Assembly (NCBI GenBank): GCA_905372785.1
Contig: CAJPQG010000002.1
Coordinates: 57,166-121,165 of the forward strand
Source: Candidatus Saccharimonadota bacterium
GTDB taxonomy: Bacteria > Patescibacteriota > Saccharimonadia > Saccharimonadales > Saccharimonadaceae
Length of the DNA stretch: 64,000 nt
Direction: 5' to 3'
The position numbers and the translations under genes were made by a program. Under the pieces are notes generated by a model, which did no database searches, was not told the origin of the DNA, and was given only the letters and a program-made list of their open reading frames with translations. Below, one piece after another: positions 1-64,000 of the stretch (positions within the stretch are counted from its first letter, which is position 1; every line of letters starts with the position of its first letter).

Positions 1-1
1 C

Positions 2-373
2 ATCGTTGGTGATGATCAACACCCAACTGAAGGTATTATCGAGGATCCAACCCTCAACACCTCAGCTGCGTCTTCTCCCGCTCAAGTGCCGACATCACCG
101 CAAGATGCTCGACCAGTTGATACTAAAAAAACTGGCACCGAGGATCGAGCCTGTAACTGTGCACCACCTGTAGCAGCAGAACCATCTCCTGCCACTGTGC
201 AGACCCCTGTTGCTACTCCTACAGTTCCCATCACCCCAAACCCACATAAAGAAACGGTTACCACGGAGCCATCTCCTGCTTCACCTCGTGAAGTAGAGGC
301 TTCCGCTACAGCAGTTAATACTGCAACCGTTTCGCCTGGCGATGCAGAGACTACACCGCCAAATTCTGAATAG
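2..373 (+). CDS. 3' end of a Pro/Thr-rich (probably secreted or surface) protein; the 5' end lies outside the window
   Basis: The frame is open from the window edge to TAG at 371-373. The sequence is low-complexity P/T/A/V-rich. No domain is recognisable. Confidence 0.5.
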   Translation: MVGDDQHPTEGIIEDPTLNTSAASSPAQVPTSPQDARPVDTKKTGTEDRACNCAPPVAAEPSPATVQTPVATPTVPITPNPHKETVTTEPSPASPREVEASATAVNTATVSPGDAETTPPNSE

Positions 374-974
374 AGATTTTCTTACGTCATCCAGACGTGA
401 GTTGTCTTACCTAAAGTGCTGCCACCCACCACAACCAGTGGTGCTGTCGCCGTACTTTTAGTGGTTTTACCACTACCTATTGCAGCTGCAAGTGAGTAGG
501 AATTCTAGATACCCTACTGCGTTGGAATCCATAGTTATTGATAAGCCTGATATCACTTATCAGTACTATAGATTTCGGCTCTACACCTCTGGTCTCCACG
601 TGTACGAAGCCCCGCTCCGGGTCATGACCGGAAAACACACTTGCAGATTCTGCAAGCTATATGTCAGCTCTCTTGCGAGTGTTGATGCATTATTTCGAGT
701 GTAGCGCTCTATACGCTACACTCACTTTCCTTGATAATTATTAGTTATGTGATGATATGCTAATCAATCTGCCTTGTAATGGACGTTATTGGTGGGCGAA
801 TGATTTTGTATATTCTATATGTGAAACTTTCCCTGCCAGCCGTCATGCGGTAGCACGCAGCGCATGCAGCAGATATATTGACGCTTACTTGCAACTTGTG
901 CTATCTTTGACTAGTAATTAACACGTCGGGTTTAGCGCCCCCGCTAGGCCTTACAACAAGGGAGAAACACGTTA

Positions 975-2642
975 ATGAAAAAGTTTTTTGATGTGATTCG
1001 TCGCTCACCAAAGCGTACCGCTGCAGTAGCGGTTGTCGCTGCGGCTGTAGCAGTACCAATTGCAGCAAATGCATGGGGACCATCGGACCGTCCGACATTC
1101 ACGTACGATAAACCAGCGAGTTATGTAACATTTAACTCAATGACGAACACGCCAAACTACGGTGATGAGCGTAATTTCGTGCGCGTAAAAGAGAGCGGTG
1201 CGGCTAATAATACCTACACTGATAATTTTGATCTTGTCCCAGGCAAGAAGTACACCGTTATGATGTACTACCACAACAACGCGGCTAGTAACCTAAACGA
1301 CGATGCGCATGGCCGTAAGGGTATTGCACAAAACGCAACCGCTCGTTTTGCAATGCCAGCAGCTGTAAAGAAGGGCGAATCAGCTCGCCTAAACGGCTTT
1401 ATTAGCGCTAGCAACGCAAAACCACAAATGGTATGGGACGAAGCATATGGTAAGGCTAGCCACGGAGACGTTGCACTACGTTACGTACCAGGAACTGCCA
1501 AAATCTTTAGCAATGGTGCAATAAATGGGCAGGCTCTTTCAGACAACCTGTTCAAAAATGGTACACCACTTGGCTACGACAAGCTTGATGGTAACCTGCC
1601 TGGCTGTAATCAATACGCTGGCTACATTACTTTTGAATTTATTGTAGATCAGCCAAACTTTAACATCAATAAGACTGTTTCAAAAGCAGGTGAGAACAAG
1701 TTTGCTGAAGATATTGCAGTAAATCCAAACGATGAAGTTGAATACAAGATTGAGTACCGAAACACCGGTACCGTGCAGCAAAACAATGTTGTCCTAAGCG
1801 ATCAGCTACCAAAGGGCGTGCAGTACGTTGCAGGCAGCACTAAGCTTGCTTCATCAAAGACCGGTGGTAAGCTAACTGCCGTTAATGAAAACAGCCTAGT
1901 AAACGGCGGCCTTAACCTTGGCTCATTTGCACCAAACTCGAACGCATTTGTAACCTTCCGTGCTAAGGTTGTTGACAATAATGCACTAGACGCTTGTGGT
2001 GTCAACACACTAACTAATATTGCAAAAGTCAGCACCGACAACGGCCAAAAGCAAGATACTGCTGTAGTAACCGTAACCAAGAAGTGTGACCAACCAGCGC
2101 CAAAGAAGATTAACGTTTGTGACTTGACTACAAAGAAGATCGTTGAAATCAACGAAAAAGACTTTGACAGCAAGAAACACTCAAAGAACGAAAAAGACTG
2201 TGCACAACAGCCTGCTAAAAAGCAGATTGAGGTATGTGATCTAACCACCAAGAAGGTTGTCACTATCGACGAGAGCGCATTTGATAGTAAAAAGCACTCA
2301 AAGAATCTTGCAGATTGTAAGACAAACCCTACCGTACCACCAACACCTCCAGTAACCCCTCCTACTCCAGGACAACCAACTGAGAAGAAAGTACAGGTAT
2401 GTGATAAGACCACTGGTCAAATCGTATCACTCAACGAAAAAGATGTTGACAGCAGCAAGCACACAACAGATACTGCTGCCTGCAACCCAACTCCAACTAC
2501 TCCAGTAAACCCAGCACCACCAGCGCCAAAGAATCCTGACGCGCTACCACAAACAGGTGCAGTAGGCCTAGCTGGCGTTGGTATTGGCGCAAGTGCTCTT
2601 ACCGCAGCAGCATTGTACGCTGTAACACGTAAGAAGAACTAG
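975..2642 (+). CDS. Sortase-anchored (LPXTG) cell-surface protein with a DUF11-like repeat domain and three tandem 2-Cys repeats
   Basis: The N-terminal signal peptide reads MKKFF..RRSPKRTAAVAVVAAAVAVPIAANA. The C-terminal LPQTG motif (2544-2558) is followed by a hydrophobic stretch and an RKKN tail. A GGAG RBS lies at about 961. Confidence 0.85.
   Translation: MKKFFDVIRRSPKRTAAVAVVAAAVAVPIAANAWGPSDRPTFTYDKPASYVTFNSMTNTPNYGDERNFVRVKESGAANNTYTDNFDLVPGKKYTVMMYYHNNAASNLNDDAHGRKGIAQNATARFAMPAAVKKGESARLNGFISASNAKPQMVWDEAYGKASHGDVALRYVPGTAKIFSNGAINGQALSDNLFKNGTPLGYDKLDGNLPGCNQYAGYITFEFIVDQPNFNINKTVSKAGENKFAEDIAVNPNDEVEYKIEYRNTGTVQQNNVVLSDQLPKGVQYVAGSTKLASSKTGGKLTAVNENSLVNGGLNLGSFAPNSNAFVTFRAKVVDNNALDACGVNTLTNIAKVSTDNGQKQDTAVVTVTKKCDQPAPKKINVCDLTTKKIVEINEKDFDSKKHSKNEKDCAQQPAKKQIEVCDLTTKKVVTIDESAFDSKKHSKNLADCKTNPTVPPTPPVTPPTPGQPTEKKVQVCDKTTGQIVSLNEKDVDSSKHTTDTAACNPTPTTPVNPAPPAPKNPDALPQTGAVGLAGVGIGASALTAAALYAVTRKKN
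2103..2485 (+). repeat. Three tandem ~38-aa coding repeats (K-K-x-x-V-C-D-x-T-T-x-x-I-V-x-(I/L)-(N/D)-E-x-x-(F/V)-D-S-x-K-H-(S/T)-...-C) separated by Pro-rich linkers
   Basis: The repeats are KKINVCDLTTKKIVEINEKDFDSKKHSKNEKDC, KKQIEVCDLTTKKVVTIDESAFDSKKHSKNLADC and KKVQVCDKTTGQIVSLNEKDVDSSKHTTDTAAC. Confidence 0.8.
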
Positions 2643-2666
2643 TCACACTAGAACGCTAATATAAAA

Positions 2667-2692
2667 CTGCCCTCTTCATGAGGGTAGTTTTT
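2667..2692 (+). terminator. Rho-independent terminator after the LPXTG gene
   Basis: The hairpin is ctgccctc/ttcat/gagggtag, followed by TTTTT. Confidence 0.6.
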
Positions 2693-2728
2693 ATGTTTTG
2701 CATAGGCCGCCCTAACCTACACATACAC

Positions 2729-2757
2729 AAAAACCCGAACGCTATTTGTCGTTCGGG
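2729..2757 (-). terminator. Rho-independent terminator after folD
   Basis: The hairpin is cccgaacg/..../cgttcggg, with an A-run on the + strand that reads as a U-run on the - strand. Confidence 0.55.
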
Positions 2758-2777
2758 TCTGCCATATGCACCTAATA

Positions 2778-3593
2778 TTACTGCGCTAGACCATCATCTT
2801 TCTGTAATCTTGCTGCATGCAATACATTTTCGAATAGTGAGGCGACCGTGAGTGGCCCCACTCCACCCTTCACCGGAGTAATTGCCACATCGTCGCGCTG
2901 CCTCACGCTATCTGCTACATCGCCCACGATACGGCCGTCCTCGGTGGCCGTACCTGCGTCAATAACGACCGCACGCTGGTTTACTAACTCATTCGTTATA
3001 AGCCCGGGTACGCCAGTGGCGGTAATAATAATATCATGCTCTGCTACTGAACTCAGACTATCGCCTTCTTCATAGGTCGTGATATCATAGCCATGCCCTC
3101 TGTACAATGCAGCTAATGGAGCCCCTACCAGACGTCCCTGGCCAATAATAGCAATCTTTTTGCCTGTCAGCGTCACGTTGTATCCCGTTACTAGCCAGTC
3201 AATCGCCTGAGCCGTCGCTGCTATAAACACGCTATCCGCACGCAGACCATCAACATCTTTTTTCGGAGGTATCGCCGCTACTAACTCATCAATATCTACA
3301 GACTCAAACGGCAACTGCACAATAATTCCATGCACCTCGCTGTCCTTAGCTAACTTCTGAAGCTCATCTATCACGGTGCCCTGCGTAGCAACAACTTCAC
3401 GAACGTCCACCGCGATATCATCGCCATAGCGCTGCTTTACCCTTAGGTAGCTTGTATTTACCGGGGACTTACCATCATGTACGATAGCAAGCGTCGGTAT
3501 AATCGCATGCTGCTGCCGCAAGTTTCGTGCCTGGCGTAGCTGGCGAACTTTAATAAAATCTACTAATTCCTGTCCGTTAAGTACTCTTGTCAT
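2778..3593 (-). CDS. folD: Bifunctional methylenetetrahydrofolate dehydrogenase/cyclohydrolase FolD
   Basis: The ORF matches FolD along its full length, with motifs VHGIIVQLP, VDGL, GKKIAIIGQGRLVGAPLA, ITPVKGGVGPLTVA. I chose the internal ATG (MTRVLNGQ) because the longer ORF start at 3623 would leave only 22 nt to the divergent gene. Confidence 0.9.
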   Translation of the reverse strand: MTRVLNGQELVDFIKVRQLRQARNLRQQHAIIPTLAIVHDGKSPVNTSYLRVKQRYGDDIAVDVREVVATQGTVIDELQKLAKDSEVHGIIVQLPFESVDIDELVAAIPPKKDVDGLRADSVFIAATAQAIDWLVTGYNVTLTGKKIAIIGQGRLVGAPLAALYRGHGYDITTYEEGDSLSSVAEHDIIITATGVPGLITNELVNQRAVVIDAGTATEDGRIVGDVADSVRQRDDVAITPVKGGVGPLTVASLFENVLHAARLQKDDGLAQ

Positions 3594-3645
3594 ATATATT
3601 TCAGTATAATATACTTTCACCATAAAGTAACGAAAGGACTTTTAT

Positions 3646-4275
3646 ATGTATCATAGTTCGTATTCGATGGGAGCGGCTGAAGGTGCAGCTGTTGTTGCTG
3701 TATTCTTAGTCTTCATGGGCCTCGTATTACTTGGCTCTATTGCTATGTATGTTATTACCGCATTCCTCTTATCACGTATCTTCAAAAAAGCCGGAGTAGC
3801 CAGCTGGAAAGCGTGGATTCCTATCTACAATACCTGGCGACTACTTGAATTTGGTGGCCAATACGGCTGGTGGGCACTGCTGCCTCTGGTAGCTAGTATC
3901 TTTGCTGGTATCATTTCACTCCCCGCATCAGATTCTTCATTCGGTATTTCAGCTGCCGAAATCTTTGGCGATCTTATCCTACTGGGCGGAGCGCTTACCT
4001 ATTACGTCTTCTGGGCACTAGCCGCATACGCTATTGGCCTTAAACTACAAAAAGAAGGTGTTTTTGTGCTATGGGCTATCTTCCTACCGATCGTCTGGAT
4101 GATTTGGCTTGCCTTCGACAAAAGCACTTGGAATGAATCAGCTGGTGCTGCTCGACTCGACACACCAGACTTCGACCCAGCTGAGGTTAGCGATGAAACC
4201 ACTGTAGTTGAGGAGACTATCGAAACGATCATCGGTGATGAACCAGCAAAAGAGGCGAAGAAAGATAACAACTAG
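3646..4275 (+). CDS. Polytopic membrane protein, DUF5684-like
   Basis: There are several TM helices, and the motif IFKKAGVASWKAWIPIYNTWRLLEFGG is typical of that family as I recall it. The C-terminal tail is acidic. Confidence 0.55.
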   Translation: MYHSSYSMGAAEGAAVVAVFLVFMGLVLLGSIAMYVITAFLLSRIFKKAGVASWKAWIPIYNTWRLLEFGGQYGWWALLPLVASIFAGIISLPASDSSFGISAAEIFGDLILLGGALTYYVFWALAAYAIGLKLQKEGVFVLWAIFLPIVWMIWLAFDKSTWNESAGAARLDTPDFDPAEVSDETTVVEETIETIIGDEPAKEAKKDNN

Positions 4276-4361
4276 CCTTTAAGTTATTTTGCAGCGAATA
4301 CCCTTTACAAGCCGCTAGCTATTTGGTAGAATACAGAAAGTTAGCGGCGCAAGCTGCAGAT

Positions 4362-4438
4362 GGGCCAGTAGCTCAGCTGGTTAGAGCACCTGCCTCTTAA
4401 GCAGGGTGTCGAGGGTTCGAGCCCCTCCTGGCCCTCCA
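4362..4438 (+). tRNA. tRNA-Lys (anticodon CTT), CCA encoded
   Basis: The cloverleaf is readable: acceptor gggccag/ctggccc, anticodon stem cctgc/gcagg with loop CTCTTAA, T-arm GGTTCGAGCC. Confidence 0.9.
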
Positions 4439-4573
4439 GATAATAAATTTACACTAAACTACTCCTCATTTCACCAGAGGAGTTTTTTAGCACCCGAAAT
4501 ATAACAATGGCTTCTTTTTATAAACAACATAAAACCCCAAACGAACTATGTTTGGGGCTATGCATTCTATTCT

Positions 4574-4650
4574 TGGTACACCCGGTACGATTCGAACGTA
4601 CGACACCTGGTTCCGAAGACCAGTGCTCTAATCCACTGAGCTACGGGTGC
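4574..4650 (-). tRNA. tRNA-Arg (anticodon TCG), CCA encoded
   Basis: The reverse complement reads gcacccgtagctcagtggattagagc..ctggtCTTCGGAaccag..GTTCGAATC..cgggtgtACCA. Confidence 0.85.
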
Positions 4651-4731
4651 TCACATTCAGTATTGTACCACGCAGTGAATCACCCTGCAATACTCTACCG
4701 CGATAAATAAAACCGGTGCTATACTAATAGT

Positions 4732-5763
4732 ATGAAGATTCAAGAAGCAGTTAGCCTACAAACACTTACTACTATGCGGCTTGGCGGAGCAGCCCACTTA
4801 ACGGCTGATATTACCACCAAAGAAGACATTCCCCGTTTTTATGAATTTGCCAAGCAACATTCCTTGCCTACTTACATACTCGGTGGTGGCAGCAATGTAC
4901 TCGCGCACGATGAAGGGTTTAATGGTATCGTTGGCAAAATGATGATCACCAGAGTAGAGCTGCTAGAAGAAACTGATTCATTTTTCAGCCTTAGAGTTGG
5001 CGGCGGCGAAGTGTGGGATGAGCTCTGTGCATTTACAACTGCTAAAGGCAGCAGCTCGATTGCGGCAATGTCAGCTATCCCAGGAACTGTTGGTGCAGCG
5101 CCAGTACAAAATATTGGTGCCTACGGCCAAGAAGCAGCCGATGTTATCACCAAAGTGCACGCCTATGATAGCCAACGTGGTGAATTTGTCACACTATCTG
5201 CCCAGCAATGCGGCTTTTCGTATCGACACAGTATTTTTCGAGGTGAAGCAAGTGGCCGCTACTGCATTTATGCCGTCACCATGCAGTTCTCAAAACGACC
5301 GCCACAACCGCCCTACTACGCGGCACTTCAAACATACTTAGACGAGCACGCTATCGAGCAACCAACGCCACTGCAAATCCGCGAAGCCGTTACCGCTATT
5401 CGTGCCCAAAAACTGCCAGACCCAGCTCTGCAGCCCAATACTGGCTCGTTTTTCAAAAATGCTATTGTTGATACAGAAACATTTACCCGCCTTCAGCAAG
5501 ATATTGAATCAGTGCCACATTACCCTATGCCAGATGGCCGTATCAAAGTCCCAAGTGGATGGCTGATCCAGCAAACTGGCCTGAAAGGTGAACTACTGCA
5601 CGGCATGCGCGTTAATCCAGCGAATGCCTTGGTGCTTATTAACGAGTCAGCCAGCTCATATAGTGATCTAGCTGCAGCCCGTCAGTATATTATTGATGCG
5701 GTGCACAAGAAATTTGGTATCACAATCGAACAAGAGCCGCTAGAGATTGGTCCGGCCGCTTAA
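4732..5763 (+). CDS. murB: UDP-N-acetylenolpyruvoylglucosamine reductase MurB
   Basis: Motifs present are TTMRLGGAA, ILGGGSNVL, AIPGTVGAAPVQNIGAYGQE, CGFSYRHSIF, GSFFKN and SGWLIQQTGLKG. Confidence 0.9.
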   Translation: MKIQEAVSLQTLTTMRLGGAAHLTADITTKEDIPRFYEFAKQHSLPTYILGGGSNVLAHDEGFNGIVGKMMITRVELLEETDSFFSLRVGGGEVWDELCAFTTAKGSSSIAAMSAIPGTVGAAPVQNIGAYGQEAADVITKVHAYDSQRGEFVTLSAQQCGFSYRHSIFRGEASGRYCIYAVTMQFSKRPPQPPYYAALQTYLDEHAIEQPTPLQIREAVTAIRAQKLPDPALQPNTGSFFKNAIVDTETFTRLQQDIESVPHYPMPDGRIKVPSGWLIQQTGLKGELLHGMRVNPANALVLINESASSYSDLAAARQYIIDAVHKKFGITIEQEPLEIGPAA

Positions 5764-5780
5764 TCAACGAAGGCGCTAAC

Positions 5781-5817
5781 AAAAATACCACGCTGCACAT
5801 GCCAGCGTGGCATTTTT
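5781..5817. terminator. Bidirectional hairpin terminator between the convergent murB and glyA genes
   Basis: The sequence is AAAAA-taccacgctg-loop-cagcgtggca-TTTTT. Confidence 0.55.
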
Positions 5818-5833
5818 AAGCTACAACTTCCTA

Positions 5834-7105
5834 CTAAGCGATCGCCTTTAGCTGACGCGCAACTGCCTGCACTTCTTGTGCAAGCTGCCGTTGGGCTTCC
5901 GTATCGTCGCGCACGGTAATTGCAGTATCGATCCAACCAGCTACCATAGCCATATCCTTTGGCTGCATTCCCCGCGTGGTAATCGCTGGCGTCCCCAGGC
6001 GAATGCCACTTGGCGCAAACTGTGGCCTTGGATCGTCCGGCACGCTGTTGGCGTTCACCGTCAGTCCTATAGCGTCTAGCGCTCGTTCTGCAGTTTTACC
6101 ATCTACATCCCGTGAAGCTACCATATCAATAAGCAGCAAATGGTTGTCTGTACCGCCGCCTATAAGAGTAAACCCTCGCTGTAACAGCTCCTGCGCAAGC
6201 GCCTGAGCATTAGCCACCACCGCTCGAGCATAGTCAGTAAACTCAGGCTGCAGTGCCTCACCAAAAGCCACTGCTTTTGCAGCAATAGTATGCATATGTG
6301 GACCACCTTGCATACCAGGAAAAACAGCACGGTCGATTAAGGTTGGAATATGTTCCAGCGCAACCGGAGGCTTTACTAGAGGATTACCGACAATCCCCCT
6401 GCTGAGTATGAGACCCCCACGCGGCCCACGCAGCGTCTTATGCGTAGTCGAAGTCATTACATGAAACCCATACTTAAATGGGTTATCAGCTACGCCACCA
6501 GCAATCAGCCCCGCGATGTGCGCAATATCTGCCATCAATAGCGCCCCAACTTCCCGACCAATTTCTGCAAACCGAGCATAGTCTAGCTGGCGTGGATAGG
6601 CAGAAAAACCAGCTAAAATAATCTTCGGCTGCTCTGCGTGGGCAATGCGCCGCAGCTCATCATAGTCAATTTCTCCAGTCGTTGGATCTTTCATTTTATA
6701 CCGCACAAACCGGTACAGTTGCGCCGATCGTGTCACAGCTGCGCCATGAGTCAAATGACCGCCATGACTTAAATCCATTGCGAGCACTGTGTCGCCCGGC
6801 TTCAACCAAGCACTATACACCGCCTCATTAGCTGCCGCACCAGAGTGAGGTTGCACATTGGCGTGGTCAGCCCCGAACAGCTGCTTTGCACGCTCAATCG
6901 CCAGGCGCTCAATCGCATCAGTATTCTGCTGCCCACCATAATACCGCCGGCCCGGGTAGCCTTCAGCATATTTATTTGTGAGCACACTCCCCAGCGCAGT
7001 CAGCACATCTTTACTCACATAGTTCTCGCTTGGAATTAGCTCTAACCCCTCTGTTTGCCGCAAAACTTCATTATTCAATATTTCTGCAACTTTTTCATCT
7101 TTCAT
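5834..7105 (-). CDS. glyA: Serine hydroxymethyltransferase GlyA
   Basis: Motifs present are LELIPSENYVS, NKYAEGYPGRRYYGG, VQPHSGAAAN and TSTTHKTLRGPRGG. Confidence 0.95.
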   Translation of the reverse strand: MKDEKVAEILNNEVLRQTEGLELIPSENYVSKDVLTALGSVLTNKYAEGYPGRRYYGGQQNTDAIERLAIERAKQLFGADHANVQPHSGAAANEAVYSAWLKPGDTVLAMDLSHGGHLTHGAAVTRSAQLYRFVRYKMKDPTTGEIDYDELRRIAHAEQPKIILAGFSAYPRQLDYARFAEIGREVGALLMADIAHIAGLIAGGVADNPFKYGFHVMTSTTHKTLRGPRGGLILSRGIVGNPLVKPPVALEHIPTLIDRAVFPGMQGGPHMHTIAAKAVAFGEALQPEFTDYARAVVANAQALAQELLQRGFTLIGGGTDNHLLLIDMVASRDVDGKTAERALDAIGLTVNANSVPDDPRPQFAPSGIRLGTPAITTRGMQPKDMAMVAGWIDTAITVRDDTEAQRQLAQEVQAVARQLKAIA

Positions 7106-7166
7106 ACCTTTTAATGTAGCATTTTTTACCTTTTTTGCACATACTACGCATTGCTTATCTTGATTT

Positions 7167-7184
7167 TATATCATACATGATATA
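7167..7184. promoter_or_regulatory. Perfect 8-2-8 palindrome TATATCAT-AC-ATGATATA, 12 nt upstream of the HTH-murA start; candidate operator
   Basis: The palindrome is read directly from the sequence. Its function is inferred only from its position in front of a gene that begins with an XRE-type HTH domain. Confidence 0.3.
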
Positions 7185-7195
7185 TTATATCTGGT

Positions 7196-8719
7196 ATGGA
7201 TACGAATAATTATCTCCGCAAAATCGGTAAAACTATTCAAGATAACCGCCAGGCCAAAGGCCTGACACAAGCGCAACTTGCAGAAAAATTGTGCACGAGC
7301 CAAAGCGCAATCAACCGCATCGAGAATGGTGGCCAAAACCTAAGCATCGAAATGGTAGCGCGCATTAGTGAAGTACTTTCTCGTGATATTGTGCGGCTAA
7401 ATAAGTCTGGTAAGATTAACTTTAAAGTTGAAGGTGGCCACGAGCTATCTGGTGAGATTGAGGTTAAAACAAGCAAGAATGCTGCAGTGGGGCTGCTTTG
7501 CGCAGCGCTGCTCAATAAGGGTCGCACCTTGCTCCGCCGCGTTGCTCGCATCGAAGAAGTAAATCGTATTATTGAAGTGCTTAATAGCATCGGTGTACGA
7601 ACCGTCTGGCACGAAGGCAACGACCTGGAAATCATCCCACCAAAAACGCTAGCACTCGACAAGATGGACGTTGCCGCTGCAAAGCGAACACGCACCGTTA
7701 TCATGTTCCTTGGGCCACTACTGCACCAGTACCCAGCCTTTACGCTGCCTTTTGCTGGCGGCTGCAACCTTGGTAAGCGCACCGTTGAACCACACCTCAC
7801 CGGGCTATCACCGTTTGGCATGAAGGTAGAAGCCCTTAGTGATCATTACGATGTAAAAACCACACCTCAGCGTGTTGATCGAGCAATTCTGCTGACTGAG
7901 CGTGGAGACACCGTTACTGAAAATGTCATTATGGCGGCGGCTGGCTACGATGGTACTACTATCATCCGCAATGCCAGCCCGAACTACATGGTACAGGATG
8001 TTTGTTTCTTCCTGGAAAAATTGGGCGTTAAAATCGAAGGAATTGGCACCACAACGCTAACTATTACTGGTAAGCCTCATATCGATGTAGACGTTGAATA
8101 CGCACCAAGCGAAGACCCAATTGAAGCAATGAGCTTTATTGCTGCGGGAGTCGTGACCAACTCAGAAATTACCATCCACCGAGTGCCAATTGAGTTCACC
8201 GAAATTGAGCTGTCTATTCTAGAAAATATGGGGCTACGCTACACACAAAGCCCTGAGTACAAGGCTCGCAATGGGCGAACTCGCCTGGTAGATATTACGC
8301 TACACAAGTCAAAGCTGGTAGCGCCAAAAGACAAGCTACACAGCATGCCATTCCCTGGCGTTAATATGGATAATCTTCCATTCCTTGGCTTGATTGCAAC
8401 TGCGGCCGAAGGACGAACACTCCTGCACGACTGGAGTTACGAAAACCGTGCAATCTACTTCACCGAGCTCACTAAACTAAATGCGAATATTGAACTTGTT
8501 GACCCGCACCGCGTGTACATCTCAGGTCCTACCAACTGGAAACCAGCAGACGTGGTTGCGCCTCCAGCACTCCGCCCAAGTGTTGTCATCTTACTAGCTA
8601 TGTTGGCAGCTCCTGGTGAGTCTATTCTACGAGATGTCTACTCGATTAACCGTGGCTACGAAGAATTGGCTGCACGCCTTAATACAATTGGTGCACACAT
8701 CACGACACTGGTTAACTAG
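7196..8719 (+). CDS. murA: Fusion protein: N-terminal XRE-family helix-turn-helix domain plus UDP-N-acetylglucosamine 1-carboxyvinyltransferase (MurA)
   Basis: Residues ~5-66 (GLTQAQLAEKLCTSQSAINRIENGGQNLSIEMVARI) form an HTH_3 motif. The rest aligns with MurA: KTSKNAA (Lys22 equivalent), the catalytic Cys in FAGGCNLGKRTVEPH, and C-terminal INRGYEELAARL. Confidence 0.85.
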   Translation: MDTNNYLRKIGKTIQDNRQAKGLTQAQLAEKLCTSQSAINRIENGGQNLSIEMVARISEVLSRDIVRLNKSGKINFKVEGGHELSGEIEVKTSKNAAVGLLCAALLNKGRTLLRRVARIEEVNRIIEVLNSIGVRTVWHEGNDLEIIPPKTLALDKMDVAAAKRTRTVIMFLGPLLHQYPAFTLPFAGGCNLGKRTVEPHLTGLSPFGMKVEALSDHYDVKTTPQRVDRAILLTERGDTVTENVIMAAAGYDGTTIIRNASPNYMVQDVCFFLEKLGVKIEGIGTTTLTITGKPHIDVDVEYAPSEDPIEAMSFIAAGVVTNSEITIHRVPIEFTEIELSILENMGLRYTQSPEYKARNGRTRLVDITLHKSKLVAPKDKLHSMPFPGVNMDNLPFLGLIATAAEGRTLLHDWSYENRAIYFTELTKLNANIELVDPHRVYISGPTNWKPADVVAPPALRPSVVILLAMLAAPGESILRDVYSINRGYEELAARLNTIGAHITTLVN

Positions 8720-8879
8720 GGCTAGGTAATACGTTACAAAAATAACCCGGAGATTCCGGGTTATTTTTATGTTTGATTGTACTAGGCTGCATAGCCTAGA
8801 TTATGCCAAGCATACAGAATTATCAACACCCCTTGCGCAAAAAGACAGTACATACTTGCAAGGGGTATCCACTTCAATT

Positions 8880-8957
8880 TGGGGCGAATAATGGGACTCG
8901 AACCCACGGCCTCCGGAGCCACAATCCAGCGCTCTAACCAACTGAGCTATATCCGCC
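8880..8957 (-). tRNA. tRNA-His (anticodon GTG) with encoded G-1 and CCA
   Basis: The reverse complement reads G-1 + gcggata..tagctcagttggttagagc..ctggaTTGTGGCtccgg..GGTTCGAGTCC..tattcgcCCCA. G-1 pairs with C73, which is typical of His. Confidence 0.9.
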
Positions 8958-9015
8958 ACGTGATTGTAATTTTAGCATAAGAGCTACCAAAACACAAGAA
9001 GAAAAGCCCACTGTA

Positions 9016-9522
9016 CTACTGCGTATTATTGCGCTGATTTCGCTGGGCCCTGTGAAGTAGCTGAGAAGCCGCATCACAACCTTGAAGTGTAACATGCGAC
9101 GACGAGGACACAGAAGCCCCCGGTGTCTTCCTGCTAGAATTTTGCTTAGACCGTCGGCGATGTGGCTGTTTAGTCGCAGCTTCTTGAATACGCGAAGCCC
9201 GGCTAACAAAAGAAGCATGATGCCATGATGAACTAGCTGCACGGCTACTTTGTGACGACTGCCGCTTGCGCGCAGTATCTTGCTTCGGTGTATCCCGAGA
9301 CTGCTTCATGCGCTGAGCTCGAATAAGCCCTTCTCGATTACTGCGCGGGTCGGTCTCCACTGCCTTACCGGTAGCCTGTTTGGCCCCGGTATATCGGTCC
9401 ACAAAACCAGGTCGCAGCTCTTTCATGATAGCCTCCTTACGGGCGGCTGCACGCGAAGAAGAGCCACTGTTTGAAAAACCTGAATCATACTCACCACCTT
9501 TTTTTCGGTACATACCCACCAC
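9016..9522 (-). CDS. Hypothetical, highly basic Ser/Arg/Gln-rich protein, probably disordered
   Basis: It is the only long ORF in a 530-nt gap. There is no recognisable domain, and the coding status is uncertain. Confidence 0.3.
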   Translation of the reverse strand: MVGMYRKKGGEYDSGFSNSGSSSRAAARKEAIMKELRPGFVDRYTGAKQATGKAVETDPRSNREGLIRAQRMKQSRDTPKQDTARKRQSSQSSRAASSSWHHASFVSRASRIQEAATKQPHRRRSKQNSSRKTPGASVSSSSHVTLQGCDAASQLLHRAQRNQRNNTQ

Positions 9523-9547
9523 TGCCTTGTCGACAAGTGTCTACACG

Positions 9548-9967
9548 TTACTTACCGTGGTGCTCAGCTTCGTAGGCGTCCGCTTCAGCTTTTGTCTCGT
9601 GAACAACGCCGTGTGGATGCTCTGCCGGTGCGTAAATAGAATATAACTTCAGTGGCTCACTACCAACATTAATCACGTTATGCCACGTGCCAGCTGGCAC
9701 TAAAATAGCAAAATCATCAGCTGCGTCACGCACAAAATCAAGGTCATCCTCGCTTGGGCCCATCTCTACCCTAGCCTGACCCTGCTCAATGCGTAGGAAC
9801 TGGTCGTGATCTTCATGTACCTCCAGACCAATATCGTCACCTGGCTGAATGGTCATTAGTGTCATTTGCATATTCGCGCCAGTCCATGCCGCCTGCCTAA
9901 ATGAATCGTTCTGCAGCGTTAGTTCCTCAATATCAACCACATACGGGTTGGGTCCGAAATCTTTCAT
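9548..9967 (-). CDS. Cupin-domain protein
   Basis: Cupin motifs are present: GLEVHEDHDQFLRIEQGQARV and VPAGTWHNVINVG. A strong RBS (AAAGGAGGAAG) precedes the ATG. Confidence 0.75.
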   Translation of the reverse strand: MKDFGPNPYVVDIEELTLQNDSFRQAAWTGANMQMTLMTIQPGDDIGLEVHEDHDQFLRIEQGQARVEMGPSEDDLDFVRDAADDFAILVPAGTWHNVINVGSEPLKLYSIYAPAEHPHGVVHETKAEADAYEAEHHGK

Positions 9968-10084
9968 AGACTTCCTCCTTTAGCTATAAGATCATTACAT
10001 CACTTTTATTATAGCACATTTACTAGGGTAAAAAACTACTTGCGCAGCAGCCAACCTCTGTGCTATAGTTCTAATTAGTGTTAC

Positions 10085-10160
10085 GCGGGCGTCGTATAAT
10101 GGCTTAATATACCTGCCTTCCAAGCAAGTGATGAGAGTTCGATTCTCTCCGCCCGCACCA
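10085..10160 (+). tRNA. tRNA-Gly (anticodon TCC), CCA encoded
   Basis: The sequence reads gcgggcgtcgtataatggc..cctgcCTTCCAAgcaag..GTTCGATTC..cgcccgcACCA. Confidence 0.9.
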
Positions 10161-10177
10161 CAGAATGACTACGACAA

Positions 10178-10203
10178 AACCTCTTATATAAAAGAGGTTT
10201 TTT
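10178..10203 (+). terminator. Rho-independent terminator after tRNA-Gly
   Basis: The hairpin is aacctctt/atata/aagaggtt, followed by TTTTT. Confidence 0.55.
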
Positions 10204-10268
10204 CTTATATACTGAACGCGTAGCACGCCTCTTCCGTGCTCTGTGGCGATTTGCTATACTACCATCAA

Positions 10269-10344
10269 GCCCCGGTAGCTCAGTGGATAGAGCAAGAGAC
10301 TTCTAAGCTTTTGGCCGTAGGTTCGATCCCTACCCGGGGTACCA
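10269..10344 (+). tRNA. tRNA-Arg (anticodon TCT), CCA encoded
   Basis: The sequence reads gccccggtagctcagtggatagagc..agagaCTTCTAAgcttt..GGTTCGATCC..ccggggtACCA. Confidence 0.9.
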
Positions 10345-10373
10345 AACTAGAATAACTATTATTTTATATCACT

Positions 10374-11123
10374 ATGTCATTTTTTAACTCATCGTCACAA
10401 AACTCATCTCGTAGCGGGCTGCCTATTTGGATCGTGCTACTGCTCGTCGCTATTGGCCTCCTCTTTATTGGCGGCCTGGTTGCACTCTTTTATGCCGCAG
10501 GGCTTTTTGGTGACAATAAGTTTATGCCCGGGCAACAGCAAGAATCAACCACCAAGCAAGAGGCTATTGTACAGCGTGGTTCATTTACCTCTGAAAAATA
10601 TAATTTTACCCTCAATATGCCAGGACAGCCATCTGAAAGTAATAGCCCGCGCATCCACCGAGATACAAAAAATAAGGGCGAGCTCGTGCCAGCCCATTAC
10701 TATACTATTAGCCAGCCAACGAAGTTTTATGAAATTAACGTCATTCCATTGCCACCAGAAAATATTCGCACCGACCACCAAGAAAGCACCTATTTGCACG
10801 ATGCTTCATTGCAAACTGCACAAGACCTCGACGCAGAGCTAATCAGCACAAGCCAACTCGATACCTTCCATAATTCACCAAGTGTGCGCGCAACCATTAA
10901 CCGCTACAAGGCAGATTGCACCGAACAGCCAAAAAATAAATGCCCTGTTGGTATGTATTTCGTATCGCGTGCATTCATTAGTGATAATTCTATTTACCAA
11001 ATCATCGCCGGAGCAGATGATAAAGCGGCTGCTGAGAACAACCTAAAAGATATGGAACAGAGCTTCCGTTTCCTAAAGGATATCGTGCGCGAGTCAAACT
11101 CAAATAAATCGAATAAAAAGTAG
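10374..11123 (+). CDS. Hypothetical protein with a single N-terminal TM anchor
   Basis: The hydrophobic helix is LPIWIVLLLVAIGLLFIGGLVALFYAAGLF, followed by a soluble domain with no motif I recognise. Confidence 0.55.
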   Translation: MSFFNSSSQNSSRSGLPIWIVLLLVAIGLLFIGGLVALFYAAGLFGDNKFMPGQQQESTTKQEAIVQRGSFTSEKYNFTLNMPGQPSESNSPRIHRDTKNKGELVPAHYYTISQPTKFYEINVIPLPPENIRTDHQESTYLHDASLQTAQDLDAELISTSQLDTFHNSPSVRATINRYKADCTEQPKNKCPVGMYFVSRAFISDNSIYQIIAGADDKAAAENNLKDMEQSFRFLKDIVRESNSNKSNKK

Positions 11124-11130
11124 GTTTTGG

Positions 11131-13542
11131 CTATATACCTAGCTGACTCGCGACATCATTTTTTGTGATATGGAGCGTTTGCCCGGCCGTCAATTCACCT
11201 GCAAGCATTTTACGCGCTACCAAATTTTCTACCGCACGCTGCACAATGCGGCGCATTGGACGAGCGCCCAATTGAGGATCATACCCAGCATCTACCAGAA
11301 GCTGCTTAGCGGCTTCCTCTACTTCAATCGCCACCTTTTGTGACGCCAGTGTGCGATTTACTCCTGCAATAATCAAATCTATTATCTGCAGCAGATCATC
11401 CTTCTGGAGCGGCTCGAACAGTACAATTTCATCGAAACGGTTTAGGAATTCTGGCTTAAACTGGCCAGTTGTAATTAGCTGATTTACCAGCTGCTCCTCA
11501 AACTGCGAAATATTGCCAGCTTGCGCGGCACGCTCGCGGATATAGTCTGCGCCGGCATTTGATGTTGCAATAATAATCGCATCACGAAAACTCACCGCTG
11601 CATTATTGATATCACGCAAAATGCCTTCATCAAGCACCTGAAGTAGCGTTGTTAGCACAAGCGGGTGAGCTTTTTCAATTTCATCTAACAGCACAACACT
11701 AAATGGCTGTTTGCTAATTTGTGCAGCCAGGCTGCCTGGATCGTGAGCAGCATCAGCAATCAACCGGCTCACATCAGCTTCTTGAACATATTCGTTAAGG
11801 TCGATGCGCACCATGTGCTGTTCACCAGAGAAATACGTCTCAGCAAGCGCTTTGCTCAGCTCTGTTTTACCCACACCGGTAGGACCCAAGAATAGGAAGG
11901 TACCGATTGGGCGGTTTTCATTACGCACACCAGCCTGTGCTCGCCGCAGTGCATCACTTACCACCGAGACCGCCCGATCTTGGCCAACCATTCGCTGATG
12001 AAGTAGCGACTCTAGGTCTAGTAGCTTTTGCCGCTCATTGGTGCGCTGTGCATCGCCAACCTTAACGCCAAGTGTCTGCTCGATAGCCTGCTGCACCGAC
12101 CCGCGTGTCACGAGCCCTTGTTCTGGAAAGCCAGCCGCTGACTCCAGCAGTTGCAGCGCCTGACCCGGCATACTGCTATTCTGCATATAACGCTGGCTCA
12201 ATCGATAGACTTCCTGTAGCGCCTGATAGGTGTATTGTACACCCCGACGGTATTCGTGCAAGAGCAGTTGATCCTCTAGAATACGCATTGTTTGATGCTT
12301 GTCTGTCGCTGGCACCGTGATTCGGTTAAGCGCGGCGATAATTCCTGGTCGAGATTGAGCAATTTGCAATAGTCGCTGCTCATCCATCGTCAAAATCATT
12401 CGCAATCGGCCAGCCTCTAAAATTGGCAGCAATATCGTTGCGATGTCAACCGAACCCGCTCCCTCTTCAAAGAATAGCTCTGCATTCTCAAGCAAAACGA
12501 TAATATTTTTAGCACTATACGCTTCAACAAGCACTTGATTCACCAGTGCCTCAAGTTCACCACGATTTGGCGCAACCGAAATAATCGCTGCCGCATCTAG
12601 CGAAATCACCTGGTGATACTGCAAATGTGCAGGCAACCGGCTGCGTCCGTCCATCAGCTGCTGTGCAAACATACGCACAATAGTAGACTTTCCGACACCC
12701 CTGCTACCGACTAGCGTCACGTTCTGGCGACCACGAGCCGCAAAAACATCAATCATTCGCTCGACAATTTCTTGCTGAACCGGCACCTCAACGCCAACCT
12801 GGCCGCTACCAACTTGCTGGCTAATATTACTACTTAGCCGCTGCAGCAGCGGGGTAAACCCAAACGCTAAATCACGGGCAAGCCCACCATCACGGCGTGG
12901 CTGCTGCTGACGCCGCACACTTTCTTGGAACTCATGGTACCACCGCGCACCCTCTAGTACATCAGCTTCATCCAGATGTAACTGCGCCAATATCTCTTCT
13001 TTATACGGAAATGCCGCAATAATACTCGCGATAAGCATAGCACTACTAATCTCAGGCTCGCCCAGACTCTGTTGCAAAGCTGTAGCATAACTAAGTACTG
13101 CTTCAATCGTAACCTGAGGGTTGTTTGCCATACTGGCAACACTAGTCGGCGCAAGCCCTAGGCGGGCACCCATAAAACCAGCAGCCCTAGTTCGTGTAGT
13201 CGCCTCAGCTAGTGCAGCAACTGTCACCGGCTCACCTGGTTTCAGCCTACCAAGTACTTCAGCCGCCAGCACTGCATCAACACTAGCCGCTTTGTTAGGG
13301 CTACTTGGCGGAAGTGTAAGTAAATACTGTGAGCGCCAAATGATCACCATGCAAGAAATACTCGCACTGCCTAAAAGTAGCCAACCAATAGATTGCCCTT
13401 CCAGCAGCAGTAGTACGCCGAGCACCCCTAATAATATCCCGATTAGCCAGCACGTAGCTAGTCGCCAACCGCTCAAAGTTCTGCCAAGCCGAGCTAGTTT
13501 AGCCCGACGACCCGTAACATCAATCTCTAGCCGCATCACCAT
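11131..13542 (-). CDS. Clp/Hsp100-family double AAA+ ATPase with two predicted N-terminal TM helices
   Basis: The D2 module is canonical: FLFLGPTGVGKTELSKALA, VVLLDEIEKAHP, and the C-terminal GARPMRRIVQ small domain. D1 has Walker A (GSRGVGKST), but its Walker B reads IIVLLEN. The N-terminus (ATCWLIGILLGVLGVLLLL / IGWLLLGSASISCMVIIW) is hydrophobic. I placed the start at the ATG-GTG-ATG that overlaps the TGA of the upstream ORF. The longer ORF-track start at 13650 is unlikely. Confidence 0.8.
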   Translation of the reverse strand: MVMRLEIDVTGRRAKLARLGRTLSGWRLATCWLIGILLGVLGVLLLLEGQSIGWLLLGSASISCMVIIWRSQYLLTLPPSSPNKAASVDAVLAAEVLGRLKPGEPVTVAALAEATTRTRAAGFMGARLGLAPTSVASMANNPQVTIEAVLSYATALQQSLGEPEISSAMLIASIIAAFPYKEEILAQLHLDEADVLEGARWYHEFQESVRRQQQPRRDGGLARDLAFGFTPLLQRLSSNISQQVGSGQVGVEVPVQQEIVERMIDVFAARGRQNVTLVGSRGVGKSTIVRMFAQQLMDGRSRLPAHLQYHQVISLDAAAIISVAPNRGELEALVNQVLVEAYSAKNIIVLLENAELFFEEGAGSVDIATILLPILEAGRLRMILTMDEQRLLQIAQSRPGIIAALNRITVPATDKHQTMRILEDQLLLHEYRRGVQYTYQALQEVYRLSQRYMQNSSMPGQALQLLESAAGFPEQGLVTRGSVQQAIEQTLGVKVGDAQRTNERQKLLDLESLLHQRMVGQDRAVSVVSDALRRAQAGVRNENRPIGTFLFLGPTGVGKTELSKALAETYFSGEQHMVRIDLNEYVQEADVSRLIADAAHDPGSLAAQISKQPFSVVLLDEIEKAHPLVLTTLLQVLDEGILRDINNAAVSFRDAIIIATSNAGADYIRERAAQAGNISQFEEQLVNQLITTGQFKPEFLNRFDEIVLFEPLQKDDLLQIIDLIIAGVNRTLASQKVAIEVEEAAKQLLVDAGYDPQLGARPMRRIVQRAVENLVARKMLAGELTAGQTLHITKNDVASQLGI

Positions 13543-13922
13543 ATACGTGCCCCCTGCATCCAGGCAATTCCACCGGCGACTGGTGCTAGTGGTAGCAGCA
13601 GCCAGCCAATAAGCCAGACCACAACAAACAATACCATGCCAGCCAAACACACCGTGCCGACGATTAACAATAGTAGCCGCACCACAAAACCAATACCCCG
13701 CGAGAACAGCCGATCGGTGAATGCTTGCAGCTGCAGCGGTAAACTACCCTGCACCGAACCAGCTGAGATTTGTTTATATGGTGCAAATAAGGTTCGCAAT
13801 ATCAGTGTAAATGAAAAGAAATCGATAACACCAGCTAGCCGCGACCCTTGTCGCCGCACCTGCTCCGTAAGTCCCCTGGTATACCACCATGACAGAATAG
13901 CAACTATATACATAAGCATCAT
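13536..13922 (-). CDS. Small membrane protein, translationally coupled to the Clp-like ATPase
   Basis: It is 128 aa with 2-3 hydrophobic helices. Its stop codon overlaps the ATPase start (ATGGTGATG). Confidence 0.5.
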   Translation of the reverse strand: MMLMYIVAILSWWYTRGLTEQVRRQGSRLAGVIDFFSFTLILRTLFAPYKQISAGSVQGSLPLQLQAFTDRLFSRGIGFVVRLLLLIVGTVCLAGMVLFVVVWLIGWLLLPLAPVAGGIAWMQGARIW

Positions 13923-14002
13923 TTTACCAAAAAACCACCGGTGAAGCTACGCTATTGTATGTTTTTACACCACTTTTTGTGAATTCTTGCTATACTATAA
14001 AA

Positions 14003-15292
14003 ATGCAACACACTCTACCTATCTTGATTGGCAAACTAGTTAAACGTATCAGTGGCTGGCGCGGTGGAGGCTCAGCGCTGCCAGGGCTTGTTATTGAAAA
14101 ACTTGACCCTCAGCTGCTACCAAAAGCCCTCGAGCAGCTGCCGCACGGCGTCGTCGTTATTTCTGGAACGAATGGCAAAACAACCACTACAAAAATGGTG
14201 GTCGAACTGCTTGAATCACAAGGGCTGCGCGTATTTACCAACCGCACGGGAAGTAACTTTGTGCGTGGTGTCATTGCGGCACTTTTACCCGAATTATCAC
14301 TTACCGGCAAACTATCAGCTGATATCGCCGTACTGGAGCTAGACGAAGCCCATGCGGTTCACTTTGTGCGACAAGTTCGTCCGGCGCATTCCCTGCTGCT
14401 CAACGTTATGCGCGACCAGCTAGACCGCTTTGGTGAAATTGACTACACCGCATCACTTCTGCAAAAAATTGCTAATGCTACCACAAAAACGCTAACCGTC
14501 AACCGAGAAGATAGTCGCATACGGGCCATTGGTGAGCTAGCGCAAAGCGAACGAGCAGGATTAGTAGCCGCCTTTTATGGTCTATCTGATGAGACCCGTG
14601 CCCTCTTCCCAGAAGATGACGCTATGACACACGCAGCCGCGGTAGACAGCAGCAACCTACCTACAGCGATTGTTACACTTGACTCGCTTGACAACGCCAC
14701 CCACACCGGTACCTTCTCGGTAGCCGGCCACACCGTCACTACACCACTCGCTTTGCGTGGTATTTACAACACCTTCAACGCTGCTGCCGCGCTTGCCCTA
14801 GTTGTGCAAATTTGTGGCGACCAGCTCAAAGTGCAACCACTCATTGATACACTAGCCCATATCCAGCCTGCCTTCGGCCGAGGTGAATCACTTACCATAA
14901 ACGGAGCCCCGCTCGAGCTCGTGCTCGTAAAAAACCCGAGTGGGTTCCGCCTTGGGCTCTCATCGTTTGACGCAGCCGGCACCAGCACCATGATCGCTAT
15001 CAACGACAATTATGCCGATGGACGCGACATGAGTTGGTTATGGGACGTACCGTTCGACAGTCTACGAGAAAATGGCGTAGCAATGATAAGCGGCCGCCGA
15101 GCATACGATATGGCGCTACGCCTCGACTACGACGAAGTGCCGTTCACTGCCGTTGAGCCAGATTTAGCCAAGGCACTACAAACATTCCTTGCAAGTTCGG
15201 TTGGGCCAAAGCGCATCTATTGCACCTATACTGCCATGCTTACCCTGCGCAAACAACTAGCCCAGATTACTAACGTGGAGACTATCTCATGA
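14003..15292 (+). CDS. murT: Lipid II isoglutaminyl synthase subunit MurT (Mur-ligase family)
   Basis: The motifs VVVISGTNGKTTTTKMV and NRTGSNFVRG are present, along with a C-terminal DUF1727-like region. It is followed by gatD with an ATGA overlap. The ATG at 14003 is preferred over the TTG at 13955. Confidence 0.85.
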   Translation: MQHTLPILIGKLVKRISGWRGGGSALPGLVIEKLDPQLLPKALEQLPHGVVVISGTNGKTTTTKMVVELLESQGLRVFTNRTGSNFVRGVIAALLPELSLTGKLSADIAVLELDEAHAVHFVRQVRPAHSLLLNVMRDQLDRFGEIDYTASLLQKIANATTKTLTVNREDSRIRAIGELAQSERAGLVAAFYGLSDETRALFPEDDAMTHAAAVDSSNLPTAIVTLDSLDNATHTGTFSVAGHTVTTPLALRGIYNTFNAAAALALVVQICGDQLKVQPLIDTLAHIQPAFGRGESLTINGAPLELVLVKNPSGFRLGLSSFDAAGTSTMIAINDNYADGRDMSWLWDVPFDSLRENGVAMISGRRAYDMALRLDYDEVPFTAVEPDLAKALQTFLASSVGPKRIYCTYTAMLTLRKQLAQITNVETIS

Positions 15293-16008
15293 CAAAATCA
15301 CTCACTATTATGCAGCTATACCCCAAAGATATGAATATCTACGGCGACTGGGGCAATACACTAACCCTCAAACGACGTGCCGAACGATACGGATACAATG
15401 TAGAGGTTATCGACTATAACCCTGGCGACACACTGCCAAGTACTATTGATATTATTGTTGGTGGCGGTGGCCAAGATTCTGGACAAAAGCGAATTGAAAA
15501 AGATCTGCAAGCTATTGCACCTCAATTGCACAGCCTCGCAGAAGACGGCGTTCCAATGCTAATGGTGTGCGGCCTGTACCAACTATTTGGGCACGACTTC
15601 ACTACAGCTACCGGTGAAACCATTCCTGGTATTGGCCTTATCGATGCACACACCGTTGCCGGAGACCAACGTCTTGTGGGTAATATCGTGACTAAAAGTG
15701 ACCAATTTGGCGAAATTATTGGCTATGAAAACCACAGTGGACAAACAACCCTCGGGCCACAAGCAACGCCACTCGGTGCCGTTATTAAAGGCTCTGGCAA
15801 CAACACCGAAGATAGCACTGAAGGTGCTATTACACATAATGTTATTGGCACCTACTTGCACGGTTCACTGCTACCTAAAAACCCGGCTATTGCCGACTTC
15901 TTGATTCAACAAGCAGCTCTTCATAAATATGGTGAGTTTACTGGTGATCCACTCGACGACACGTTAGCCGACAAGGCAAGAAACGTAGCGCGAGACTGCG
16001 AGGTATAA
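15289..16008 (+). CDS. gatD: Glutamine amidotransferase GatD (CobQ/CobB-type GATase partner of MurT)
   Basis: Motifs present are LYPKDMNIYGDWGN, the nucleophile Cys in MLMVCGLYQLFG, and GTYLHGSLLPKNP. Confidence 0.85.
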   Translation: MTKSLTIMQLYPKDMNIYGDWGNTLTLKRRAERYGYNVEVIDYNPGDTLPSTIDIIVGGGGQDSGQKRIEKDLQAIAPQLHSLAEDGVPMLMVCGLYQLFGHDFTTATGETIPGIGLIDAHTVAGDQRLVGNIVTKSDQFGEIIGYENHSGQTTLGPQATPLGAVIKGSGNNTEDSTEGAITHNVIGTYLHGSLLPKNPAIADFLIQQAALHKYGEFTGDPLDDTLADKARNVARDCEV

Positions 16009-16014
16009 TTCACT

Positions 16015-17190
16015 GTGCCTGCCGCCCTCTCCTCCCTGTTATTAGCTGCGCGACGCTGGCGACCTGTTGATGTTATCATTGCCAAAGCCAGCCATCGGCC
16101 CGACCGTATCATTGAATTTGACCTATTACGTGGCATTTTTATGGTGATGATTATTATTGATCACCTGCAGTTTTGGCCCAATATCTTCCGTTATGCTACC
16201 GGTGAAGGCCGTCTGTGGGTGACCGCAGCTGAAGGCTTTTTCATCATTTCTGGGCTGCTTATTGGCTATATTCGCGCCTACAAAGGGCAAAAGTACTCTT
16301 TGAAACACCTCACCAAACTACTGTTAAAACGTGCTGGTATGCTATACCTGTGGGGTATGATTATCACTGTTATATTAACGGTGCCATTGGTACTTCTGCC
16401 ACCGCATGACATTTTTCCACGTCTGCCAGCACCAAGTCCGCTCATTAATCCACTGGCCTACATCTGGAATGTTCTAACTATGCAAGATTTTAACCCATGG
16501 ATTTACTTCCTGCGCATGTACGCTATCATGCTCGTATTTTCTCCGATTTTCCTGTGGTTGGTGCGAAAAAAACAGTGGATTATCATCGCTACCGGTATCG
16601 CCGTGCTCTACCTGATCGGCTGGAAGATTAATGAACCTGCTTTTTTGTGGAGCCCACTATTCTTTGGAGCAGCAATAATTGGTTTCTTCCTGCGGCCGCT
16701 CATCACCTTCTTGCAAAAACATACCGTAGTGCGCCGCGTATCAGCTATCAGCATAGTACTTATTACTGCGCTCAGTATGCTGCTCAGCTTCTTCTTTGTG
16801 CACGGCTGGGATAAGGTAGAAAACCCAGACTGGACGCTCATGGACCGCGACACCTATGTGGCAATTCGCACCCACATAGACCCTATCTTTACTAATGATC
16901 CCCTCACTATCCAAACGATCATCCTAGCTTTCATCTGGTTTGGTGGACTATTTACTGTATTCCATTACCTGCGCAAACCGCTCGCCGCACTGCTGGGCTG
17001 GCTACTTCTCTCGTTTGGCCAGCGTTCGCTGACAGCTTATTGCATCCATGGCATTGTACTCATCTCTATCGTAGCGTTCATTCAGCCATCAACAAATATA
17101 CTGATCAATAGTGCCATTGCCGCCAGTGTCGTACTTATTGTGTGGGCACTAATCAATGTCCCATTGGTGCAAAAAATTCTGCCACGGTAA
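16015..17190 (+). CDS. Polytopic membrane acyltransferase-family protein (OpgC / acyltransferase_3-like)
   Basis: It has about 10 TM helices and the N-terminal FDLLRGIFMVMIIIDH motif characteristic of this superfamily. It starts at a GTG 6 nt after the gatD stop. Confidence 0.55.
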   Translation: MPAALSSLLLAARRWRPVDVIIAKASHRPDRIIEFDLLRGIFMVMIIIDHLQFWPNIFRYATGEGRLWVTAAEGFFIISGLLIGYIRAYKGQKYSLKHLTKLLLKRAGMLYLWGMIITVILTVPLVLLPPHDIFPRLPAPSPLINPLAYIWNVLTMQDFNPWIYFLRMYAIMLVFSPIFLWLVRKKQWIIIATGIAVLYLIGWKINEPAFLWSPLFFGAAIIGFFLRPLITFLQKHTVVRRVSAISIVLITALSMLLSFFFVHGWDKVENPDWTLMDRDTYVAIRTHIDPIFTNDPLTIQTIILAFIWFGGLFTVFHYLRKPLAALLGWLLLSFGQRSLTAYCIHGIVLISIVAFIQPSTNILINSAIAASVVLIVWALINVPLVQKILPR

Positions 17191-17257
17191 TACCACTGAA
17201 AAAGTATAAAAAAGACTAGACTTTTTGCCCTACCCCTGATATCATAAGTGTATCCAT

Positions 17258-17334
17258 CGGGGTGTGGCGCAGTTGGCTAGCGCGCGCGGTTTGGGACCGT
17301 GAGGTCGAAGGTTCGAGTCCTTTCACCCCGACCA
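17258..17334 (+). tRNA. tRNA-Pro (anticodon TGG), CCA encoded
   Basis: The sequence reads cggggtgtggcgcagttggctagcgc..cgcggTTTGGGAccgtg..GGTTCGAGTCC..caccccgACCA. Confidence 0.9.
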
Positions 17335-17347
17335 TTTGTATACAAAT

Positions 17348-17370
17348 CCACCGTTCTTGCGGTGGTTTTA
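17348..17370 (+). terminator. Rho-independent terminator after tRNA-Pro
   Basis: The hairpin is ccaccg/ttcttg/cggtgg, followed by TTTTA. Confidence 0.5.
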
Positions 17371-17473
17371 TATTTTTACACTCGTATTTGCAGCTATGCA
17401 CTTCCTTCTAATATAACACCTCCCGCCACCATTGCGTAGTAGCGGGAGTTTATTATGTCACACTAATTTACCT

Positions 17474-18961
17474 TTATTTTGCAAACTCAATGGCCCGTGT
17501 CTCGCGAATAACATTCACCTTAATAGTGCCTGGATACTGCATTGTACTCTCGATCTTTGTCGCAATATCTCGCGCAAGCTTAATCGATCCAAGGTCATCA
17601 ACCTTACCAGGACGCACCACGACGCGCACCTCACGACCAGCTGATATAGCATAGGCTTTGTCGATGCCGTCAAAGCTCTTCGCAACATTCTCAAGATCAC
17701 GCATACGCTCAGCAAAGTTCTCTGCTGAAATATTACGAGCTCCTGGCCGAGCAGCGCTGACTGCGTCAACCACACGCACCACCAGGGCCTCTGGTGTCGT
17801 CGCCTCAACGTCGTCGTGGTGTGCTTCGATGGCATGTACGATAGCCTCGCTCATACCATATTTACGCGCCAGCTCGGCACCAATGTGATGATGTTTACCC
17901 TCAATTTTATGAGTAACTGCCTTACCAATATCGTGCAGCAGCGCGGCAATTTTAGTCGTTCGCACATCTGCACCAATCTCTTCAGCCACCATAGCCGCCA
18001 TCTGTGCCATCTCAGTGCTGTGTTTTAATACATTCTGGCCATAGCTGGTACGGAATCGTAGCTCACCCAGCAGCCGTTGCATCTCTTTAGGGATACCAAC
18101 GACACCAGTTTCGCGCATTGCACTCTCTGCTGCATCACGAATCTCACGATCAATCTGTTTTTTAGCCTTGGCTACCACTTCTTCAATACGGCCTGGATGA
18201 ATGCGGCCATCTTTCATCAGTGTCTCAAGCGCCAACCGCGCTACCTGGCGGCGGATTGGGTCAAAGCTGCTCAGCACAATCATGCCTGGCGTATCGTCCA
18301 CGAGCACGTCGACGCCGGTTTCACGCTGCAGCGCCTGGATATTGCGGCCTTCTTTTCCAATAATACGGCCTTTCATATCATCATCAGTCAGCTTTACTGC
18401 GGTCACGGTACGCTCTGCCGTCACCTCACTGCTCATGCGCTCCATGGCAGTTAGCAGTATGGTCTGGGCACGTTCTTCAGCGTCGTCAATAGCGTCTCGC
18501 TGCATTTTCCCAATCAGGTTGACTAGATCGCCCTTAATATCACGCTCGGTCATAGCAAACAGTTTATTTTTAGCCTCCTCTTTCGAAAGAGTAGCAATTT
18601 TTTCTAGCTTATCCTGCTGGCGAGTACGAATTGCCCGAATCTCTTGCTTTAAATCTTCAACTTCTGCTTCACTGCGTCGCAGCTGCTCAGCCCGCTGGTC
18701 AAGCCGGTCAATTTTTGCATCAAGTGCCTGCTCTCGGTCTATCAGCCGGTGGTCCATTTTCTTCCATTCGCGGCGGTGTTCATTTTCGAGCCGTACAGCC
18801 TCTTTTTTAGCTTCAGCTATCGTGTCTGCAGCCTCGTGCTTGGCACCGGCAATAATATCAGCAATTGCGCCATGCACTCGCACGAATCGATAGTGCATCA
18901 GCAGTCCGGTCAATGCACCACCAAATACTAAGCCGACTACAGCACCTAGTAGTAATTCCAT
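17474..18961 (-). CDS. rny: Ribonuclease Y
   Basis: The protein has an N-terminal TM helix, a long coiled coil, a KH domain (GRIIGKEGRNIQAL) and an HD domain (LLHDIGKA, HHD). Confidence 0.92.
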   Translation of the reverse strand: MELLLGAVVGLVFGGALTGLLMHYRFVRVHGAIADIIAGAKHEAADTIAEAKKEAVRLENEHRREWKKMDHRLIDREQALDAKIDRLDQRAEQLRRSEAEVEDLKQEIRAIRTRQQDKLEKIATLSKEEAKNKLFAMTERDIKGDLVNLIGKMQRDAIDDAEERAQTILLTAMERMSSEVTAERTVTAVKLTDDDMKGRIIGKEGRNIQALQRETGVDVLVDDTPGMIVLSSFDPIRRQVARLALETLMKDGRIHPGRIEEVVAKAKKQIDREIRDAAESAMRETGVVGIPKEMQRLLGELRFRTSYGQNVLKHSTEMAQMAAMVAEEIGADVRTTKIAALLHDIGKAVTHKIEGKHHHIGAELARKYGMSEAIVHAIEAHHDDVEATTPEALVVRVVDAVSAARPGARNISAENFAERMRDLENVAKSFDGIDKAYAISAGREVRVVVRPGKVDDLGSIKLARDIATKIESTMQYPGTIKVNVIRETRAIEFAK

Positions 18962-19182
18962 ATGATTCCTTTCTTTTTTGTGTACTCACAAGATAGCCAC
19001 TACACAGCAGCAATACTTTTTTAGCAACCAATTTTGTGTATCTAACGTCCAATTCAATACGCGAAGGCAGCGCCCGTTGTATTATTTCAAACACTACGCG
19101 CTACTTACCTTTAATTATAGCGTGTATATCGTAAAAACACTAGCGCCTGGAATCAACTTTTCTGCGCTTTCGCTAGGGTCAG

Positions 19183-20055
19183 TTATTTCCGTGGAGCGGT
19201 AATATGTGCTGGAGCACCATATTGTGGCATCACAATCTCATCGTGCTCACCAGCCACCAAGCGCCCGAGGGCACGCTGCTTCCAGGTATCTGTATCTCCC
19301 TGGACACCAACTATTGGAAGGCGCAGCTCATGCGCATATGTATTAAGTACCGTCAGCCCAATACGCAAACTAGTAAAACTACCCGGGCCAGCATACACAC
19401 CAATGCCTGCAATATCTTGCCAAGAGTGGGTTTCATCAAACATGGCAAGCTGCTCCAGCTCTTGGTGCAAATCGCGAGCCAAGCTTCGTCCGGCCTCCCA
19501 GTGGCGCATTGCAATCTCTTTGCCGCAGGCGTCTACAATGGCAAGCTCCGCCCAGGCGTCGCTCATCTTTGCTAATACATAATGTTTAGGTGCATCAGAT
19601 AGCCCACGAATAACCCGATCAGACTGAGGCCCACTACTGTGAAGCGAGATATCACGCACCTGCTCATCACGTGGAACAATATGTACCACCAGCCTATCTT
19701 TTGGCAGTGCTGCATCAATCGATGAAGCCCATTCTATCACTGTTATTGTGGTATTGTCTGCGCTCGTTTCTGCTAGCTCATCAGCAATAATGCCAGCCTC
19801 ACCCAGCCGATAAAAATCATAATGCACTAGCCGACGACCATCAGCAACATCGTACATGCGGCTTAACGTAAATGTTGGGCTCTGCACAGGCTCAGTAACG
19901 CCAAGCGCCCGAGCAAGATGCCGCGTAAAGGTCGTCTTACCAGCACCCACATCACCGACTAACTCTATGACAAGCGGAGCTGCTAATTGACGCGCAATCT
20001 GATCCGCAAGCTGGCGTGTCATCTCTTCATTGTGAACCTGTGTCTCCCATTTCAT
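19183..20055 (-). CDS. tsaE/tsaB: Fused t6A-biosynthesis proteins TsaE (N-terminal) and TsaB-like (C-terminal)
   Basis: TsaE motifs are ELVGDVGAGKTTFTR, SPTFTL and YDFYRL. The TsaB-like part contains GVYAGPGSFTSLRIGLTVLN. I placed the start at MKWETQ (20055) because the longer ORF would run into the divergent promoter region. Confidence 0.8.
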   Translation of the reverse strand: MKWETQVHNEEMTRQLADQIARQLAAPLVIELVGDVGAGKTTFTRHLARALGVTEPVQSPTFTLSRMYDVADGRRLVHYDFYRLGEAGIIADELAETSADNTTITVIEWASSIDAALPKDRLVVHIVPRDEQVRDISLHSSGPQSDRVIRGLSDAPKHYVLAKMSDAWAELAIVDACGKEIAMRHWEAGRSLARDLHQELEQLAMFDETHSWQDIAGIGVYAGPGSFTSLRIGLTVLNTYAHELRLPIVGVQGDTDTWKQRALGRLVAGEHDEIVMPQYGAPAHITAPRK

Positions 20056-20130
20056 AGCATTAGTATACCAAACGCTCCCCCGCCCGGCTACTTTTGGTGG
20101 CGAAAGCAGTAGTTTTTTAGTACAATAAAA

Positions 20131-20730
20131 GTGCATATTATGATATTTACACCAATCTCTGAGTTTATTAATACCCCTGTGCTCAGCCTGCAAACCGGCA
20201 CCACACTTGCACATGTTGACGAGGCCATTGTGGACCCTCGCTCACTCTCGGTGATGGCGTTTTCTTTGCGTGGCAATCGTCTTTCACAAAAACACGGGGC
20301 TTATCTTCTCGTGCGTGACATCCGCGAAGTAAGCAGCATTGGTCTCATTATTGATTCAAATGACGAACTTGTGGAAGCCGACGATATCATTGAACTACAA
20401 ACTGTGCTTAATTTTTCGTTTGAACTGCTTGGAATTAGCGTAAAAACAGAGTCTGACCAGCAGCTTGGTACCGTGACAAGCTATGCCGTAGACCCCAGCA
20501 GCCTACTTGTGCAGCAAATCTCCGTCGAGCCACCATTTTGGCAGCGCTTTACCGAAGCTCAAAAAATTATTCGCCGTTCACAAATTGCCGCTGTTACTAA
20601 CGATGCCATCACTGTTCATGACGCCTATGCGCAATCACCGCAGCACCGCGCTACCACCCGAATCATGCCAGTGCCAATAGTCAATAACCCCTTCAGGCAG
20701 CGCAATAATCAACCAAACTCAGACGCCTAG
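20131..20730 (+). CDS. Hypothetical protein, possibly with two PRC-barrel-like domains
   Basis: There is weak resemblance to YlmC/YmxH-type PRC barrels (TPVLSLQTGTTLAHVDEAIVDP). This is a by-eye call only. Confidence 0.4.
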   Translation: MHIMIFTPISEFINTPVLSLQTGTTLAHVDEAIVDPRSLSVMAFSLRGNRLSQKHGAYLLVRDIREVSSIGLIIDSNDELVEADDIIELQTVLNFSFELLGISVKTESDQQLGTVTSYAVDPSSLLVQQISVEPPFWQRFTEAQKIIRRSQIAAVTNDAITVHDAYAQSPQHRATTRIMPVPIVNNPFRQRNNQPNSDA

Positions 20731-20768
20731 CCGCCCTGTGTGCGGCTGAGATACGACCCTTTGCCTTC

Positions 20769-21422
20769 TTAGCTATCGTAGCGCTCTAATCCAAGAATAA
20801 TATCATCATAATAAAACCCTTGACGCTGCAAATATATAATGAATTTTTGCCGGTCCCCTGCGTAGCGTGCGGCTTTTTTAGCAATCACTTTATCTATTTC
20901 TTGCGTGTCACTGCGTCCTGATTCGGCCAGCACCTGCCGAACAAGCGGCTCAGCAATACCCTTTGCTCGCAGCTCGAGTGCAAGCTTCCGCTGGCTAACA
21001 CCCTTGCGCTGATGACGATACGCAGCCCAATGCCGTGCAAATGCTGCATCATCAATATAGCCTCTCTGCTCAAGCCGCTGATATACCCGATCAGCCAGCT
21101 CTTGTGGCACCCCTTGACGCACCACAACCTTGCCATCTCGCCGACGCACTGGCCTATCATGCGTTTTCTTGCGCAGATATTCTCGTACTTCCTGGCCGCT
21201 GTGTGGACGCGACAGTAGCCAATCTAGTGTTTTAACATACAGCTTCCCAAACTGGCTCTCCTGCTCAAGTGCTGCAATATCTTCCTCGGTTAGCTCGTGG
21301 CCGACCTTCAGCCCCAGCTGCCCCACCTGAAACACGTCCAGGCTGAACCGATACCGCCCATCGATCATAATATTAACGCGGCCTTTGTTCTGCACTTGCT
21401 GAGTAATCGCGGTCACCTTCAT
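20769..21422 (-). CDS. recX: RecA regulator RecX
   Basis: It lies immediately downstream of recA. The N-terminus (KGRVNIMIDGRYRFSLD) and the repeated helical YLxxRGYIDD-type modules are typical of RecX. Confidence 0.8.
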   Translation of the reverse strand: MKVTAITQQVQNKGRVNIMIDGRYRFSLDVFQVGQLGLKVGHELTEEDIAALEQESQFGKLYVKTLDWLLSRPHSGQEVREYLRKKTHDRPVRRRDGKVVVRQGVPQELADRVYQRLEQRGYIDDAAFARHWAAYRHQRKGVSQRKLALELRAKGIAEPLVRQVLAESGRSDTQEIDKVIAKKAARYAGDRQKFIIYLQRQGFYYDDIILGLERYDS

Positions 21423-21541
21423 ACTTCTAGTATACGCGATCGATCAGCTATGCGCGAGCGACGCAATCACTACCCATCAAGATAAAAGTAAATGCACCCA
21501 GAGGATTTTCCTCCGGGTGCATACTATGGGCGTCCTCAAAG

Positions 21542-22579
21542 TTAGGCCTCGGCCTCTTTCACGAGCTCACGCACTTTAGTATCGATCTCTTGCAATACCT
21601 CTGGGTTTTCGCGCAAGTAAGCCTTTGCCTTATCGCGGCCTTGACCAATCGTCTCATCATGGTATTTAAAGAATGCACCAGCTTTGCCAACAACGCCATG
21701 CTGCACGGCAAGGTCCAGAATATCCCCTTCCTTACTAATGCCCTGGTTGTACATAATGTCAAATTCTGCCGTACGGAATGGCGGTGCAATCTTATTCTTC
21801 ACCACCTTTACGCGGGTGCGGTTTCCAACAATATCATCACCTACTTTAATTTGGCTAATACGGCGAATATCGATACGCTGGCTTGCGTAAAACTTTAGTG
21901 CGTTACCACCGGTAGTCGTCTCTGGGTTACCGAACATTACACCGATCTTCATACGAATCTGGTTAATGAAGATAACAGTAGCCTTACTCTTATTAATAAT
22001 GCCGGTCAATTTGCGCAAAGCCTGGCTCATCAGGCGAGCCTGAAGACCCATGTGTGAGTCGCCCATATCACCATCAATCTCAGCCTGAGGCGTCAATGCT
22101 GCCACACTGTCTACCACAATTAAATCAACTGCATTTGAACGCACCAGCGTTTCAGCAATCTCAAGCGCCTGCTCACCATTATCTGGCTGCGAAACCAGCA
22201 GGTTTTCGGTGTCTACGCCAAGTTTTTTAGCATAGCTCGGATCCAGCGCGTGCTCAGCATCAATAAAGGCTGCAGTGCCGCCCTGCTTTTGAATCTCGGC
22301 AATAGCGTGTAACGTGAGAGTGGTCTTACCACTACTTTCTGGTCCATAAATTTCAATAATACGGCCCTTTGGATACCCACCACCCAGTGCCAAATCTAAA
22401 CTCAACGCTCCAGCTGGGATTACCTCAACATCTACCTTTTGAGCTTCACCAAGTTTCATAATCGAGCCATCACCAAATTGTTTGGTAATCTGATCCATTG
22501 CCAAGCTAAGCGCTTTTTGCTTACCAGTGTCCACAGTTGCAGCCATATCAGGTTCGGTCTTCTTTTTTTTGTCCACCAT
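21542..22579 (-). CDS. recA: Recombinase RecA
   Basis: Motifs present are [31 protein letters not shown] and [28 protein letters not shown]. Confidence 0.97.
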
Positions 22580-22699
22580 GTAAAATCCTCCAATTACACC
22601 TATGTTCTTCCTTCTAGTATACCACTCTGCCCTGGCAGCTCATAGCTTTGCGATATAGTTCTTGCCTCAGCAATTTGCAAAGCGTGCTACAATGAAGGG

Positions 22700-23776
22700 A
22701 TGAAACACTTACTTCACTCGCACCATCCATTCCGTATTTTTTGGTTTTCAGCTCTGCTTACGTTGGGGCTTGGCGCGTTTATTACAGCTCGCCTTGGTAT
22801 TAGTGGCCTATGGCTATTTGCTATTTTAGTAGTGCTTGAAGTCACCTTTAGTTTTGACAACGCTATCATTAACAGTAAGGTGCTCTCGACCATGGGCCAA
22901 ACCTGGCAGAAAGTCTTCCTAACGATTGGCATTTTTGTAGCGGTATTCATTGTCCGCTTTATATTACCTATTCTGATTGTGATGATCGCCAGCGGCCACG
23001 ACTTTATGAATGTCATCGACCTGGCGTTAAATAAACCATCAGAGTACGGCCATATCTTACACGAAGCTTCACCAATTATTGACGCTTTTGGTGGCGCCTT
23101 CTTGATTATGATCGGCCTCAGCTATTTCATAGATTACAATAAACGCGTCCACTGGATGCGACACATCGAGCCCCTGCTTGCTAAAGCCGGCCGCTTTGAA
23201 AACTTCAAAGTCTGCATCATGCTTGCTGCTGCAGCGCTGCTATATTTCACCGTTGAGCCGCAACATCAGTCACTGGTGCTTATTTCAGCCGTACTAGGCA
23301 TCTTGCTGCACATCGGCCTTGAGCTATTTGGCTCTTTCTTTCACGATGATACCGCCGCGTCTATTAAAACTAAAACCGGCTGGGCAGCCTTTGCAAGCCT
23401 ACTCTACCTAGAAGTACTCGATGCGAGCTTTAGTTTCGACGGAGTCATTGGCGCCTTCGCTATCACCAGCAACGTACTGCTCATTGTGGCTGGCCTTGGA
23501 GCAGGCGCCATCTGGGTACGATCGCTCACCGTTTACCTGCTTCGCACTGGTGTACTTGGCCGCTATAAATATCTTGAAAATGGTGCGCACTGGGCCATCC
23601 TGGCACTTGGCATTCTTATGTTTATTAAGCTCTTTCACATTGAGCTGCCAGAATGGGCGACCGGTGGATTAGGACTACTGTTCATCAGCCTAGCCGTAGG
23701 AAGCAGTATATGGGAGGCTAAAAAGCGCGAACAAGCTGCCCATACCGAAACAGGTAGCCACTTACCCCCACAATAA
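22700..23776 (+). CDS. DUF475 (TerC-related) integral membrane protein
   Basis: The polytopic protein has duplicated E(V/A)xFSFDN/ASFSFDG motifs. Confidence 0.7.
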   Translation: MKHLLHSHHPFRIFWFSALLTLGLGAFITARLGISGLWLFAILVVLEVTFSFDNAIINSKVLSTMGQTWQKVFLTIGIFVAVFIVRFILPILIVMIASGHDFMNVIDLALNKPSEYGHILHEASPIIDAFGGAFLIMIGLSYFIDYNKRVHWMRHIEPLLAKAGRFENFKVCIMLAAAALLYFTVEPQHQSLVLISAVLGILLHIGLELFGSFFHDDTAASIKTKTGWAAFASLLYLEVLDASFSFDGVIGAFAITSNVLLIVAGLGAGAIWVRSLTVYLLRTGVLGRYKYLENGAHWAILALGILMFIKLFHIELPEWATGGLGLLFISLAVGSSIWEAKKREQAAHTETGSHLPPQ

Positions 23777-23797
23777 AAGTTTGCTATAATAGAACCA

Positions 23798-24199
23798 ATG
23801 AAGACCTACACAACCCAACGTGGTTTTACTGTTATCGAGCTTCTTGTAGTCGTTGTGCTATTTGCGGCTACTGGTACTATTTTTGCGTTCCAGTGGCAAG
23901 ATCTACACGCTAATTTCCGCGATAATCAGCGCAAAACGGCTACTAATGCTATTCATTACAACCTCGAAAAAGTCTACCACCAAAAAAACGGCTACTATCC
24001 GGAGTTTATTAACGAAGACACCATGAACACTTTAGATAAAGGCCTACTAAAAGACCCCGAGGGTCGTAACATTGGTACTAAAGATTCGGATCTTCGCTAC
24101 GAGCCTGTCGGCTGCGATGACGGCAAATGCTCTGGCTACACGCTCCGCGCCAAACTTGAAAAAGAAGCAGAATTCGTTAAGAAAAACGGCGACCAGTAA
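23798..24199 (+). CDS. Type IV pilin / pseudopilin with a prepilin N-terminal methylation motif
   Basis: QRGFTVIELLVVVVLFA is a class III signal (G|FT-x-x-E). The C-terminal Cys pair is CDDGKC. Confidence 0.8.
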   Translation: MKTYTTQRGFTVIELLVVVVLFAATGTIFAFQWQDLHANFRDNQRKTATNAIHYNLEKVYHQKNGYYPEFINEDTMNTLDKGLLKDPEGRNIGTKDSDLRYEPVGCDDGKCSGYTLRAKLEKEAEFVKKNGDQ

Positions 24200-24249
24200 T
24201 CGGTCGCCGTTCACTTTATGCGTAAGTCTTTATTTACCTGCCCACTGCC

Positions 24250-25305
24250 CTAATCAAAGTCGACTTGGCGACGGCCTGGGGCTGCGGCTCCTGGCTCATC
24301 GGTATGTAGATGCATCTTACGCTGCTCTTCTGTGGAAAGAATTTCACCATCAACCACTTCCTTCTTTGGAGGCTCTGGCTCCTCTATATAACCATCGTGA
24401 ATTTCGTGGGTGCTGACCTCGTTGACCTCACTATTAGTTGGGAAAATATTATCGTCCACTGGGCGACCATTCTTAAAGGCCTCAATCGCGTTATTCATAA
24501 TTGCTACTGTGCGTTTTGGGTCGGCCACGTAGTGGAATTGGTAAGTTGTCTCATCACCTTCAGTACTCAGCCGAATTGAACCATAATCAAAAATCATCTG
24601 CAGCAACCCACTGCGAATATAACTGGCGTCTTCGATACTACCAAGACTTACTGTTTGTTCACGGTGCGAGAAGAGGCTATACTGGATTTCTTGAATTACA
24701 CTTTCGTTTGTGACAAAGAAGCGGTTCTGAAGATACACCCAAACCGCAACAAAACCACCAAGTACCGCAATAATAATTAATAGCGCTAACGGGAAAAATA
24801 GGCCCTCCATTGCCGGCAACTCAATACCTGGAGTTAGCTGAGATAGTGTATCGCTGTTAATAATAAAGAACGTCACTACCGCAACAATAAGCCCAACCAC
24901 ACCGAATGTCATTAAAATCGGGCGCAATAGCCCAATCGGGTGACGACGAACGTCCAGCATCACATACTCGCCTTGGCTTAGGTTTAAAAATGGATACTCC
25001 TCACGCGAATTCTCATGCCGACGACGCACCTCTTCACTAATGGTAATTGGTGACGGTTCAAATGGACGACGGGCATGAATAATATCTGGTTCATTAGCAT
25101 ATTGACGGCGCAAAGCGGGATCAAAATTATGGCCGTTTGCACTTGTTGGTGCCTCTGTCACTAATGATTGAAGATTCGACTGCACTGACGATTCTGCCTG
25201 AGGTGGCTGCTCCGGTTGATAGTATAGCGGACGACCGTTGGTGTCGTAGGCATCCGGCTTGCGCGATGCCCGCGGCTCTTGTAGCGGTTGGTTCTCGTTG
25301 TTCAT
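24250..25305 (-). CDS. Membrane protein with a bacterial PH (bPH_2/YdbT-like) domain
   Basis: The motif LSQGEYVMLDVRRHP is followed by two TM helices and a PH-like region, after a Pro/Gln-rich N-terminus. Confidence 0.6.
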   Translation of the reverse strand: MNNENQPLQEPRASRKPDAYDTNGRPLYYQPEQPPQAESSVQSNLQSLVTEAPTSANGHNFDPALRRQYANEPDIIHARRPFEPSPITISEEVRRRHENSREEYPFLNLSQGEYVMLDVRRHPIGLLRPILMTFGVVGLIVAVVTFFIINSDTLSQLTPGIELPAMEGLFFPLALLIIIAVLGGFVAVWVYLQNRFFVTNESVIQEIQYSLFSHREQTVSLGSIEDASYIRSGLLQMIFDYGSIRLSTEGDETTYQFHYVADPKRTVAIMNNAIEAFKNGRPVDDNIFPTNSEVNEVSTHEIHDGYIEEPEPPKKEVVDGEILSTEEQRKMHLHTDEPGAAAPGRRQVDFD

Positions 25306-25320
25306 ATTCCTATTATATCG

Positions 25321-26343
25321 CTATATTGCTGATTTTGCACGTTTGTTTTGTTTGATGTGCGCAATGGCCTGTGGCGTTACCCGGCGGCCACGCGGTGTAC
25401 GCTCAATAAATCCAATCTGCAATAAATATGGCTCATAAAAATCTTCAATTGTAGTAGCCTCATCACCAGTAAGTGCCGCAATAGTCGTTAAGCCCACTGG
25501 CCTGTCTCCGTACGTGGTATACATTTTCTCAAGCATCGCACGGTCAGCCGGGTCAAGCCCGTAGCGATCAACTTCAAGCATCGCAAGCGCAGCCGCTGCA
25601 ACCTCTTTGGTGATTGCTCCATCGCCATGCACCTCGGCATAATCACGAACACGCTTCAGCAGGCGGTTTGCAATACGTGGCGTTAATCGAGCCCGCGATG
25701 CGAGCAGCTCTGCCGCAATCTCATCAATACTATTTCCCAAAATCATTGCCGAGCGGCTAATAATTTGAGCAATTTCTGGTTCAGTGTAAAATTCCAGCCG
25801 ATACATATGTCCGAACCGGTCACGTAACGGCGCAGCCAGGCTACCAGTGCGCGTCGTAGCTCCAATGATCGTAAATTTTGGCAAATCTAGCCGAACACTT
25901 CGCGCCGCCGGACCCTTGCCGATTACGATATCTATCTTGAAATCTTCCATGGCAGAATACAACACCTCTTCCACCGCACGCCCAAGTCGGTGGATCTCAT
26001 CGATAAATAGAATATCGCCATCCTCTAGGTTAGTGAGGATACTAGCCAGGTCGCCCGCCCGCTCAATTGCCGGGCCGGCGCTCACGCGCAAATTTACCCC
26101 CATCTGGTTTGCAATAACACTGGCCATGGTTGTCTTGCCAAGACCTGGAGGGCCATATAATAGCACATGGTCTACCGGCTCACCACGCTTCTTCGCTGCC
26201 GCAATTGCTAACCGCAAATTTTGCTTTAGCCGCTCCTGACCAATATAATCATCAAACCGCTGCGGCCGGAGTGTCACCTCAATAGCCTGCTCGTCGGGCT
26301 CATCTGTATGCAATGATGTATCAACAATCCGTTCGATTGCCAT
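25321..26343 (-). CDS. ruvB: Holliday junction helicase RuvB
   Basis: Motifs present are [22 protein letters not shown] and [18 protein letters not shown]. Confidence 0.95.
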
Positions 26344-26395
26344 GTCTTGCCTCTTGATTATATGTAATATGCATCACTACTAGTATAACACGGGC

Positions 26396-26983
26396 TTATC
26401 GATCACGCGCACGCAGAGCCTGGGTAACACGGTCTGACGTCGAGAGGGCCGTATCAATACCACTAAGCGCTTTGGTTGCATCTGCTAGTGTATAACCCAG
26501 TGCCATCAGCGCTTCTAGCGCCTCATCTTCGGCAGCAGCTACCACAGGTTCACTGCTACTATCAACCCGGCCGTATGCGCTTGGAGCGCCAACTTTATCG
26601 CGCAGATCAACGACAACCCGCTCAGCTGTCTTTTTGCCAACGCCGCTCGCTTGCTGCACGTAAGCAATATCACTGGTGGCAATTGCATTACGAACTGCTT
26701 CAGCGCTGCCAAGGCTAAGCACCGCAAGTGCTGCTTTTGGCCCAACACCCTGCACAGAGATTAATAGCTCGAACAATTTCTTTGCCATCAAGCTTGAGAA
26801 GCCAAACAGCTCTTCGGCCTGCTCACGCACATGATGGTAGGTGTATATTTTAGCCGTATCATCAAGCTGCAATGCATCAAAGTCGTGCGCAGCTACGGCA
26901 ACCTCGTAGCCAACGCCGTGCACATCGATGATCACCGTGCCCTCAAACTTCTCTGAAACAGTTCCGCGCAAATGTGCAATCAT
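26396..26983 (-). CDS. ruvA: Holliday junction DNA-binding protein RuvA
   Basis: Motifs present are MIAHLRGTV, the GVGYEV OB fold, and HhH motifs VQGVGPKAALAVL and GVGKKTAERV. Confidence 0.9.
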   Translation of the reverse strand: MIAHLRGTVSEKFEGTVIIDVHGVGYEVAVAAHDFDALQLDDTAKIYTYHHVREQAEELFGFSSLMAKKLFELLISVQGVGPKAALAVLSLGSAEAVRNAIATSDIAYVQQASGVGKKTAERVVVDLRDKVGAPSAYGRVDSSSEPVVAAAEDEALEALMALGYTLADATKALSGIDTALSTSDRVTQALRARDR

Positions 26984-26988
26984 TACTG

Positions 26989-29349
26989 TTACCTCGTAGC
27001 TTCGGCTCCACCAGGGTCTGGTGCAGGAGTAGGTTGTCGTGGTGTTCCGGTATTATTACCGTTATTATTGCCACCAGTATTGCCCGTGTTGCCGTTGTCT
27101 CTTCCTGTATCACCCGAGCCATTACCATTATTATTGCCGCCGCCACGAATTCGATCTCGACCGTTTCGTATCATCGTATCAATCCGCTCATTAAGGTTGC
27201 CACCTCGCTCGCGGCGCTCTTTCTCTTCAGCTTCCTTTTTAGCCTTGTCTTCAGCTTCCTTTTTAGCGTCTTCTTGCTTCTGTTTTTCTTCAGCTGCCTT
27301 GCGCTCTTGCTCTTCTTTCTCAGCCTGAGTATTACAGCGCTCCGTCGGCTTTGCGCTACTAATAAACACTTCCGTGCGTGTGTTACCGCCAGGATTTTCT
27401 GCAAGCGCGCCGTTCTTACAGACCAGGGCCTCAACGACGCCGCTCGGGCGAGTAAATTCAGGGTTAGTACTGCCAACGTAAGCAGTCATAGCCTGCTTCC
27501 AGATTGGTGCCGCCATATCAGCACCACCACTCACCATAACACGGTTGTCATTATTGCCGACCCAGACACCTACGGTGATATCAGGTGTGTAGCCAATCGT
27601 CCACGCATCGCGGTTATCATCTGTCGTTCCTGTCTTAACAGCGACCTTCTTGCTACCAATAGCTAAACTGTTACCAAACATACCAGATCGAGCACTTTGA
27701 TCAGATAAAATATTACTGAGTAGGTATGCCCCTTGGCTAGTGAGCACCGGAGAACGTTTCGTGCTATGCTGATAGATTTGTTTATGGAACTTATCGTTAA
27801 TATCTGTTAGCGTCGTCGTCTCCTTATATTGACCACTGTCTGCATAGACTGCATAGGCATTGGTCATTTCCAGCAGAGGAACTTCTGCCGAACCAATAGC
27901 CAGCGACAAACCATAGTGCGATGGAGCATCAAGCGTACTAATACCCTGTGACTGCGCCTGTTTTACCGCTGTAGTGATACCCACCTTTTGCAGCACCTTT
28001 ACCGCCGGAATATTCAATGACCAGTCAAGTGCCTGACGAGCAGTCACATCACCATAGTAACGCCGCGTTGCATTTTTAGGCGAATACCCGTTAATGTTAA
28101 TAGCCTCATCTTTCAATATTGTTGCTGGGGTAATCGTACCATCCGCAAGACCTTTACCATAGTAAATGGCCTTAAAGGTTGACCCTGGCTGACGCTTGGT
28201 GGTTGCCATGTTCACTTTACCCCAGTCTTCATTATTCCAGTCGGCACTACCAACCAGCGCACGGATTTGGCCAGTCTTTGAGTCAAGCGCTACGGCGCTC
28301 GCGTTCGAACCACCAAGCCGACGAATATATGGCATTCGGTTAGCTACTGCTTGATTTAGAATCTTTTGCTGACCTAAATCAAGACTAGTTTTCACGGTGT
28401 AACCCGAACGCTTTACGTTTTCTTCACCAAACTTATTGTACAGCTCGCGGATAACCATCTGCGTGAAGTGTGGGGCAATATTGTTAAGCTCATCTTTGGC
28501 TTTATGGTAGGTGACTTTTGTCTGCATCGCCTCTGTCTTTTGCTGCTCAGTAATCATATTATTCTCTACCATGCGACGCAATACCGTTTGACGCTGACGA
28601 TCAGTTAATTTCTCGTCCCCGGTAATCGGTGAATATGCAGTTGGTGCAGGCAACATACCAACAAGTGCTGAGCTCTCAGCCAACGTTAACTGAGCCGGCT
28701 CCTTGTGGTAGTAGTTACGACTAGCGTCAGCAATACCAAACGAGTTATTTCCGTAATACACCGAGTTCAGGTACATCGTCAAGATTTCATCCTTGCTATA
28801 CCGCTGCTCAATCGCGATTGAGATCACCATCTCTTTAAACTTACGCACAAACGTACGGTCGTTGGTTAGCAGCGTGTTCTTTGCCAGCTGCTGAGTCAAG
28901 GTTGAACCACCATATGAAGTACCATCACGCGATAAAATATTACGCCCAAAGGCTAATATCACTGTCATCGGAGAAAACCCTCCGTGCTTGTAGAAATTCT
29001 TGTCTTCACTAGCAATCAAGGCGTTCTTCATCTCATTTGAGATTTTATCAAGAGGCACCATGTCTTTAACGCCTTCTTTACCTGTCTTGTAGAAGGCTTC
29101 ACCGTTTTTATCTTGCAGTACAACTCCGGTATTGTTACGGTTCATCAGCCGCTCAGGGTCTGAAATGTCATTCATGTAGTAAATGTAAATACCAATACAA
29201 ATTGCTAGCACTACCGCAAATGGCGAAAGAATAATAAGGGCTTTTTTCCACCAGGGGAGTAATTTAAACCATGTCCAGCGGCCATGGATAAAGCGCAAAA
29301 ACCGGCGCCAGGGTGATAATTTCTGAGTATATATTCCGCGTCGCTTCAT
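26989..29349 (-). CDS. Class A penicillin-binding protein (glycosyltransferase + transpeptidase) with a low-complexity C-terminal tail
   Basis: GT51 motifs are EDKNFYKHGG, GGSTLTQQLAKN and RKFKE. Transpeptidase motifs are STFK and KTGTT. The last ~95 aa are KE-rich, then G/N-rich. Confidence 0.9.
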   Translation of the reverse strand: MKRRGIYTQKLSPWRRFLRFIHGRWTWFKLLPWWKKALIILSPFAVVLAICIGIYIYYMNDISDPERLMNRNNTGVVLQDKNGEAFYKTGKEGVKDMVPLDKISNEMKNALIASEDKNFYKHGGFSPMTVILAFGRNILSRDGTSYGGSTLTQQLAKNTLLTNDRTFVRKFKEMVISIAIEQRYSKDEILTMYLNSVYYGNNSFGIADASRNYYHKEPAQLTLAESSALVGMLPAPTAYSPITGDEKLTDRQRQTVLRRMVENNMITEQQKTEAMQTKVTYHKAKDELNNIAPHFTQMVIRELYNKFGEENVKRSGYTVKTSLDLGQQKILNQAVANRMPYIRRLGGSNASAVALDSKTGQIRALVGSADWNNEDWGKVNMATTKRQPGSTFKAIYYGKGLADGTITPATILKDEAININGYSPKNATRRYYGDVTARQALDWSLNIPAVKVLQKVGITTAVKQAQSQGISTLDAPSHYGLSLAIGSAEVPLLEMTNAYAVYADSGQYKETTTLTDINDKFHKQIYQHSTKRSPVLTSQGAYLLSNILSDQSARSGMFGNSLAIGSKKVAVKTGTTDDNRDAWTIGYTPDITVGVWVGNNDNRVMVSGGADMAAPIWKQAMTAYVGSTNPEFTRPSGVVEALVCKNGALAENPGGNTRTEVFISSAKPTERCNTQAEKEEQERKAAEEKQKQEDAKKEAEDKAKKEAEEKERRERGGNLNERIDTMIRNGRDRIRGGGNNNGNGSGDTGRDNGNTGNTGGNNNGNNTGTPRQPTPAPDPGGAEATR

Positions 29350-29408
29350 AAGCAGTATTATACCGTGAAAACCTTCTTTTTACTAGCGAAGGCGCGGCAC
29401 CACTATGG

Positions 29409-29891
29409 TTACGAAATGGCTGCGCGATGTGTCATATGGTGCGTCAGTGCCGCCGCCAGTGCATCTGCACAATCATCTGGCTTTGGCACTTCACGAAGCT
29501 TCAAATGAAGCCGCACCATCTCTTGGACCTGTTTTTTGTCCGCCTTACCGTATCCTGTTACCGTCTTTTTTATTTCATTTGGACTATATTCGACAATCGG
29601 TAGACCGTGCTTCCGGCCTGCAAGCATCGCCACACCGCGGGCTTGAGATACACTCATTGCAGTAGTCACATTTCGTGCAAAAAAGAGTTTTTCTATCGCC
29701 ATGATATCAGGTTCAGTCTCTGTTATAATTTCCGTCAAGCTATCAAATATATCTTCAAGGCGAATATCAATCGGTGTATGCGCTGGAGTGGTTACTACGC
29801 CAGCAGTCACGAGTCGCGGTGTTTGTTTAATGATGTCAATTACCCCAAATCCTAAAATTCCGGTTCCAGGATCGATGCCAACAATGCGCAC
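29409..29891 (-). CDS. ruvC: Holliday junction resolvase RuvC
   Basis: Motifs present are RIVGIDPGTGILGFGV, AIEKLFFARN and DCADALAAAL. Confidence 0.92.
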   Translation of the reverse strand: MRIVGIDPGTGILGFGVIDIIKQTPRLVTAGVVTTPAHTPIDIRLEDIFDSLTEIITETEPDIMAIEKLFFARNVTTAMSVSQARGVAMLAGRKHGLPIVEYSPNEIKKTVTGYGKADKKQVQEMVRLHLKLREVPKPDDCADALAAALTHHMTHRAAIS

Positions 29892-29916
29892 AGGTTAATC
29901 CTTTTTATTATTGAGC

Positions 29917-31569
29917 TTACGCTACTTTTTTACCAAACCAGCCAAACAAGACATCACGCCATTGCCAGGCAATCACTCCCAGTATAGCAACTCCACCGCT
30001 ACCAAGGAACCACCAAGACGAAATGGTTTCTGGTTTAGTCTCCGTTTGCTCTGCCTTACCTATGCTAGCCGCCTTTGCTAGGTCGCCTACCTTTTTCTTG
30101 CAGCGCCCAGTTTCAGGGTTACGTTCTTGGCCTTCTTTACAAGGTACTGGCTCTTTTTTAGTGGTAGCTACTGCGATCTTATTGCAACGATTTGTTTGTG
30201 GGTTGCGCTGATAGCCCTCTTTACAAGGTGTAGCAGTCTTGTTGGCTGCCACTTTCTTACCAGCTGATGAAGTAGCTTTTGCAGCAAACTGCTTGCCTGC
30301 AACACCTGACCGTGCGCCCCTACTTGCGGCTATCTTTTGAGCACCGCCCTTGCCACCAGTAGCGGTAGTCCTGCGGTTTGTTGCCGTAAGATTAGGCAGC
30401 TTTGATTGCTTTTGTGCAAATGGGTCATCCGCTTTTTTACAGCGACCGGTGTCAGGATTGCGCTGATAGCCACTTTGGCATGGCAACGTTAGTTTTTCTG
30501 GTTTCTCTGCCGCCACCTTCTTACAACGACCAGTCTGCGGGTTGCGCTCTTGGCCCTCCTTGCAAGGTGCGGTAGTCTTAGCAGCGTGCTGCTTTTTCTC
30601 ACCTGGTGCCGGTGCTACCTTGTTAGGTAGCACAGCGACATCTGGTGTTTGTGTTTTAGTAGAATGCCCGTCCGAATTAGTTTTCTGATTCGGCTGGGCT
30701 AGGGCTTTTGGGTCTGCAGCCTCAACTTGCTGACCGGCCTGTTGTTCGTCTTCACAGACTGGAAGGCTCGAGCCAACTTGAGATTCATTCCCGGCAACAA
30801 ATGCACCGCCGCCAGATACAAGATCCCGTACGCCTCCTGCTACTTGGCAACGAAGCCAAACAGCACCTTTATCTCCTACTATTTCTGTCTCATCATTAGC
30901 CTTTGGGCTCCAGCGTACAATATCGTGCCAGTTTGCCGCGATACTGCGAATTGTTGCGCTACCGGTAGTTGGCATCTGGTCGCCGGCAAGTGGCTGACCG
31001 TCTACACCGGTAAAGACGTATGGTGAGTTAGCTACAAATTCATTGTTGCCCTGGTAATCTTTATTTTTAATAGCCAAGAACCCATGAGCAGCTATAGTTT
31101 GGCCACTGAAGGTAAACACTTCTTCTGCATTGTCACCTCCAACTGCAAGACGCCATGAATCGTCTAGTGTTACAGCCTGGTCTGATGGGTTGTACAGTAC
31201 AACATACTCATTAGCGCCGTTGCTATCTGTTTTCACTGCGCTAACGTAAATCTGCTTGGCAGCTGTTGTTTGGCTCTGTGCTTGAGGCGTCGCCGCCTGA
31301 GCTTGTGGCCACTGAACATCTGCAGCTGCCTTAGCTTCCTGCTGCCGCACAGCTTTATCTGCTACGCCAGCCTTATCCTTGCTGTCTGTTGGTTGCCTTT
31401 GAGCATCTGCGCGGTAGCCCTCATCAACCAAAAACGTGCGACTATCATGAGTCGCACGTTCAGGAGTGAGAGGCGAGGCCGACGCAACTGCACTAGGAGC
31501 AACCGCCGGAATCAACAGTAGTGCAGCACCCGCTGCCACTGCCGTAACGGTTCGGTATACATGCTTCAT
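29917..31569 (-). CDS. Secreted, C-terminally membrane-anchored protein with a lamin-tail-domain (LTD)-like module and four CxxGxxRNPxTxRC repeats
   Basis: A signal peptide is present. The LTD-like signature is IYVSAVKTDSNGANEYVVLYNPSDQAVTLDDSW. The four 2-Cys repeats follow, and the C-terminal TM helix is WWFLGSGGVAILGVIAW. Confidence 0.65.
   Translation of the reverse strand: MKHVYRTVTAVAAGAALLLIPAVAPSAVASASPLTPERATHDSRTFLVDEGYRADAQRQPTDSKDKAGVADKAVRQQEAKAAADVQWPQAQAATPQAQSQTTAAKQIYVSAVKTDSNGANEYVVLYNPSDQAVTLDDSWRLAVGGDNAEEVFTFSGQTIAAHGFLAIKNKDYQGNNEFVANSPYVFTGVDGQPLAGDQMPTTGSATIRSIAANWHDIVRWSPKANDETEIVGDKGAVWLRCQVAGGVRDLVSGGGAFVAGNESQVGSSLPVCEDEQQAGQQVEAADPKALAQPNQKTNSDGHSTKTQTPDVAVLPNKVAPAPGEKKQHAAKTTAPCKEGQERNPQTGRCKKVAAEKPEKLTLPCQSGYQRNPDTGRCKKADDPFAQKQSKLPNLTATNRRTTATGGKGGAQKIAASRGARSGVAGKQFAAKATSSAGKKVAANKTATPCKEGYQRNPQTNRCNKIAVATTKKEPVPCKEGQERNPETGRCKKKVGDLAKAASIGKAEQTETKPETISSWWFLGSGGVAILGVIAWQWRDVLFGWFGKKVA
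30094..30567 (-). repeat. Four dispersed 17-aa coding repeats P-C-(K/Q)-(E/S)-G-(Q/Y)-(E/Q)-R-N-P-x-T-x-R-C-(K/N)-K
   Basis: The repeats are PCKEGQERNPQTGRCKK, PCQSGYQRNPDTGRCKK, PCKEGYQRNPQTNRCNK and PCKEGQERNPETGRCKK, at aa 335-351, 363-379, 448-464 and 476-492. Confidence 0.8.
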
Positions 31570-31744
31570 AGTCAGTGTACTCCGTTTACTCGTTAATATT
31601 ACCCTATCATTTTACCAAGTACGCAACCACCTGGTAAACGCATTAGCCCGCCTTATAGTGGGCCTTATCGGTAGTCAACCACGTTGCCTTTTGCACAGCA
31701 AAAACATAATTACAACATATATTACAGCATATTACGCAGCATAC

Positions 31745-31771
31745 AAAAAAGCCCTCTACTAGAGGGCTTTT
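31745..31771. terminator. Hairpin terminator after yebC (bidirectional shape)
   Basis: The sequence is AAAAAA-gccctct-act-agagggc-TTTT. Confidence 0.55.
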
Positions 31772-31790
31772 GCCTTTACAATAGTATCTC

Positions 31791-32498
31791 TTATGATAAT
31801 GCGGCATTCGTATGAACAGATGTCACATCGGCTACATCATCAAGGACGTCAAGCAGCTTTAGTAGCTTTTCTTCCTTTTCAGCATCAAGTGCGACCTCGG
31901 TGGTGCCAATATACTGCAGCTCAGCATCTTTAATCGTAAAGCCGGCATCGGCCAGTGCCTGACGTACCTTAGCAAGCTCCTTTTGGTCGGTGTATACAAT
32001 CATCTCACCGTCTTCTTCTACTGCATCTTCAGCCCCAGCATCAAGCACCAACAGCAGTGCATCTTCACCGCTAGCGTCAATCGTAATTACACCCTTGCGG
32101 CTAAACTGAAACAGCACACTACCCGCATCAGCAATCGTGCCGCCGTTCTTGGCCAAGGCATTTTTAACCTCAGGGAACGTACGGTTGCGGTTATCGGTAG
32201 CGGTTTCGATAATAATACCCACGCCACCAGGGCCATACGCTTCATAGGTAATCTCTTCTAGTGCTGCCGCATTTTTATCATTCACTCGATCGATAGCGCG
32301 CTGAATATTAGCATTCGGCATATTAGCTGCTTTAGCCTTCTCGATTGCGAGTGCAAGCGCCGAGTTCATACTTGGATCGGTACCACTGCGTGCCGCAACT
32401 GCGATTTGATTACCAAGTCGCGTAAAAATTGCTCCACGCTTTGCGTCATTAACACCTTTGTCTCGCTTGATCTTTGCCCATTTACTGTGGCCTGCCAT
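31791..32498 (-). CDS. yebC: YebC/PmpR-family DNA-binding regulator
   Basis: The motif MAGHSKWAKIKRDKG..DAKRG is the hallmark of the family. Confidence 0.92.
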   Translation of the reverse strand: MAGHSKWAKIKRDKGVNDAKRGAIFTRLGNQIAVAARSGTDPSMNSALALAIEKAKAANMPNANIQRAIDRVNDKNAAALEEITYEAYGPGGVGIIIETATDNRNRTFPEVKNALAKNGGTIADAGSVLFQFSRKGVITIDASGEDALLLVLDAGAEDAVEEDGEMIVYTDQKELAKVRQALADAGFTIKDAELQYIGTTEVALDAEKEEKLLKLLDVLDDVADVTSVHTNAALS

Positions 32499-32578
32499 GC
32501 CTGCTGTTCTCCTTTAGTTTTATTATGTTGCCCGCCTCGCCGCGGCAATATTCTTACGTCTAGTATAGCAAACCCCCG

Positions 32579-34132
32579 CTAGACCACCAAGTTTGCATGC
32601 GCACCTGAAGCGCCTGCCATTCGCTGGCAGAGCAATAATATAGCGATAAGCCCGCTATAGAGTACACCGACAAACCACAGCGGCACCGCAGGTGTAGCAA
32701 GCTGTGCCTGCGGTAATTGGCTGAAAAAATGTGCCACGAGCAGCATGTAATCGAGCAGTATTTGTGCAAACCGCCCCACCAGCAGTGACAAGCCGGCCCA
32801 TACATAACCGGCTAACCCAGCAGTAAACACCAAAGCCATAGCTAGCGGCACTAGTGGCAATACCAATATATTTACCGGCAGCGCCACGAGGCTGACCGCA
32901 CCAAATATATACAGACTAATCGGCAACGTTAGCAGCTGCGCGCTGCCCGTTTCTATGATAATTCTTAGCACTGCATTTGGTTCCTTGCGTAGTCGCAATA
33001 GCCGCTGTATCGCCGCCTGAAACGCCGGCGCCCACAACATCACCCCAGCAAAAGCCGTCATACTCAGTAGCCAACTAGCATCTCCCCAAAGATATACTGG
33101 ATTACATAGTATGGTTATTCCTGCTGTCACCACCAAAAGTACCACCGGATGGATCAACCGACCGACGTACCATAGCAGCAATGACAAGCCAGTCACCAGC
33201 CCAGCCCGCAACATACTCGGGCTTGCGCCTGCAAGCATAATAAACAACATCATCAACATAAACCCAAACGCAGCACCCGCAAAGCGTGAATATCGCCCAG
33301 CTAGTGCCCGCATGAAGCGCACTAAAATCGTTAGGTTATAGCCACTCGCCACTACAATATGCGTCAGCCCTACAATCTGCAGCGCCTGTGAAACATCCCT
33401 GGGAAGTCCCTGTTTCATCCCTGTTAAAAACCCGAGGCCCAGCGCAGCAGCAGGCTGCTCCACCACGCGGCCAAGTTTAGCCGCAAAATCATCTCGCAGC
33501 TCCGCCATAATATCGCCATGCCGCTGGTGACTAATTGCAAGCACCTTTGGGTGACGCAGCGATGCTACCATCGTGCCAAATCCAGGATATGCCTTCCCTG
33601 CAAGCTCTATAGTATCTCCGCGTTTTACCTCGGCTCCACCATCTATCTGCACCCATATGTCACCGCTCACTGGCCTCCCCTGACCGCCGGCTCGCTGATT
33701 ATCGAGCAGCTCTAGCTTATGTACCGTGATAGTTTGGTTCGCCGCGTCTGGGCGTGACGGGTCTTCAATAACAACACCTCGTACATGCAGCATATTACCC
33801 CGGTATGGCATAATCCACTGCCGCTGCTGATACGCGAAGCTACCGTGGCTTAAGCCGCACAGCAGTCCACATAGCACCACAATCCACACCAGTTTCCATG
33901 GCCGTAGCATCACGACGCCGCATACCGCTAGCAGCCCCCATAACATAGCACCCCACAAATAGTTGCCACCGAGCATTAGAACTGGCTGCAGCAGGTGCAA
34001 TAGCTGAGATAGCTGATGAGCCCCAGCCAGCGCACCAACCCCAACCATATAGCCAATGAACGCCACGGTAACGCGCCATGAGCTATGAAGCGAGGTCGCT
34101 GCAGTATGTCGCTGCTGATGAGCCATCGTCAT
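32579..34132 (-). CDS. comEC: ComEC/Rec2-family DNA internalisation channel (short form, no C-terminal metallo-beta-lactamase domain)
   Basis: An N-terminal DUF4131-like OB region is followed by a polytopic competence domain (GLTHIVVASGYNLTIL). The ORF ends after 517 aa. Confidence 0.8.
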   Translation of the reverse strand: MTMAHQQRHTAATSLHSSWRVTVAFIGYMVGVGALAGAHQLSQLLHLLQPVLMLGGNYLWGAMLWGLLAVCGVVMLRPWKLVWIVVLCGLLCGLSHGSFAYQQRQWIMPYRGNMLHVRGVVIEDPSRPDAANQTITVHKLELLDNQRAGGQGRPVSGDIWVQIDGGAEVKRGDTIELAGKAYPGFGTMVASLRHPKVLAISHQRHGDIMAELRDDFAAKLGRVVEQPAAALGLGFLTGMKQGLPRDVSQALQIVGLTHIVVASGYNLTILVRFMRALAGRYSRFAGAAFGFMLMMLFIMLAGASPSMLRAGLVTGLSLLLWYVGRLIHPVVLLVVTAGITILCNPVYLWGDASWLLSMTAFAGVMLWAPAFQAAIQRLLRLRKEPNAVLRIIIETGSAQLLTLPISLYIFGAVSLVALPVNILVLPLVPLAMALVFTAGLAGYVWAGLSLLVGRFAQILLDYMLLVAHFFSQLPQAQLATPAVPLWFVGVLYSGLIAILLLCQRMAGASGAHANLVV

Positions 34133-34194
34133 GCTATTAGTATATCAAACATACAAAAACCACCCTTCCTAAGAAGAGTGGCGCTGTTACATCG

Positions 34195-34271
34195 TGGAGG
34201 AACCACTGGGGCTTGAACCCAGGACACCCTGCTTAAAAGGCAGGTGCTCTAACCAGCTGAGCTATGGTTCC
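34195..34271 (-). tRNA. tRNA-Lys (anticodon TTT), CCA encoded
   Basis: The reverse complement reads ggaaccatagctcagctggttagagc..cctgcCTTTTAAgcagg..GGTTCAAGCCC..tggttccTCCA. Confidence 0.9.
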
Positions 34272-34362
34272 ACAGTAGGTATGGCCTAATCGTATCACGC
34301 TGCATCCTGGCCTGTCAATACGCACTTTTGTATTGGTTTTACTGTGGCGATGACTGCTTAAC

Positions 34363-34863
34363 CTACTTTTTGCTAGATTTTTTGGCTTTATGCCCATGTG
34401 CAGCGGCTGCCCGACCAGCCCTCACGTCCACCGCTCCACACACTCCCACAACCAGCAGTGCCACGCCGCTGTACTCTCGCGCTGATGCTATAACTTGCGC
34501 AGCACTATCGGGTGCAATACCATACGCATCACTAAACCGCACAAATAACGCGAGTAACACGATAGCTACCACAGCAGCATGCACAAAACGCCCTCGTTTT
34601 GTATGCACATGTGGGCTGGCCAAGATTGTAATGACAGCAATAACACCAGTGCACGCTACTGCTGTTAATCCTGCAGGTGGCAGACCCCACGTCTCGCCAC
34701 CGGTAATTTTCTGCACCATACTTACCAGTTGTGGGCTAGCTTGCTGCCCTAAAAAACTACCAGCTAAAAGGCCCAGCACTACGATTCCATAGCGCCGCCC
34801 CATTAGTAGTACCCCCGCGGCAAGCACCAAAAAGGCGCCGCCCACTACTAAAATCCCGTTCAT
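34363..34863 (-). CDS. Hypothetical 4-TM membrane protein
   Basis: The hydrophobic helices are regular and the C-terminus is lysine-rich. I preferred it over the overlapping + strand ORF 34328..34792, which has a Cys/Pro/Thr-rich non-protein-like composition. Confidence 0.5.
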   Translation of the reverse strand: MNGILVVGGAFLVLAAGVLLMGRRYGIVVLGLLAGSFLGQQASPQLVSMVQKITGGETWGLPPAGLTAVACTGVIAVITILASPHVHTKRGRFVHAAVVAIVLLALFVRFSDAYGIAPDSAAQVIASAREYSGVALLVVGVCGAVDVRAGRAAAAHGHKAKKSSKK

Positions 34864-34991
34864 AGCGCCATTGTATCATGGCCGGCTCGTTTTCACTAAC
34901 CCTACCGGGGCTATGTTATAATAAACCATACCAATGAGCGACAATGCTGATACTATTCAGCCTAATGATAGACAACCCACAGGAGATACAC

Positions 34992-36425
34992 ATGCCAAAA
35001 CGCAAAAAACTACTACCAGCCAAAACCGAGCATCCAAGTGAATGGTATACTACGGTCGTCAAACTAGCCGACCTAGCAGACTACGGCCCGGTGCGCGGCA
35101 CGATGATCATTAAGCCGTATGGGTATGCCCTCTGGGAACGAGTACAAGCCGAGATGAACCCTCTCATGCAGGCCAAGGGTGTTCAGAACGCCTACTTTCC
35201 GGCCTTTATTCCTCACAGCTTTTTGCAAAAAGAAGCCAGTCACGTTGAAGGGTTCTCACCAGAACTAGCAGTTGTCACCCATGCTGGAGATGAAGAACTC
35301 GAAGAGCCGCTCGTCGTGCGACCAACCAGTGAAACCACCATCTACAACGCCTATGCAAGCTGGGTACAATCGTGGCGCGATCTTCCTTTGATGATGAACC
35401 AGTGGTGCAACGTCGTCCGCTGGGAAAAGCGTACGCAACCATTTTTGCGCACCAGTGAGTTTTTGTGGCAAGAAGGACACACTGCCCACGCATCACACAG
35501 CGAAGCTAAAGCCATGCAGCAGTGGGGCATCGATTTGTACGCCCACATTTACCGCAGTATTTTTGCTATTGACGGCTACGTTGGCGAAAAGTCAACTATG
35601 GAACGCTTCGCCGGCGCTAATAGCACCCTTACCTTTGAAGCCATGATGCCAAGTGGCAAAGCCCTACAGGCAGGCACCTCGCACGATCTTGGACAAAATT
35701 TCTCAAAAGCCTTTGATATTTCTTTTAGCACTAAAGATGACAGCATCGACTACACTTGGCAAACCAGCTGGGGTCTCTCGACTCGTTCACTAGGAGCTCT
35801 TATTCTCGCGCATGGCGACGACGATGGCCTTGTGCTACCACCACGTATAGCACCAACTCAAGTAGCTATTATCACCACAGCGCCGCAATCTGATACCCAA
35901 TCGGCCTTTGCACGACAACTGCTAGCGCAGCTAACTGCAGCTAATGTTCGCGTTATTTACGACGACCGCGACGATGAACGCTTTGGCTTTAAGCTAAATA
36001 AATGGGAGGTTAAGGGTGTACCACTCACCATTCGGCTTGGCGACAAAGAAGTAGAAAGCAACCTAGCAACCATTAAGGCACGCTATGGCGGTGAGCAGCG
36101 TCAATTTGCAGTAGACGACCAATTTGCTATCGCAGTCACCACCTGGCTGGAAGAAATTCAAGCTGCCATGCTTGCTGGTAGTGTTGCAGCCAAAGAAGCT
36201 GCTACCCGTGAAGCCACGTCGTACGATGAGTTTACAAAGCTCGTGCAGCAACATGGTGGATTCATTAAAGTATTCTGGGAAGATAACCCAGCCACTGAAA
36301 AACAAGTCAAAGAAGCTACTCACGCCACTAGCCGCTGCCGCCTGCCAGACAGCAGCGAGCCAGGCATAGACTTTGTGACTGGCAAGCCGACCAAGCAGCA
36401 GTGGCTGTTTGCCAAAAGCTACTAA
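34992..36425 (+). CDS. proS: Prolyl-tRNA synthetase (archaeal/eukaryote-like short type)
   Basis: Class II motifs are present (RPTSET, FLRTSEFLWQEGHTAH, GTSHDLGQNF), with a C-terminal Zn-type domain ending in Y. An AGGAG RBS lies 6 nt upstream of the ATG at 34992. Confidence 0.92.
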   Translation: MPKRKKLLPAKTEHPSEWYTTVVKLADLADYGPVRGTMIIKPYGYALWERVQAEMNPLMQAKGVQNAYFPAFIPHSFLQKEASHVEGFSPELAVVTHAGDEELEEPLVVRPTSETTIYNAYASWVQSWRDLPLMMNQWCNVVRWEKRTQPFLRTSEFLWQEGHTAHASHSEAKAMQQWGIDLYAHIYRSIFAIDGYVGEKSTMERFAGANSTLTFEAMMPSGKALQAGTSHDLGQNFSKAFDISFSTKDDSIDYTWQTSWGLSTRSLGALILAHGDDDGLVLPPRIAPTQVAIITTAPQSDTQSAFARQLLAQLTAANVRVIYDDRDDERFGFKLNKWEVKGVPLTIRLGDKEVESNLATIKARYGGEQRQFAVDDQFAIAVTTWLEEIQAAMLAGSVAAKEAATREATSYDEFTKLVQQHGGFIKVFWEDNPATEKQVKEATHATSRCRLPDSSEPGIDFVTGKPTKQQWLFAKSY

Positions 36426-36510
36426 CTCTCACACATAAAAAAATAATTACCTCACGTGCGCGCATCTACTGCTCCCGTGAGGTAATTGTTTTATAATAAC
36501 TTGCTTTACG

Positions 36511-37431
36511 TTACGCGCCAATGCGATCACGACGCGGACGACGACGAGCGTTGCGCTCCATGTAGTCGATAATTTTACGAGCCACGTTGCGCCGCGTCAC
36601 CTTCTCGATACCAAACCCGGGGCTAGCATTCACCTCCAGCACCAATGGTCCGCGCGCTGAACGCATTAAGTCTACACCAGCTACCACCAGCCCCATAGCC
36701 TTGGCTGCCTTAACGGCCATTTTCTTCTCAGCAGGTGTTAGTTTTATTGCAGCGCCCTCGCCGCCCTTGTGTAGATTACTGCGGAAATCATCATCGAGGC
36801 TTTTGCGCTGCATGCTTGCCACTACTTGCGATCCAACCACAAACACACGAATATCAGTGCCAGCCGACTCTTTAATAAACTCTTGTAGCAGCACGTTGGT
36901 GCCGTCCGAGTTGGTGAGGTAAAAAGCCTGCAGTACCGATTTAGCCGCTTTCTTGGTCTCGGCCAGTACCACGCCATTGCCGTGTGTGCCGCGCGCCAAT
37001 TTAATAATCGCCGGAGTACCACCAATCTCATCCAGCAGCACATCAATATCTGTTGAGTTGCGGCTAAACACCGTCTTTGGAATAGACACCCCCGCTTTAG
37101 CTAGCAGCTGCGTGCTGCGAAGCTTATCTCGCGCCCGCATAATGGCAATTGAACGGTTCATGAAGTAGGCCCGTGGATGCGCCGTTTCAAGCTGCCGCAC
37201 AACCGCAGTGCCGTATTTTGTCATATTGCTAGAAATACGCGGGATAATCACATCAAAATTGCCAAGCTCCTCCCCTTGATACATCACCTTGGGCTTCTTC
37301 TCATCAATCGAGACATAGCAATTCTTATACTTAACTATTTTAACCTGGTGGCCGCGACGCTCAGCCTCTTCCTTTAGGCGTAAGGTAGAGTAGTTGATAT
37401 TACCGTTACTTAAAATTGCAATGTTCATCAA
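36511..37431 (-). CDS. rimK: RimK-family alpha-L-glutamate ligase (ATP-grasp)
   Basis: It is collinear with E. coli RimK as recalled: IAILS, RDKLRSTQLL, VVLAET, DIRVFVVG, DFRSNLHKGG, GVDLMRSARGPLVLEVNASPG. Confidence 0.92.
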   Translation of the reverse strand: MMNIAILSNGNINYSTLRLKEEAERRGHQVKIVKYKNCYVSIDEKKPKVMYQGEELGNFDVIIPRISSNMTKYGTAVVRQLETAHPRAYFMNRSIAIMRARDKLRSTQLLAKAGVSIPKTVFSRNSTDIDVLLDEIGGTPAIIKLARGTHGNGVVLAETKKAAKSVLQAFYLTNSDGTNVLLQEFIKESAGTDIRVFVVGSQVVASMQRKSLDDDFRSNLHKGGEGAAIKLTPAEKKMAVKAAKAMGLVVAGVDLMRSARGPLVLEVNASPGFGIEKVTRRNVARKIIDYMERNARRRPRRDRIGA

Positions 37432-38507
37432 TCTATCTCCTTACCGTGGTATTTCTTATAAAATGCGACTGGATCAGCCTGTAACTCAGCATTTAGCTCG
37501 TTTGATCGTGGCGTAGCAGTAGATACATCAAGTAGTGACTCGTCTTTCTCACGCACATCGACCAAAAACTTATGCTTCAGTGTACGGCGCCCAATCAGAA
37601 TTGGATACGTGTGGCTAGATCTATCAGAAAGCCCAAACCGCACCCATACTCGCTTACCAAGCACCCTTACTAAAAGACGCACGTAAAATTTTATCACCTT
37701 ATGCCCTGACGCACTCCTAACTGCAGCCACCGAATAGTCGCTCGTGCGGATCACCTCACCAGTATAATGCGGCGAGCCCTTTCCAAACAATACAAATTGC
37801 AGCGAGCCATCCTCGTTCATGTGAATATCGCTAGCCCATACCGCCGAGCTGTCCGCGCCAGTATCAATCTTGGCTGGCACTCCACGAACTGATGCACTAA
37901 AATCTATCATCGTATTATGGCCAATAACCGGCAAATCATGCACTGCGTCCGTTTCGACCCGGTGCAGTAAGGCCTCGGCAAACTGGTCGGCTGGCGTTGG
38001 TGTTACGCCAAATACCTCATATTCATCCAGTGCCAGTCGGTCTGTTATTTCGCACGCCGCATATGCCGCAGCATCCTCCAGTGAATCAGTTACAAAAAAT
38101 ACTTGGCACGCAAAAAGCTCTAATTCTGATGTTAGTTTCTGCAACTGTTTACCCAGCTGCTTTGGCAGCGAAATCTCCGTCCAGTCGGTATCCTCCTGCC
38201 GAGCCACCGCCACAATAACCTCGCCATCAATGACCAAACTGTGCACCCGCCACTGACTATCGCTACAACTCTCTGCCTGTGGTATACCCAGCTGCCCAAG
38301 TACCTGCGTTAGCGCACTTGAATTCCGCGTAATTGCCACCCCAGCCGAGCTTGAAAACTGACTTGTTTCGTTTTGCATATATTGCCAGCCTTGGTATTCA
38401 AACGACCACAGTAGTGGCTTAGATTGCAAAATTTGTACCGGTATGTCACGCCGCTCTAGGGCCTGCATAAGTAGATGCGCAGAATCTGGCAGCTGCCGCA
38501 TAGACAA
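37428..38507 (-). CDS. Two-domain protein: N-terminal degenerate ATP-grasp-like region plus C-terminal DUF785 (RimB-like retropepsin-fold protease)
   Basis: The C-terminal motifs VPAKIDTGADSSAVWA and YPILIGRRTL are typical of the 'ATP-dependent zinc protease' family PF05618. Its stop overlaps the rimK start (ATGA). Confidence 0.7.
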   Translation of the reverse strand: MSMRQLPDSAHLLMQALERRDIPVQILQSKPLLWSFEYQGWQYMQNETSQFSSSAGVAITRNSSALTQVLGQLGIPQAESCSDSQWRVHSLVIDGEVIVAVARQEDTDWTEISLPKQLGKQLQKLTSELELFACQVFFVTDSLEDAAAYAACEITDRLALDEYEVFGVTPTPADQFAEALLHRVETDAVHDLPVIGHNTMIDFSASVRGVPAKIDTGADSSAVWASDIHMNEDGSLQFVLFGKGSPHYTGEVIRTSDYSVAAVRSASGHKVIKFYVRLLVRVLGKRVWVRFGLSDRSSHTYPILIGRRTLKHKFLVDVREKDESLLDVSTATPRSNELNAELQADPVAFYKKYHGKEID

Positions 38508-38636
38508 AAGTCCTCCTCTGTGCCGCCAGAAAACTCTACCCTCACAGCGGCATTAGATTGCTATAGTATCTCACTTTATTATGTCATAGATACTATAAAA
38601 TGCAATAGTATTGTGTCGCCACCTTGTAGATTGTGT

Positions 38637-40415
38637 TTAATACCTATTATCTTCGATGTGGGCAGCCTCACGCACCGCTGCCTTTGCAACTGCCTCCGAT
38701 ATACGATAGCGAGCCTTTTTCTGCTCCTCAATGCGCCGCACCAGGTCTGCCTGCTCTGGCACGGTTGGATCAATCTTCGCCTCCAGCAGCCCATCGAGCC
38801 CGTCCGTATCCCCTTGCTCATACAACTCTACCATATAATCCATGGCCTTCATACGCCCGGTAAAGTAGTTTAGGTCTTTGTTGTAGGTTACCGGCACATT
38901 GTCTATACCGTGCTCAGCTAAATCGAGCTGGTTACCACGAAAAATACGTAGCACCTGACGATATGCAGTATCTTGAGATTTCTCAATCAGCTCATCGCTA
39001 ATCGTCGCTTGGTCTTCTCCCTGGGCCTTCTTGGCGTTCATAAGTACTGCGTAGCGCCATGTTAGTTCATACACGCTGCGAAAATCATGGCCCTGTTCTG
39101 CCAGCGCAATACCCAGCGGCTTAGCCAAATTAACAACCGTCCAACCTGGCTTCTCATCTGCCACCGAGGCTTCTACGAGCGTAGCAAAGCCTTCTTCAAA
39201 TACGCTATAGCTACTCCACTTGCCCTCATCGTCTTTAGTGTAAACACCCGTTCCCATGACTGGCAGTCCGGTTTCAAAACCATTCAAACTACGGCCGCCG
39301 TGTACGGCATATTCATGTAGTACCTTATGATACAGCGCTTCCGGCGTTTTAAACGGCGTTCGATTTTCACCAACGCGCACAGCTCGCATATTAGCATTCC
39401 ACGAGAGTGCATTTGCACCTGGTTTTACTTCCACCTGAACGCCGTGTTCATGGTTTGGATCATCACGATTAATAATATCTTCAAAAAATTCTACTATCTC
39501 AGCCGGGGTTGCGGTGTAATCTTGACCGTATTCCTCTTTCTTGTTTTGCCACTTGTCTTCAATTGCTTGGCGCATCCAGCCATAGCGTGCATTAAAGTGC
39601 TCGCCCACCCAGTCGAGCACCTTACCTGGCTCTCCTTCGTTAAGTTTTGGCAGCTCCTGCGATGACGTATACCCATCTTCTGTCTCAAACTCTCGTGGCA
39701 ATCCAGCTATCTCATAGTCGTTTAGCGTAAAGCCATTGTTTAACTCTGCATATAGCGCCATTGCCTGCTTGTCTCCCTCTAGATCACCACCCGGAGCCAG
39801 CCGACCACCAACTCGATTCCAGATCGTCCGCAAAATCGCATTACCATCCTTCTCGTCCAAGCGTCCGTACAGCTCTTGGTTCATCTGGCGTGATAGTTCT
39901 AGTTTCTCCCGCAGCTCAGCCTTACCCTCGTCATTAAGTTCGCTAATGCGCAATTTATTCGATAGCTCATTAATCTCAGCAAGGACCAGCCCATACTCTA
40001 ACGCTCGTTGCTGGTATCCAACAGTGCTCTCTACGGCTTCCCGGCGAGCTGGCTCGGCAAACACATCAGAGGCCTCCACCGCCTGATCCAACGCGCCACC
40101 TAGCTCATCATGCATGCGCTGCAGCTTCGAAGCCCCCTCACTGCTAAGCCCTGGGTATTCCAGCACTGGATTGCGCACCTCACCATTCATGAAAGCGTTC
40201 TTTACGTCTTCATCAAGTGCGTTATTTTCAAACGACGTATATATACCATAGCCAAGGCCCTCTAGCTTGCTCGGCGTTAAAATCTCCGCCACACTAGGCC
40301 TCGCAGAAAGCGGTTCACTCGTTTCGTATTGCCAATCATTTGCCTCGGCAGCCTCCTGCCACTCAGACTGATACTCTTGCGGGTCACGCCGCCCGATATG
40401 CTCTTCTCGCCTCAT
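38637..40415 (-). CDS. Hypothetical protein, putative DUF1704/MATCAP-like (QEGLA-motif) metallocarboxypeptidase
   Basis: HEYAVH (an HExxxH pattern, nt 39300-39317) is followed 35 aa later by FEEGFAT, which resembles the family's QEGLA motif. YNKDLNYFTG lies further downstream. The call rests on memory of the family signature and has not been verified. Confidence 0.4.
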   Translation of the reverse strand: MRREEHIGRRDPQEYQSEWQEAAEANDWQYETSEPLSARPSVAEILTPSKLEGLGYGIYTSFENNALDEDVKNAFMNGEVRNPVLEYPGLSSEGASKLQRMHDELGGALDQAVEASDVFAEPARREAVESTVGYQQRALEYGLVLAEINELSNKLRISELNDEGKAELREKLELSRQMNQELYGRLDEKDGNAILRTIWNRVGGRLAPGGDLEGDKQAMALYAELNNGFTLNDYEIAGLPREFETEDGYTSSQELPKLNEGEPGKVLDWVGEHFNARYGWMRQAIEDKWQNKKEEYGQDYTATPAEIVEFFEDIINRDDPNHEHGVQVEVKPGANALSWNANMRAVRVGENRTPFKTPEALYHKVLHEYAVHGGRSLNGFETGLPVMGTGVYTKDDEGKWSSYSVFEEGFATLVEASVADEKPGWTVVNLAKPLGIALAEQGHDFRSVYELTWRYAVLMNAKKAQGEDQATISDELIEKSQDTAYRQVLRIFRGNQLDLAEHGIDNVPVTYNKDLNYFTGRMKAMDYMVELYEQGDTDGLDGLLEAKIDPTVPEQADLVRRIEEQKKARYRISEAVAKAAVREAAHIEDNRY

Positions 40416-40501
40416 AATTTACGCTTTCTTTTTTGCACTATTCTTATTTTTATAGTATACCATATAAAAAATAGCCCTCTCCAAAAAGAGGACTACTCTG
40501 C

Positions 40502-41602
40502 TTAGCTAAACAAGCCACCTTTGGCGTCTCTGAATTCCTCCAGTAGTTGCCGCTGCTTTTTATTCAATCGTTTTGGTATCTCTACCGTCAAACGTACCAC
40601 GTGTGCCCCACGTTTATCGCCACGTGGATGTTTCACGCCATAGTTCGCAAGCCGGAAATCGGTGCCACTCTGCGTACCAGCCGGTACGCGCATAGTCACT
40701 TCTCCGTCAATCGTCAACACATCGATCTCTGTTCCCAGCGCCGCATCTACCATAGAAATTTTTTGCTCACTAAAGATTGTGTCGCCATCGCGGGTGAAGC
40801 GTTTATCTGGCTGCACTCGTACGTGAATATACAAATCACCAGGTTCACCACCGGCCAAAGCCTCGCCACGCCCGCTCAATCGAATCACAGCGCCATCTTC
40901 GATACCAGCCGGAATTTTTACAGTCAAAGACTGTCGACCCCGTTGTACGCCCTTGCCGTGGCACACGTGGCATTTCTCTTCTGGTACTTTGCCGCGACCA
41001 TCACAAGTTGGGCACATAATCTGCTGCTGCACCTGGCCAAAGAGTGAATTCATAACCCGCGTCTGCTTACCGCTACCCTGACAGTCTGGGCAGGTGTCTA
41101 GCTTGGTGCCTGGCTCTGCACCATCGCCATGGCAGTGCGGACATGTCTCGTCCACTGTGGCAGCCACTTCCTGCTCGGTGCCAAACACCGACTCTTTAAA
41201 GGAAATCGTTGTCTCTACCTCTAGGTCCTGCCCACGAGTCTGGCGCCCAGCACCTCCAGCTGCACCGCCAAAAAACTGCCCAAAAATATCACTAAAATCA
41301 AACCCAGCACCAGCGCCGCCAGCAAAGCCGCCAAAGCCTTCGAACGGGTTGCCACCATAGCTCTGGCCACCGCCAGCCTGACTACCATCATATCCCGCAT
41401 GTCCAAACTGGTCATATCGGGCTCGTTTCTGCTGGTCTTTCAGCACCTCATAAGCTTCATTAACTTCTTTAAATTTAGCCTCATCACCATCACTTTTGTC
41501 TGGATGGTATTGCACCGCCTTTTTGCGAAATGCCCGTTTTATCTCATCTGCGCTTGCCGTTTTTGGCACGCCTAACACTTCATAATAATCTCGTTTACTC
41601 AT
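40502..41602 (-). CDS. dnaJ: Chaperone DnaJ
   Basis: The protein has a J domain (HPD), a G/F region, and four CxxCxG zinc-finger repeats. Confidence 0.95.
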   Translation of the reverse strand: MSKRDYYEVLGVPKTASADEIKRAFRKKAVQYHPDKSDGDEAKFKEVNEAYEVLKDQQKRARYDQFGHAGYDGSQAGGGQSYGGNPFEGFGGFAGGAGAGFDFSDIFGQFFGGAAGGAGRQTRGQDLEVETTISFKESVFGTEQEVAATVDETCPHCHGDGAEPGTKLDTCPDCQGSGKQTRVMNSLFGQVQQQIMCPTCDGRGKVPEEKCHVCHGKGVQRGRQSLTVKIPAGIEDGAVIRLSGRGEALAGGEPGDLYIHVRVQPDKRFTRDGDTIFSEQKISMVDAALGTEIDVLTIDGEVTMRVPAGTQSGTDFRLANYGVKHPRGDKRGAHVVRLTVEIPKRLNKKQRQLLEEFRDAKGGLFS

Positions 41603-41622
41603 TAGCCACCATTATAGCAAAA

Positions 41623-41649
41623 TTGGCACTCAATTAGCAAGAGTGCTAA
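41623..41649. promoter_or_regulatory. CIRCE operator (HrcA binding site) upstream of dnaJ
   Basis: The element is TTGGCACTC-N9-GAGTGCTAA, 21 nt upstream of the dnaJ ATG. Confidence 0.85.
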
Positions 41650-41782
41650 AGCATATTTACTAAGGTTTATTGCAGCTATACTCCCCACTCAAACTACTAC
41701 TCGCACGCCAGTGGTAGGCCACAAATAAAAGAGCACCTGGCTGTCCAAGTGCTCTCCGTATGCGCCATAATATCTACGGCGT

Positions 41783-43666
41783 CTACTTTTTGTCTTTGTC
41801 AACAACTTCGCCTTCAACAGGACCGTCTTCTTTTTTGTCGTCACCCGACTCGTCCTTTGCGGCTTCCTGGTACAACTTAGCGCCAATTGGCATGATCTTC
41901 GTCTGCAGTTCTTTAGCAGCTGCCTCAAGCTCTTCCTTAGTTGCCTCGGCGTTATCTTGCACCTTCTTTGCATCTGCAACAGCCTCTTCGATAGCCTTCT
42001 TGTCATCTTCAGAGATTTTGTCCTTAAACTCTTCTGGCATCTTTGCGGCTTGGTAGATGGCGTTCTCTAGCTCATTGCGAGCATCGATAGCCTCACGCTT
42101 CTTCTTATCCTCATCAGCGTGCATCTCGGCGTCCTTTTGAGCCTTTTCAATCTCTTCTTTGCTCATGTTGCCGCTTTCCTGAATGGTAATCGACTGCTCT
42201 TTGCCAGTGCCCTTGTCTTTAGCAGTAACGTTTAGTAGTCCGTTAGCATCAAGGTTAAAGGTCACCTCAATCTGCGGCACGCCACGTCGTGCTGGTGCAA
42301 TGCCATCAAGGATAAAGCGGCCAAGGCTCTTGTTATCAGCAGCCATTTCGCGCTCACCTTGCAGCACGTGAATCTCTACCTGTGGCTGGTTGTCAGCTGC
42401 CGTAGAAAATATCTGGCTCTTACTGGTTGGAATCGTGCTATTGCGCTCGATTAGCTTTGTTGTTACGCCACCCATGGTTTCAATACCAAGGCTCAGTGGA
42501 GTCACGTCAAGCAGCAGCACGTCTTTCACGTCACCAGTTAACACACCACCTTGAATTGCTGCACCGACTGAAACAACCTCATCTGGGTTTACACCCTGCA
42601 TTGGGTCTTTGCCAAAGATCTGCTTTACCTTTTCTACAACTGCTGGCATGCGGGTCATACCACCAACAAGCACTACAGAATTGATATCACTTGGCTTCAG
42701 CCCAGCATCCTTCAATGCTTTTTCAACTGGATCTGCCAGACGCTCTACCAAATCTTTCACAAGTTCTTCTAGCTTTGCGCGTGTCAGTGTGTACTCAAAG
42801 TGCTTTGGACCATCGTCATCTGCAGTAATAAATGGCAAGTTTACTTCATACGAACTGGTGCTTGAAAGTTCTTTCTTAGCTTTTTCTGCTTCATCCTTCA
42901 AACGCTGCATTGCCGCCTTATCGTTGCGCAGGTCAATGCCCTCTTCCTTCTTAAATACCTCTAGGAAGTGGTTCACGATGCGGTTGTCAAAGTCCTCACC
43001 ACCAAGGTGTGTATCACCATTGGTTGACAGCACTTCAAATACACCATCACCAAGCTCTAGGATTGAGATGTCGAACGTACCACCACCAAGGTCGAATACG
43101 GCAATCTTTTCATCCTTACCGCCCTCGAGGCCATAAGCCAAAGCTGCAGCCGTTGGCTCGTTAATAATACGCTTCACTTCAAGACCGGCAATCTTACCTG
43201 CGTCTTTGGTTGCCTGGCGCTGTGCATCGTCAAAGTATGCTGGTACGGTAATCACCGCTTCAGTTACTTTTTCACCCAAAAATGCCTCAGCATCAGCCTT
43301 GATCTTTGCCAAAATCATTGCTGAAATTTCTTCAGGAGTGTAGCTCTTATCGCCAAGTTTAACCTTTACGCCACTACCAGCCTGCTCAATCGCAAACGGC
43401 AAGATATCAATATCCTTCTGAACTTCTTTGTCGCTAAATTTACGGCCAATCAGGCGCTTTACACCATAAATCGTGTTCTTAGGGTTAGTCACACGCTGGC
43501 GCTGAGCAACTTGCCCTACCAAACGGTCTCCTTTTTTATTCACCGCCACAACACTTGGAGTGGTGCGGTTACCTTCTGCGTTTGCAATCACTTCCGGCTT
43601 ACCAGCCACCATATATGAAAACGCACTGTTGGTCGTACCTAGGTCAATTCCAATAATCTTTCCCAT
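41783..43666 (-). CDS. dnaK: Chaperone DnaK (Hsp70)
   Basis: Motifs present are [17 protein letters not shown] and the rest of a full-length Hsp70. Confidence 0.97.
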
Positions 43667-43769
43667 GTATCATTTCCTTTCATCATTTATTTCAGTCTTT
43701 ACTAATAAGCTGTGTTTTACTGCTGCTATGGTTTATAGCAGGGTTAGCCTACGTTTAAGTGTAACGTAA

Positions 43770-43796
43770 TTGGCACTCTCATGTCAAGAGTGCCAA
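43770..43796. promoter_or_regulatory. CIRCE operator upstream of dnaK
   Basis: The element is TTGGCACTC-N9-GAGTGCCAA, about 104 nt upstream of the dnaK ATG. Confidence 0.8.
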
Positions 43797-43826
43797 TTAG
43801 TATATTAGATCAATGAAAGTCAGATG

Positions 43827-44696
43827 CTACGCCACCGGTGGAGTTGGTGCATCAGTAGGAGTAGTAGCTATAGTTTTCTTTAGTTTATGATAATTAATGA
43901 GGGCTCGCACGAACACCACAAGACCAAAGATCATTAGCCCAGTCATGATCGTAAAGGTACCACCATTCTGCTGCTGACTAGCTATCAAAAACGTGATGTA
44001 GGTAATAGCTGCTCCAGCTAGTGGAACCAGTGTAGCTAAGGCAACCATGCGGCGCGCCTTACGCAACTGAATTGGCGAAACCTGCTTTGCAAATGCCCAG
44101 ATAAACATTGCTATCGCGAGAAGCACCGACAAGATAAGAATAATTAAATATGGCAACCCAGCCTCAATAGACTGCTTTTTGTTAGCTTCTTCGGTAGCCT
44201 TATCAAGGTTCTTAATCGCAGCGTTATATTCATCAATGGCAGTATTAAACTGCTTTGGGAACTCTTCACTAGCCTTCTTGCGTGCAGTGACATCACCGCC
44301 CGTTAGCACCGAGATACCATTATCCACAATTTCTCGTAATTTACCGGTTTTAGTCTTAAGCTCATTAGCAGCTTGAGTGTATCCATTTCCAAGTTTTAGC
44401 GAAAACGCATGATCTTCAAGGCTCTTTAGGCTGACTTGTAGTTCGGTTAGTGCTGTAAGTAACTCACTCTGCTGTAAGTCCTGTTTTGTATAGGTTCGTG
44501 TAAACGCTTCAAGGTCTGTGTTTACCTTCCCTATTGCATCAACATCAGACTGATTAACATGCTGCTGTTGCTTACTGCTACTATTATCATTATTATGGCT
44601 GTGACTGTGTGTATGCCGTATTCGAGCATGCGCAGGAGATGACGCAATTGCAACAGCGATAACGGCAATACCTATTATTGCAAAAAATTTCTTCAT
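43827..44696 (-). CDS. Hypothetical protein: signal peptide, His-rich stretch, coiled-coil ectodomain and three C-terminal TM helices
   Basis: The N-terminus reads MKKFFAIIGIAVIAVAIASSPAHA, followed by HTHSHSHNN. The C-terminal helices are hydrophobic. Confidence 0.55.
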   Translation of the reverse strand: MKKFFAIIGIAVIAVAIASSPAHARIRHTHSHSHNNDNSSSKQQQHVNQSDVDAIGKVNTDLEAFTRTYTKQDLQQSELLTALTELQVSLKSLEDHAFSLKLGNGYTQAANELKTKTGKLREIVDNGISVLTGGDVTARKKASEEFPKQFNTAIDEYNAAIKNLDKATEEANKKQSIEAGLPYLIILILSVLLAIAMFIWAFAKQVSPIQLRKARRMVALATLVPLAGAAITYITFLIASQQQNGGTFTIMTGLMIFGLVVFVRALINYHKLKKTIATTPTDAPTPPVA

Positions 44697-44813
44697 GATG
44701 GTTATTATACCATATATTGTGTATGTATTGCATATTTATGTTCATTTATATAATATCAGCGCCCTGTATCATAGAGCGCTGATATTATTAGTTTGGCATT
44801 CTTATGAGAAGAG

Positions 44814-46274
44814 TTACGCTTTGTCGCTTATCACATCACGGTCACGTGGGAATGAAGAGTATAGCAATTCGTTAACCTCAACACGTGAGTGGCCACGGCT
44901 TGCCAGTGACTTACTTGACAGAGACTTATTGACGACAGCAACACCGTCTGTCTTCTCCTGCTGAGTCAGCGCTACAACGCCGTAGTCAACGCGGGTGTTC
45001 ACGATGTATGGCGATACATAGAAGCCGGTTTTAGCACCACGGTAGGTGTTATCTTTCCAGCGTGGATTTTCTGCTCGACAACCAACGAACTGGTTGTTTT
45101 CACCACCTATAATACAGAAGTTTGCGGCATGGTCTGGGTTCTTCTCAGTAGACGAGTCGTTACAACCTGAAGTTTCACCAAGGCAGCTCACAAACTGGTT
45201 GCTACCATACTCAACGATAAACCCATGTCCACCATTTTCTTGAGCAGTACACTCGATGAACATATTCTTGGTTCCCTTAATGCGCCAACCAGCACCATCA
45301 CCAATCGAACCGCCATTCTTTGCTGGATCAATAGCGCCTGAAGATTGCTGACGACGATTGTACCAGCTAGTACACTGGTTGAACTTACACTGGCTAGTGT
45401 ATACCTCAATACCAGCTGAGCCATTACCATTACGGTTCGCACTCGAAACGTCCATACCCCAAAAACGGTTATCAGCTGCGCCACCACTACCTGGCTTACC
45501 AACCAAAAGACCTTGGTTGAGCGCACGGCGGATACGAATGTTGTAGAACTGAATAGCCTGGTCGTCACGGCCTATCACCACAAGACCGCGGTCCATGTCC
45601 CAAATTTCAAGGTTTCGCACACTGTGTACTGCATCAGGGTCTTGGCTTTTAGCACCCTTCCAATCGGTGTTTAATAGCACACCACAAACACCTGGAATAG
45701 GGCTTGCTGCCGCAAAATCACCATTCCCCGTCTTAATAAACATGTCACGCAGCCCAGCACGAGTACAGCTAGTGTCGCTGTTTGGCGTATTGTAAGTACC
45801 AATATGGAACACTCCGGTTGGGTCGTTCGCGTTTCCGCTACCGGTAGCGAACACAACTGTTGAACTACCGTGCCCATAACAAGTCACATGGCCCTTTAGC
45901 TCAATAAATGGGCTACTTACTTTGTACTTACCAGCTGGGAACTCGACCGCACCGCCGCCTCGTTCATGTGCTGTATCAATTGCCTTCTGAATTGCAGAAG
46001 TTGAGTCTTTTTGACCCGTTGGGTCTGCACCAAATGAAGTGATGCTAACGTTTGCATCGCTAGTTGTACTCATCACTTGAGCTTCACCACCACCAAGCTT
46101 TGCACGTAGCTCCGGGCTAAGTTTATTCTCAGAAATAGCATCGTTTCGAATATTGTTTGTGCCGACACTATTCTGCTTCAAAAATCCATTTTCTTCGTGA
46201 GACTGGCGTAAGAAATCATTAAGAACGCGTCCCCATGTCTGATTGTCACCGTTTGGTACTGGTAGTCGTGCCAT
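44814..46274 (-). CDS. Right-handed parallel beta-helix protein (pectate-lyase-superfamily / tailspike-like fold), no signal peptide
   Basis: The motif ITSFGADPTGQKDSTSAIQKAIDTAHERGGGAVEFPAGKYKV is typical of Pectate_lyase_3-type domains. The N-terminus is LPVPNGDNQTWGRVLNDFL. A good RBS (AAGGAAGG) precedes the ATG. Confidence 0.65.
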   Translation of the reverse strand: MARLPVPNGDNQTWGRVLNDFLRQSHEENGFLKQNSVGTNNIRNDAISENKLSPELRAKLGGGEAQVMSTTSDANVSITSFGADPTGQKDSTSAIQKAIDTAHERGGGAVEFPAGKYKVSSPFIELKGHVTCYGHGSSTVVFATGSGNANDPTGVFHIGTYNTPNSDTSCTRAGLRDMFIKTGNGDFAAASPIPGVCGVLLNTDWKGAKSQDPDAVHSVRNLEIWDMDRGLVVIGRDDQAIQFYNIRIRRALNQGLLVGKPGSGGAADNRFWGMDVSSANRNGNGSAGIEVYTSQCKFNQCTSWYNRRQQSSGAIDPAKNGGSIGDGAGWRIKGTKNMFIECTAQENGGHGFIVEYGSNQFVSCLGETSGCNDSSTEKNPDHAANFCIIGGENNQFVGCRAENPRWKDNTYRGAKTGFYVSPYIVNTRVDYGVVALTQQEKTDGVAVVNKSLSSKSLASRGHSRVEVNELLYSSFPRDRDVISDKA

Positions 46275-46335
46275 TATCGTAGATATCCTTCCTTTATTTC
46301 TGCATGTATCAGGTTAGTGAATGATCGATAGCTAA

Positions 46336-46596
46336 TTAGCCGCCGTAAGTGCCACTGCCGTAGGCACTACCAGTAGATTTATTTTGCTCTTCAACTGGTT
46401 GCTTGCTTTTTGCGACTGGCTGAGCGTGAGCTTCTGGCGCCCATAGCTGTTGTGCTGATTTCACAACGGCGCCACCACCCATAACAAGCAATCCACCAAC
46501 ACCGACATGCTTGAAGAATTCCTTCCTATCCATGGGTCTGTCTAAAAACTGCTGTACATTCTGAGGTAGCTTCATATTACTCTCTTTCTGCATCAT
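46336..46596 (-). CDS. Mini-protein consisting almost entirely of a Tat-type signal peptide
   Basis: DRKEFFK (compare the S/T-R-R-x-F-L-K consensus) is followed by the hydrophobic stretch HVGVGGLLVMGGGAVV and an AHA|Q cleavage-like site. That leaves only ~28 mature residues. Confidence 0.5.
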   Translation of the reverse strand: MMQKESNMKLPQNVQQFLDRPMDRKEFFKHVGVGGLLVMGGGAVVKSAQQLWAPEAHAQPVAKSKQPVEEQNKSTGSAYGSGTYGG

Positions 46597-46667
46597 ATAA
46601 ATCTTGGTTTGCTTTTTCTATTATACCTTGGGTAATATAGACCCTCAAGGCTGGAGGGGGTAAATAG

Positions 46668-47921
46668 CTAAAATCCATCCAAGCTACGACCGCGTCGGCC
46701 AGGGGCCGGCTGCAAATCATGAACGCTGTTTAAGTTACCACGATTTGATCTATTGCTTGGTGCAACTACACCTGATATGGTGCCCGTTTGTGGCTTTTTG
46801 TGGCTTCCTACGGCAGGGTTGTGCATAGTCATTGTTTTATGGCGCTTCTGCGCGCCACTAACAACCCGTTTTTGCACCGTATGAGCCGCTGACATATATC
46901 CTCGATTAGCCCGCTTTTTCATTTTTCCAACACCCCCCACTAGCATATCCTGGGTAGGTTTTGCGGCACGCTTAACCAGTTTCTGCACCCGTACACCGTT
47001 ACTTTGTCGAGGCTTAGCCACGCCCCCAACAGGACTCTTGCTTACTAACGACGCCTGCGGGCGTGGTCGAGTCACCACAGCACGCGATTGTGCAATAGCG
47101 GTAATCTCGCTCATGTCTTCATCTCTAGTATCACGCGCTTCCTGTCGAGCACCACGATACACCGGCTGAGCACGACCAGCAAGCCGAGCCCGACGATTAA
47201 CCCAATACACCCACACAACACCCACTTGATACATCAAAATCATTGGCAATGCGAGCAATACCTGGTTGGTCGGGTCTGCTGTTGGCGACACGACTGCAGC
47301 AATCACAAAAGCCCCTACTAACACCACTTTTTGCCCCTTCATGAGCCCGCCAGGTGGAAATGGTCGCACAAAATTTATCATCAACATAAATAGCGGCACC
47401 TGGAATAATAGCGCACCGATGAGCAAATAGGCCATCACGAAGCTAATATATGACTCCACCGTCAGCATCGGATTAATGTGGTCTAGGTTCATACCTGTCA
47501 AAAATTGCAGCGCTGCTGGCAACGTGACAAAATAGCCAAACAGCACCCCGGCAATCGCCAATAGCACCGAGGCTGTAGTATAACCTACCACTCGCTTATA
47601 GGAAGCTTTACCAACCGCCGGCTGAATAAAACGGTACAAATGGTAAATAATAGCCGGAAATGCACCAATAAGCCCTACATATAAACAAGTTTGCACCACA
47701 AAAGCAAACGCCCCGCCCGGCGTAAGATATACCAGCTCGTGGGCTTTACCAAGTGGGCGCAATAAAATACGAACGATATCGTTAAAAAACGGGTACGCAA
47801 GCGCGCCGGCAAGCAAAAAAAATCCCACCACGACCATTAAGCGCCACTGCAGTTCGCGGGCATGGTCTAAAAAGGTGGGTAACTGATTATTTTGTGCTCT
47901 TCTTGGTTGAGTCATCCTCAT
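46668..47921 (-). CDS. tatC: Twin-arginine translocase subunit TatC with a ~175-aa basic C-terminal extension
   Basis: The N-terminal FLDHARELQWRL motif and six TM helices fill the first ~240 aa. The remainder is an Arg/Lys-rich low-complexity tail. Confidence 0.85.
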   Translation of the reverse strand: MRMTQPRRAQNNQLPTFLDHARELQWRLMVVVGFFLLAGALAYPFFNDIVRILLRPLGKAHELVYLTPGGAFAFVVQTCLYVGLIGAFPAIIYHLYRFIQPAVGKASYKRVVGYTTASVLLAIAGVLFGYFVTLPAALQFLTGMNLDHINPMLTVESYISFVMAYLLIGALLFQVPLFMLMINFVRPFPPGGLMKGQKVVLVGAFVIAAVVSPTADPTNQVLLALPMILMYQVGVVWVYWVNRRARLAGRAQPVYRGARQEARDTRDEDMSEITAIAQSRAVVTRPRPQASLVSKSPVGGVAKPRQSNGVRVQKLVKRAAKPTQDMLVGGVGKMKKRANRGYMSAAHTVQKRVVSGAQKRHKTMTMHNPAVGSHKKPQTGTISGVVAPSNRSNRGNLNSVHDLQPAPGRRGRSLDGF

Positions 47922-48060
47922 CTTCCCGGAAAGCAGTCTTCAGCTCTTTAGCTGACGAACCAATACTCCGAGCAAGCTCTGGCAGCTTCTTTGCGCCAAA
48001 GAGTACAAGCAAAATTACTAGAATTACGACAAGTTCAGGAACGCCGATTGATTGAAACAT
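47887..48060 (-). CDS. tatA: Twin-arginine translocase subunit TatA/E (57 aa; below the ORF-track length cutoff)
   Basis: Hand translation gives MFQSIGVPELVVILVILLVLFGAKKLPELARSIGSSAKELKTAFREDEDDSTKKSTK. This contains the canonical TatA TM helix, the FG hinge and an amphipathic helix. It overlaps the tatC start by 35 nt. Confidence 0.8.
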   Translation of the reverse strand: MFQSIGVPELVVILVILLVLFGAKKLPELARSIGSSAKELKTAFREDEDDSTKKSTK

Positions 48061-48147
48061 AGTTCTCCTTTGATCCCTTTATTTACAGGCTTCTTTTTGT
48101 ATTATATAATTGCGATAGTATTATTGCAACAACAGGAAGGAACTCTA

Positions 48148-48477
48148 ATGACATCATCCCCCGACGTCATGCGGTCCTCATGTGCGCAAACAGGAGCAGC
48201 TTCGTCGTGTGCTACTTCATCCCCTAAAGAGGTGGCCCAGACTCAACAATCAGTTGCTACATCTGCACAAGAGCACTCACATGTTACCCCACAGCAAGCT
48301 ACGCGCACTACTGTAGAATCAACAGTAGCCGTCATCCCCAAGCGCCCAGACGCCATGGGCCGGCTGGCTAGCACTGGCCTAGCGTTGTTACCCGGCTTAC
48401 TCATCGGTGCTGCGTTAGTTATTTCAGGATTATTTATTATCATCAAGCGGCAGCACGGTGCGACACTGGGGCGATAG
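48148..48477 (+). CDS. Small Ser/Thr/Gln-rich protein with a C-terminal LASTG + TM + basic tail
   Basis: An AGGAAGG RBS lies 7 nt before the ATG at 48148. The longer ORF start at 48052 would overlap tatA. The C-terminus reads RLASTGLALLPGLLIGAALVISGLFIIIKRQH. Confidence 0.45.
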   Translation: MTSSPDVMRSSCAQTGAASSCATSSPKEVAQTQQSVATSAQEHSHVTPQQATRTTVESTVAVIPKRPDAMGRLASTGLALLPGLLIGAALVISGLFIIIKRQHGATLGR

Positions 48478-48527
48478 CTAATAAAACAACCGATCTTACA
48501 TATTACGTAGATCGGTTATTTTTACGT

Positions 48528-49037
48528 TTATTTACGTGTCACCTTTACCATGGCGTCTCGGATTGGTAGCCCGTTAAGACGATATCCTGTCTGTAGCTCG
48601 GCTGCAATCACTTCAGTGTCACCTTCTGCATCCTCGTCCATTTGCACTGCTTGGTGCACCGAAGGGTCAAATGGCGTTCCTGCACTAGCAGCAATTTTTT
48701 CCAGCCCAAGCTCTTTGGTTATTTTATCGAGCTGCTTTGTTAGCCCAGTGATGCCTTTTACCCAGGTGTGTCCTGCAATGTCATCTGGCACATGTGTTAT
48801 GGCGCGCTCAACAGTATCTAGCACCGGCAGTAGCGCCTTGGTAGCCTTTTGCTCACCAGCCTGACGAGCCGCAGTCTTCTCTAGTTCCACACGTTTGCGA
48901 TAGTTCTCAAAATCTGCCCGCGTACGCTGCAAATCAGCCGTTAATTCTGCCACCTTGGCATGAAGCGTATCAACTTCTACCGATGGCGACGCGTTATCAT
49001 CCGCTGGAGGGGTTACGGGGTTTTGTTTTTTACTCAT
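48528..49037 (-). CDS. grpE: Nucleotide exchange factor GrpE
   Basis: The RTRADFENYRKR motif is present, and the gene overlaps the hrcA stop by 4 nt. Confidence 0.92.
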   Translation of the reverse strand: MSKKQNPVTPPADDNASPSVEVDTLHAKVAELTADLQRTRADFENYRKRVELEKTAARQAGEQKATKALLPVLDTVERAITHVPDDIAGHTWVKGITGLTKQLDKITKELGLEKIAASAGTPFDPSVHQAVQMDEDAEGDTEVIAAELQTGYRLNGLPIRDAMVKVTRK

Positions 49038-49762
49038 GAACTATGCTCCTCTTTCAATACTTGTTCTAATAATTGGCCGGTGTGATGTACTAGCCGCATA
49101 ACCTTTGCATAACTTTGGCGAGTTGGCCCTAGCACACCAATGTAACTATGATTACTATACGGAGATCGGAACCGACTCACAATCAGGCTTGAACCACTCA
49201 TGCTGCCAATCGGATTTTCCGACCCAATATAGACATTTAACGGCTCATTTAATGATGCTTCACGCAGCCAGGGCTCAATATTATCAAGCAGCCGCGCCAC
49301 AGCTCGCACATGTTCACCCTGGTCAAATTCTGGATGTGAAAACAAATTACCGATGCCATTCATATATAATTCATCACCAATTGTCGCGAGGCCAAGATTT
49401 TGCGTAAGCTCTACCAGGCTATCCACTGCAGCCCGAATGATACGATCGGCGCGATCGCCACGAGCATGCACTCGTGCCTCAATAGCCCGCACGCTACGCT
49501 CACTAATTCGCATCAAATCATGGTCTTTGCTCTGCGTAAGGTAATTAACGTACATGCGGTAACCCTGGTCTGTTGGGATACGGCCGGCACTAGTGTGCGG
49601 CTGCGAAATAAGCCCTTCTTTCTCAAGCCAGGCCATTTCACTACGAATCGTAGCACTAGAAACGCCAAACAGCTTCGCCAGTGTGACGCTTCCCACTGGA
49701 GAGGCTACTTCAGCATATTGCTCTATAATAGCAAACAAAATCGCTCGTCGTCGCTCTGTCAT
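49034..49762 (-). CDS. hrcA: Heat-inducible repressor HrcA (short, ~242 aa)
   Basis: The N-terminal winged helix reads RRRAILFAIIEQYAEVASPVGS..SSATIRSEMAWLEKEGLISQPHTSAGRIPT..GYR. I placed the start at MTERRR. Confidence 0.85.
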   Translation of the reverse strand: MTERRRAILFAIIEQYAEVASPVGSVTLAKLFGVSSATIRSEMAWLEKEGLISQPHTSAGRIPTDQGYRMYVNYLTQSKDHDLMRISERSVRAIEARVHARGDRADRIIRAAVDSLVELTQNLGLATIGDELYMNGIGNLFSHPEFDQGEHVRAVARLLDNIEPWLREASLNEPLNVYIGSENPIGSMSGSSLIVSRFRSPYSNHSYIGVLGPTRQSYAKVMRLVHHTGQLLEQVLKEEHSS

Positions 49763-49782
49763 GGGGCAATTGTAGCACACTT

Positions 49783-49809
49783 TTAGCACTCATGCAATGT
49801 GAGTGCTAA
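49783..49809. promoter_or_regulatory. Perfect consensus CIRCE operator upstream of hrcA-grpE
   Basis: The element is TTAGCACTC-N9-GAGTGCTAA, 21 nt upstream of the hrcA ATG. Confidence 0.9.
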
Positions 49810-49831
49810 CGCCTATGTTCCGCTAGCTCCC

Positions 49832-50548
49832 CTACCCTCGGTGGCGCTGAATCTCTACCAAAATATCACGCGCAGCTAGTCGTGCCTCGTCGTCCTTACG
49901 GGTAAAGAGGTCTGGCTTTGTCGCAATTTTACCAACGACATGTGTGGCCAATTCTAGGTCATCATTAACCACAAAGTGGTAATACGGCACCATCAAGGCG
50001 CGTTCCAGTTCGGTAATCGCGCTGGCCCGTCGCTTTGGCCATTCTGCCAAAAAATCTTCCTCGCTAGCGTATCGCTGCTTTAGCCGCTGCTGCCACGTTA
50101 CAAAGTCTGGCGGCAGCAGAAAAATCGCAACGGTGTGCGGAGCAATTTCCTTATACTCTGCTACTCCTTGCACATCAATGTCCGTGATAGCCACTTTGCC
50201 CAGCTGCTGAGCCTTGGTAAGCTCTGCCACACTAGTGCCATACACCGTACCATGGACATATTTGGCCTCAATAAATGCCTGTTGGTGCAGCATGTCTGTC
50301 ACCTGACTATCGGTAACAAAGTGATAATCCACCCCATCCACCTCTGGCTGGCCATTATTCACCCGAGGCGCGCGAGTAGTGTGTGATACGATATCATAAA
50401 ATCCACCCTGAGCAAGTAATCGTTTTTTAATAGTATCCTTACCAGCACCAGAAATGCCCACTAATAGCACAATCTGCGCCTCTTGCACTAATGTGGTCGT
50501 CGCTTGGCTTGGCGAATACGTATCAATCAATGTTCGTAGCTGGTTCAT
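49832..50548 (-). CDS. gmk: Guanylate kinase-like P-loop kinase
   Basis: Motifs present are GISGAGKDT, SHTTRAPR..GQPEVDGVDYHFV, YGT and ITDIDVQG. Confidence 0.75.
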   Translation of the reverse strand: MNQLRTLIDTYSPSQATTTLVQEAQIVLLVGISGAGKDTIKKRLLAQGGFYDIVSHTTRAPRVNNGQPEVDGVDYHFVTDSQVTDMLHQQAFIEAKYVHGTVYGTSVAELTKAQQLGKVAITDIDVQGVAEYKEIAPHTVAIFLLPPDFVTWQQRLKQRYASEEDFLAEWPKRRASAITELERALMVPYYHFVVNDDLELATHVVGKIATKPDLFTRKDDEARLAARDILVEIQRHRG

Positions 50549-50560
50549 CTGTCTCCTGTC

Positions 50561-51520
50561 TTAATCCCGTTTTAACATCACCGTAAACGCTTCACTCGGG
50601 ATATCCACCTTACCAAAACGTTTCATGCGCTGCTTGCCCTTGGCTTGTTTGGCTAGTAACTTCTTGCGGCGCGATACGTCGCCACCGTACAACTTGGCCG
50701 TTACATCTTTGCGGTAGGCACTAATGTCCTCACGAGCAATAAACTTACCACCGATTGCAGCTTGCAGGCTCACCTGGAAATTCTGGCGTGGCACCACTTC
50801 TTTCAGCTTCTTGACCACATCGCGCCCCAAAGACTGCGCCTCGCTGCGATGACACATGATACTCAGCGCATCAACCATTTCCCCGGCCACATAAAAATCC
50901 ACCCGCACTAAATCTTCCGGCTGATAGCCCTTTAGCTCATAATTAAACGAGCCATAACCACTGGTAACGCTCTTTAGCTGGTCGTAAAAGTCAGTCAATA
51001 AATTGGCAAGCGGCGCTGTAAACGATATCAAAGCGCGCTCGTCGATATAGCTAATATTATTCTGTAGCCCGCGCTTAGCAACGATCAACTGAATAACCGC
51101 CCCAATATATTCTTGCGGCACCACAATCTCACCATTGATCCACGGCTCCCGAATTTGGGTAATTTTTGTAACAGGCGGCAAGTCTGCAGCAGATTTAATG
51201 TCCTGCTCACTGCCGTCCGTCATGGTTACTTTATAGTCGGTGCTTGGGTTCGTCACCACAAGATCAAGATTATACTCACGCTCCAGCCGCTCTCGGATAA
51301 TATCCATGTGCAGTAGGCCCAAAAAGCCAATTCGCACACCAAAACCAAGCACTGGTGAATTCTCTGGCTCAAACTGTAAAGCGCTATCGCTTAAACTAAG
51401 CTTTTCAATCGCGTCTTTCAGGTCTTGATAGTCTTCGTTGCTGACCGGAAAAAACCCAGCGTATACAAATGGCTGAATCTCTTTATACCCTGGCAGCGGC
51501 TCAAGTGGTAATTGTGACAT
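50561..51520 (-). CDS. lepA: C-terminal half of translation factor EF4/LepA (domains III-V and LepA_C) as a stand-alone ORF
   Basis: It starts MSQLPLEPLPGYKEIQPFVYAGFFPV.. and continues through LGFGVRIGFLGLLHMDIIRERLEREY and the C-terminal KLLAKQAKGKQRMK. Confidence 0.85.
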   Translation of the reverse strand: MSQLPLEPLPGYKEIQPFVYAGFFPVSNEDYQDLKDAIEKLSLSDSALQFEPENSPVLGFGVRIGFLGLLHMDIIRERLEREYNLDLVVTNPSTDYKVTMTDGSEQDIKSAADLPPVTKITQIREPWINGEIVVPQEYIGAVIQLIVAKRGLQNNISYIDERALISFTAPLANLLTDFYDQLKSVTSGYGSFNYELKGYQPEDLVRVDFYVAGEMVDALSIMCHRSEAQSLGRDVVKKLKEVVPRQNFQVSLQAAIGGKFIAREDISAYRKDVTAKLYGGDVSRRKKLLAKQAKGKQRMKRFGKVDIPSEAFTVMLKRD

Positions 51521-51682
51521 ATAGCTATACTATAGCGTGTTTTTGTGGGGGTGTACAGGCCGTGGGGTGGCAATCATTTGCGTAGCGCTCTATACTAACA
51601 AGCAGGTGTCCAGAACTTCTGACGTAACCAAAGACCGAACATACCTACCCTATCCATTTACTAGTTTATTTATGTTTGCACA

Positions 51683-52033
51683 ATGAACTCAGATACACTA
51701 ACACCACTATTCAATCAGCGTGACAAGCTTGTACTGGCACGTGAGATTATAGATTTATACTACGATGATCGATCTAACACACAAACCGTGGAGTCACTCA
51801 GTCGCATCTGCTTTACCCTTGCTCGACTATTTGAAACTACAAATGATATACGCACCATATGGGATGACTTATTCGATTTTTTTGACGAAAAATATATGGT
51901 CCTTGCAAGCGGTCAGCAGTGGGATGAGACGCGAGAAGCTCAAATCGATACGTTATTTGAACGATTGCAGCGTGATATATCACATCAGCAGCGCCGCATC
52001 TCTCAGTGCCGCGCCAACGCCACTACACCCTAA
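51683..52033 (+). CDS. Hypothetical 116-aa acidic helical protein (island cargo)
   Basis: The call rests on the ORF alone, with no recognisable motif. Confidence 0.4.
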   Translation: MNSDTLTPLFNQRDKLVLAREIIDLYYDDRSNTQTVESLSRICFTLARLFETTNDIRTIWDDLFDFFDEKYMVLASGQQWDETREAQIDTLFERLQRDISHQQRRISQCRANATTP

Positions 52034-52259
52034 CTCTGCTAGTGGCAATGTATTTTATACATCAACCTTTTGTGGTTTTAGGTAGTTTCTTGTATAATTA
52101 AGTTACTAGCTCACAAAATGCGTGGCGCACAGTTTTTGTCGCAGGCCTGCATCCCGTGGGCTTGGCTGCGTGTACTTTGAGAATATGGTTTTCTTAGTTA
52201 GAGAGAAAGCGTATTTTTCCATTTTGTGACGAGAGATAGAAAGGTTGTGAGTGATCACA

Positions 52260-53294
52260 ATGGGTAAGCGTAAAGAAGAAGTTTCTATTACGAACTTTGA
52301 TGTACTAGATAACATCAACAAACACCGTGATAGCAGCATCCCTCTTTTCTTAACGGCGTTTCGAGATAATAGGTCTCGCATGGGGACCATCGTGAATACG
52401 TCAGCACTCTACAGTGAGAAAGCCAAACTATGGTTTGTTCATCAGCAGTTTACTGAAGTATACCTGAAGTTTATCGAAGCGCATCGTCGCTACTGCAATA
52501 GCCCGTCAGACAATACAGATCCGGTTTTGAAAAAGTTTCTGTCGAAACTTAAGGAGCTTGCCGATCTGGAGTTCAACCAGCAGGTATGGCGATATGCTTG
52601 TTTCGATACTATATACAAGCAAACGCTCTATCTGCTGAATGGTCTCATCGGCGATAACAGCCGTCGAACACTTACTCCTGAAGAGATGGAAAACTACATC
52701 ATGACAGCCAAGGATATCTTGGCATCCGTCTCTAAACCGTTTTCAGAAGACGATATCCAAAAGGCTCTACAGCCAGTCGGCATCTATGGTGACACCACTA
52801 TCAATGTCATTGATGTCTGTCATGACCGAGATATTTGCTGCAAGTTCATCCTGGACAATAATCCTCCAAAAGACTGGAAGGAGCAATACCAGGATAACAA
52901 GGTAGTACAGGTTATTGGTGAAGCCTATGAACGTGGCCGTCCGACTAGCGAGTATATTGCCTGCGCACGAGCAGCACGGGAGCTTATGCTGTGGATCCAT
53001 GGTGTCGGATGCGAATACACCGTGTTCACTCCTCCCGCAGATATTCAGTATATCGACCCTCACGAAATCGGTGACTACGAATTAAGTGTCTCAATGGAAC
53101 TGGCGGATGGCGAACACGAAGTTTACTTCACGTTTAACGACATAGGATACCCGCGCAACAGCGAGGGTGAGTACACTATCGTTGCAGCAGCGCTTAACGT
53201 TCTATTAGCACTAGACAAGGGGTTCTACCAGAAGACACTCGAAAAGGGCCATTACCCTGGGTGCAACCCTCTTGAACTCATCTGTAACCAATAA
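52260..53294 (+). CDS. Hypothetical 344-aa protein (island cargo)
   Basis: It is a clean ORF with an AGAAAGG-type RBS upstream of the ATG at 52260, followed by a strong terminator. No motif is recognisable by eye. Confidence 0.55.
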   Translation: MGKRKEEVSITNFDVLDNINKHRDSSIPLFLTAFRDNRSRMGTIVNTSALYSEKAKLWFVHQQFTEVYLKFIEAHRRYCNSPSDNTDPVLKKFLSKLKELADLEFNQQVWRYACFDTIYKQTLYLLNGLIGDNSRRTLTPEEMENYIMTAKDILASVSKPFSEDDIQKALQPVGIYGDTTINVIDVCHDRDICCKFILDNNPPKDWKEQYQDNKVVQVIGEAYERGRPTSEYIACARAARELMLWIHGVGCEYTVFTPPADIQYIDPHEIGDYELSVSMELADGEHEVYFTFNDIGYPRNSEGEYTIVAAALNVLLALDKGFYQKTLEKGHYPGCNPLELICNQ

Positions 53295-53312
53295 CCATTA
53301 GTAACACAGCCA

Positions 53313-53353
53313 CCCCCCATTCACATTCATCTATGTGGATGGGGGCTTTTTAC
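53313..53353 (+). terminator. Rho-independent terminator after the 344-aa island gene
   Basis: The hairpin is ccccccattcaca..tgtggatggggg, followed by CTTTTTAC. Confidence 0.6.
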
Positions 53354-53416
53354 TTTTGTTATCAATCAGGCTGGCATGATATACTCTGCAGCAAGATCTA
53401 GAAACATAACACCACA

Positions 53417-53450
53417 GAAAAAGCACCTCATACGGAGGTGCTTTTATTTT
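53417..53450. terminator. Bidirectional hairpin terminator after the 89-aa island gene
   Basis: The sequence is AAAAA-gcacctc-atacg-gaggtgc-TTTTATTTT. Confidence 0.6.
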
Positions 53451-53463
53451 GCTGGCTCACCAG

Positions 53464-53733
53464 CTAGTTGACTGGCTTGTAGGTGGCGTGAAAAATATCC
53501 CGTTTAATGGTCCACACTTCGTTGCTGTTGCCGATAATCATATAATCCCCTTCTTCGAATTCGAAGCGACGGCCTTCCAAGGTGTCAATCGTTTTATTAT
53601 CAAAATCAAGACGCTCTTCATGCTCAAACAAATGCTTATTTTCTGGGATTAGCTCGATTGCATATGCCGGAATTGGCAACTTTACATACTGCGGAACACC
53701 AAGTTCTTTACAAATTTCTTTCGTGAGCTTCAT
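53464..53733 (-). CDS. Hypothetical 89-aa protein, possibly PGDYG-family (phage-associated small protein), translationally coupled to the LepA N-half
   Basis: Its ATG lies 3 nt after the LepA N-half stop codon. The C-terminal EGDYMIIGNSNEVWTIKRDIFHATYKPV resembles the PGDYG family signature as I recall it. Confidence 0.5.
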   Translation of the reverse strand: MKLTKEICKELGVPQYVKLPIPAYAIELIPENKHLFEHEERLDFDNKTIDTLEGRRFEFEEGDYMIIGNSNEVWTIKRDIFHATYKPVN

Positions 53734-53736
53734 GCG

Positions 53737-54657
53737 CTATCCTTTCTTTATATTCTCTGTTAACGTGACGGTATCCCCCACGCGGGCATCGCGCGTCGTG
53801 CGGAGGTTGGTGACAATATAGCCAATTTCCCCAGTCTCTAGCGCAGGATCGGGCTGCATACCGGGGCTTAAGTGGCCCACCTCGAGCGCCAGGCCGTGCG
53901 CCCCAGTAGCCATCATCGTAATATCGGCCCCTTTTGGAATATTGCCATCCACAACTCGCACGTACAGGATGACGCCGCGGTAATCATCATAATAACTATC
54001 AAAAATCAAAGCTCGCGTCGGGACTATAGCAACTCTGCCATCTAGCTGAGCGGCCTGCTCTGCTAGTGGTGAAACTGGCGCCGGAATACGCTCCACAATA
54101 GCCTGAAGCACCTGCGGTACATTATGGCCAGTTTTAGCTGAAATATGAATAATCTCATCTTCGCTGCACCCCAGCAGATTCATCACCTGCAGGCTAACGC
54201 GTGGCACATCTGCCGCTGGTAAATCCACCTTGTTAAGCACTGGAATAATTACTAAATCCTGCTCCATGGCAAGATATACATTAGCGAGCGTTTGCGCCTG
54301 GATACCCTGGCTGGCGTCCACCACAAGCACCGCACCCTCACAGGCCTGCAGGCTGCGCGATACTTCATAGCTAAAGTCCACGTGCCCTGGTGTATCAATG
54401 AGGTTAAGATCGTACATCCCCACCTCGGCCAGGCTGGCAGCAGTAGGTTCAGGCACGTAATTATACTGCATCCGCACCGGCGCAAGCTTAATTGTAATAC
54501 CCTTTTCACGCTCTAACTCCATACTGTCTAGCAGCTGCTGCTTCATATCACGCGTGGTAACTGTTCCGGTTAGCTCCATCATGCGGTCAGCCAAGGTGCT
54601 TTTACCGTGGTCGATATGGGCAATAATACAGAAATTACGAATGTGGTTTTTCATCAT
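53737..54657 (-). CDS. lepA: N-terminal half of EF4/LepA (GTPase domain + domain II) as a stand-alone ORF
   Basis: GTPase motifs are [26 protein letters not shown] and NKVDLP. The ORF ends ..[16 protein letters not shown]. Confidence 0.9.
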
Positions 54658-56310
54658 TTATCGCTTATTATACCATGATTTAAACAGGATGCCGCGCACC
54701 TTATCGATCACTGGATCTGCTTCACTGAGGCGCAGCCACTTTGAAATACCAACATATGCCGCAAAACTACCAAGGCTAATCACCATGAACTTTGGCAGTG
54801 CCGCAAAGAAACTATTATCAGCGTTCTGTAGTGGCAACAGTATCACTAATACATAGGCAACTACGCCCATAATGGCCGTAGCAAGCAACATGCGCAATGT
54901 GGCCCGAATGAACCGAAAATCAAATAGATTACCGATGCGCCGGTTGATTAGCACAAAGAGTAACACCACTTCCACCGCGGCAACCGTACTCTGAGCCACA
55001 GCCAGCCCATAAGCTCCCATGCGCAACCCCATGCCAAGCCAAATTGCCAAAATAACGTTCAGCGCAATAGCTACAATTGAGGTATATAGCGGTGTTTTTG
55101 TATCCTGCTGCGCGTAAAAGGCACGTGAGGCAATGTGGTACACCGAGCGGAAAAAGACAGCAATAGCCAGCATGCCTAAAATACCCGCCATCAGCGCATC
55201 ACCACCATTACGAATAAAGTGTACTAGGTACCCACGAGTAAAGAAAATTAGCATCGAAACCGGCAAAGCCAGCCAAATAATCACCCGAATCACGCTGGCT
55301 AGCTCTCGGCGGAAATCGTCAGTCTTCCCTTTACCTAGCGACTCCGTCATGCTTGGAAAGGCCGCACTAGAAATCGCCACACCAATAAGGTTAATTGGGA
55401 ATAAATGTAGCGTTAGCGCCTGCTGATAAGCTCGAATTGTACCATCGGCCATACGAGAAGCTAGGTTGATTTCTACCAAAGTCACCACGTAGTCCATACC
55501 CTGGTCGATTGAGCGCGGTGGCAACAGCTTCAGCACTTGCAAAAAGCCCTTGTTGCGCCAATAAATCTTAAAGTCGTAGTCCATACCAAGACCAATCAGA
55601 CCGGCCGAACTAACCAGCAGCTGCAGCACGGCGCCGAGCACCACACCAAGCGCGACACCCATGATACCGCCGCCGAAGATCTCCCAGCCAAACAGATTAA
55701 TACCATTTGTGAACCACAAAATACCGACGATAATACCCAAGTTGTACAAAATCGGCGCTAAAGCGTAGAATGTAAACCGCCCCACAGCCTGCTGAATGCT
55801 GGCAATCACTGTTGCAATCGCAAACAAAAATGGGTTCACCGCAATCACACGCATCATACTAATTGCCAGCCCAGTACCTGATTCTCCTAAGCCGGGTGCG
55901 ATAATATAACGAACAATTGGCTCAGCAAAGATGATAATTAACACGCTAGCAATTAAGGTAATCAGCGCCATAAAGTTAATCATGCTAGTAGAAATTTGCC
56001 AGGCAGATTTTTTATTACGGCGCGCTAGCCGTTCGTTAAACACAGGAATAAAAGTAACGCTTAAGGCACCAGACACCAGGATAAAGTACATGAAATCGGG
56101 CACCGTAAAGGCTGCTGTGTATGCATCCAGCCCAACAGGGTAGCCAGCTAACCCCATGTCTTTATTTGGCATATATGCACTGTTTAGCAGGCGATCTCGG
56201 AAAAATCCCATTAGGCTAGAAATAATCGTTGAACTAGCCAGTAGAATAGCGGCTACTTTGATGCTGAGCCGCTTATTCGCAAAGGATACAACGCGTTTCA
56301 TTCGATTCAT
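54658..56310 (-). CDS. murJ: Lipid II flippase MurJ
   Basis: It is a 14-TM MOP-family protein. The N-terminal LMGFFRDRLLNSAY and the overall profile are typical of MurJ. Confidence 0.85.
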   Translation of the reverse strand: MNRMKRVVSFANKRLSIKVAAILLASSTIISSLMGFFRDRLLNSAYMPNKDMGLAGYPVGLDAYTAAFTVPDFMYFILVSGALSVTFIPVFNERLARRNKKSAWQISTSMINFMALITLIASVLIIIFAEPIVRYIIAPGLGESGTGLAISMMRVIAVNPFLFAIATVIASIQQAVGRFTFYALAPILYNLGIIVGILWFTNGINLFGWEIFGGGIMGVALGVVLGAVLQLLVSSAGLIGLGMDYDFKIYWRNKGFLQVLKLLPPRSIDQGMDYVVTLVEINLASRMADGTIRAYQQALTLHLFPINLIGVAISSAAFPSMTESLGKGKTDDFRRELASVIRVIIWLALPVSMLIFFTRGYLVHFIRNGGDALMAGILGMLAIAVFFRSVYHIASRAFYAQQDTKTPLYTSIVAIALNVILAIWLGMGLRMGAYGLAVAQSTVAAVEVVLLFVLINRRIGNLFDFRFIRATLRMLLATAIMGVVAYVLVILLPLQNADNSFFAALPKFMVISLGSFAAYVGISKWLRLSEADPVIDKVRGILFKSWYNKR

Positions 56311-56331
56311 GGCGAGGTTCCTCTAATTCAC

Positions 56332-58194
56332 TTACTGGTGCAAGCGTGCTGTCTTTGGCAATGTTGCGCCATCCAACACTTCATTTACACGTGTCTCTTC
56401 AATGGTTTCTTCTTCAAGCAGCACCTTAGCCAAAGCATCAAGCTTGTCTCGGTTTGCCTGCAATACTTCTTCAGCGCGGCGAGCCGCTTCTTGAATCAGA
56501 CCCTTGACTTCTTGGTCGATCTGCTCAGCAGTAGCGTCACTGTATGGCCGCTCGTGGGTAATTTTATCAAATACCATACCGCCATTATCTTCATGGAAAA
56601 CTTGATCACGCAGCTTGCTGCCCATTCCCTGCTCAATCACCATATCACGGGCAATTTCAGTTGCCTTGCGCAGGTCGCTACCTGCTCCGGTGGTAATACC
56701 ATCATCACCATAAATCAACTTTTCTGCAATGCGGCCGCCCATAGCTCGCGCCAGGATATCTTTAAACTCATACACGCTGGTATAACTTTTATCTTCTGGT
56801 GGCAAGAACCAGGTTACACCACCGGTGCCACCACGCGGGATAATCGTCACCTTGTGCACTGGATCAGAATCTGGAAGCACATGCCCAACAATAGCGTGAC
56901 CAGCCTCGTGGTACGCAGTCAGTTGCTTCTCTTTTTCATTCATCACCTTCGACTTGCGCTCTGGACCAATAGCAACCTTTTCAAACGCTTCGGTTAGGTC
57001 GTTATTGCTAATTTTCTTAGCGCTACGGCGCGCTGCGATAATAGCTGCCTCATTGGCAATATTTGCTAGATCTGCCCCGCTACTACCAGCAGTTTTGGCA
57101 GCTAATTTATCGATATTTACATCATCTTCCACTGGCTTCTTCTTGAAGTGCAGCTTTAAAATTGCCTCGCGGTCCTTGCGCTCTGGCAACATAATATTTG
57201 TGCGGCGATCGAAGCGGCCAGGACGCAACAGTGCCGGGTCAAGCACATCGGCACGGTTAGTTGCAGCAAGCACAATCACGTTCGTACCAGTTTCAAAACC
57301 ATCCATTTCTACCAAAATCTGGTTCAATGTTTGCTCACGCTCATCGTGGCCACCGCCCATACCGCTACCACGCTTACGGCCAACGGCATCGATTTCGTCG
57401 ATAAAGATAATTGCAGGAGCATTTTTCTTGGCCTTAGCGAACAAGTCACGTACGCGACTCGCACCAACACCGACAAACATCTCAACAAATTCAGAACCGC
57501 TAATGCTAAAGAATGGCACACCAGCCTCACCAGCAACAGCGCGAGCCATCATTGTTTTACCAGTACCAGGACTACCGACAAGTAGCACACCTTTTGGAAT
57601 CTTGGCACCAAGCGCCTCGTACTTCTTTGGGTGTTTTAGGAAATCTACCACCTCTTCAAGGTCTTGCTTGGCATTTTCATTACCAGCAATGTCACTAAAC
57701 AAGACTTTTTTCTTATCGAGGCCATAAAGCTTAGCCTTGCTCTTGCCAAAGCCCATCGCCTGGTTGTTCTGCCCCTGCGCCTGGCGCATCATAAACATAA
57801 AGAAGGCTACAATTAAGATAACAGGCACGATTACCATCGCCAGATTCCAGATATTATCGCCTGTGTTACTTACCTGGTTAACGGTTACCTTGGTAGTGTT
57901 GTGATTCAGCCCCTGCTCAAAAATACTACTACCCGGTTCTTTATATGAGCGCTCGGTTGGCTTTTGCTGATCTTTTTTAGTAATTAATAGCTCATTACCC
58001 TGAATGGTAATCTCCTGTACTTCGCCCTTGTTAGCCTGCGCAATGACATCAGAAAAACTAACTTGCTTTAAGCCACCCTGCTGGCGGGTAAGCGCAAAAA
58101 TACCGATACCGAGCCCGATAATAATGACCCAAAAAATAATATTACGAACTAAGTTCCCTTTTTTCTGTGGTTGCGGTTTTCGTGCCTTTGCCAT
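56332..58194 (-). CDS. ftsH: ATP-dependent zinc metalloprotease FtsH
   Basis: Motifs present are [17 protein letters not shown], the SRH region, and the HEAGH zinc site. Confidence 0.97.
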
Positions 58195-58290
58195 TCGGTC
58201 GTTATCCTCTTATATCTAACATATTAACTGTCTAATAAATACTCGTTCCTCTCATAATAGCACCTTTTGCCACTGTAGGGCTAGAGAAAG

Positions 58291-59304
58291 CTATTTGCCG
58301 GCCCTCGAGGCATCAGCCCGCTCAATACGCAACCACTCTTTTCCCAGCACAATCTGGCACTGCGGCGACACAATGTACCGCTTGCCAGTCCCTAGCGTTT
58401 TTACTGCAATAAGCGCCCGCTGCGCCTGTGGAATCGTCACCCGTTCGCCCTGGCGCAAAAGAAGTTCTCGAAGCAGCTCTGATCCCACCTCTTCAGGAGC
58501 CAGCAGCAGTATATATCGGTCAATTTGCGGGCCAGCCAATTGCGGCAACCGTAATAGACGCGCTACCTCATCATCAAAAGCCCGCCGCAACCGGCACTGG
58601 CGTTGCCATAGCTGCCATAGCTGCTGCGTGATGTTTTGGCGGTCTTCGGGCGGCATCACCGCAAGTGTGTGACGAATGCGGTTACGCAAATACTCATCGC
58701 TGGCATTTGTTTCATCTTCTCGATACACCAGCTGGTGGCGCGCTGCGTACTGGGTAATCTCTCTGCGCGACACCTGCAGTAGCGGCCGCCATACCGCTGT
58801 TAACGCCACCGGCCAGCCGCCCTCCGGCAAGCATAGCTCCCCACTGGTGTTCGTATAGCTATGTGTATCTGCCGCTTCTGGTAGCATTGGTGCCAACCCT
58901 CGCCAGCCAGTGCCGCGCCGCAGGTTAATTAGCATTGTTTCAACAACATCATCGCGGTGGTGGGCAGTCGCAATACGCCCATCATATTCAGCTGCAATTT
59001 GCCGCAAAAACTGATACCGCCCCTCACGTGCCTGAGCTTCGCTCGCCAGAGGACCCAGCCGCAGCGTCGCCTCACGGTACGATAGCCCATACCGCTGAGC
59101 TAACCGGCGCACGAACAGCGCATCATGATGAGAGCCCGGGCGTATGCCATGATTTACATGCGCCACCACAAGCCTTGGAGCAGCCTGCCCTGCACGCTGG
59201 CAATAGCGCTGCCGCCGCACCGCTATATCAAGTAGTACCGTTGAATCAAGGCCACCACTCACTGCTAGGACGACAGCGGCAGCTGGTTGAGGTTGCATTA
59301 TCAT
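58291..59304 (-). CDS. tilS: tRNA(Ile)-lysidine synthase TilS
   Basis: The PP-loop SGGLDS lies near the N-terminus. I chose the start MIMQPQP (59304) rather than the ORF-track start at 59421. Confidence 0.85.
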   Translation of the reverse strand: MIMQPQPAAAVVLAVSGGLDSTVLLDIAVRRQRYCQRAGQAAPRLVVAHVNHGIRPGSHHDALFVRRLAQRYGLSYREATLRLGPLASEAQAREGRYQFLRQIAAEYDGRIATAHHRDDVVETMLINLRRGTGWRGLAPMLPEAADTHSYTNTSGELCLPEGGWPVALTAVWRPLLQVSRREITQYAARHQLVYREDETNASDEYLRNRIRHTLAVMPPEDRQNITQQLWQLWQRQCRLRRAFDDEVARLLRLPQLAGPQIDRYILLLAPEEVGSELLRELLLRQGERVTIPQAQRALIAVKTLGTGKRYIVSPQCQIVLGKEWLRIERADASRAGK

Positions 59305-59548
59305 ATCTCTACTGTAGCAGCCCACGCGACGCTTACAAAAGATTGTCGTAGCCGCTACTGCTGCTATAGCAACACCTGCCGCCATGTTGTGAGTATTACG
59401 TTGTACGGCCCATACCCACATGCTACAATGTAAGGTAACTTGCGCCCATCACTGGTGCAGCGAGCCACGGTCGGATACCCCGACTGGTACATTTACAACA
59501 AAGAGAGTTAACAATTATGCATAACCTTTATTCCGATGTAAAGGAAGT

Positions 59549-60358
59549 GTGATCGTGAATACTGAATACACCCCTGATTTGCTTGCCTTTGCAGACGGAG
59601 AGACAATTACAGATGAAGAGCGTACGCGCTTCAAAAAACTAGTAGATGGGTCTTACGCTCGGCTTAAGCTAAAGTCTGATTATAACGAGAGTGAAGAGAA
59701 CGAGTATCTCGAACGTGAACATCTTACTCTGGCACCCCCAAGTGTATGCAAAAACCCGTCCAAACTGTATGTCCTACGCGTTAAGGATTATACTACGGAT
59801 AGCTTTTTGGAAAGCCCCGGTTATATAGTAATACGTGAGCAAGAATCTCCAGTGCTGCTATTATTAGCAAGCAGTCTTGCCTCACTTCACCAATATACAG
59901 GTGCTTTTTTTGTATCAGTATATAAGTATATTACTTATGCCTGGGCATCTCTGGCACGCGAAGCCAAGTGCGCCACGCTTTCTACTACCGCCATAATAGT
60001 GGACGTGCCACTAGACGATAAGCTTGCCTATTTCTTGGCTGCGCTCGAGGTGGCAGTAGGAGCACCAGGCACGACAGTAGAAAAGCAAGGTCTACTAGGA
60101 AGCGCACAAGATCCCAAGCTATCTATCAGGTATGGATTCGGTGATGACGAGAATCTAACGGCAGTCCAACGACTACGTTTAGCCGTAGGAGTGATTGCCT
60201 TTTTTGGTAAGAGCACTGACCTAGAGCGCATCGACAAGTACCGCACAAACGCAGAGATGCCTCTTGCAAGGGCTATGGCAATTGTTGCTCCACCACGCCC
60301 CACCCCACGCAAGAAGACTGGCTTTCTCGGCTTTCTCGGACGCCTATTCGGCTGGTAA
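59549..60358 (+). CDS. Hypothetical protein ending in a MinD-like amphipathic membrane-targeting helix
   Basis: The C-terminus reads RKKTGFLGFLGRLFGW*. The body has no recognisable domain. The start could be the GTG at 59549 or the one at 59555. Confidence 0.5.
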   Translation: MIVNTEYTPDLLAFADGETITDEERTRFKKLVDGSYARLKLKSDYNESEENEYLEREHLTLAPPSVCKNPSKLYVLRVKDYTTDSFLESPGYIVIREQESPVLLLLASSLASLHQYTGAFFVSVYKYITYAWASLAREAKCATLSTTAIIVDVPLDDKLAYFLAALEVAVGAPGTTVEKQGLLGSAQDPKLSIRYGFGDDENLTAVQRLRLAVGVIAFFGKSTDLERIDKYRTNAEMPLARAMAIVAPPRPTPRKKTGFLGFLGRLFGW

Positions 60359-60496
60359 TTGTCACTGACTAGGAGAGCCTGATGGCTTCATTTACTACAC
60401 AGACACACCGAAAAAGACTCCTTGCAAGGCATGGGGTCTTTTTCTTTTTTGGCACTTTTCTTTATGCGCCGTGCATGTTATACTAAAAACCACTTT

Positions 60497-60573
60497 GGCA
60501 CTGTAGCTCAGTTGGTTAGAGCGTAGGACTCATAAGCCTAAGGTCACTGGTTCGATCCCAGTCAGTGCTACCA
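60497..60573 (+). tRNA. tRNA with anticodon CAT (elongator Met or lysidine-dependent Ile2), CCA encoded
   Basis: The sequence reads ggcactgtagctcagttggttagagc..taggaCTCATAAgccta..GGTTCGATCCC..cagtgctACCA. It is not initiator-like: positions 1-72 are paired and there is no GGG/CCC anticodon stem. Confidence 0.88.
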
Positions 60574-60586
60574 AATTATGCACATT

Positions 60587-60612
60587 CCCCAGCAGTATTG
60601 ACTGGGGTTTTT
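60587..60612 (+). terminator. Rho-independent terminator after tRNA-CAT
   Basis: The hairpin is ccccag/..../ctgggg, followed by TTTTT. Confidence 0.5.
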
Positions 60613-60713
60613 ATTATGCACTATTACTTCTTGCAATAGCGAGCGCTTATTGCATTGCTACCTACAACTCGATATACTAGTGGCATATTATCTATTTAAG
60701 TGAGGTATTAACT

Positions 60714-61817
60714 ATGACAAAAGTAACGCCTACGAACAATAAGCCTGAACCAACTGAAACATCAGAGGAACAAGTAGTAAGCGAAACTGTTACCAAGAAC
60801 GAGGCTGGTCAGCAGGTTATCCGACGCGTAGTACGACGAACAGCACAAAACGAAAGCACAAGCGGCACAACTATTATTTTCCAAGTTTTGTCCTACATCG
60901 GTTGGGCGCTTGTTATTAGCGGGTTGCCTTGGCTTTTCGACACTGTTGTGCGCTTTTTTGTATTCAGCTCAAGCGAATATGTATCAGTCATCCCACACGT
61001 TGCAGCGACAGCCCTAGTGCTCGTGCCAGCAGCCTTCCTGCTAGACATGTTCTACCGCAAGCGTGAACAACTACATAAATCAGGTGGTGAGCTTGCTCTA
61101 TCGATCGTTGCGCTCGTCTTAACTGGCCTTGCTGGCCTGCCAAGCCTCATTTACGCCTTCACTCAATTCTTCTACTTTATCCTTGGTACCGGCGACCAAA
61201 CAGGTACTGAATATCTGGTGCGCAGCGGTACTGGCCTCTTCACCGTACTCATTCTTGCCGGATTCTTCCTCCGTACACTAAACCGCAAGAAGGCTACTCG
61301 ACTACCAAAACTATACTCGCTAACTATGCTTACTGTATCAGTTGCGCTAGTGTTAACTGCTGTCATCAGCCCAATCACTAACCGCCAGCAGCGTATTGAT
61401 GACCGCCTCATCGAAGTAGGAAACCAAGAGGTTATCCATGCTATCAAGAGCTACGCAAGGTCAAATGGCAAGCTCCCTGCTTCTTTAAAAGATATTGATA
61501 ATCGTGACAAAATGAGCTCTGAAGCACGGCAGCTACTTGACCAAAACTTACTTGAGTACAAACCAATAACAACCGACAACCCAAGCCCATCTTCAACATC
61601 AAGCTCATCACAATACGCTACCTTATCGTTTGAAGTGTGTGCAACCTTTAATACTAAAAATAAGCCCTACTTTTCATACAGCAGTAGTAGTAACAACCTA
61701 AAATCACATGATGCTGGACGAACCTGCACGCGAGACGAAATCTGGACACACGTGAAAGTTCCTAAAAAACCAGCTACCACGCCACAGACACAAGACAACA
61801 CAGGCGACGCATCATAA
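60714..61817 (+). CDS. Hypothetical polytopic membrane protein with a soluble C-terminal domain
   Basis: About 6 hydrophobic helices are followed by a soluble region containing IKSYARSNGKLPASLKDI, which is faintly pseudopilin-like. This is a by-eye call only. Confidence 0.55.
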   Translation: MTKVTPTNNKPEPTETSEEQVVSETVTKNEAGQQVIRRVVRRTAQNESTSGTTIIFQVLSYIGWALVISGLPWLFDTVVRFFVFSSSEYVSVIPHVAATALVLVPAAFLLDMFYRKREQLHKSGGELALSIVALVLTGLAGLPSLIYAFTQFFYFILGTGDQTGTEYLVRSGTGLFTVLILAGFFLRTLNRKKATRLPKLYSLTMLTVSVALVLTAVISPITNRQQRIDDRLIEVGNQEVIHAIKSYARSNGKLPASLKDIDNRDKMSSEARQLLDQNLLEYKPITTDNPSPSSTSSSSQYATLSFEVCATFNTKNKPYFSYSSSSNNLKSHDAGRTCTRDEIWTHVKVPKKPATTPQTQDNTGDAS

Positions 61818-61879
61818 TTTTACCAAATCAGTGAGACACTACGTCTCACTGATTTTCATTTTGCGCTCAGTTTAGTACA

Positions 61880-62911
61880 ATGAGGCGTATGAGGGGTGAA
61901 CATACAAAATACGACAAGCTAATACAAACTGATCGCGAGGCCTTCCGCGCCGAAGCAATGGCTGCGCTGCACGCCTTTGATATTGCCGACCGCACGATTG
62001 CTAGCAGCATGGAAACAGGCAAGATAACAATGGTTGACCTACTAAAAGCCTGGTACGAACAATTGCAGCCGCTACTTTCCGACCTAGAAAAAGAGCGTAC
62101 CAGCCGTCGATTCCGCACCATGATTGGCCACCACCTGCAAGTGGATGAGCCGCGAGCACAAGAGGCGATCGACACCATGATACAAAATCGTAAACTTGAA
62201 CTTGTCAGCGGCGTGATCGATCGGCTATACGACGGGGAGCTACACAGCGAACAAGCCCGCCAGGCGGCTTGTACCTTTTTTGCGCAGCCAAGCGATTATA
62301 TCAATACCTTTACTGAACGGTATGGTAAATTCGTTGAAATTATGGAAGCTGCTGAAGCTCATAACGTTACGCTGCTCGACCCACACGGCAACTGGCTAGA
62401 GCGCGGCCGTGCGGCTATAGCGATTCACAATGAACGACAACACTTAATACAAGATGAAGACACAAGACTGGCAGATATTGATCAAGCGCTCAGAACACTT
62501 CAAGAACGTAGTAACCATCTGGTGCAGCGAATTGCAGACCACAACTGGAGCTTTGCTGATGTGCTTGCGCTGTATGAATCATATCAGCAGCAACTTGGTA
62601 GCCTTAAGCAAGTAACCGCCGTTTCCCCTACCGAGCAATTGGCCGTTTTTGAGCAAGTGGCTAAGCCATTTTTAGCTAAAGTCGCCCACAATGTTGGCTC
62701 ACTGAACCAACACACGAATCTGAAAGCAGCCAAGCAAGCTCGCGATGAAGCAGCCAACTTACTACTTGAAGTGTTCGATCTTTCACCAAGTGAACGCCGC
62801 CAACTCTTTTTAGATATTCAGAACTACATGAAACTCACTCGTGAACGTGACCTCATCCTTGTTGTGCAGCGCAATCGCGAGCAATTTCTCGCCAAACAGC
62901 GTGATGAATAG
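61880..62911 (+). CDS. Hypothetical all-helical / coiled-coil protein
   Basis: It is a clean 343-aa ORF with no recognisable motif. Confidence 0.5.
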   Translation: MRRMRGEHTKYDKLIQTDREAFRAEAMAALHAFDIADRTIASSMETGKITMVDLLKAWYEQLQPLLSDLEKERTSRRFRTMIGHHLQVDEPRAQEAIDTMIQNRKLELVSGVIDRLYDGELHSEQARQAACTFFAQPSDYINTFTERYGKFVEIMEAAEAHNVTLLDPHGNWLERGRAAIAIHNERQHLIQDEDTRLADIDQALRTLQERSNHLVQRIADHNWSFADVLALYESYQQQLGSLKQVTAVSPTEQLAVFEQVAKPFLAKVAHNVGSLNQHTNLKAAKQARDEAANLLLEVFDLSPSERRQLFLDIQNYMKLTRERDLILVVQRNREQFLAKQRDE

Positions 62912-62998
62912 CTAGACCAGTTTTGCCCCAAAAAACCAGTCTGGTGCACTACTTGCGACTATGCTATAACTAAACATAAGGATAATTTACACAGACAG

Positions 62999-63739
62999 AT
63001 GAACCAAACCGACCTATTTTCCCTATTGATCATATTGGTAGCTGCGCTGACTCATGCTAGCTACCAACTGAGCGTTAGTGTCCTTACGCTCCTGTCTGGT
63101 CATGCCCTGAGTCGCAAAGTAAGCCACCGCCGAGTTTGCGGCCTGGCTGGCAGTTACACACTGGGTGTGCTGCTCATGACACTACTACTTCTTTGTAGCC
63201 TGGTGTACACCGTAAGTTCATCGCTTGGCAATACTATACCGACCGCTGCCTGGGCTGCAGCAAGCGGCATAATTATCGGCCTTGGCCTCACCAGCTGGAT
63301 CTTCTATTTTCGTAAAAAAGCTGGTGCCAGCCTGTGGCTACCACGAGCATTTGCCGACTATCTTGGCCGCCGCGCCAAACGAACCCGCTCACTAGCCGAG
63401 AGCTTTAGCCTAGGCCTCAGTACTGCTTTGGCTGCAATATTATTTATTATTGGGCCACTGCTTGTTGCAGCGCTTGTTATCGCAACCACCAAACATAGCG
63501 TAATGTTACTTGCGCAACTTGCCGTGTATGTATTAATTACCGTAGCGCCGCTTGGGATTATTTGGTTGACGCTTGCTCGCAATAGCTCGCTAGCCACAGT
63601 GCAGCGCTGGCGCGAGAAACACAAATGGTTTTTGCAATTTATGGCCGGTACTGTACTAGTTGCGCTCGGTATTTATTTGTATGTCACTTATGTGCTGAGC
63701 GTAGAAGCCGTAACTACCAAAGGGATTGTCCATGTATAA
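62999..63739 (+). CDS. Hypothetical 6-TM membrane protein
   Basis: The hydrophobic helices are regular. The family was not identified. Confidence 0.5.
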   Translation: MNQTDLFSLLIILVAALTHASYQLSVSVLTLLSGHALSRKVSHRRVCGLAGSYTLGVLLMTLLLLCSLVYTVSSSLGNTIPTAAWAAASGIIIGLGLTSWIFYFRKKAGASLWLPRAFADYLGRRAKRTRSLAESFSLGLSTALAAILFIIGPLLVAALVIATTKHSVMLLAQLAVYVLITVAPLGIIWLTLARNSSLATVQRWREKHKWFLQFMAGTVLVALGIYLYVTYVLSVEAVTTKGIVHV

Positions 63740-63766
63740 CGTAACCTACCTGGAGGCACGTTGCTA

Positions 63767-64000
63767 ATGGCTCGCTCTAATTTCGACTACGACATTATTG
63801 TTATCGGCAGTGGCGCAGGTGGTAGTATTGCCGCAACACTTGCAGCGCGTGGCGACCAGCGAGTTGCTATTGTGGAAGCAGCTACCTTTGGCGGTGAGTC
63901 GCCAAACTGGGGCGATATCCCAACAAAAGCCCTGCTGCACGCAGCTCAGCTATACCGAGAGGCCAAAGCCGGTGCTAAATTCGGCATCCGCTCATCGATG
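63767..64000 (+). CDS. 5' part of an FAD-dependent pyridine nucleotide-disulfide oxidoreductase (dihydrolipoyl dehydrogenase-like); runs off the window
   Basis: The FAD-binding motif DIIVIGSGAGGS is followed by GGESPNWGDIPTKALL, where the family normally has GGTCLNVGCIPSKALL. A GGAGG RBS lies upstream. Confidence 0.75.
   Translation, partial: MARSNFDYDIIVIGSGAGGSIAATLAARGDQRVAIVEAATFGGESPNWGDIPTKALLHAAQLYREAKAGAKFGIRSSM

Follow-up and report, generated by a model that had tools for sequence, protein, structure and literature searches.

Cytosolic carboxypeptidases CCP1-6, which belong to the M14 family, are the classical tubulin deglutamylases. Members of the TMCP/MATCAP family are carboxypeptidases and deglutamylases; TMCP1 and TMCP2 take C-terminal Tyr and Glu off tubulin tails and also cut back polyglutamate chains, TMCP1 has E281 as a catalytic residue, and TMCP2 needs the Glu of its EEG motif (E364A is inactive) (PMC10499314). 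In Pseudomonas, S6 is glutamylated by the RimA-RimB-RimK system (Little et al. 2016, PMC4741518; Grenga et al. 2020, PMC7343187; Little et al. 2025, PMC11957791). RimB is a poly-Glu endopeptidase that stimulates RimK (PMC11957791), and Pseudomonas RimB leaves a stub of ~4 Glu (PMC10092738). RimK also makes free poly-α-Glu in vitro, a reaction stimulated by RimB (PMC11957791). Carboxypeptidases are not mentioned in this RimB/RimK literature (PMC11957791, PMC10092738), where metalloproteases figure solely as an inhibitor control. The window analyzed here, a 64,000-nucleotide stretch of a Candidatus Saccharimonadota contig (CAJPQG010000002.1), places a predicted MATCAP relative beside genes for a RimK-family ligase and a RimB-like retropepsin.

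The ligase and retropepsin genes downstream of dnaJ

Three co-directional ORFs lie on the minus strand downstream of dnaK (41783-43666) and dnaJ (40502-41602), at the coordinates given in the original prediction. The first encodes a 592-aa peptidase from an ATG (38637..40415) and starts 86 bp from dnaJ. The second (37428..38507; 359 aa from TTG) is a fusion of an ATP-grasp remnant and a retropepsin, and the third is rimK (36511..37428 from ATG, 305 aa; or to 37431 from TTG, 306 aa). The 86-bp spacer (40416..40501, minus strand) contains a weak sigma-70-like match (TGGAGA-18-TATACT), and a scan of it found no terminator-like site after dnaJ. The 129-bp spacer between the peptidase and retropepsin genes (38508..38636, minus strand) contains a weak promoter-like match (GCGACA-16-TATAGT) and a GGAGGA before the start codon. 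Both promoter matches come from a consensus scan only, and promoter-like sites in the region are not above shuffled expectation; the 129-bp spacer with its promoter-like site weakly suggests that the peptidase may be transcribed apart from retropepsin-rimK. The GGAGGA is 9 nt upstream of ATG 38501 but precedes the TTG by just 3 nt, so the ATG is the more likely start of the middle gene. This start gives a 357-aa protein, the length of the 98%-identical homologue P0162.

The retropepsin/rimK junction, read directly from the minus strand, is TTGATG (37426..37431). The reading ...GAT TGA TG AAC... shows that the retropepsin TGA stop shares 1 nt with the rimK ATG (37428) as TGATG, and the alternative TTG start gives a 4-nt overlap (TTGA). 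The predicted overlap of the two genes stands, but its sequence is not the ATGA first reported. A GGAG is located 8 nt upstream of the rimK ATG, and the retropepsin stop and rimK start are predicted to be translationally coupled.

The third protein scores 258.8 bits against TIGR00768 (cutoff 143.4) and matches Pfam PF08443 (198.8 bits) and PF18030 (108.7 bits), as expected from its prediction as RimK. Its NF007764 score of 322 bits is just below the S6-ligase equivalog cutoff of 331, and by sequence it is assigned as a RimK-family α-L-glutamate ligase. Conservation within the block is highest for RimK, with 64-85% identity over most Saccharibacterial loci and a dN/dS of 0.006-0.06.

The middle protein ends, as predicted, in a RimB-family retropepsin domain (PF05618, 43.7 bits; GA 27) that spans residues 208-321 (nt 37545..37886, minus strand) and has D215-T-G as the catalytic motif. 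AKIDTGADSS (nt 37845-37874) and YPILIGRRTL are both present in the translation, and K213, D215, T216, G217, and A218 are invariant in alignment A2. The NCBIfam scores for NF052261 RimB (38.6 bits) and RloA3 (41 bits) are both far under the equivalog cutoffs, and the protein is predicted to carry a RimB-like retropepsin. It is 97-98% identical in L001, L002, and L012. No ATP-grasp Pfam/HMM match was found in the N-terminal half. The N-terminal ~195 residues (37923..38507, minus strand) were identified as a remnant of a RimK-like ATP-grasp ligase 2 by hhalign and MAFFT. Residues 3-80 align with ligase-2 family A7 (94.4% probability, E = 9e-8), and the MAFFT alignment shows that the pre-ATP-grasp N-domain is kept and the ATP-binding core is deleted. 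The A7-invariant columns K106, H112/G113/G115, and E289/N291 have no counterpart. The remnant has 28 synonymous versus 2 non-synonymous differences (dN/dS 0.02), a sign of strong purifying selection. The N-terminal half is a catalytically dead, selectively maintained remnant of a second ATP-grasp ligase, and we infer that it is retained as a docking or substrate-recognition module.

The locus shares with the Pseudomonas Rim system a RimK-family ligase translationally coupled to an upstream PF05618 retropepsin with a DTG site, and hybrid ligase/retropepsin proteins occur in both contexts. Unlike the Pseudomonas system, this cluster has no RimA (EAL) gene, its retropepsin bears a dead ATP-grasp N-domain in the order ligase remnant to protease, the reverse of the RimBK hybrid, and as many as three ATP-grasp ligases occur in related Saccharibacterial clusters. 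A further difference is the third part of the conserved block, a predicted zinc-dependent MATCAP-family peptidase.

Relationship of the 592-aa protein to MATCAP

The two profiles proposed for checking the resemblance of the 592-aa protein to DUF1704/MATCAP both matched, and the HMM match, whose absence would have counted against the original prediction, is significant. PF08014 (MATCAP, formerly DUF1704) matched in a Pfam scan at 30.7 bits (GA 27, E = 2e-7), as it does 91 of 98 family members. TIGR02421 matched across the HExxxH...EEG region (E = 1e-5), but its 24.6 bits fall far short of the cutoff (338.65), so that the protein is not a member of this equivalog. TIGR02421, the 'flavohemoglobin expression-modulating QEGLA motif protein'/DUF1704 of Proteobacteria, is in the same superfamily. 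An hhalign comparison of A4 with A6 supports the family assignment (100% probability, E = 3.7e-72). Family profile A3 matched the human MATCAP chains 7Z5G/7Z5H with E = 2.8e-9 and the catalytic motifs in register, and the profile chain from the window peptidase family to human MATCAP gave E = 1e-8 to 1e-9. Human MATCAP was not matched by the window protein alone or by its clade profile alone. Foldseek searches with two AF2 models (pLDDT 73 and 77) yielded nothing significant, and MATCAP was not among the matches listed; the weak matches include the ImmA/IrrE-like regulators 6CYY/6CZ6 and 3DTI.

The HExxxH zinc-binding and catalytic motif is HEYAVH (residues 367-372, nt 39300-39317, minus strand), and the EEG/QEGLA-type motif is FEEGFA (residues 406-411, nt 39183-39200, minus strand), which presumably carries the third metal ligand 40 residues past the catalytic Glu. 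Translation confirmed both motifs as predicted. H367, E368, H372, and E408 are invariant in the 98-sequence family alignment, where E407 and G409 reach a conservation of 90% or more, so the motifs are not due to chance. The family consensus HExGVH aligns with HEIGTH of human MATCAP, and FEEGFA aligns with EEGLA. The window protein has in common with eukaryotic MATCAP1/TMCP1 (KIAA0895L) and TMCP2 (KIAA0895) (PDB 7Z5G/7Z5H/7Z6S; PMC10499314) the PF08014 domain, the atypical HExxxH with the downstream EEG Glu, and FRxxF, RG-T, and KDxxY-x-G, which align in register. It differs in being distant in sequence, in an extra ~250-residue N-terminal helical region, and in an HExxxH-to-EEG loop of 40 rather than 35 residues. 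Clade-specific N- and C-terminal extensions are present relative to other Saccharibacterial homologues of ~500 aa, and residues 1-38 are of low confidence in the model. Inspection by eye shows no evident signal peptide. The 592-aa protein is predicted to be a true, if divergent, zinc peptidase of the MATCAP/DUF1704 family and is a putative carboxypeptidase.

The peptidase dN/dS is 0.24-0.29 overall in the window's clade, versus 0.07-0.18 elsewhere, and 0.05 around the catalytic motifs. The corresponding values are 0.03-0.04 for the middle protein and 0.006 for rimK. The peptidase evolves much faster than its neighbors (dN 0.07 versus 0.001-0.011) at equal dS, which is compatible with relaxed constraint. 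The ratios show that the gene is under purifying selection, with a tightly constrained catalytic segment. The raised ratio in the window's clade coincides with ligase 2 inactivation.

Gene neighborhood across Saccharibacteria

Linkage was surveyed in 49 Saccharibacterial loci, 40 of which were informative. The rimK gene is beside the peptidase gene in 33/40 and on the same strand throughout, and in 31 of the 33 linked loci only ATP-grasp or retropepsin genes intervene. This arrangement is kept down to 25-30% peptidase identity. The peptidase gene is downstream of the rim block in L006, L007, and L031, which puts the block between it and dnaJ; its distance to rimK is 46 bp in L006 and about 1-1.3 kb in L007 and L031. 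A 2.5-3.4 kb insertion parts the peptidase from dnaJ, and not from the rim block, in L013, L016, L022, L037, and L040. L015 has the peptidase and an ATP-grasp gene with a 10-bp gap, and no dnaJ, retropepsin, or rimK in its flanks, of which the upstream one is only ~1 kb. These comparisons show a preference in Saccharibacteria for a peptidase gene that directly adjoins the ligase/retropepsin block and points the same way.

Among the 24 loci in which dnaJ is seen, its distance to the peptidase gene is <400 bp in 15, and dnaJ and rimK are equally frequent within the peptidase flanks covered (14/19 each). The association of the peptidase gene with the rim block is at least as tight as that with dnaJ, and a linkage to dnaJ rather than rimK, the outcome named as counting against the original prediction, was not borne out. 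The dnaK-dnaJ...rim...comEC backbone is itself syntenic across Saccharibacteria; therefore, part of the conserved peptidase linkage is simple synteny. Independent sampling through retropepsin homologues found the peptidase in 3/7 rim clusters, immediately upstream of the block (L055, L060, and L062), and none in L057, L058, L061, and L063. The peptidase gene also stands alone in at least 8 loci, which are spread over the peptidase tree. The peptidase is facultative and dispensable for rim clusters. The rpsF gene is absent from the window and from every compared locus.

Proposed editing of α-glutamate tails

The reading we favor, at somewhat better than even probability, is that the cluster is a three-part editing system for α-linked glutamate tails. 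RimK would be the writer that lengthens a C-terminal poly-α-Glu tail, on S6 by analogy with E. coli and Pseudomonas, and the retropepsin would cut the tail internally. The MATCAP-like enzyme would be an exopeptidase that takes residues singly off the acidic C-terminus, erasing the Glu stub and fine-tuning tail length and/or breaking released oligo-Glu down to free glutamate for reuse. Its likeliest role, judged from sequence and context, would be trimming or recycling RimK-made α-glutamate tails, complementing the RimB-like endopeptidase. This reading is favored by the family assignment, the linkage to the rim block, the purifying selection on the peptidase, the published activities of MATCAP enzymes and RimB, and a DUF1704-ATP-grasp pairing on alphaproteobacterial plasmids, in an unrelated phylum. 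Counting against it are the backbone synteny, the facultative presence and lone copies of the peptidase, its fast evolution, the Foldseek outcome, the promoter-like site in the 129-bp spacer, and the partner genes of the alphaproteobacterial operon. CCP1-6 share the proposed activity of taking off C-terminal or chain Glu step by step, but fold and family are unrelated (M14 versus MATCAP-type zincin), and a Pfam scan of the cluster proteins gave no M14 signal. In both settings the enzyme is set against tail ligases of the ATP-grasp type, which are TTL/TTLL for the eukaryotic members and, by genomic association, RimK-like ligases here. There are no microtubules in this organism, and the substrate must therefore differ from that of MATCAP.

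A ligase-coupled peptidase whose substrate is not a ribosomal tail is conceivable but unlikely. The ligase products would then be free oligo- or poly-amino-acid peptides, or a small glutamyl metabolite, which the cluster both makes and turns over, with the MATCAP-like enzyme serving as the carboxypeptidase for their catabolism or salvage. The Saccharibacterial block holds 1-3 ATP-grasp ligases, and the 1-2 extra ones between the peptidase and retropepsin in related loci fit this reading, as do the peptidase/ATP-grasp pair of L015, a GNAT acetyltransferase within the L055 cluster, and the RimB-stimulated synthesis of free poly-α-Glu (PMC11957791). An ATP-grasp gene also follows the DUF1704 gene within ~10 bp on Aminobacter, Mesorhizobium, and Ensifer plasmids. 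This alphaproteobacterial operon differs in having a GshB-like (glutathione-synthetase-like) partner ligase and an N-formylglutamate amidohydrolase, typical of small-molecule chemistry, with neither retropepsin nor RimK, and its partner genes are a hint that the substrates are small molecules and not proteins. What argues for a protein tail is that a canonical RimK, nearly at the S6-ligase threshold, is the block's most conserved member, and that the characterized eukaryotic family members target protein C-termini (PMC10499314).

Synteny without a common function is quite improbable. A general cytoplasmic metallopeptidase, perhaps for DnaK/DnaJ proteostasis or peptide nutrition, would simply sit at the dnaJ/rim junction, where other peptidases (M3, C1-like) are found too. 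Its proximity to dnaJ, the lack of a terminator-like site after dnaJ, its lone copies, its fast evolution, and the persistence of the dnaK-dnaJ-rim-comEC backbone without it are consistent with this explanation. The rearranged loci described above argue against it, because the peptidase goes with the rim/ATP-grasp block when the order changes, as does the independent alphaproteobacterial DUF1704-ATP-grasp pairing, which has no dnaJ nearby. It is very improbable, despite the weak Foldseek matches and the raised dN/dS, that the protein is a zincin-like one with no catalytic or with a regulatory role, such as an ImmA/IrrE-type sensor, or that its gene is decaying here after ligase 2 loss. None of the metal-binding and catalytic residues varies, every close relative has an intact ORF, dN/dS stays well under 1, and the Pfam scan found no HTH domain or HTH partner.

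Under the favored tail-editing reading, a small oral Saccharibacterium with a MATCAP relative beside a tail writer and a tail cutter suggests an undescribed three-enzyme tail-editing kit of putative function.

Gene layout and family assignment of the peptidase

The cluster is read from the minus strand in the order dnaK (41783-43666), dnaJ (40502-41602), a 592-aa ORF for the predicted MATCAP/DUF1704 peptidase (38637-40415), a 359-aa ORF for the retropepsin protein (37428-38507) and a 306-aa ORF for RimK (36511-37431), which is the last of the co-directional set. 3' of the cluster, proS converges on rimK. Translation recovered the motifs quoted in the original prediction: HEYAVH (residues 367-372) and FEEGFA (406-411) in the peptidase and AKIDTGADSS (212-221) in the retropepsin protein. 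The retropepsin gene and rimK overlap as had been claimed, but through the sequence TTGATGA rather than ATGA; the retropepsin stop codon TGA shares 1 base with the rimK ATG at 37428, or 4 bases with an upstream TTG. The rimK start is preceded by a GGAG at a distance of 8 nt. The middle gene probably starts at the ATG at 38501, because GGAGGA is located 9 nt upstream, which would shorten its product from 359 to 357 aa; this is the length of P0162, a 98% identical homologue. A promoter and terminator scan of the cluster region gave site counts that were not above shuffled expectation.

Pfam analysis upheld the assignment of the 592-aa protein to the DUF1704 family of MATCAP, the human tubulin carboxypeptidase TMCP1 (KIAA0895L). 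The PF08014 score of 30.7 bits exceeds the gathering threshold of 27 (E 2.1e-7), and the match covers the profile only in part (259-321 of 365). The second proposed model, TIGR02421, aligns with residues 360-530 and spans both motifs, but its score of 24.6 bits is below the NCBIfam cutoff of 338.65, which places the protein in the superfamily but outside the QEGLA equivalog. Precomputed PF08014 annotation is present on 13 of 14 close homologues, and PF08014 is matched at E <= 0.001 by 91 of 98 aligned relatives (best E 9.5e-26). A word-indexed protein search with the 592-aa protein returned 14 relatives only, and an exhaustive profile search returned 946 cluster representatives at E <= 0.001. 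A third large protein search, made with the 98-sequence profile and limited in reach by its word index, gave only the known close homologues and one extra fragment. H367, E368, H372, G390, E408 and R490 are invariant in the 98-sequence alignment, and E407 and G409 are nearly so.

The profile of these 98 sequences (A3) matches human MATCAP (PDB chains 7Z5G/7Z5H, E 2.8e-9; 7Z6S, E 3.9e-7) with HExxxH, EEGLA, FRxxF, RG-T and KDxxY-x-G in register, and the family's atypical HExxxH zinc motif and EEG(L/F)A, whose Glu is the presumed third ligand, align with HEIGTH...EEGLA of MATCAP. PDB sequence searches with the 592-aa protein alone, a further peptidase profile (A1) or the Saccharibacterial clade (A4) found no MATCAP. 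A4 aligns with a ~450-aa bacterial DUF1704 group (A6) over 422 columns (hhalign 100%, E 3.7e-72), and A6, whose members score 45-77 bits against PF08014, reaches MATCAP 7Z5G at E 8.6e-8. The predicted relationship between the peptidase and MATCAP is transitive, running through A6 and the broader family profiles. NCBI already labels an A6 member 'DUF1704 domain-containing protein [Candidatus Saccharibacteria bacterium]', so the family assignment itself is not new.

AlphaFold2 models were obtained from a 7-sequence alignment for the full-length peptidase (pLDDT 73, pTM 0.75) and for residues 250-570 (pLDDT 77). Both are zincin-like in order, with three strands leading to the HExxxH helix and then to the EEG helix. 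Foldseek comparison of these 7-sequence models with the PDB gave nothing below E 0.1, and MATCAP was absent among the 50 matches listed per model. The weak matches were to ACE, anthrax lethal factor, M32 carboxypeptidases, selecase/jannalysin and ImmA/IrrE-like regulators.

RimK and the composite retropepsin protein

The RimK call stands, and the protein is full length by PF08443 (198.8 versus 21), PF18030 (108.7 versus 26.4) and TIGR00768 (258.8 versus 143.4). NF007764, the S6--L-glutamate ligase equivalog, aligns over its full length (2-298) with a score of 322.1 bits that is marginally below the cutoff of 331. No other gene of the cluster is as constrained as rimK (dN/dS 0.006). The retropepsin gene is directly upstream of rimK in every locus showing both (~33), with overlapping codons in the window.

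The retropepsin domain expected in the middle protein was detected at residues 208-321 (PF05618, 43.7 versus 27 bits), and its D215-T-G catalytic motif is invariant in the alignment. The protein scored 38.6 bits against the NCBIfam RimB equivalog (NF052261), which has a cutoff of 200, and slightly higher against the RloA3 model (41 bits, cutoff 210). The missed RimB cutoff makes the protein RimB-like rather than a RimB equivalog.

The N-terminal half (37923-38507, minus strand) aligns with the N-terminus of 481-491-aa Saccharibacterial ATP-grasp and retropepsin fusions. Residues 3-80 match the profile of the ligase-2 family, a second RimK-like ATP-grasp ligase of related loci, with 94.4% probability (E 9e-8); beyond these residues pairwise BLAST to the ligase family gave collinear fragments only. 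The ATP-binding core columns (Lys, the Gly-rich loop and the Mg-binding Glu/Asn) are deleted, and no Pfam or HMM model detects ATP-grasp in this half. On these three grounds, we take the N-terminal half for the remnant of a second RimK-like ATP-grasp ligase that has lost its catalytic function. Comparison with L002, a locus encoding a peptidase relative, counted 28 synonymous and 2 non-synonymous differences in this half, a dN/dS of 0.02 on which the idea of decaying junk was rejected. Such strong purifying selection on a dead ligase domain points to a retained non-catalytic role on the retropepsin, and the domain is likely a co-opted pseudoenzyme domain.

Gene neighbourhoods and evolutionary rates

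Loci were collected by scanning two contig sets, one with a single genome per species and one of metagenomes, the latter queried with a 21-sequence alignment. Peptidase relatives are encoded at 49 loci, and every locus with an organism name belongs to Saccharibacteria. rimK adjoins the peptidase gene in 33 of the 40 loci with enough downstream sequence and is always co-directional with it; in 31 of the 33, solely the retropepsin gene and 0-2 further RimK-like ATP-grasp genes, intact or split, lie between the two. dnaJ is seen in 24 loci, and in 15 of them it lies within 400 bp of the peptidase gene. Where at least 3.5 kb is available on each side (19 loci), 14 have rimK and 14 have dnaJ. Linkage to dnaJ rather than to rimK, which the original prediction named as evidence against itself, is not what these neighbourhoods show, given the rimK adjacency and the rearranged loci that keep the rim block (the ligase and retropepsin genes plus rimK). 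The peptidase gene is downstream of the rim block, and separated by it from dnaJ, in L006, L007 and L031 (peptidase-rimK distance 46 bp in L006 and ~1-1.3 kb in L007 and L031). In L013, L016, L022, L037 and L040, a 2.5-3.4 kb insert lies between the peptidase gene and dnaJ, and the rim block is contiguous with the peptidase gene.

L015 keeps the peptidase and an ATP-grasp gene alone, 10 bp apart, with neither a retropepsin gene nor rimK present in the 8 kb downstream. This ATP-grasp gene (2470-3414, plus strand) scores 29.1 against Pfam TTL (tubulin-tyrosine ligase; gathering threshold 20.1) and higher, 41.5, against RimK. Ligase 2 lies between the peptidase and retropepsin genes of related loci. 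It is intact in L013, L018, L023, L026-L028, L034, L042 and L043. At least ten metagenomic loci (L014, L017, L019, L020, L022, L024, L025, L029, L040 and L044) have it split in two ORFs or as no more than one short fragment, which suggests recurrent pseudogenisation or assembly frameshifts. L034 has tandem MATCAP-family copies (707-2242 and 2666-3556, plus strand), and the 296-aa paralogue (PF08014, 57.5 bits) is flanked by the main peptidase gene on one side and the ATP-grasp gene on the other. A DUF192 (PF02643) gene is found directly 3' of rimK in many Saccharibacterial loci (L013 11903-12391, L055 9423-9905, L060 9479-9982 and L062 9298-9777) and not in the window.

Pairing with a ligase gene also occurs on alphaproteobacterial plasmids of Aminobacter, Mesorhizobium and Ensifer, where a QEGLA/DUF1704 gene (~620 aa) is followed within ~10 bp by an ATP-grasp ('glutathione synthetase', GshB-like) gene in an apparent operon (L051 3983-7727, L052 2977-6674 and L054 3444-6664). 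N-formylglutamate amidohydrolase precedes the DUF1704 gene in both annotated records (Aminobacter and Mesorhizobium; L051 and L052). These pairs are independent support from another phylum; a Pseudoalteromonas DUF1704 copy stands alone. The content of the alphaproteobacterial operon, together with the extra ligases in related clusters, favors a ligase-coupled peptidase role on non-ribosomal peptides or metabolites, a reading that we consider credible but unlikely.

The link between the peptidase and the rim block is not obligatory. A lone peptidase gene with no ATP-grasp gene nearby is found in at least eight loci, and the scatter of the lone copies through the tree implies repeated loss of linkage. 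A separate paralogue clade of lone copies was rejected by the NJ tree, in which they are scattered among linked ones. The peptidases of L031 and L033 are nearly identical; in L031 rimK is found 1.3 kb upstream, and in L033 the 5 kb upstream contain no rimK. This difference stems from a recent rearrangement or from the assemblies. Among seven rim clusters sampled independently via retropepsin homologues, the peptidase is present in three (L055, L060 and, as a divergent copy, L062) and absent from four (L057, L058, L061 and L063). The dnaK-dnaJ...rim...comEC backbone persists in L057 and L058 without the peptidase, so part of the conservation is backbone synteny. That the position is mere synteny, and the peptidase has a general or proteostasis role, seems improbable beside the rearranged loci that keep the rim block.

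In L057 (6086-6739, minus strand) and L058 (6014-6766, minus strand), a divergently oriented GGDEF gene lies between dnaJ and a pair formed by a RimB-RimK-like hybrid and RimK, a junction reminiscent of how c-di-GMP controls the Pseudomonas system through RimA. The L062 peptidase (5607-7001, plus strand; E 3e-69 to the family profile, no Pfam match on record) has the canonical HExxH as HEVLH in place of the family HExxxH and keeps FEEGF.

Evolutionary rates were calculated for the window against three close relatives. dS is uniform across the cluster genes at ~0.25, and dN is 0.07 for the peptidase versus 0.001-0.011 for its neighbours, with a peptidase dN/dS of 0.24-0.29. Around the catalytic motifs, dN/dS falls to 0.05. 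Other lineages gave 0.07-0.18 for the peptidase and 0.02-0.06 for RimK. These ratios indicate a peptidase gene that is functional, yet the fastest-evolving member of the cluster, most so where ligase 2 is dead; a non-catalytic or decaying peptidase is highly improbable. At equal dS, the peptidase is only ~87% identical between strains that share 95-99.7% identity in the flanking genes. Its residues ~200-260 are hypervariable (dN 0.30, dS 0.82), possibly through recombination or through diversifying pressure on a surface region.

Candidate role in the RimK cycle

To our knowledge, bacteria have no well-studied counterpart of the eukaryotic polyglutamylation code other than S6 glutamylation by RimK/RimB, and we know of no carboxypeptidase partner described for it and of no established biochemical function for bacterial DUF1704 proteins, which form hundreds of sequence clusters. 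Literature searches found nothing that links DUF1704, QEGLA, TIGR02421, PF08014 or MATCAP with RimK or ATP-grasp ligases (the potentially relevant amidoligase paper of Iyer et al. 2009 was outside their scope), and the PF08014 matches were Plasmodium gene identifiers. The RimB/RimK papers checked (PMC11957791, PMC10092738) make no mention of a carboxypeptidase partner.

RimK adds α-Glu to the S6 C-terminus and makes poly-α-Glu. RimB stimulates RimK and cuts poly-Glu specifically, as an endopeptidase (PMC11957791), leaving a stub of ~4 residues (PMC10092738). The MATCAP/TMCP enzymes are carboxypeptidases that strip C-terminal Tyr and Glu off tubulin tails and shorten polyglutamate chains, and the Glu residues of HExxxH and EEG are both essential (PMC10499314). 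The best-supported reading, and one that we modestly favor, is that the Saccharibacterial peptidase supplies an exopeptidase step in the RimK cycle. It would trim the stub and set tail length, and/or turn released oligo-Glu into glutamate. Searches by tblastn and a small S6 HMM, based on S6 of E. coli, B. subtilis and T. thermophilus, detected no rpsF in the window or in L001-L049, the loci encoding peptidase relatives. Among the window ORFs, no convincing alternative substrate emerged from a scan for acidic C-termini or runs of poly-Glu; the ORF at 61880-62911 ends in ...RDE.

A broader and speculative proposal, which we think unlikely as it stands, is that carboxypeptidases of the MATCAP family belong with ATP-grasp tail ligases to an ancient writer/eraser module of prokaryotic origin. 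Saccharibacteria would then use up to three ligases, together with an endopeptidase and an exopeptidase, to maintain a graded 'tail code' at the C-terminus of S6 or another protein. The TTL(L)/MATCAP antagonism on tubulin would go back to an operon of this kind and would not have been assembled de novo.

Neither RimK/RimB biology nor the DUF1704 label is new. The apparent novelty is the extension of a RimK/RimB-type system by a peptidase of the MATCAP family, by ligases that are extra or degenerate and by a putative pseudo-ligase docking domain. The dead ligase domain, under strong selection on a retropepsin, would be a ready-made case of pseudoenzyme co-option. If the exopeptidase reading is correct, a MATCAP-family enzyme beside rimK gives bacterial DUF1704 proteins a testable substrate class, and the RimK cycle gains a step for stub removal or glutamate recycling that would be attractive in an epibiont with minimal biosynthesis. 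The antagonism between ligase and MATCAP on tubulin would then already exist as an operon in bacteria.

Follow-up and report, generated by a model that had tools for sequence, protein, structure and literature searches.

Organization of the lepA Locus

In the window, i.e., the whole stretch of 64,000 nucleotides analyzed (Candidatus Saccharimonadota bacterium, GCA_905372785.1 CAJPQG010000002.1:57166-121165), EF4 (LepA) is encoded by two open reading frames separated by a spacer. The genome is that of an oral member of the Saccharibacteria (TM7). The gene order is murJ, lepA-N, spacer, and lepA-C; 12 nt after lepA-C there is a guanylate-kinase-like gene, followed by hrcA and grpE. The following features were annotated:

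54667..54675 (-), extended -10-like box TGGTATAAT, 9 nt upstream of the lepA-N ATG and inside the murJ 3' end, read from the sequence (candidate promoter element)
53737..54657 (-), lepA-N, EF4 G domain and domain II, 306 aa (Pfam, TIGR01393, PDB 3cb4)
53464..53733 (-), first cargo gene, 89 aa, with its ATG 3 nt past the lepA-N stop
53419..53445 (no strand assigned), hairpin between A and T runs, putative bidirectional intrinsic terminator (terminator scan and sequence)
53314..53345 (+), terminator-like hairpin after the 347-aa gene, 13 pairs and then CTTTTT (terminator scan)
52247..53305 (+), strain-variable cassette with an orphan 347-aa ORF at 52251/52260..53294 (blastn breakpoints)
51683..52033 (+), cargo gene, 116 aa, divergent from lepA-C and conserved in the sister species L007
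51529..51557 (-), promoter-like site of lepA-C: TGTACA, 17-nt spacer, TATAGT (consensus match)
50561..51520 (-), lepA-C, EF4 domains III and V and the LepA C-terminal domain, 319 aa, start MSQLPLEPLPGY (Pfam, TIGR01393, PDB 3cb4)

The Pfam domains GTP_EFTU (E 2.7e-53) and GTP_EFTU_D2 were found in lepA-N, and EFG_III, EFG_C (E 3.2e-21), and LepA_C (PF06421, E 7.8e-45) in lepA-C, whose first residues are MSQLPLEPLPGYKEIQPFVYAGFFPV. The TIGR01393 model (lepA, 595 positions) matched lepA-N at positions 2-278 (E 2.3e-117) and lepA-C at positions 282-594 (E 7.5e-132), the match extending over the full length of each half; in E. coli LepA (3cb4), the corresponding residues are 2-279 and 283-592. Because the ranges do not overlap in either alignment, the two ORFs are exact, non-overlapping complements of one EF4 and not overlapping or paralogous fragments. 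The break falls in the domain II/III linker, as the original prediction had proposed, with about three model positions unaccounted for between the halves. The G1, G3, and G4 motifs can be read intact in lepA-N. The two halves thus have the five domains, the G motifs, and the LepA-specific C-terminal domain in common with one-piece EF4/LepA proteins (TIGR01393; PDB 3cb4, 2ywe, and 4w2e), and all of these are well conserved. Unlike in those proteins, there are two genes with separate starts, and each half scores below the curated TIGR01393 cut-off of 533.9 bits (392.8 for lepA-N and 440.7 for lepA-C). Instead of the single polypeptide of ~600 aa expected of this equivalog, two ORFs lie 2,216 bp apart.

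Gene Content of the Spacer

The spacer (51521..53736, 2,216 bp) contains three ORFs, distributed over both strands, and has a G+C content of 0.40-0.44 versus ~0.48-0.54 in the halves. The claimed 3-nt gap between lepA-N and the first cargo gene is present: the stop codon TAG occupies 53737-53739, the ATG of the 89-aa gene follows 3 nt on, and its Shine-Dalgarno-like AAAGGA sits within the final lepA-N codons. Relative to L007, this gene shows 11 synonymous and 1 non-synonymous differences (dN/dS 0.02), and its 5' half is deleted in genomes L001 and L002. The product matches phrog_419 (E 2.8e-9) and belongs to a family otherwise from Firmicutes conjugative or integrative elements, where homologues adjoin RepA_N, SSB, DNA methylase, CHAP, AAA_10, and integrase genes. 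An AF2 model (pLDDT 89) predicts a small beta-barrel protein, with no significant fold match in the PDB.

The blastn breakpoints of the cassette are 53306/53305 and 52247/52246. In L007, L001, and L002 (94%-identical), ~320 nt with a 98-aa ORF occupy exactly its place, and the swap boundary therefore lies just past a shared ribosome-binding site. The 347-aa ORF has one homologue only (94% identity) among 5.8 billion proteins; it gave no Pfam, PHROG, NCBIfam, PDB, phage, or viral match, and one weak PADLOC match to 'HEase' (E 0.0056) is below any useful threshold. The 116-aa gene differs from that of L007 by 13.5 synonymous and 9.5 non-synonymous changes (dN/dS 0.18), and its product had no match in the Pfam, PHROG, PADLOC, and NCBIfam searches. 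No Pfam nuclease domain was found in the cargo of the window.

Promoter and Terminator Signals

Promoters and terminators were called exclusively as consensus matches. The murJ stop codon TAA is at 54658-54660, and the box-to-ATG geometry of lepA-N recurs at many genes of the window. Upstream of lepA-C, 8 nt separate the end of the -10 box from the ATG and a Shine-Dalgarno sequence is absent, which corresponds to a leaderless-type geometry. Of the 56 species with a split lepA, 42 have a -10-like hexamer at a distance of 5-14 nt upstream of the C-half ATG, with the TG extension (TGnTATAAT) in 39. The hairpin at 53419..53445 looks like the end of a transcription unit formed by lepA-N and the 89-aa gene.

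Distribution of the Split among Saccharibacteria

The 80 nearest Saccharibacteria species representatives were taken for comparison. The lepA gene was split at the same linker in 56 of them (both halves in the retrieved locus) and one-piece in 8. The locus, order, and orientation of the two halves were the same in 56/56 species where both were retrieved, and the gap ranged from 2 to 8,230 nt (median 1.8 kb). The shortest gaps were found in L067 (2 nt), L058 (116 nt), and L071 (158 nt); in the minimal form of L067, the lepA-N stop and the lepA-C start overlap as ATGA. The best 120 lepA-N homologue clusters (78-99% identity) all comprised proteins of 306-367 aa with only the GTP_EFTU and D2 domains. 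Uninterrupted alleles, for which a search of relatives had been suggested, exist in eight species, with none found in close relatives of the window (80 species, best 120 protein clusters). In single-gene NJ trees of LepA and FtsH, the one-piece lineages interleave with short-gap split lineages, so the split may or may not have a single origin.

The cultured strain Southlakia epibionticum ML1, whose genome is closed, shares this split, with the order FtsH, MurJ, SEML1_0727 (N-half), SEML1_0726, and SEML1_0725 (C-half). The Tn-seq table of this strain contains one LepA annotation only. Both SEML1_0727 and SEML1_0725 were classified as non-essential ('NE'); from T0 to T2, normalized reads fell mildly and to a similar degree for the two halves (0.67x and 0.70x) and rose 1.37x for the gene between them. 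A literature search retrieved no paper describing a split lepA or the fission of another EF-G-family GTPase, and to our knowledge no such fission has been reported.

Selection on the Halves and Their Tails

Between the window and L007, dN/dS was 0.061 for lepA-N and 0.012 for lepA-C at a dS of ~0.22, and values of 0.00-0.17 were obtained for both halves in every clade pair with unsaturated dS. The N-half evolved faster than the C-half in most pairs. An insertional pseudogene would be expected to show dN/dS near 1 and frameshifts, whereas here dN/dS is low and each half matches the model from end to end; both halves are thus under strong purifying selection. Since lepA is dispensable in culture in S. 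epibionticum (Tn-seq) and in E. coli, the function of the halves is argued from sequence conservation.

Across species, 4-30 residues are added at the cut to the N-half tail and 3-12 to the C-half head; in the window, there are 4 extra residues after domain II and 3 before the conserved C-half start. The pattern GDTVT-L-x-x-Y-[FMIV] fits 67 of 76 N-half tails and none of the one-piece linkers; like the -10 box before the C-half, it is a shared derived feature of the split alleles. The lineage of the window has the tail TENIKKG-stop instead of the consensus KKYFE-stop; should the consensus tail serve for docking, this lineage has lost or replaced it. The TENIKKG tail contains the ribosome-binding site of the 89-aa gene and looks rewritten by the arrival of the cargo. 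The earlier idea that the insert supplied a stop codon and an ATG to the halves therefore may hold locally for the lepA-N end, while it is not supported in general.

The Gap as a Recombination Hotspot

The gaps of the compared species contain 114 ORF families, with 283 ORFs on the lepA strand and 40 on the opposite one. The families include NUDIX, MazG-like, DUF218, GrpB, Peptidase_S51, SDR, DUF6994, and T5orf172, the last (GIY-YIG superfamily) being the gene next to the N-half in seven species. The 3 window ORFs and 30 family representatives scanned included no integrase or transposase, such as an integrase-mediated genomic island would be expected to carry. Fragments of the lepA halves remain as scars inside the gaps of nine species; in L018, the 5' part of the C-half is joined in frame to the N-half tail at an IVTN microhomology. 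The cassette replacement between 94%-identical genomes (the window versus L007, L001, and L002) completes the picture of a hotspot, with the same flanks, differing content in close relatives, and scars.

Horizontal-transfer hotspots are known between conserved core genes, as is homology-facilitated illegitimate recombination in bacteria that are naturally transformable. The lepA gap resembles such hotspots in its conserved flanks, variable content, independence of an integrase, junction scars, and competent host, Saccharibacteria being naturally competent and able to recombine homologous DNA (PMC10633639). It differs from the usual core-gene hotspots in that one protein supplies both anchors, as its two halves, and also the scars, which are fragments of these halves.

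Origin and Possible Function of the Two-Piece EF4

The data are best explained by a heterodimeric EF4 that arose through an old, maintained gene fission, to which we assign a probability of about 75%; the physical assembly of the halves is the inferred part of this reading. The fission at the II/III linker would have taken place in the ancestor of a large Saccharibacteria clade, or a fissioned allele would have spread through that clade, which takes in oral Nanosynbacter-type and some environmental lineages. The lepA-N half (G domain and domain II) would be expressed from a promoter within the murJ end, and lepA-C (domains III and V and the LepA C-terminal domain) from its own promoter just upstream of the ATG. 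EF4 activity would most likely come from a non-covalent association of the two polypeptides, either in solution or on the ribosome. Because the non-coding joint between the halves is tolerant of insertions and bordered by two very conserved sequences, it has become a hotspot at which recombination adds, exchanges, and removes accessory genes. The 2.2-kb content of the window (the 89-aa mobile-element-type gene, the 347-aa orphan, and the 116-aa gene) would be the current cargo of this lineage.

The original prediction had left two options, a functional two-piece EF4 and a very recent insertion into a dispensable gene, and the former is favored by intact halves, strong purifying selection, and presence in at least 56 species. 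A 2.2-kb element lately inserted in a dispensable lepA, with the halves as young undecayed pseudogene fragments, is contradicted by the data and very improbable. Non-essentiality of lepA (S. epibionticum Tn-seq and E. coli), the partly very recent, strain-specific cargo, and the lower G+C content of the spacer agree with it, but the same fission is seen with unrelated or hardly any cargo in at least 56 species. Moreover, dN/dS is 0.01-0.06 over a dS of 0.22 in the lineage and comparably low across the clade, the C-half is preceded by a conserved promoter-like box, and no uninterrupted allele was found in close relatives (80 species, best 120 protein clusters). The cargo alone is recent, and not the split. 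An assembly or binning artefact, with the halves not adjacent in the real chromosome, has a next to negligible probability even for a window that probably comes from a metagenome-assembled genome: the order N-half/89-aa/344-aa/116-aa/C-half is complete in one independent metagenome assembly (L087), incomplete contigs from four assemblies of other samples (L088-L091) are consistent with it, and lepA is split likewise in L007, in dozens of species sampled by many different studies, and in a cultured strain with a closed genome. Rejoining of the halves by a split intein, a group I/II intron, trans-splicing, or ribosomal bypass would suit a clean break at the linker and nothing more, and is scarcely credible. 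The tails and heads add only a few residues without a Hint domain, and a search of 49000..56500 gave no Rfam intron match at a threshold as loose as E<=1, the former in line with the initial view that the spacer is not an intein. The interval between the halves contains terminators, genes on the opposite strand, and a separate promoter, and gaps extend from 2 nt (L067) to >8 kb.

Two further alternatives concern the fate of the products and the cause of the fission. Both genes may be functional while their products no longer reassemble, yielding, e.g., a stand-alone ribosome-binding GTPase and a separate III/V/CTD factor; we consider this unlikely. The halves have separate promoters and a terminator between them (consensus matches), the N-half outpaces the C-half in most pairs, and gap length and content vary freely, so that co-expression is not enforced. 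Nevertheless, the locus, order, and orientation are constant in all 56 species with both halves, all EF4-specific domains are kept with no new ones, the Tn-seq read trajectories of the halves are alike, and these domains form one body in one-piece EF4 structures (PDB). It is quite unlikely that lepA was split when a free-standing homing endonuclease gene, or a comparable mobile gene, entered the linker and gave rise to the present cargo. Most cargo genes encode ordinary enzymes, minimal-gap alleles carry zero genes, and the cargo of the window has no nuclease domain; the points in its favor are the T5orf172 gene next to the N-half in seven species, the 'HEase' match of the 347-aa ORF, itself below any useful threshold, and the precedent of mobE in phage Aeh1 nrdA (PMC3045599).

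In that phage, the pair NrdA-a/NrdA-b is split by the mobE homing endonuclease into 'genes in pieces', and the tails at the cut are essential for assembly (Crona et al. 2011, PMC3045599). The Saccharibacteria lepA is similar in that a conserved enzyme is cut into two retained genes, here of inferred function, with short new tails at the cut. It differs in the cellular host, in the age and clade-wide occurrence of the split, in a spacer that is a variable multi-gene region and not one element, with no endonuclease identified in the window, and in the conjectural role of the tails in assembly. Split genes of Nanoarchaeum equitans and the Dph1/2 split of DPANN (PMC6143161) are likewise fissions of conserved single-copy genes in ultra-small host-dependent organisms that disturb marker-gene sets. 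The lepA halves are syntenic with a cargo island between them, whereas the halves of split genes in reduced genomes such as that of N. equitans are usually dispersed.

A more speculative extension of the heterodimeric reading, possible but not probable in our estimate, is that the N-half tail L-x-x-Y-[FMIV] and a C-half head x-I-T-V-Q dock the EF4 halves, that the separate promoters set their ratio, and that the spacer builds an operon. If true, this would be a natural heterodimeric translational GTPase in which the G-domain and the tRNA/PTC-reaching modules are regulated independently, and the spacer would place nucleotide-housecleaning genes (NUDIX, MazG-like, etc.) under the lepA-N promoter.

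Significance

EF4 is near-universal and among the most conserved bacterial proteins. TIGR01393 is one of the bac120 markers; since each half falls under the curated lepA threshold, lepA in these organisms will be overlooked or wrongly scored by annotation pipelines and marker-gene tools. In these very small genomes, accessory genes turn over reproducibly at this locus, which is therefore of use in strain typing and a candidate for a neutral insertion site. The role of EF4 is still debated. A clade with a long-lived two-polypeptide EF4, cut into a I-II block and a III-V-CTD block, would offer a natural domain dissection of this factor, and it occurs in organisms that are now transformable and amenable to Tn-seq (PMC10633639).

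Structure of the Split lepA Gene

The lepA (EF4) gene is divided into two ORFs, and the interval was composed of the following features:

53737..54657 (-), N-half: 306 aa; Pfam GTP_EFTU and GTP_EFTU_D2
51521..53736, spacer: 2,216 bp; three ORFs, one of 89 aa in the lepA orientation and two (347 and 116 aa) on the opposite strand
50561..51520 (-), C-half: 319 aa, N-terminus MSQLPLEPLPGYKEIQPFVYAGFFPV; Pfam EFG_III, EFG_C, and LepA_C

The N- and C-halves covered positions 2-278 and 282-594 of the NCBIfam lepA equivalog TIGR01393 (595 positions) and residues 2-279 and 283-592 of E. coli LepA (3cb4), respectively. These alignments indicate that the ORFs are exact complements without overlap, cut at the domain II/III linker. 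Thus, the original prediction of a lepA split at this linker into two intact ORFs was borne out by Pfam, TIGR01393, and 3cb4, as was its exclusion of an intein, since the 4 and 3 extra residues at the cut are far too few. The 89-aa ORF starts 3 nt past the N-half stop. The Rfam scan of 49000..56500 (E<=1) detected no intron; its single sub-threshold match, AsrC at 54581..54644 (+), antisense to the lepA-N start (score 24 bits, gathering threshold 111; E 4e-4), is almost certainly due to chance. The exact-sequence look-up of the N-half gave no match. Compared with Aquifex LepA, the N-half carries two insertions (residues about 66-74 and 198-209), located within the G domain and where it joins domain II; N-half length among species ranged from about 272 to 361 aligned residues, indicating lineage-specific insertions within the G-domain half.

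Distribution and Conservation of the Split

The window belongs to an oral member of Candidatus Saccharibacteria (TM7). The closest species representative, JABCOR020000011.1 (L007, a sister species), shares 98% and 99% identity with the N- and C-halves, respectively. The arrangement recurs in an independent assembly, L087, with the full order N-half, 89 aa, 344 aa, 116 aa, C-half, gmk-like, hrcA, and grpE, and four further contigs (L088-L091), truncated and obtained from other samples, agree with it. Mis-assembly is therefore excluded, and the adjacency of the halves, about which the original prediction had been cautious, was upheld. The best 120 clusters of N-half homologues (78-99% identity) all consist of 306-367 aa and contain the first two domains only, and the C-half of relatives is preceded by quite different genes, including NUDIX, DUF218, Peptidase_S51, and GrpB.

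The extent of the split was assessed within Saccharibacteria, using one genome for each of 80 species and locating both halves by tblastn; the 50%-identity representative library contains many fragments.

State of lepA in 80 species
Split at this linker, with the two halves inside the retrieved stretch: 56
N-half with its stop at the matching site, C-half past the retrieved stretch: 15
One-piece lepA (most distant, largely environmental, 72-76% identity): 8
Contig end too early to assign the state: 1

Such recurrence at one linker contradicts a very recent insertion as the cause of the split. Gap lengths in the 56 split species span 2 to 8,230 nt, with a median of 1.8 kb. The locus L067 has its N-half stop overlapping the C-half start in ATGA, and the gaps of L058 (116 nt) and L071 (158 nt) are gene-free. 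The look-up of one candidate, P0124, gave no match. One species has, about 3.7 kb 3' of the intact C-half, a diverged second copy of its final 108 codons (L041:10385-10708, about 80% nucleotide identity).

Comparison of the window with L007 (Nei-Gojobori, dS about 0.22) gave dN/dS values of 0.061 (N-half) and 0.012 (C-half), and the remaining pairs with unsaturated dS gave values from 0.00 to 0.17 by the same method. These low values are incompatible with the halves being pseudogene fragments. The lepA fission is old and conserved, with both genes under selection, and of the two readings proposed originally, a functional two-piece EF4 is favoured by this selection and by the clade-wide split over an insertion into a dispensable gene.

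The cultured Southlakia epibionticum ML1 carries the same lepA split. Its closed genome shows the gene order FtsH, MviN/MurJ, SEML1_0727 ('GTP-binding protein', 918 nt; the N-half), SEML1_0726 (hypothetical, 687 nt), and SEML1_0725 (the C-half), and 'LepA' is a single entry in the gene table (Wang et al. 2023 Table S1, PMC10633639). Both halves and the gene between them were called non-essential, and murJ and ftsH essential or growth-defective (PMC10633639). From T0 to T2, normalised reads went from 5009 to 3341 for the N-half and from 2895 to 2020 for the C-half, and rose from 2571 to 3535 for the gene between them (PMC10633639); the parallel fall of both halves is suggestive only. The text of that paper makes no mention of LepA or a split, and a literature search found no paper joining lepA with Saccharibacteria.

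Tails and Expression Signals at the Cut

The N-half tails matched GDTVT-L-x-x-Y-[FMIV] in 67 of 76 cases, followed by 1-7 residues (e.g., LKKYFE, LGRYFN, and LKKYFTKETK before the stop), and the motif was absent from all 8 one-piece linkers (e.g., TLSKNPASEPLPGY). Being common to the split alleles, this tail motif speaks for a fission that happened once, with the allele then spreading. Single-gene NJ trees of LepA and FtsH interleave the one-piece lineages with short-gap split lineages and do not separate one origin from several. The tail of the window's lineage, TENIKKG before the stop, is off consensus and includes the 89-aa gene's RBS; the arrival of that gene probably rewrote the tail, or this lineage may have split independently. 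The sequence upstream of a Streptococcus homologue of that gene bears no resemblance to the window's N-half tail, which lends no support to import of the tail along with the gene. A C-half head and promoter of the window type were also found in L016, a locus from another clade.

A -10-like hexamer lies 5-14 nt 5' of the C-half ATG in 42 of the 56 split species, 39 of these hexamers having the TG extension (TGnTATAAT). An SD-like motif precedes this ATG in only six, all without the -10-like box; several short-gap environmental alleles have SD-like GGAGG or AGGAGG at this position. In the window, the C-half has a promoter-like TGTACA-17-TATAGT ending 8 nt from the ATG, and the N-half has TGGTATAAT 9 nt 5' of its ATG, within the end of murJ. 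Transcription is predicted to start about 7 nt past the TATAAT at 54667 for the N-half and past the TATAGT at 51529 for the C-half. Extended -10-like boxes (TGnTATAAT or a near variant) end 6-13 nt before the start codon of about a dozen of the 51 window genes (e.g., 23798, 26989..29349, 40502..41602, 43827..44696, 24250..25305, and 54657), most without a Shine-Dalgarno motif, which suggests frequent leaderless or near-leaderless mRNAs in this genome. Given this geometry, each lepA half resembles an ordinary, independent gene. Downstream of the 89-aa gene, a hairpin terminator was predicted at 53419..53445.

The Spacer as a Recombination Hotspot

The spacer is hypervariable and shaped by recombination. 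A catalogue of 77 spacers (59 complete and 18 open-ended) from the 80 species representatives, other fetched loci, and the window comprised 341 ORFs in 114 families, of which 72 were singletons. In the species representatives, 283 ORFs share the orientation of lepA and 40 run against it. The families occur in modular combinations differing by species. The recognisable cargo consists of ordinary enzymes, namely three NUDIX families, MazG/dUTPase-like, DUF218, DUF6994, and T5orf172, along with Peptidase_S51, GrpB, SDR, nitroreductase, NTP-transferase, methyltransferase, a SWEET-like half-transporter, a PolyA_pol (poly(A)-polymerase/CCA-adding type)-Schlafen fusion, and a transketolase fragment. 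Of the 33 spacer proteins scanned, none was an integrase or transposase.

Through the locus, the window and L007 are about 94.5% identical. The 347-aa gene segment (52247..53305) is replaced by about 320 nt with a 98-aa ORF in L007 (11351-11669) and in the related loci L001 and L002. The boundary lies directly 3' of a GAAAGG RBS common to both versions (window 52034..52246 side), so sister strains use one and the same upstream region to express two unrelated ORFs. The suggestion of a recent insertion thus stands for the cargo, and not for the split itself. The segment 53589..53742 is missing from L001 and L002. Fragments of lepA halves were detected inside the spacers of nine species:

L018:13981-14286
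L060:17895-18029
L055:18823-18957
L076:7499-7594 and 8398-8466
L059:11800-11868
L031, L034, L050, and L056

The L018 fragment, a 5' piece of the C-half, is joined in frame to an N-half tail at an IVTN microhomology (junction after ...LDLIVTN). The junction falls precisely where L047-type cargo meets an L003-type cargo array, and the fragment is the fossil left by a crossover, unequal or illegitimate, that concatenated two cargo arrays. Natural competence has been documented for Saccharibacteria (PMC10633639), and together with the strain-level swaps and scars it fits a recombination model of cargo turnover. Cargo would be exchanged and accreted via recombination anchored in the conserved lepA halves, the other cargo end being joined through illegitimate or microhomology events. 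Downstream of grpE, the alignment with L007 breaks for about 280 nt at 46779..47061, beyond which identity falls from about 94% to 81% (44002..46778); 44002..47061 may be another recombination import or variable segment.

Cargo Genes of the Window

The 89-aa gene differs from its L007 counterpart by 11 synonymous and 1 non-synonymous changes, indicating that it is real. Members of its family lie at:

Window 53464..53733 (-)
L093:6001-6282
L095:3978-4244

The family shows 60-70% identity to members in conjugative/integrative elements of Firmicutes (including Streptococcus), next to RepA_N, SSB, DNA methylase, CHAP, AAA_10, and integrase genes, which points to gene flow between mobile elements of oral Firmicutes and Saccharibacteria. 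The protein is predicted to be a small beta-barrel (pLDDT 89.1). The Foldseek search of this model against PDB gave no significant match, the best one, SPO1 Tad2 (E 0.17, TM 0.34), being a chance small-barrel match. The 116-aa gene (51683..52033, +) is conserved (dN/dS 0.18). The 347-aa gene (52251..53294, +) is an orphan: a search of 5.8 billion proteins gave a single homologue. Its product had no match in Pfam, PHROGs, NCBIfam, or the exact-sequence look-up, and no useful match in PDB sequences (best E 0.29), phage genomes, or viral contigs; the AlphaFold2 single-sequence model was unusable (pLDDT 37.6).

Function and Significance

We infer that EF4 is restored by non-covalent association of the two polypeptides. 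Factors of the EF-G family are built as two blocks, domains I-II and domains III-V, in mutual contact. A docking role was shown for the tails of the phage Aeh1 NrdA, which is split by mobE (PMC3045599); by analogy, the conserved N-half tail may help docking here. The locus adds a case to a known phenomenon, in which a gene splits and keeps its function, here combined with a hotspot between conserved flanks and affecting an unusually conserved translation factor in tractable ultra-small bacteria. Since each half scores under the curated lepA (TIGR01393) cut-off, annotation and marker-gene completeness estimates will be disturbed.

What the first reader, a model, noticed from the sequence alone, without database searches (positions are those of the whole stretch)
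51683..53733. The cargo of the lepA insert is three orphan genes in a convergent, self-terminated layout
The insert carries a 116-aa acidic helical protein and a 344-aa protein on the + strand, separated by a 217-nt spacer. Both run into a strong terminator at 53313-53353. An 89-aa protein on the - strand ends at a bidirectional terminator at 53417-53450. I cannot assign any family by eye to the two + strand proteins. The 89-aa protein has a C-terminal EGDY..G..E....K.DIF..TY pattern that resembles the phage-associated PGDYG family. Hand counts suggest lower GC than the flanks. A compact foreign module with no recombinase, sitting inside a housekeeping gene of a reduced epibiont genome, is where a toxin/immunity, anti-phage or host-interaction module could reside. 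That function is pure speculation.
Basis: inference. Interest (0 to 1): 0.7.

Follow-up and report, generated by a model that had tools for sequence, protein, structure and literature searches.

The report
Accessory-gene hotspot inside split lepA
In this oral Saccharibacteria genome the translation factor gene lepA is naturally encoded as two working halves, and the gap between them is a gene-swapping hotspot that here holds three unrelated accessory genes, one of which is a highly variable gene with nearly invariant flanks.

Summary
The three ORFs, both terminators and a modestly lower GC (44.4% against 48.5%) are all there.

The interpretation needs revising in three ways.

1. lepA was not broken by a recent insert. 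In 50 of 58 related Saccharibacteria loci it is split at the same domain II/III linker. Both halves are under strong purifying selection (dN/dS 0.01-0.06). Together they tile the whole EF4 model. lepA-C usually has its own -10 box 7-13 nt before the ATG.

2. The gap holds 0 to more than 7 kb of mosaic cargo (99 gene clusters). There is evidence of recent transfer between lineages, with one breakpoint at the 3' end of lepA-N and lepA fragments left as scars inside the cargo.

3. The three genes are not one module.
- **p89** belongs to a small-protein family found in streptococcal conjugative elements and prophages. It resembles PGDYG but scores below threshold.
- **p116** is lineage-specific and frameshifted in some strains.
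- **p344** has no known family or fold. Its ORF sits between a ~170-nt promoter/leader and a ~80-nt terminator block. These blocks are 91-100% identical across loci whose ORFs share only 23-48% amino-acid identity. They occur at two chromosomal slots.

Function remains unknown. A role in conflict or host interaction is only inferred.

The parts
50561..51520 (-). lepA-C: EF4 domains III, V and the LepA C-terminal domain (319 aa). First gene of the lepA-C/gmk/hrcA/grpE run.
   Evidence: Pfam EFG_C and LepA_C. TIGR01393 positions 282-594 of 595, 440.7 bits. dN/dS 0.005-0.014.
51529..51557 (-). Promoter-like site of lepA-C (TGTACA-17-TATAGT). The -10 box ends 8 nt before the ATG, which predicts a leaderless or near-leaderless mRNA.
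   Evidence: Promoter scan. 41 of 51 split loci have a TAnA[AT]T box ending 7-13 nt before the lepA-C start; this window and L001 have TATAGT at 8 nt.
51683..52033 (+). p116: acidic (pI 4.7), soluble protein restricted to this lineage. Always found next to lepA-C and transcribed away from it.
   Evidence: 8 homologues, 77-95% identical over the aligned part. Every contig that could be placed shows the same position next to lepA-C. dN/dS 0.18-0.38. Frameshifted in L092-L094. No family or PDB match.
52086..52259 (+). Conserved 5' block of the cassette slot: TATAAT -10 box, a ~150-nt leader predicted to be structured, and the ribosome-binding site.
   Evidence: 91-97% identical across loci whose downstream ORFs share 23-48% amino-acid identity. 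RNA fold -49 kcal/mol, z -2.4. Two one-sided changes keep pairing; no covariation. No Rfam match.
52260..53294 (+). p344: allele A1 of a hypervariable orphan protein family found only in Saccharibacteria-like contigs (344 aa, soluble, mostly helical).
   Evidence: Only 2 hits among 5.8 billion proteins and 4 more full-length members among 1.84 billion representatives. No Pfam, PHROG, PADLOC or NCBIfam family. AlphaFold2 pLDDT 71, pTM 0.70, with no Foldseek match in PDB or BFVD. In L001 it is replaced exactly, from 52247 to 53305.
53304..53385 (+). Conserved 3' block of the cassette slot: terminator T1 (53314-53353), then a relic of the promoter that drives the response-regulator gene at the second slot (TTGTTA-18-TATACT, 53356-53385).
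   Evidence: The first 48 nt from the T1 hairpin are 92-100% identical across alleles. The wider ~80-nt block is 88-94% identical to L088, L096 and L095. Scan hits.
53419..53445 (.). Bidirectional terminator T2. It ends the lepA-N/p89 transcript on the - strand and anything coming from the relic promoter on the + strand.
   Evidence: L081 and L090 lack the ~75-nt segment between T1 and the 3' end of p89, which includes T2.
53464..53733 (-). p89: small protein of a family found in Firmicutes conjugative elements and prophages. Its start lies 4 nt after the lepA-N stop.
   Evidence: 26 homologues. Found in a Streptococcus ferus ICE-like region and a Tn916-like element and in Streptococcus prophages. 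phrog_419 E 2.8e-9. PGDYG match below threshold. dN/dS 0.02.
53737..54657 (-). lepA-N: EF4 GTPase domain and domain II (306 aa), directly downstream of murJ.
   Evidence: Pfam GTP_EFTU and GTP_EFTU_D2. TIGR01393 positions 2-278, 392.8 bits. dN/dS 0.06.

Best explanation
lepA (EF4) in this group of Saccharibacteria is made from two separately encoded polypeptides. It is cut in the short linker between domains II and III. lepA-N ends the ftsH-murJ-lepA-N run. lepA-C starts its own transcript from a -10 box a few bases before its ATG.

The space between the halves is a hotspot for accessory genes. Because both halves are highly conserved, incoming DNA taken up by natural transformation can recombine within them. 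Cargo is therefore replaced or nested without any dedicated recombinase. That mechanism is inferred.

In this strain the gap holds three independently acquired genes.
- p89 is a small protein derived from a conjugative-element or prophage family and is probably co-transcribed with lepA-N.
- p116 is a dispensable lineage-specific acidic protein.
- p344 is one allele of a hypervariable ORF. It sits in an expression slot made of a conserved promoter/leader and a conserved terminator block.

The same slot exists at a second chromosomal site, upstream of a two-component operon. The conserved blocks probably act as short homology arms that let very divergent ORFs, or a 51-55-aa ORF, be swapped between strains and perhaps between slots. 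Old, very divergent alleles kept in near-identical flanks suggest balancing or diversifying selection, as seen for genes involved in conflict with phages, hosts or competitors. That last step, and any biochemical function, is inference only.
For: Split lepA.
- 50 of 58 loci are split at the same residue, with gaps from 3 nt to 7.3 kb; 8 are contiguous.
- The two halves tile TIGR01393 positions 2-278 and 282-594.
- dN/dS is 0.06 for lepA-N and 0.005-0.014 for lepA-C.
- A -10 box lies 7-13 nt before the lepA-C ATG in 41 of 51 split loci. The short-gap loci have a Shine-Dalgarno sequence instead.

Hotspot.
- 291 ORFs fall into 99 clusters arranged in mosaic order.
- They include NUDIX, MazG/dUTPase-like, SDR, GrpB, DUF218, SWEET, DUF6994, T5orf172 and a PolyA_pol+SLFN protein.
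- Cargo genes are 97-100% identical between genomes whose LepA-N is 81-87% identical.
- L012 and L041 jump from 50-85% to 98-100% nucleotide identity at the 3' end of lepA-N.
- Fragments of the lepA-N tail or lepA-C head lie inside the cargo of 6 loci.
- The window insert has no bounding repeats.
- Natural transformation with ~1-kb homology arms has been shown in Saccharibacteria (PMC10633639).

Independent histories of the three genes.

Cassette.
- Flanks are 91-100% identical while ORFs share 23-48% amino-acid identity.
- L088 and L096 are 90-98% identical in the flanks and 48-81% per 100-nt window (mostly 50-65%) across the ORF.
- Short contigs break inside the conserved flanks.
- Slot A and slot B contigs in one metagenome have the same coverage.
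Against: - There is no expression or protein data. That the two EF4 halves associate and function is inferred from sequence constraint alone.
- The LepA-C neighbour-joining tree intermixes split and contiguous forms. A single origin is therefore not shown.
- Recombination within the lepA halves is directly visible in only a few locus pairs.
- The window's own insert shows no lepA scars.
- That slot A and slot B lie in one genome is inferred from equal coverage and from hybrid contigs, which could be assembly chimeras.
- The leader could instead be conserved because it is a functional RNA rather than a recombination arm.
- No family, fold or genomic context points to a function for p344 or p116.
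Confidence: 0.7

Rival explanations
1. The three genes form one functional module (toxin/immunity, anti-phage or host-interaction) that arrived as a unit.
For: The layout is compact, convergent and self-terminated, and GC is lower than in the flanks. p89 comes from a mobile-element family.
Against: - The three genes are present, absent or varied independently of one another in near-identical backgrounds.
- p344 family members at the second slot have neither p116 nor p89 beside them.
- p89 homologues in ICEs and prophages have no p116 or p344 neighbours.
- There are no reproducible PADLOC hits.
Confidence: 0.07
2. The block is the decayed remnant of an integrated mobile element (ICE, prophage or a free-standing homing-endonuclease gene) that split lepA.
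For: - p89 belongs to an ICE/prophage family.
- A T5orf172/MUG113 gene (related to the GIY-YIG nuclease superfamily, from general knowledge) lies 23 nt after lepA-N in nine other loci. It is 95-100% identical across lineages.
- A homing-endonuclease gene splitting a gene into functional pieces has a precedent in phage Aeh1 nrdA/mobE (own knowledge).
Against: - The window has no integrase, no att-like repeats and no endonuclease domain.
- p116 and p344 have homologues only in Saccharibacteria-like contigs.
- No viral contigs carry p344, p89 or the leader.
- The split predates this cargo, because it is shared by lineages with entirely different cargo.
Confidence: 0.13
3. The conserved flanks of p344 are conserved because they are functional RNA and terminator elements under purifying selection. 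The ORFs simply evolve very fast in place, with no cassette exchange.
For: The leader is predicted to fold (-49 kcal/mol, z -2.4). Its two hairpin substitutions preserve pairing, and an indel falls in the loop. The same leader precedes two unrelated ORF types.
Against: - Synonymous sites between alleles are saturated (dS about 2-2.5) while the flanks differ by 0-9%.
- In L001 the replacement by an unrelated 55-aa ORF is exact at the ORF borders.
- The same flanks occur at two different chromosomal sites.
- Alleles and the neighbouring hypervariable gene reassort freely.
- There is no Rfam family.
Confidence: 0.1

Closest known systems
Replacement-type flexible genomic islands between conserved core genes, such as the pneumococcal capsule locus between dexB and aliA (own knowledge)
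   Same: Variable cargo lies between highly conserved flanks. There is no dedicated recombinase. Exchange is by homologous recombination in a naturally transformable organism. Gene content is mosaic across strains (PMC10633639).
   Different: Here the two flanks are the halves of a single translation-factor gene. The cargo is functionally heterogeneous rather than one pathway.
Genes in pieces: the split protein genes of Nanoarchaeum equitans, and phage Aeh1 nrdA split by the mobE homing-endonuclease gene (own knowledge)
   Same: A conserved housekeeping protein is encoded as two ORFs cut at a domain boundary, with both pieces kept under selection. This is another ultrasmall episymbiont. In some relatives a nuclease-like gene sits in the gap.
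   Different: There is no split intein; the tails are only about 5-8 residues. The halves are separated by 0 to more than 7 kb of unrelated genes. No endonuclease is present in this window. Reassembly of the two pieces is untested.
Genes with conserved ends or flanks and hypervariable centres, maintained by recombination and balancing selection (for example flagellin fliC, and tailocin tail fibres as in PMC13195805)
   Same: Near-identical flanks and conserved N- and C-terminal motifs enclose very divergent allele classes. The least confident and most indel-rich part of the model is residues 248-299.
   Different: p344 has no signal peptide, membrane segment or known fold. The whole ORF can be replaced by an unrelated 55-aa ORF. 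The slot is duplicated at two chromosomal sites.
Integron gene cassettes
   Same: One ORF per unit, with a conserved element after the ORF, exchangeable content and an external promoter.
   Different: No integrase was seen in any locus examined. The 3' element is conserved in sequence and is a GC-rich terminator hairpin, without the attC core sites (by inspection). The promoter and leader are part of the conserved unit.
PGDYG protein family (PF14083) and phrog_419
   Same: The C-terminal 30 residues of p89 align to PGDYG positions 5-34. Several homologues carry PGDY. The family is associated with mobile elements.
   Different: The score is below the gathering threshold and covers only about 30 of 102 model positions. 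The window protein reads EGDYM.

Membership tests
Elongation factor 4 / LepA (TIGR01393), as a two-piece protein | Full-length match to the equivalog model at or above 533.9 bits | tested here: not met
   Each half alone is below the cut-off (392.8 and 440.7 bits). Together they tile positions 2-278 and 282-594 of 595. This is a complete EF4 in two ORFs, not a single-chain member.
Functional gene fission (as opposed to a pseudogene) | Both pieces under purifying selection, and the arrangement conserved across species | tested here: met
   dN/dS 0.06 and 0.005-0.014. The split occurs at the same residue in 50 of 58 loci, including RefSeq Nanosynbacter strains L031, L040 and L051.
Functional gene fission (as opposed to a pseudogene) | The downstream piece has its own transcription and translation start | tested here: met
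   An ATG with a -10 box 7-13 nt upstream in 41 of 51 split loci, plus TATAGT in the window and L001. This is a sequence prediction only.
Functional gene fission (as opposed to a pseudogene) | The two polypeptides are made and act together on the ribosome | not testable with these tools
   Needs proteomics and biochemistry.
Recombination-driven flexible island or hotspot | Content varies between close relatives while the flanks are conserved | tested here: met
   99 cargo clusters and gaps of 3 nt to 7.3 kb. L001 differs from the window only in the p344 slot.
Recombination-driven flexible island or hotspot | Recombination breakpoints lie in the conserved flanks, and cargo is younger than the flanks | tested here: met
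   The L012/L041 identity jump at the lepA-N 3' end. Cargo 97-100% identical against LepA-N 81-87%. lepA fragment scars. This is shown for other loci, not for the window's own cargo.
PGDYG (PF14083), for p89 | HMM score at or above the 27-bit gathering threshold across the domain | tested here: not met
   18.2 bits, E 0.0034, model positions 5-34 of 102 only. 9 of 13 homologues hit below threshold.
Known anti-phage defence or toxin-antitoxin systems (PADLOC-DB 2.0) | A significant match of any of the three proteins to a system component | tested here: not met
   No hits for p116 or p89. For p344 only HEase at E 0.006, seen in 1 of 7 family members.
Homing endonuclease or mobile element (integrase, transposase, terminal repeats) | A nuclease or recombinase domain, or bounding repeats | tested here: not met
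   No Pfam domain in p116 or p344. No direct or terminal inverted repeats bound the insert.
Integron cassette | An attC site after the ORF and an IntI integrase nearby | tested here: not met
   The 3' element is a sequence-conserved terminator hairpin. No integrase in the window region or in the slot B loci. The attC check was by inspection only.
Described structured RNA (Rfam 15), for the 150-nt leader | A match to any covariance model | tested here: not met
   No match at E up to 1 in 51400-53900. Only tRNAs in the whole window.

The most novel reading that the evidence does not exclude
The conserved promoter/leader and terminator blocks define a recombinase-free cassette system that works like an integron. 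It would have at least two chromosomal expression slots, one in the lepA gap and one upstream of a two-component operon. Saccharibacteria would use natural transformation and short-arm homologous recombination to swap very divergent orphan ORFs in and out of these slots. The p344 family would be a strain-specificity determinant in conflict with hosts, phages or rival epibionts. The split lepA itself would spread horizontally as a self-propagating landing pad.
Probability: 0.2. Interest if true: 0.8.

Novelty: new variant of a known kind. Interest (0 to 1): 0.6.

Why it matters
1. **Genome annotation and quality scoring.** lepA is used as a single-copy marker; to my knowledge TIGR01393 is in the GTDB bacterial marker set. 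Each half here falls below the equivalog cut-off. Split lepA can therefore be mis-scored as missing, fragmented or a pseudogene in Saccharibacteria genomes.

2. **Translation biology.** A naturally two-piece EF4, cut between the domain I-II block and the domain III-V block, is a ready-made system for asking how translational GTPases couple their two halves.

3. **Genetic tools.** The gap tolerates 0 to more than 7 kb of foreign genes and is flanked by very conserved arms. That makes it a candidate universal landing pad for engineering Saccharibacteria by natural transformation (PMC10633639).

4. **Finding conflict genes.** ORF-precise hypervariable genes with near-identical flanks (p344 and at least two others) mark the loci most likely to be involved in strain-level conflict or host specificity. 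In this group about half of the proteins have no known function, so such markers are useful.

Tried and rejected
**Family searches.** Pfam, PHROGs, PADLOC and NCBIfam on the three proteins gave nothing usable. The exceptions were phrog_419 and a below-threshold PGDYG match for p89.

**The HEase hit for p344.** It was rejected because it occurs in only 1 of 7 family members.

**Structure of p344.**
- The first AlphaFold2 run, with 3 sequences, was unusable (pLDDT 41).
- The second, with 7 sequences, reached pLDDT 71.
- Foldseek found no match at E <= 0.001 in PDB or BFVD.
- PDB sequence searches were negative.

**The leader.**
- There is no Rfam family.
- The alignment is too conserved to show covariation.
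- A 20-aa upstream ORF (MRGAQFLSQACIPWAWLRVL) was considered as an attenuator peptide. It was rejected because 1-nt indels break its frame in L088, L096 and L090.

**Viral origin.** Neither the leader, p344 nor p89 was found in IMG/VR contigs. p89 has no plasmid hits.

**Transposon-like ends.** No bounding repeats were found.

**Relatedness among neighbours.** p116, the 230-aa slot B neighbour and p344 show no similarity to one another.

**Single origin of the split.** The LepA-C neighbour-joining tree is too weakly resolved or too recombinant to decide. The shared KKYF-type LepA-N tail in most split forms hints at common ancestry.

**Literature.** No paper describing split lepA in Saccharibacteria was found in the searchable library.
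Full report
**What is at the coordinates**

The window comes from an oral Saccharibacteria (TM7) genome. The closest public contig is JABCOR020000011.1 (locus L001), with 98% LepA-N identity.

The minus strand carries, in order:
- ftsH, murJ and lepA-N (54657-53737)
- p89 (53733-53464)
- after a 1.9-kb gap, lepA-C (51520-50561), gmk, hrcA and grpE

The plus strand of the gap carries p116 (51683-52033) and a long ORF. Homologues fix the true start of that ORF at ATG 52260, giving 344 aa.

- **Terminators.** T1 (53314-53345 plus a T-run) and the bidirectional T2 (53419-53445) are both found by the scan.
- **GC.** The insert is 44.4% GC against 48.5% for the window. Only 1.7% of same-size windows are as low.
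- **Solubility.** All three proteins are acidic and soluble.
- **Selection.** All three evolve under purifying selection.

**lepA is a conserved two-piece gene, not a gene broken by this block**

I fetched 80 related genome loci using LepA-N as the query. Of the 58 in which both halves could be placed, 50 are split at the same position and 8 are contiguous.
- Split forms end LepA-N at ...VGDTVTL(K/R)KY.. and start LepA-C at M-x(3-6)-QPLPGYKE.
- Contiguous forms read ...VGDTVT-x(6-8)-PLPGYK.

The cut therefore lies in the short linker between domains II and III.

The window halves match TIGR01393 positions 2-278 and 282-594 of 595. Each alone is below the curated cut-off.

Against L001, dN/dS is 0.06 for lepA-N and 0.012 for lepA-C, at dS of about 0.22.

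In 41 of 51 split loci a TAnA[AT]T box ends 7-13 nt before the lepA-C ATG. The window and L001 have TATAGT at 8 nt. This predicts a leaderless or near-leaderless transcript.

Loci with short gaps (L061, L052, L065) use overlapping stop/start codons or a Shine-Dalgarno sequence instead. They look like intermediate stages.

The extra tails are too short for split inteins. The product must be two polypeptides. That they work together is inferred from the sequence constraint and has not been shown.

**The gap is an accessory-gene hotspot**

Gap length ranges from 3 nt to 7.3 kb. The 291 ORFs in the gaps fall into 99 clusters arranged in mosaic combinations, mostly co-directional with lepA.

Annotated examples:
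- three NUDIX families and a MazG/dUTPase-like protein
- DUF218, a SWEET-type transporter and DUF6994
- GrpB, peptidase S51 and an SDR
- a T5orf172/MUG113 protein
- a 950-aa PolyA_pol plus Schlafen/AlbA_2 protein

Evidence for recent exchange:
- Several cargo genes are 97-100% identical between genomes whose LepA-N is only 81-87% identical.
- Between L012 and L041, nucleotide identity is 50-85% through lepA-N. It jumps to 98-100% exactly at the lepA-N 3' end and stays there for 3 kb.
- Six loci carry fragments of the LepA-N tail or LepA-C head inside their cargo. These are the scars expected from nested recombination anchored in lepA.

Saccharibacteria are naturally transformable and integrate DNA through ~1-kb homology arms (PMC10633639). 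The window insert has no recombinase and no bounding repeats. The most economical mechanism is therefore homologous, or homology-facilitated, recombination using the lepA halves as arms. This is an inference. It is demonstrated for other loci, not for the window's own cargo.

**The three genes are not one module**

| Locus or group | p116 | Slot content | p89 |
|---|---|---|---|
| Window | intact | p344 allele A1 | present |
| L001 (94% nt identity on both sides) | 92% identical | 319 bp with a 55-aa acidic ORF replaces 52247-53305 | 99% identical |
| L090, L092, L101, L102 | present | variants of the small ORF | called in L092 and L101; not called in L090; no full-length ORF in L102 |
| L092-L094 | frameshifted | small ORF | present in L092 |
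| L081 | absent (slot B-type 5' flank) | p344 allele, 47% identical | 95% identical at nt level |

None of the other 79 genome loci has any of the three genes.

**p89**

It has 26 homologues.
- One lies in a Streptococcus ferus ICE-like region, beside DNA methylase, RepA_N, SSB and TrbL genes.
- One lies in a Tn916-like element with TcpC, TcpE, a VirB4-like ATPase, CHAP, DUF3850, DUF771 and an integrase.
- More distant relatives (34-44% identity) lie in the early region of Streptococcus prophages, next to SSB in Javan214.

It matches phrog_419 (E 2.8e-9). Its last 30 residues match PGDYG below threshold, as do those of 9 of 13 homologues.

It starts 4 nt after the lepA-N stop and is very constrained (dN/dS 0.02).

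It is best read as a small protein acquired from a mobile element and retained by this lineage. Its biochemical function is unknown.

**p116**

All 8 homologues are 77-95% identical over the aligned part. Every contig that could be placed shows the same position next to lepA-C. No family or structure match exists. Moderate constraint and frameshifted copies suggest it is a dispensable gene.

**p344 and its cassette slot**

p344 has only two homologues in the 5.8-billion-protein collection, at 94% and 47% identity. A profile search of 1.84 billion representatives adds four full-length members at 27-33% identity, a truncated fragment (P0037) and one spurious immunoglobulin-repeat hit.

No Pfam, PHROG, PADLOC or NCBIfam family fits.

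An AlphaFold2 model built from seven sequences (pLDDT 71, pTM 0.70) shows:
- long N-terminal helices
- a small alpha/beta part
- a low-confidence, indel-rich region at residues 248-299
- C-terminal helices

It has no Foldseek match in PDB or BFVD.

The unexpected result concerns the flanks.
- About 170 nt upstream (52086-52259: the -10 box, a ~150-nt leader and the ribosome-binding site) is 91-97% identical in every locus that carries a family member.
- About 80 nt downstream (53304-53385) is 88-100% identical, with the first 48 nt from the T1 hairpin at 92-100%.
- The ORFs themselves share only 23-48% amino-acid identity and 54-67% nucleotide identity.
- Synonymous sites between alleles are saturated, with dS about 2.

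The slot exists at two chromosomal sites.
- **Slot A** is the lepA gap (window, L082, L095, and the small-ORF strains).
- **Slot B** lies between a hypervariable 230-aa gene plus an ABC transporter on one side and a response-regulator/histidine-kinase operon on the other (L088, L096, L099, L103).

The 3' block contains T1 followed by the promoter that drives the response regulator in slot B. The window keeps that promoter as a relic (53356-53385), followed by T2. This points to a duplication of the slot from one site to the other.

Further observations on the slots:
- L088 and L096 are 90-98% identical in the flanks. Across the ORF they are 48-81% per 100-nt window, mostly 50-65%.
- Many contigs carrying these genes are only 1.1-1.9 kb long and break inside the conserved blocks. 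That is expected when several alleles share flanks within one population.
- In metagenome ERZ1033837 the slot A and slot B contigs have coverage 3.09 and 3.28.

**The leader**

It is predicted to fold (-49 kcal/mol, z -2.4). Its two substitutions in the central hairpin preserve pairing (GU to AU, UG to CG), and an indel falls in the loop. There is no true covariation and no Rfam match.

**How it most likely works**

Shown:
- a conserved two-gene EF4
- a variable gap with recent horizontal exchange
- three genes with independent histories
- an ORF slot with near-invariant flanks at two sites

Inferred:
- Cargo turnover uses RecA-type recombination after natural transformation, with the lepA halves (about 0.9 kb each) and the cassette blocks (about 170 and 80 nt) as homology arms.
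- The p344 family is kept diverse by balancing or diversifying selection, which would fit a role in conflict or partner specificity.

I put about 0.7 on the structural and evolutionary account. I put no more than 0.2 on any specific functional class for p344.

**Comparison with known systems and novelty**

The closest known kinds are:
- replacement-type flexible genomic islands between conserved core genes
- genes in pieces, such as the split genes of Nanoarchaeum and Aeh1 nrdA/mobE
- variable-centre genes maintained by recombination

None of them combines a split translation factor used as island flanks with a duplicated ORF slot that has sequence-invariant expression signals.

I found no description of split lepA in Saccharibacteria in the searchable literature. 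A recent survey lists lepA simply as retained in CPR bacteria (PMC12641178).

I rate it a new variant of a known kind, with interest 0.6.

Noticed in passing
L081 1-1940 and L100 1-1914: These two contigs carry reciprocal hybrid junctions. L081 has the slot B 5' flank (the 230-aa gene), then p344 allele A2, then the slot A 3' flank (p89). L100 has the slot A 5' flank (lepA-C, p116), then the 55-aa ORF, then the slot B 3' flank (the response-regulator gene). This could be a real chromosomal inversion by recombination between the two slots, or chimeric low-coverage assemblies.
   Followed up: partly
L088 6941-7645 and 11968-12672 (against L096 4966-5655 and 9985-10668): Two more orphan genes differ greatly between genomes whose flanking DNA is 92-100% identical (52% and 34% amino-acid identity). 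The divergence stops at the ORF borders. p344 is therefore one example of a recurrent pattern in this lineage.
   Followed up: partly
L033 8992-9600, L067 9079-9687 and seven other loci: A T5orf172/MUG113 gene (related to the GIY-YIG nuclease superfamily, from general knowledge) starts 23 nt after the lepA-N stop. It is 95-100% identical across lineages whose LepA-N is 85-87% identical. It is a candidate homing-type element that might have created or spread the split.
   Followed up: partly
L012 9070-11922 and L041 9073-11925: A 950-aa protein combining a PolyA_pol/CCA-type nucleotidyltransferase with a Schlafen/AlbA_2 domain was transferred recently between lineages. It is 98-100% identical at nucleotide level, against about 65% for the background. 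In L012 the transfer left a partial lepA-C head and lepA-N tail as a scar.
   Followed up: partly
window 52119-52181: The leader contains a 20-codon upstream ORF (MRGAQFLSQACIPWAWLRVL). Its frame is broken by 1-nt indels in other copies, so it is probably not a leader peptide.
   Followed up: yes
window 53356-53385: A promoter-like site (TTGTTA-18-TATACT, with TG) points at the 3' end of p89 and is stopped by T2 about 35-60 nt later. It is homologous to the response-regulator promoter of slot B. It could produce a short antisense or orphan transcript.
   Followed up: partly
L061 about 8247-8262: In this MAG, lepA-N and lepA-C are split with overlapping stop and start codons (ATGA) and no cargo. 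This is either the minimal form of the split or a frameshift error in the assembly.
   Followed up: no
L001 9497-9664 (-), L090 5549-5716, L092 5615-5770, L102 after 8961: The 51-55-aa acidic ORF (MEDLDPRNREW...) that fills slot A in most strains is itself quite variable between strains whose lepA-C is 99% identical at protein level. It has only chance-level Pfam hits.
   Followed up: partly
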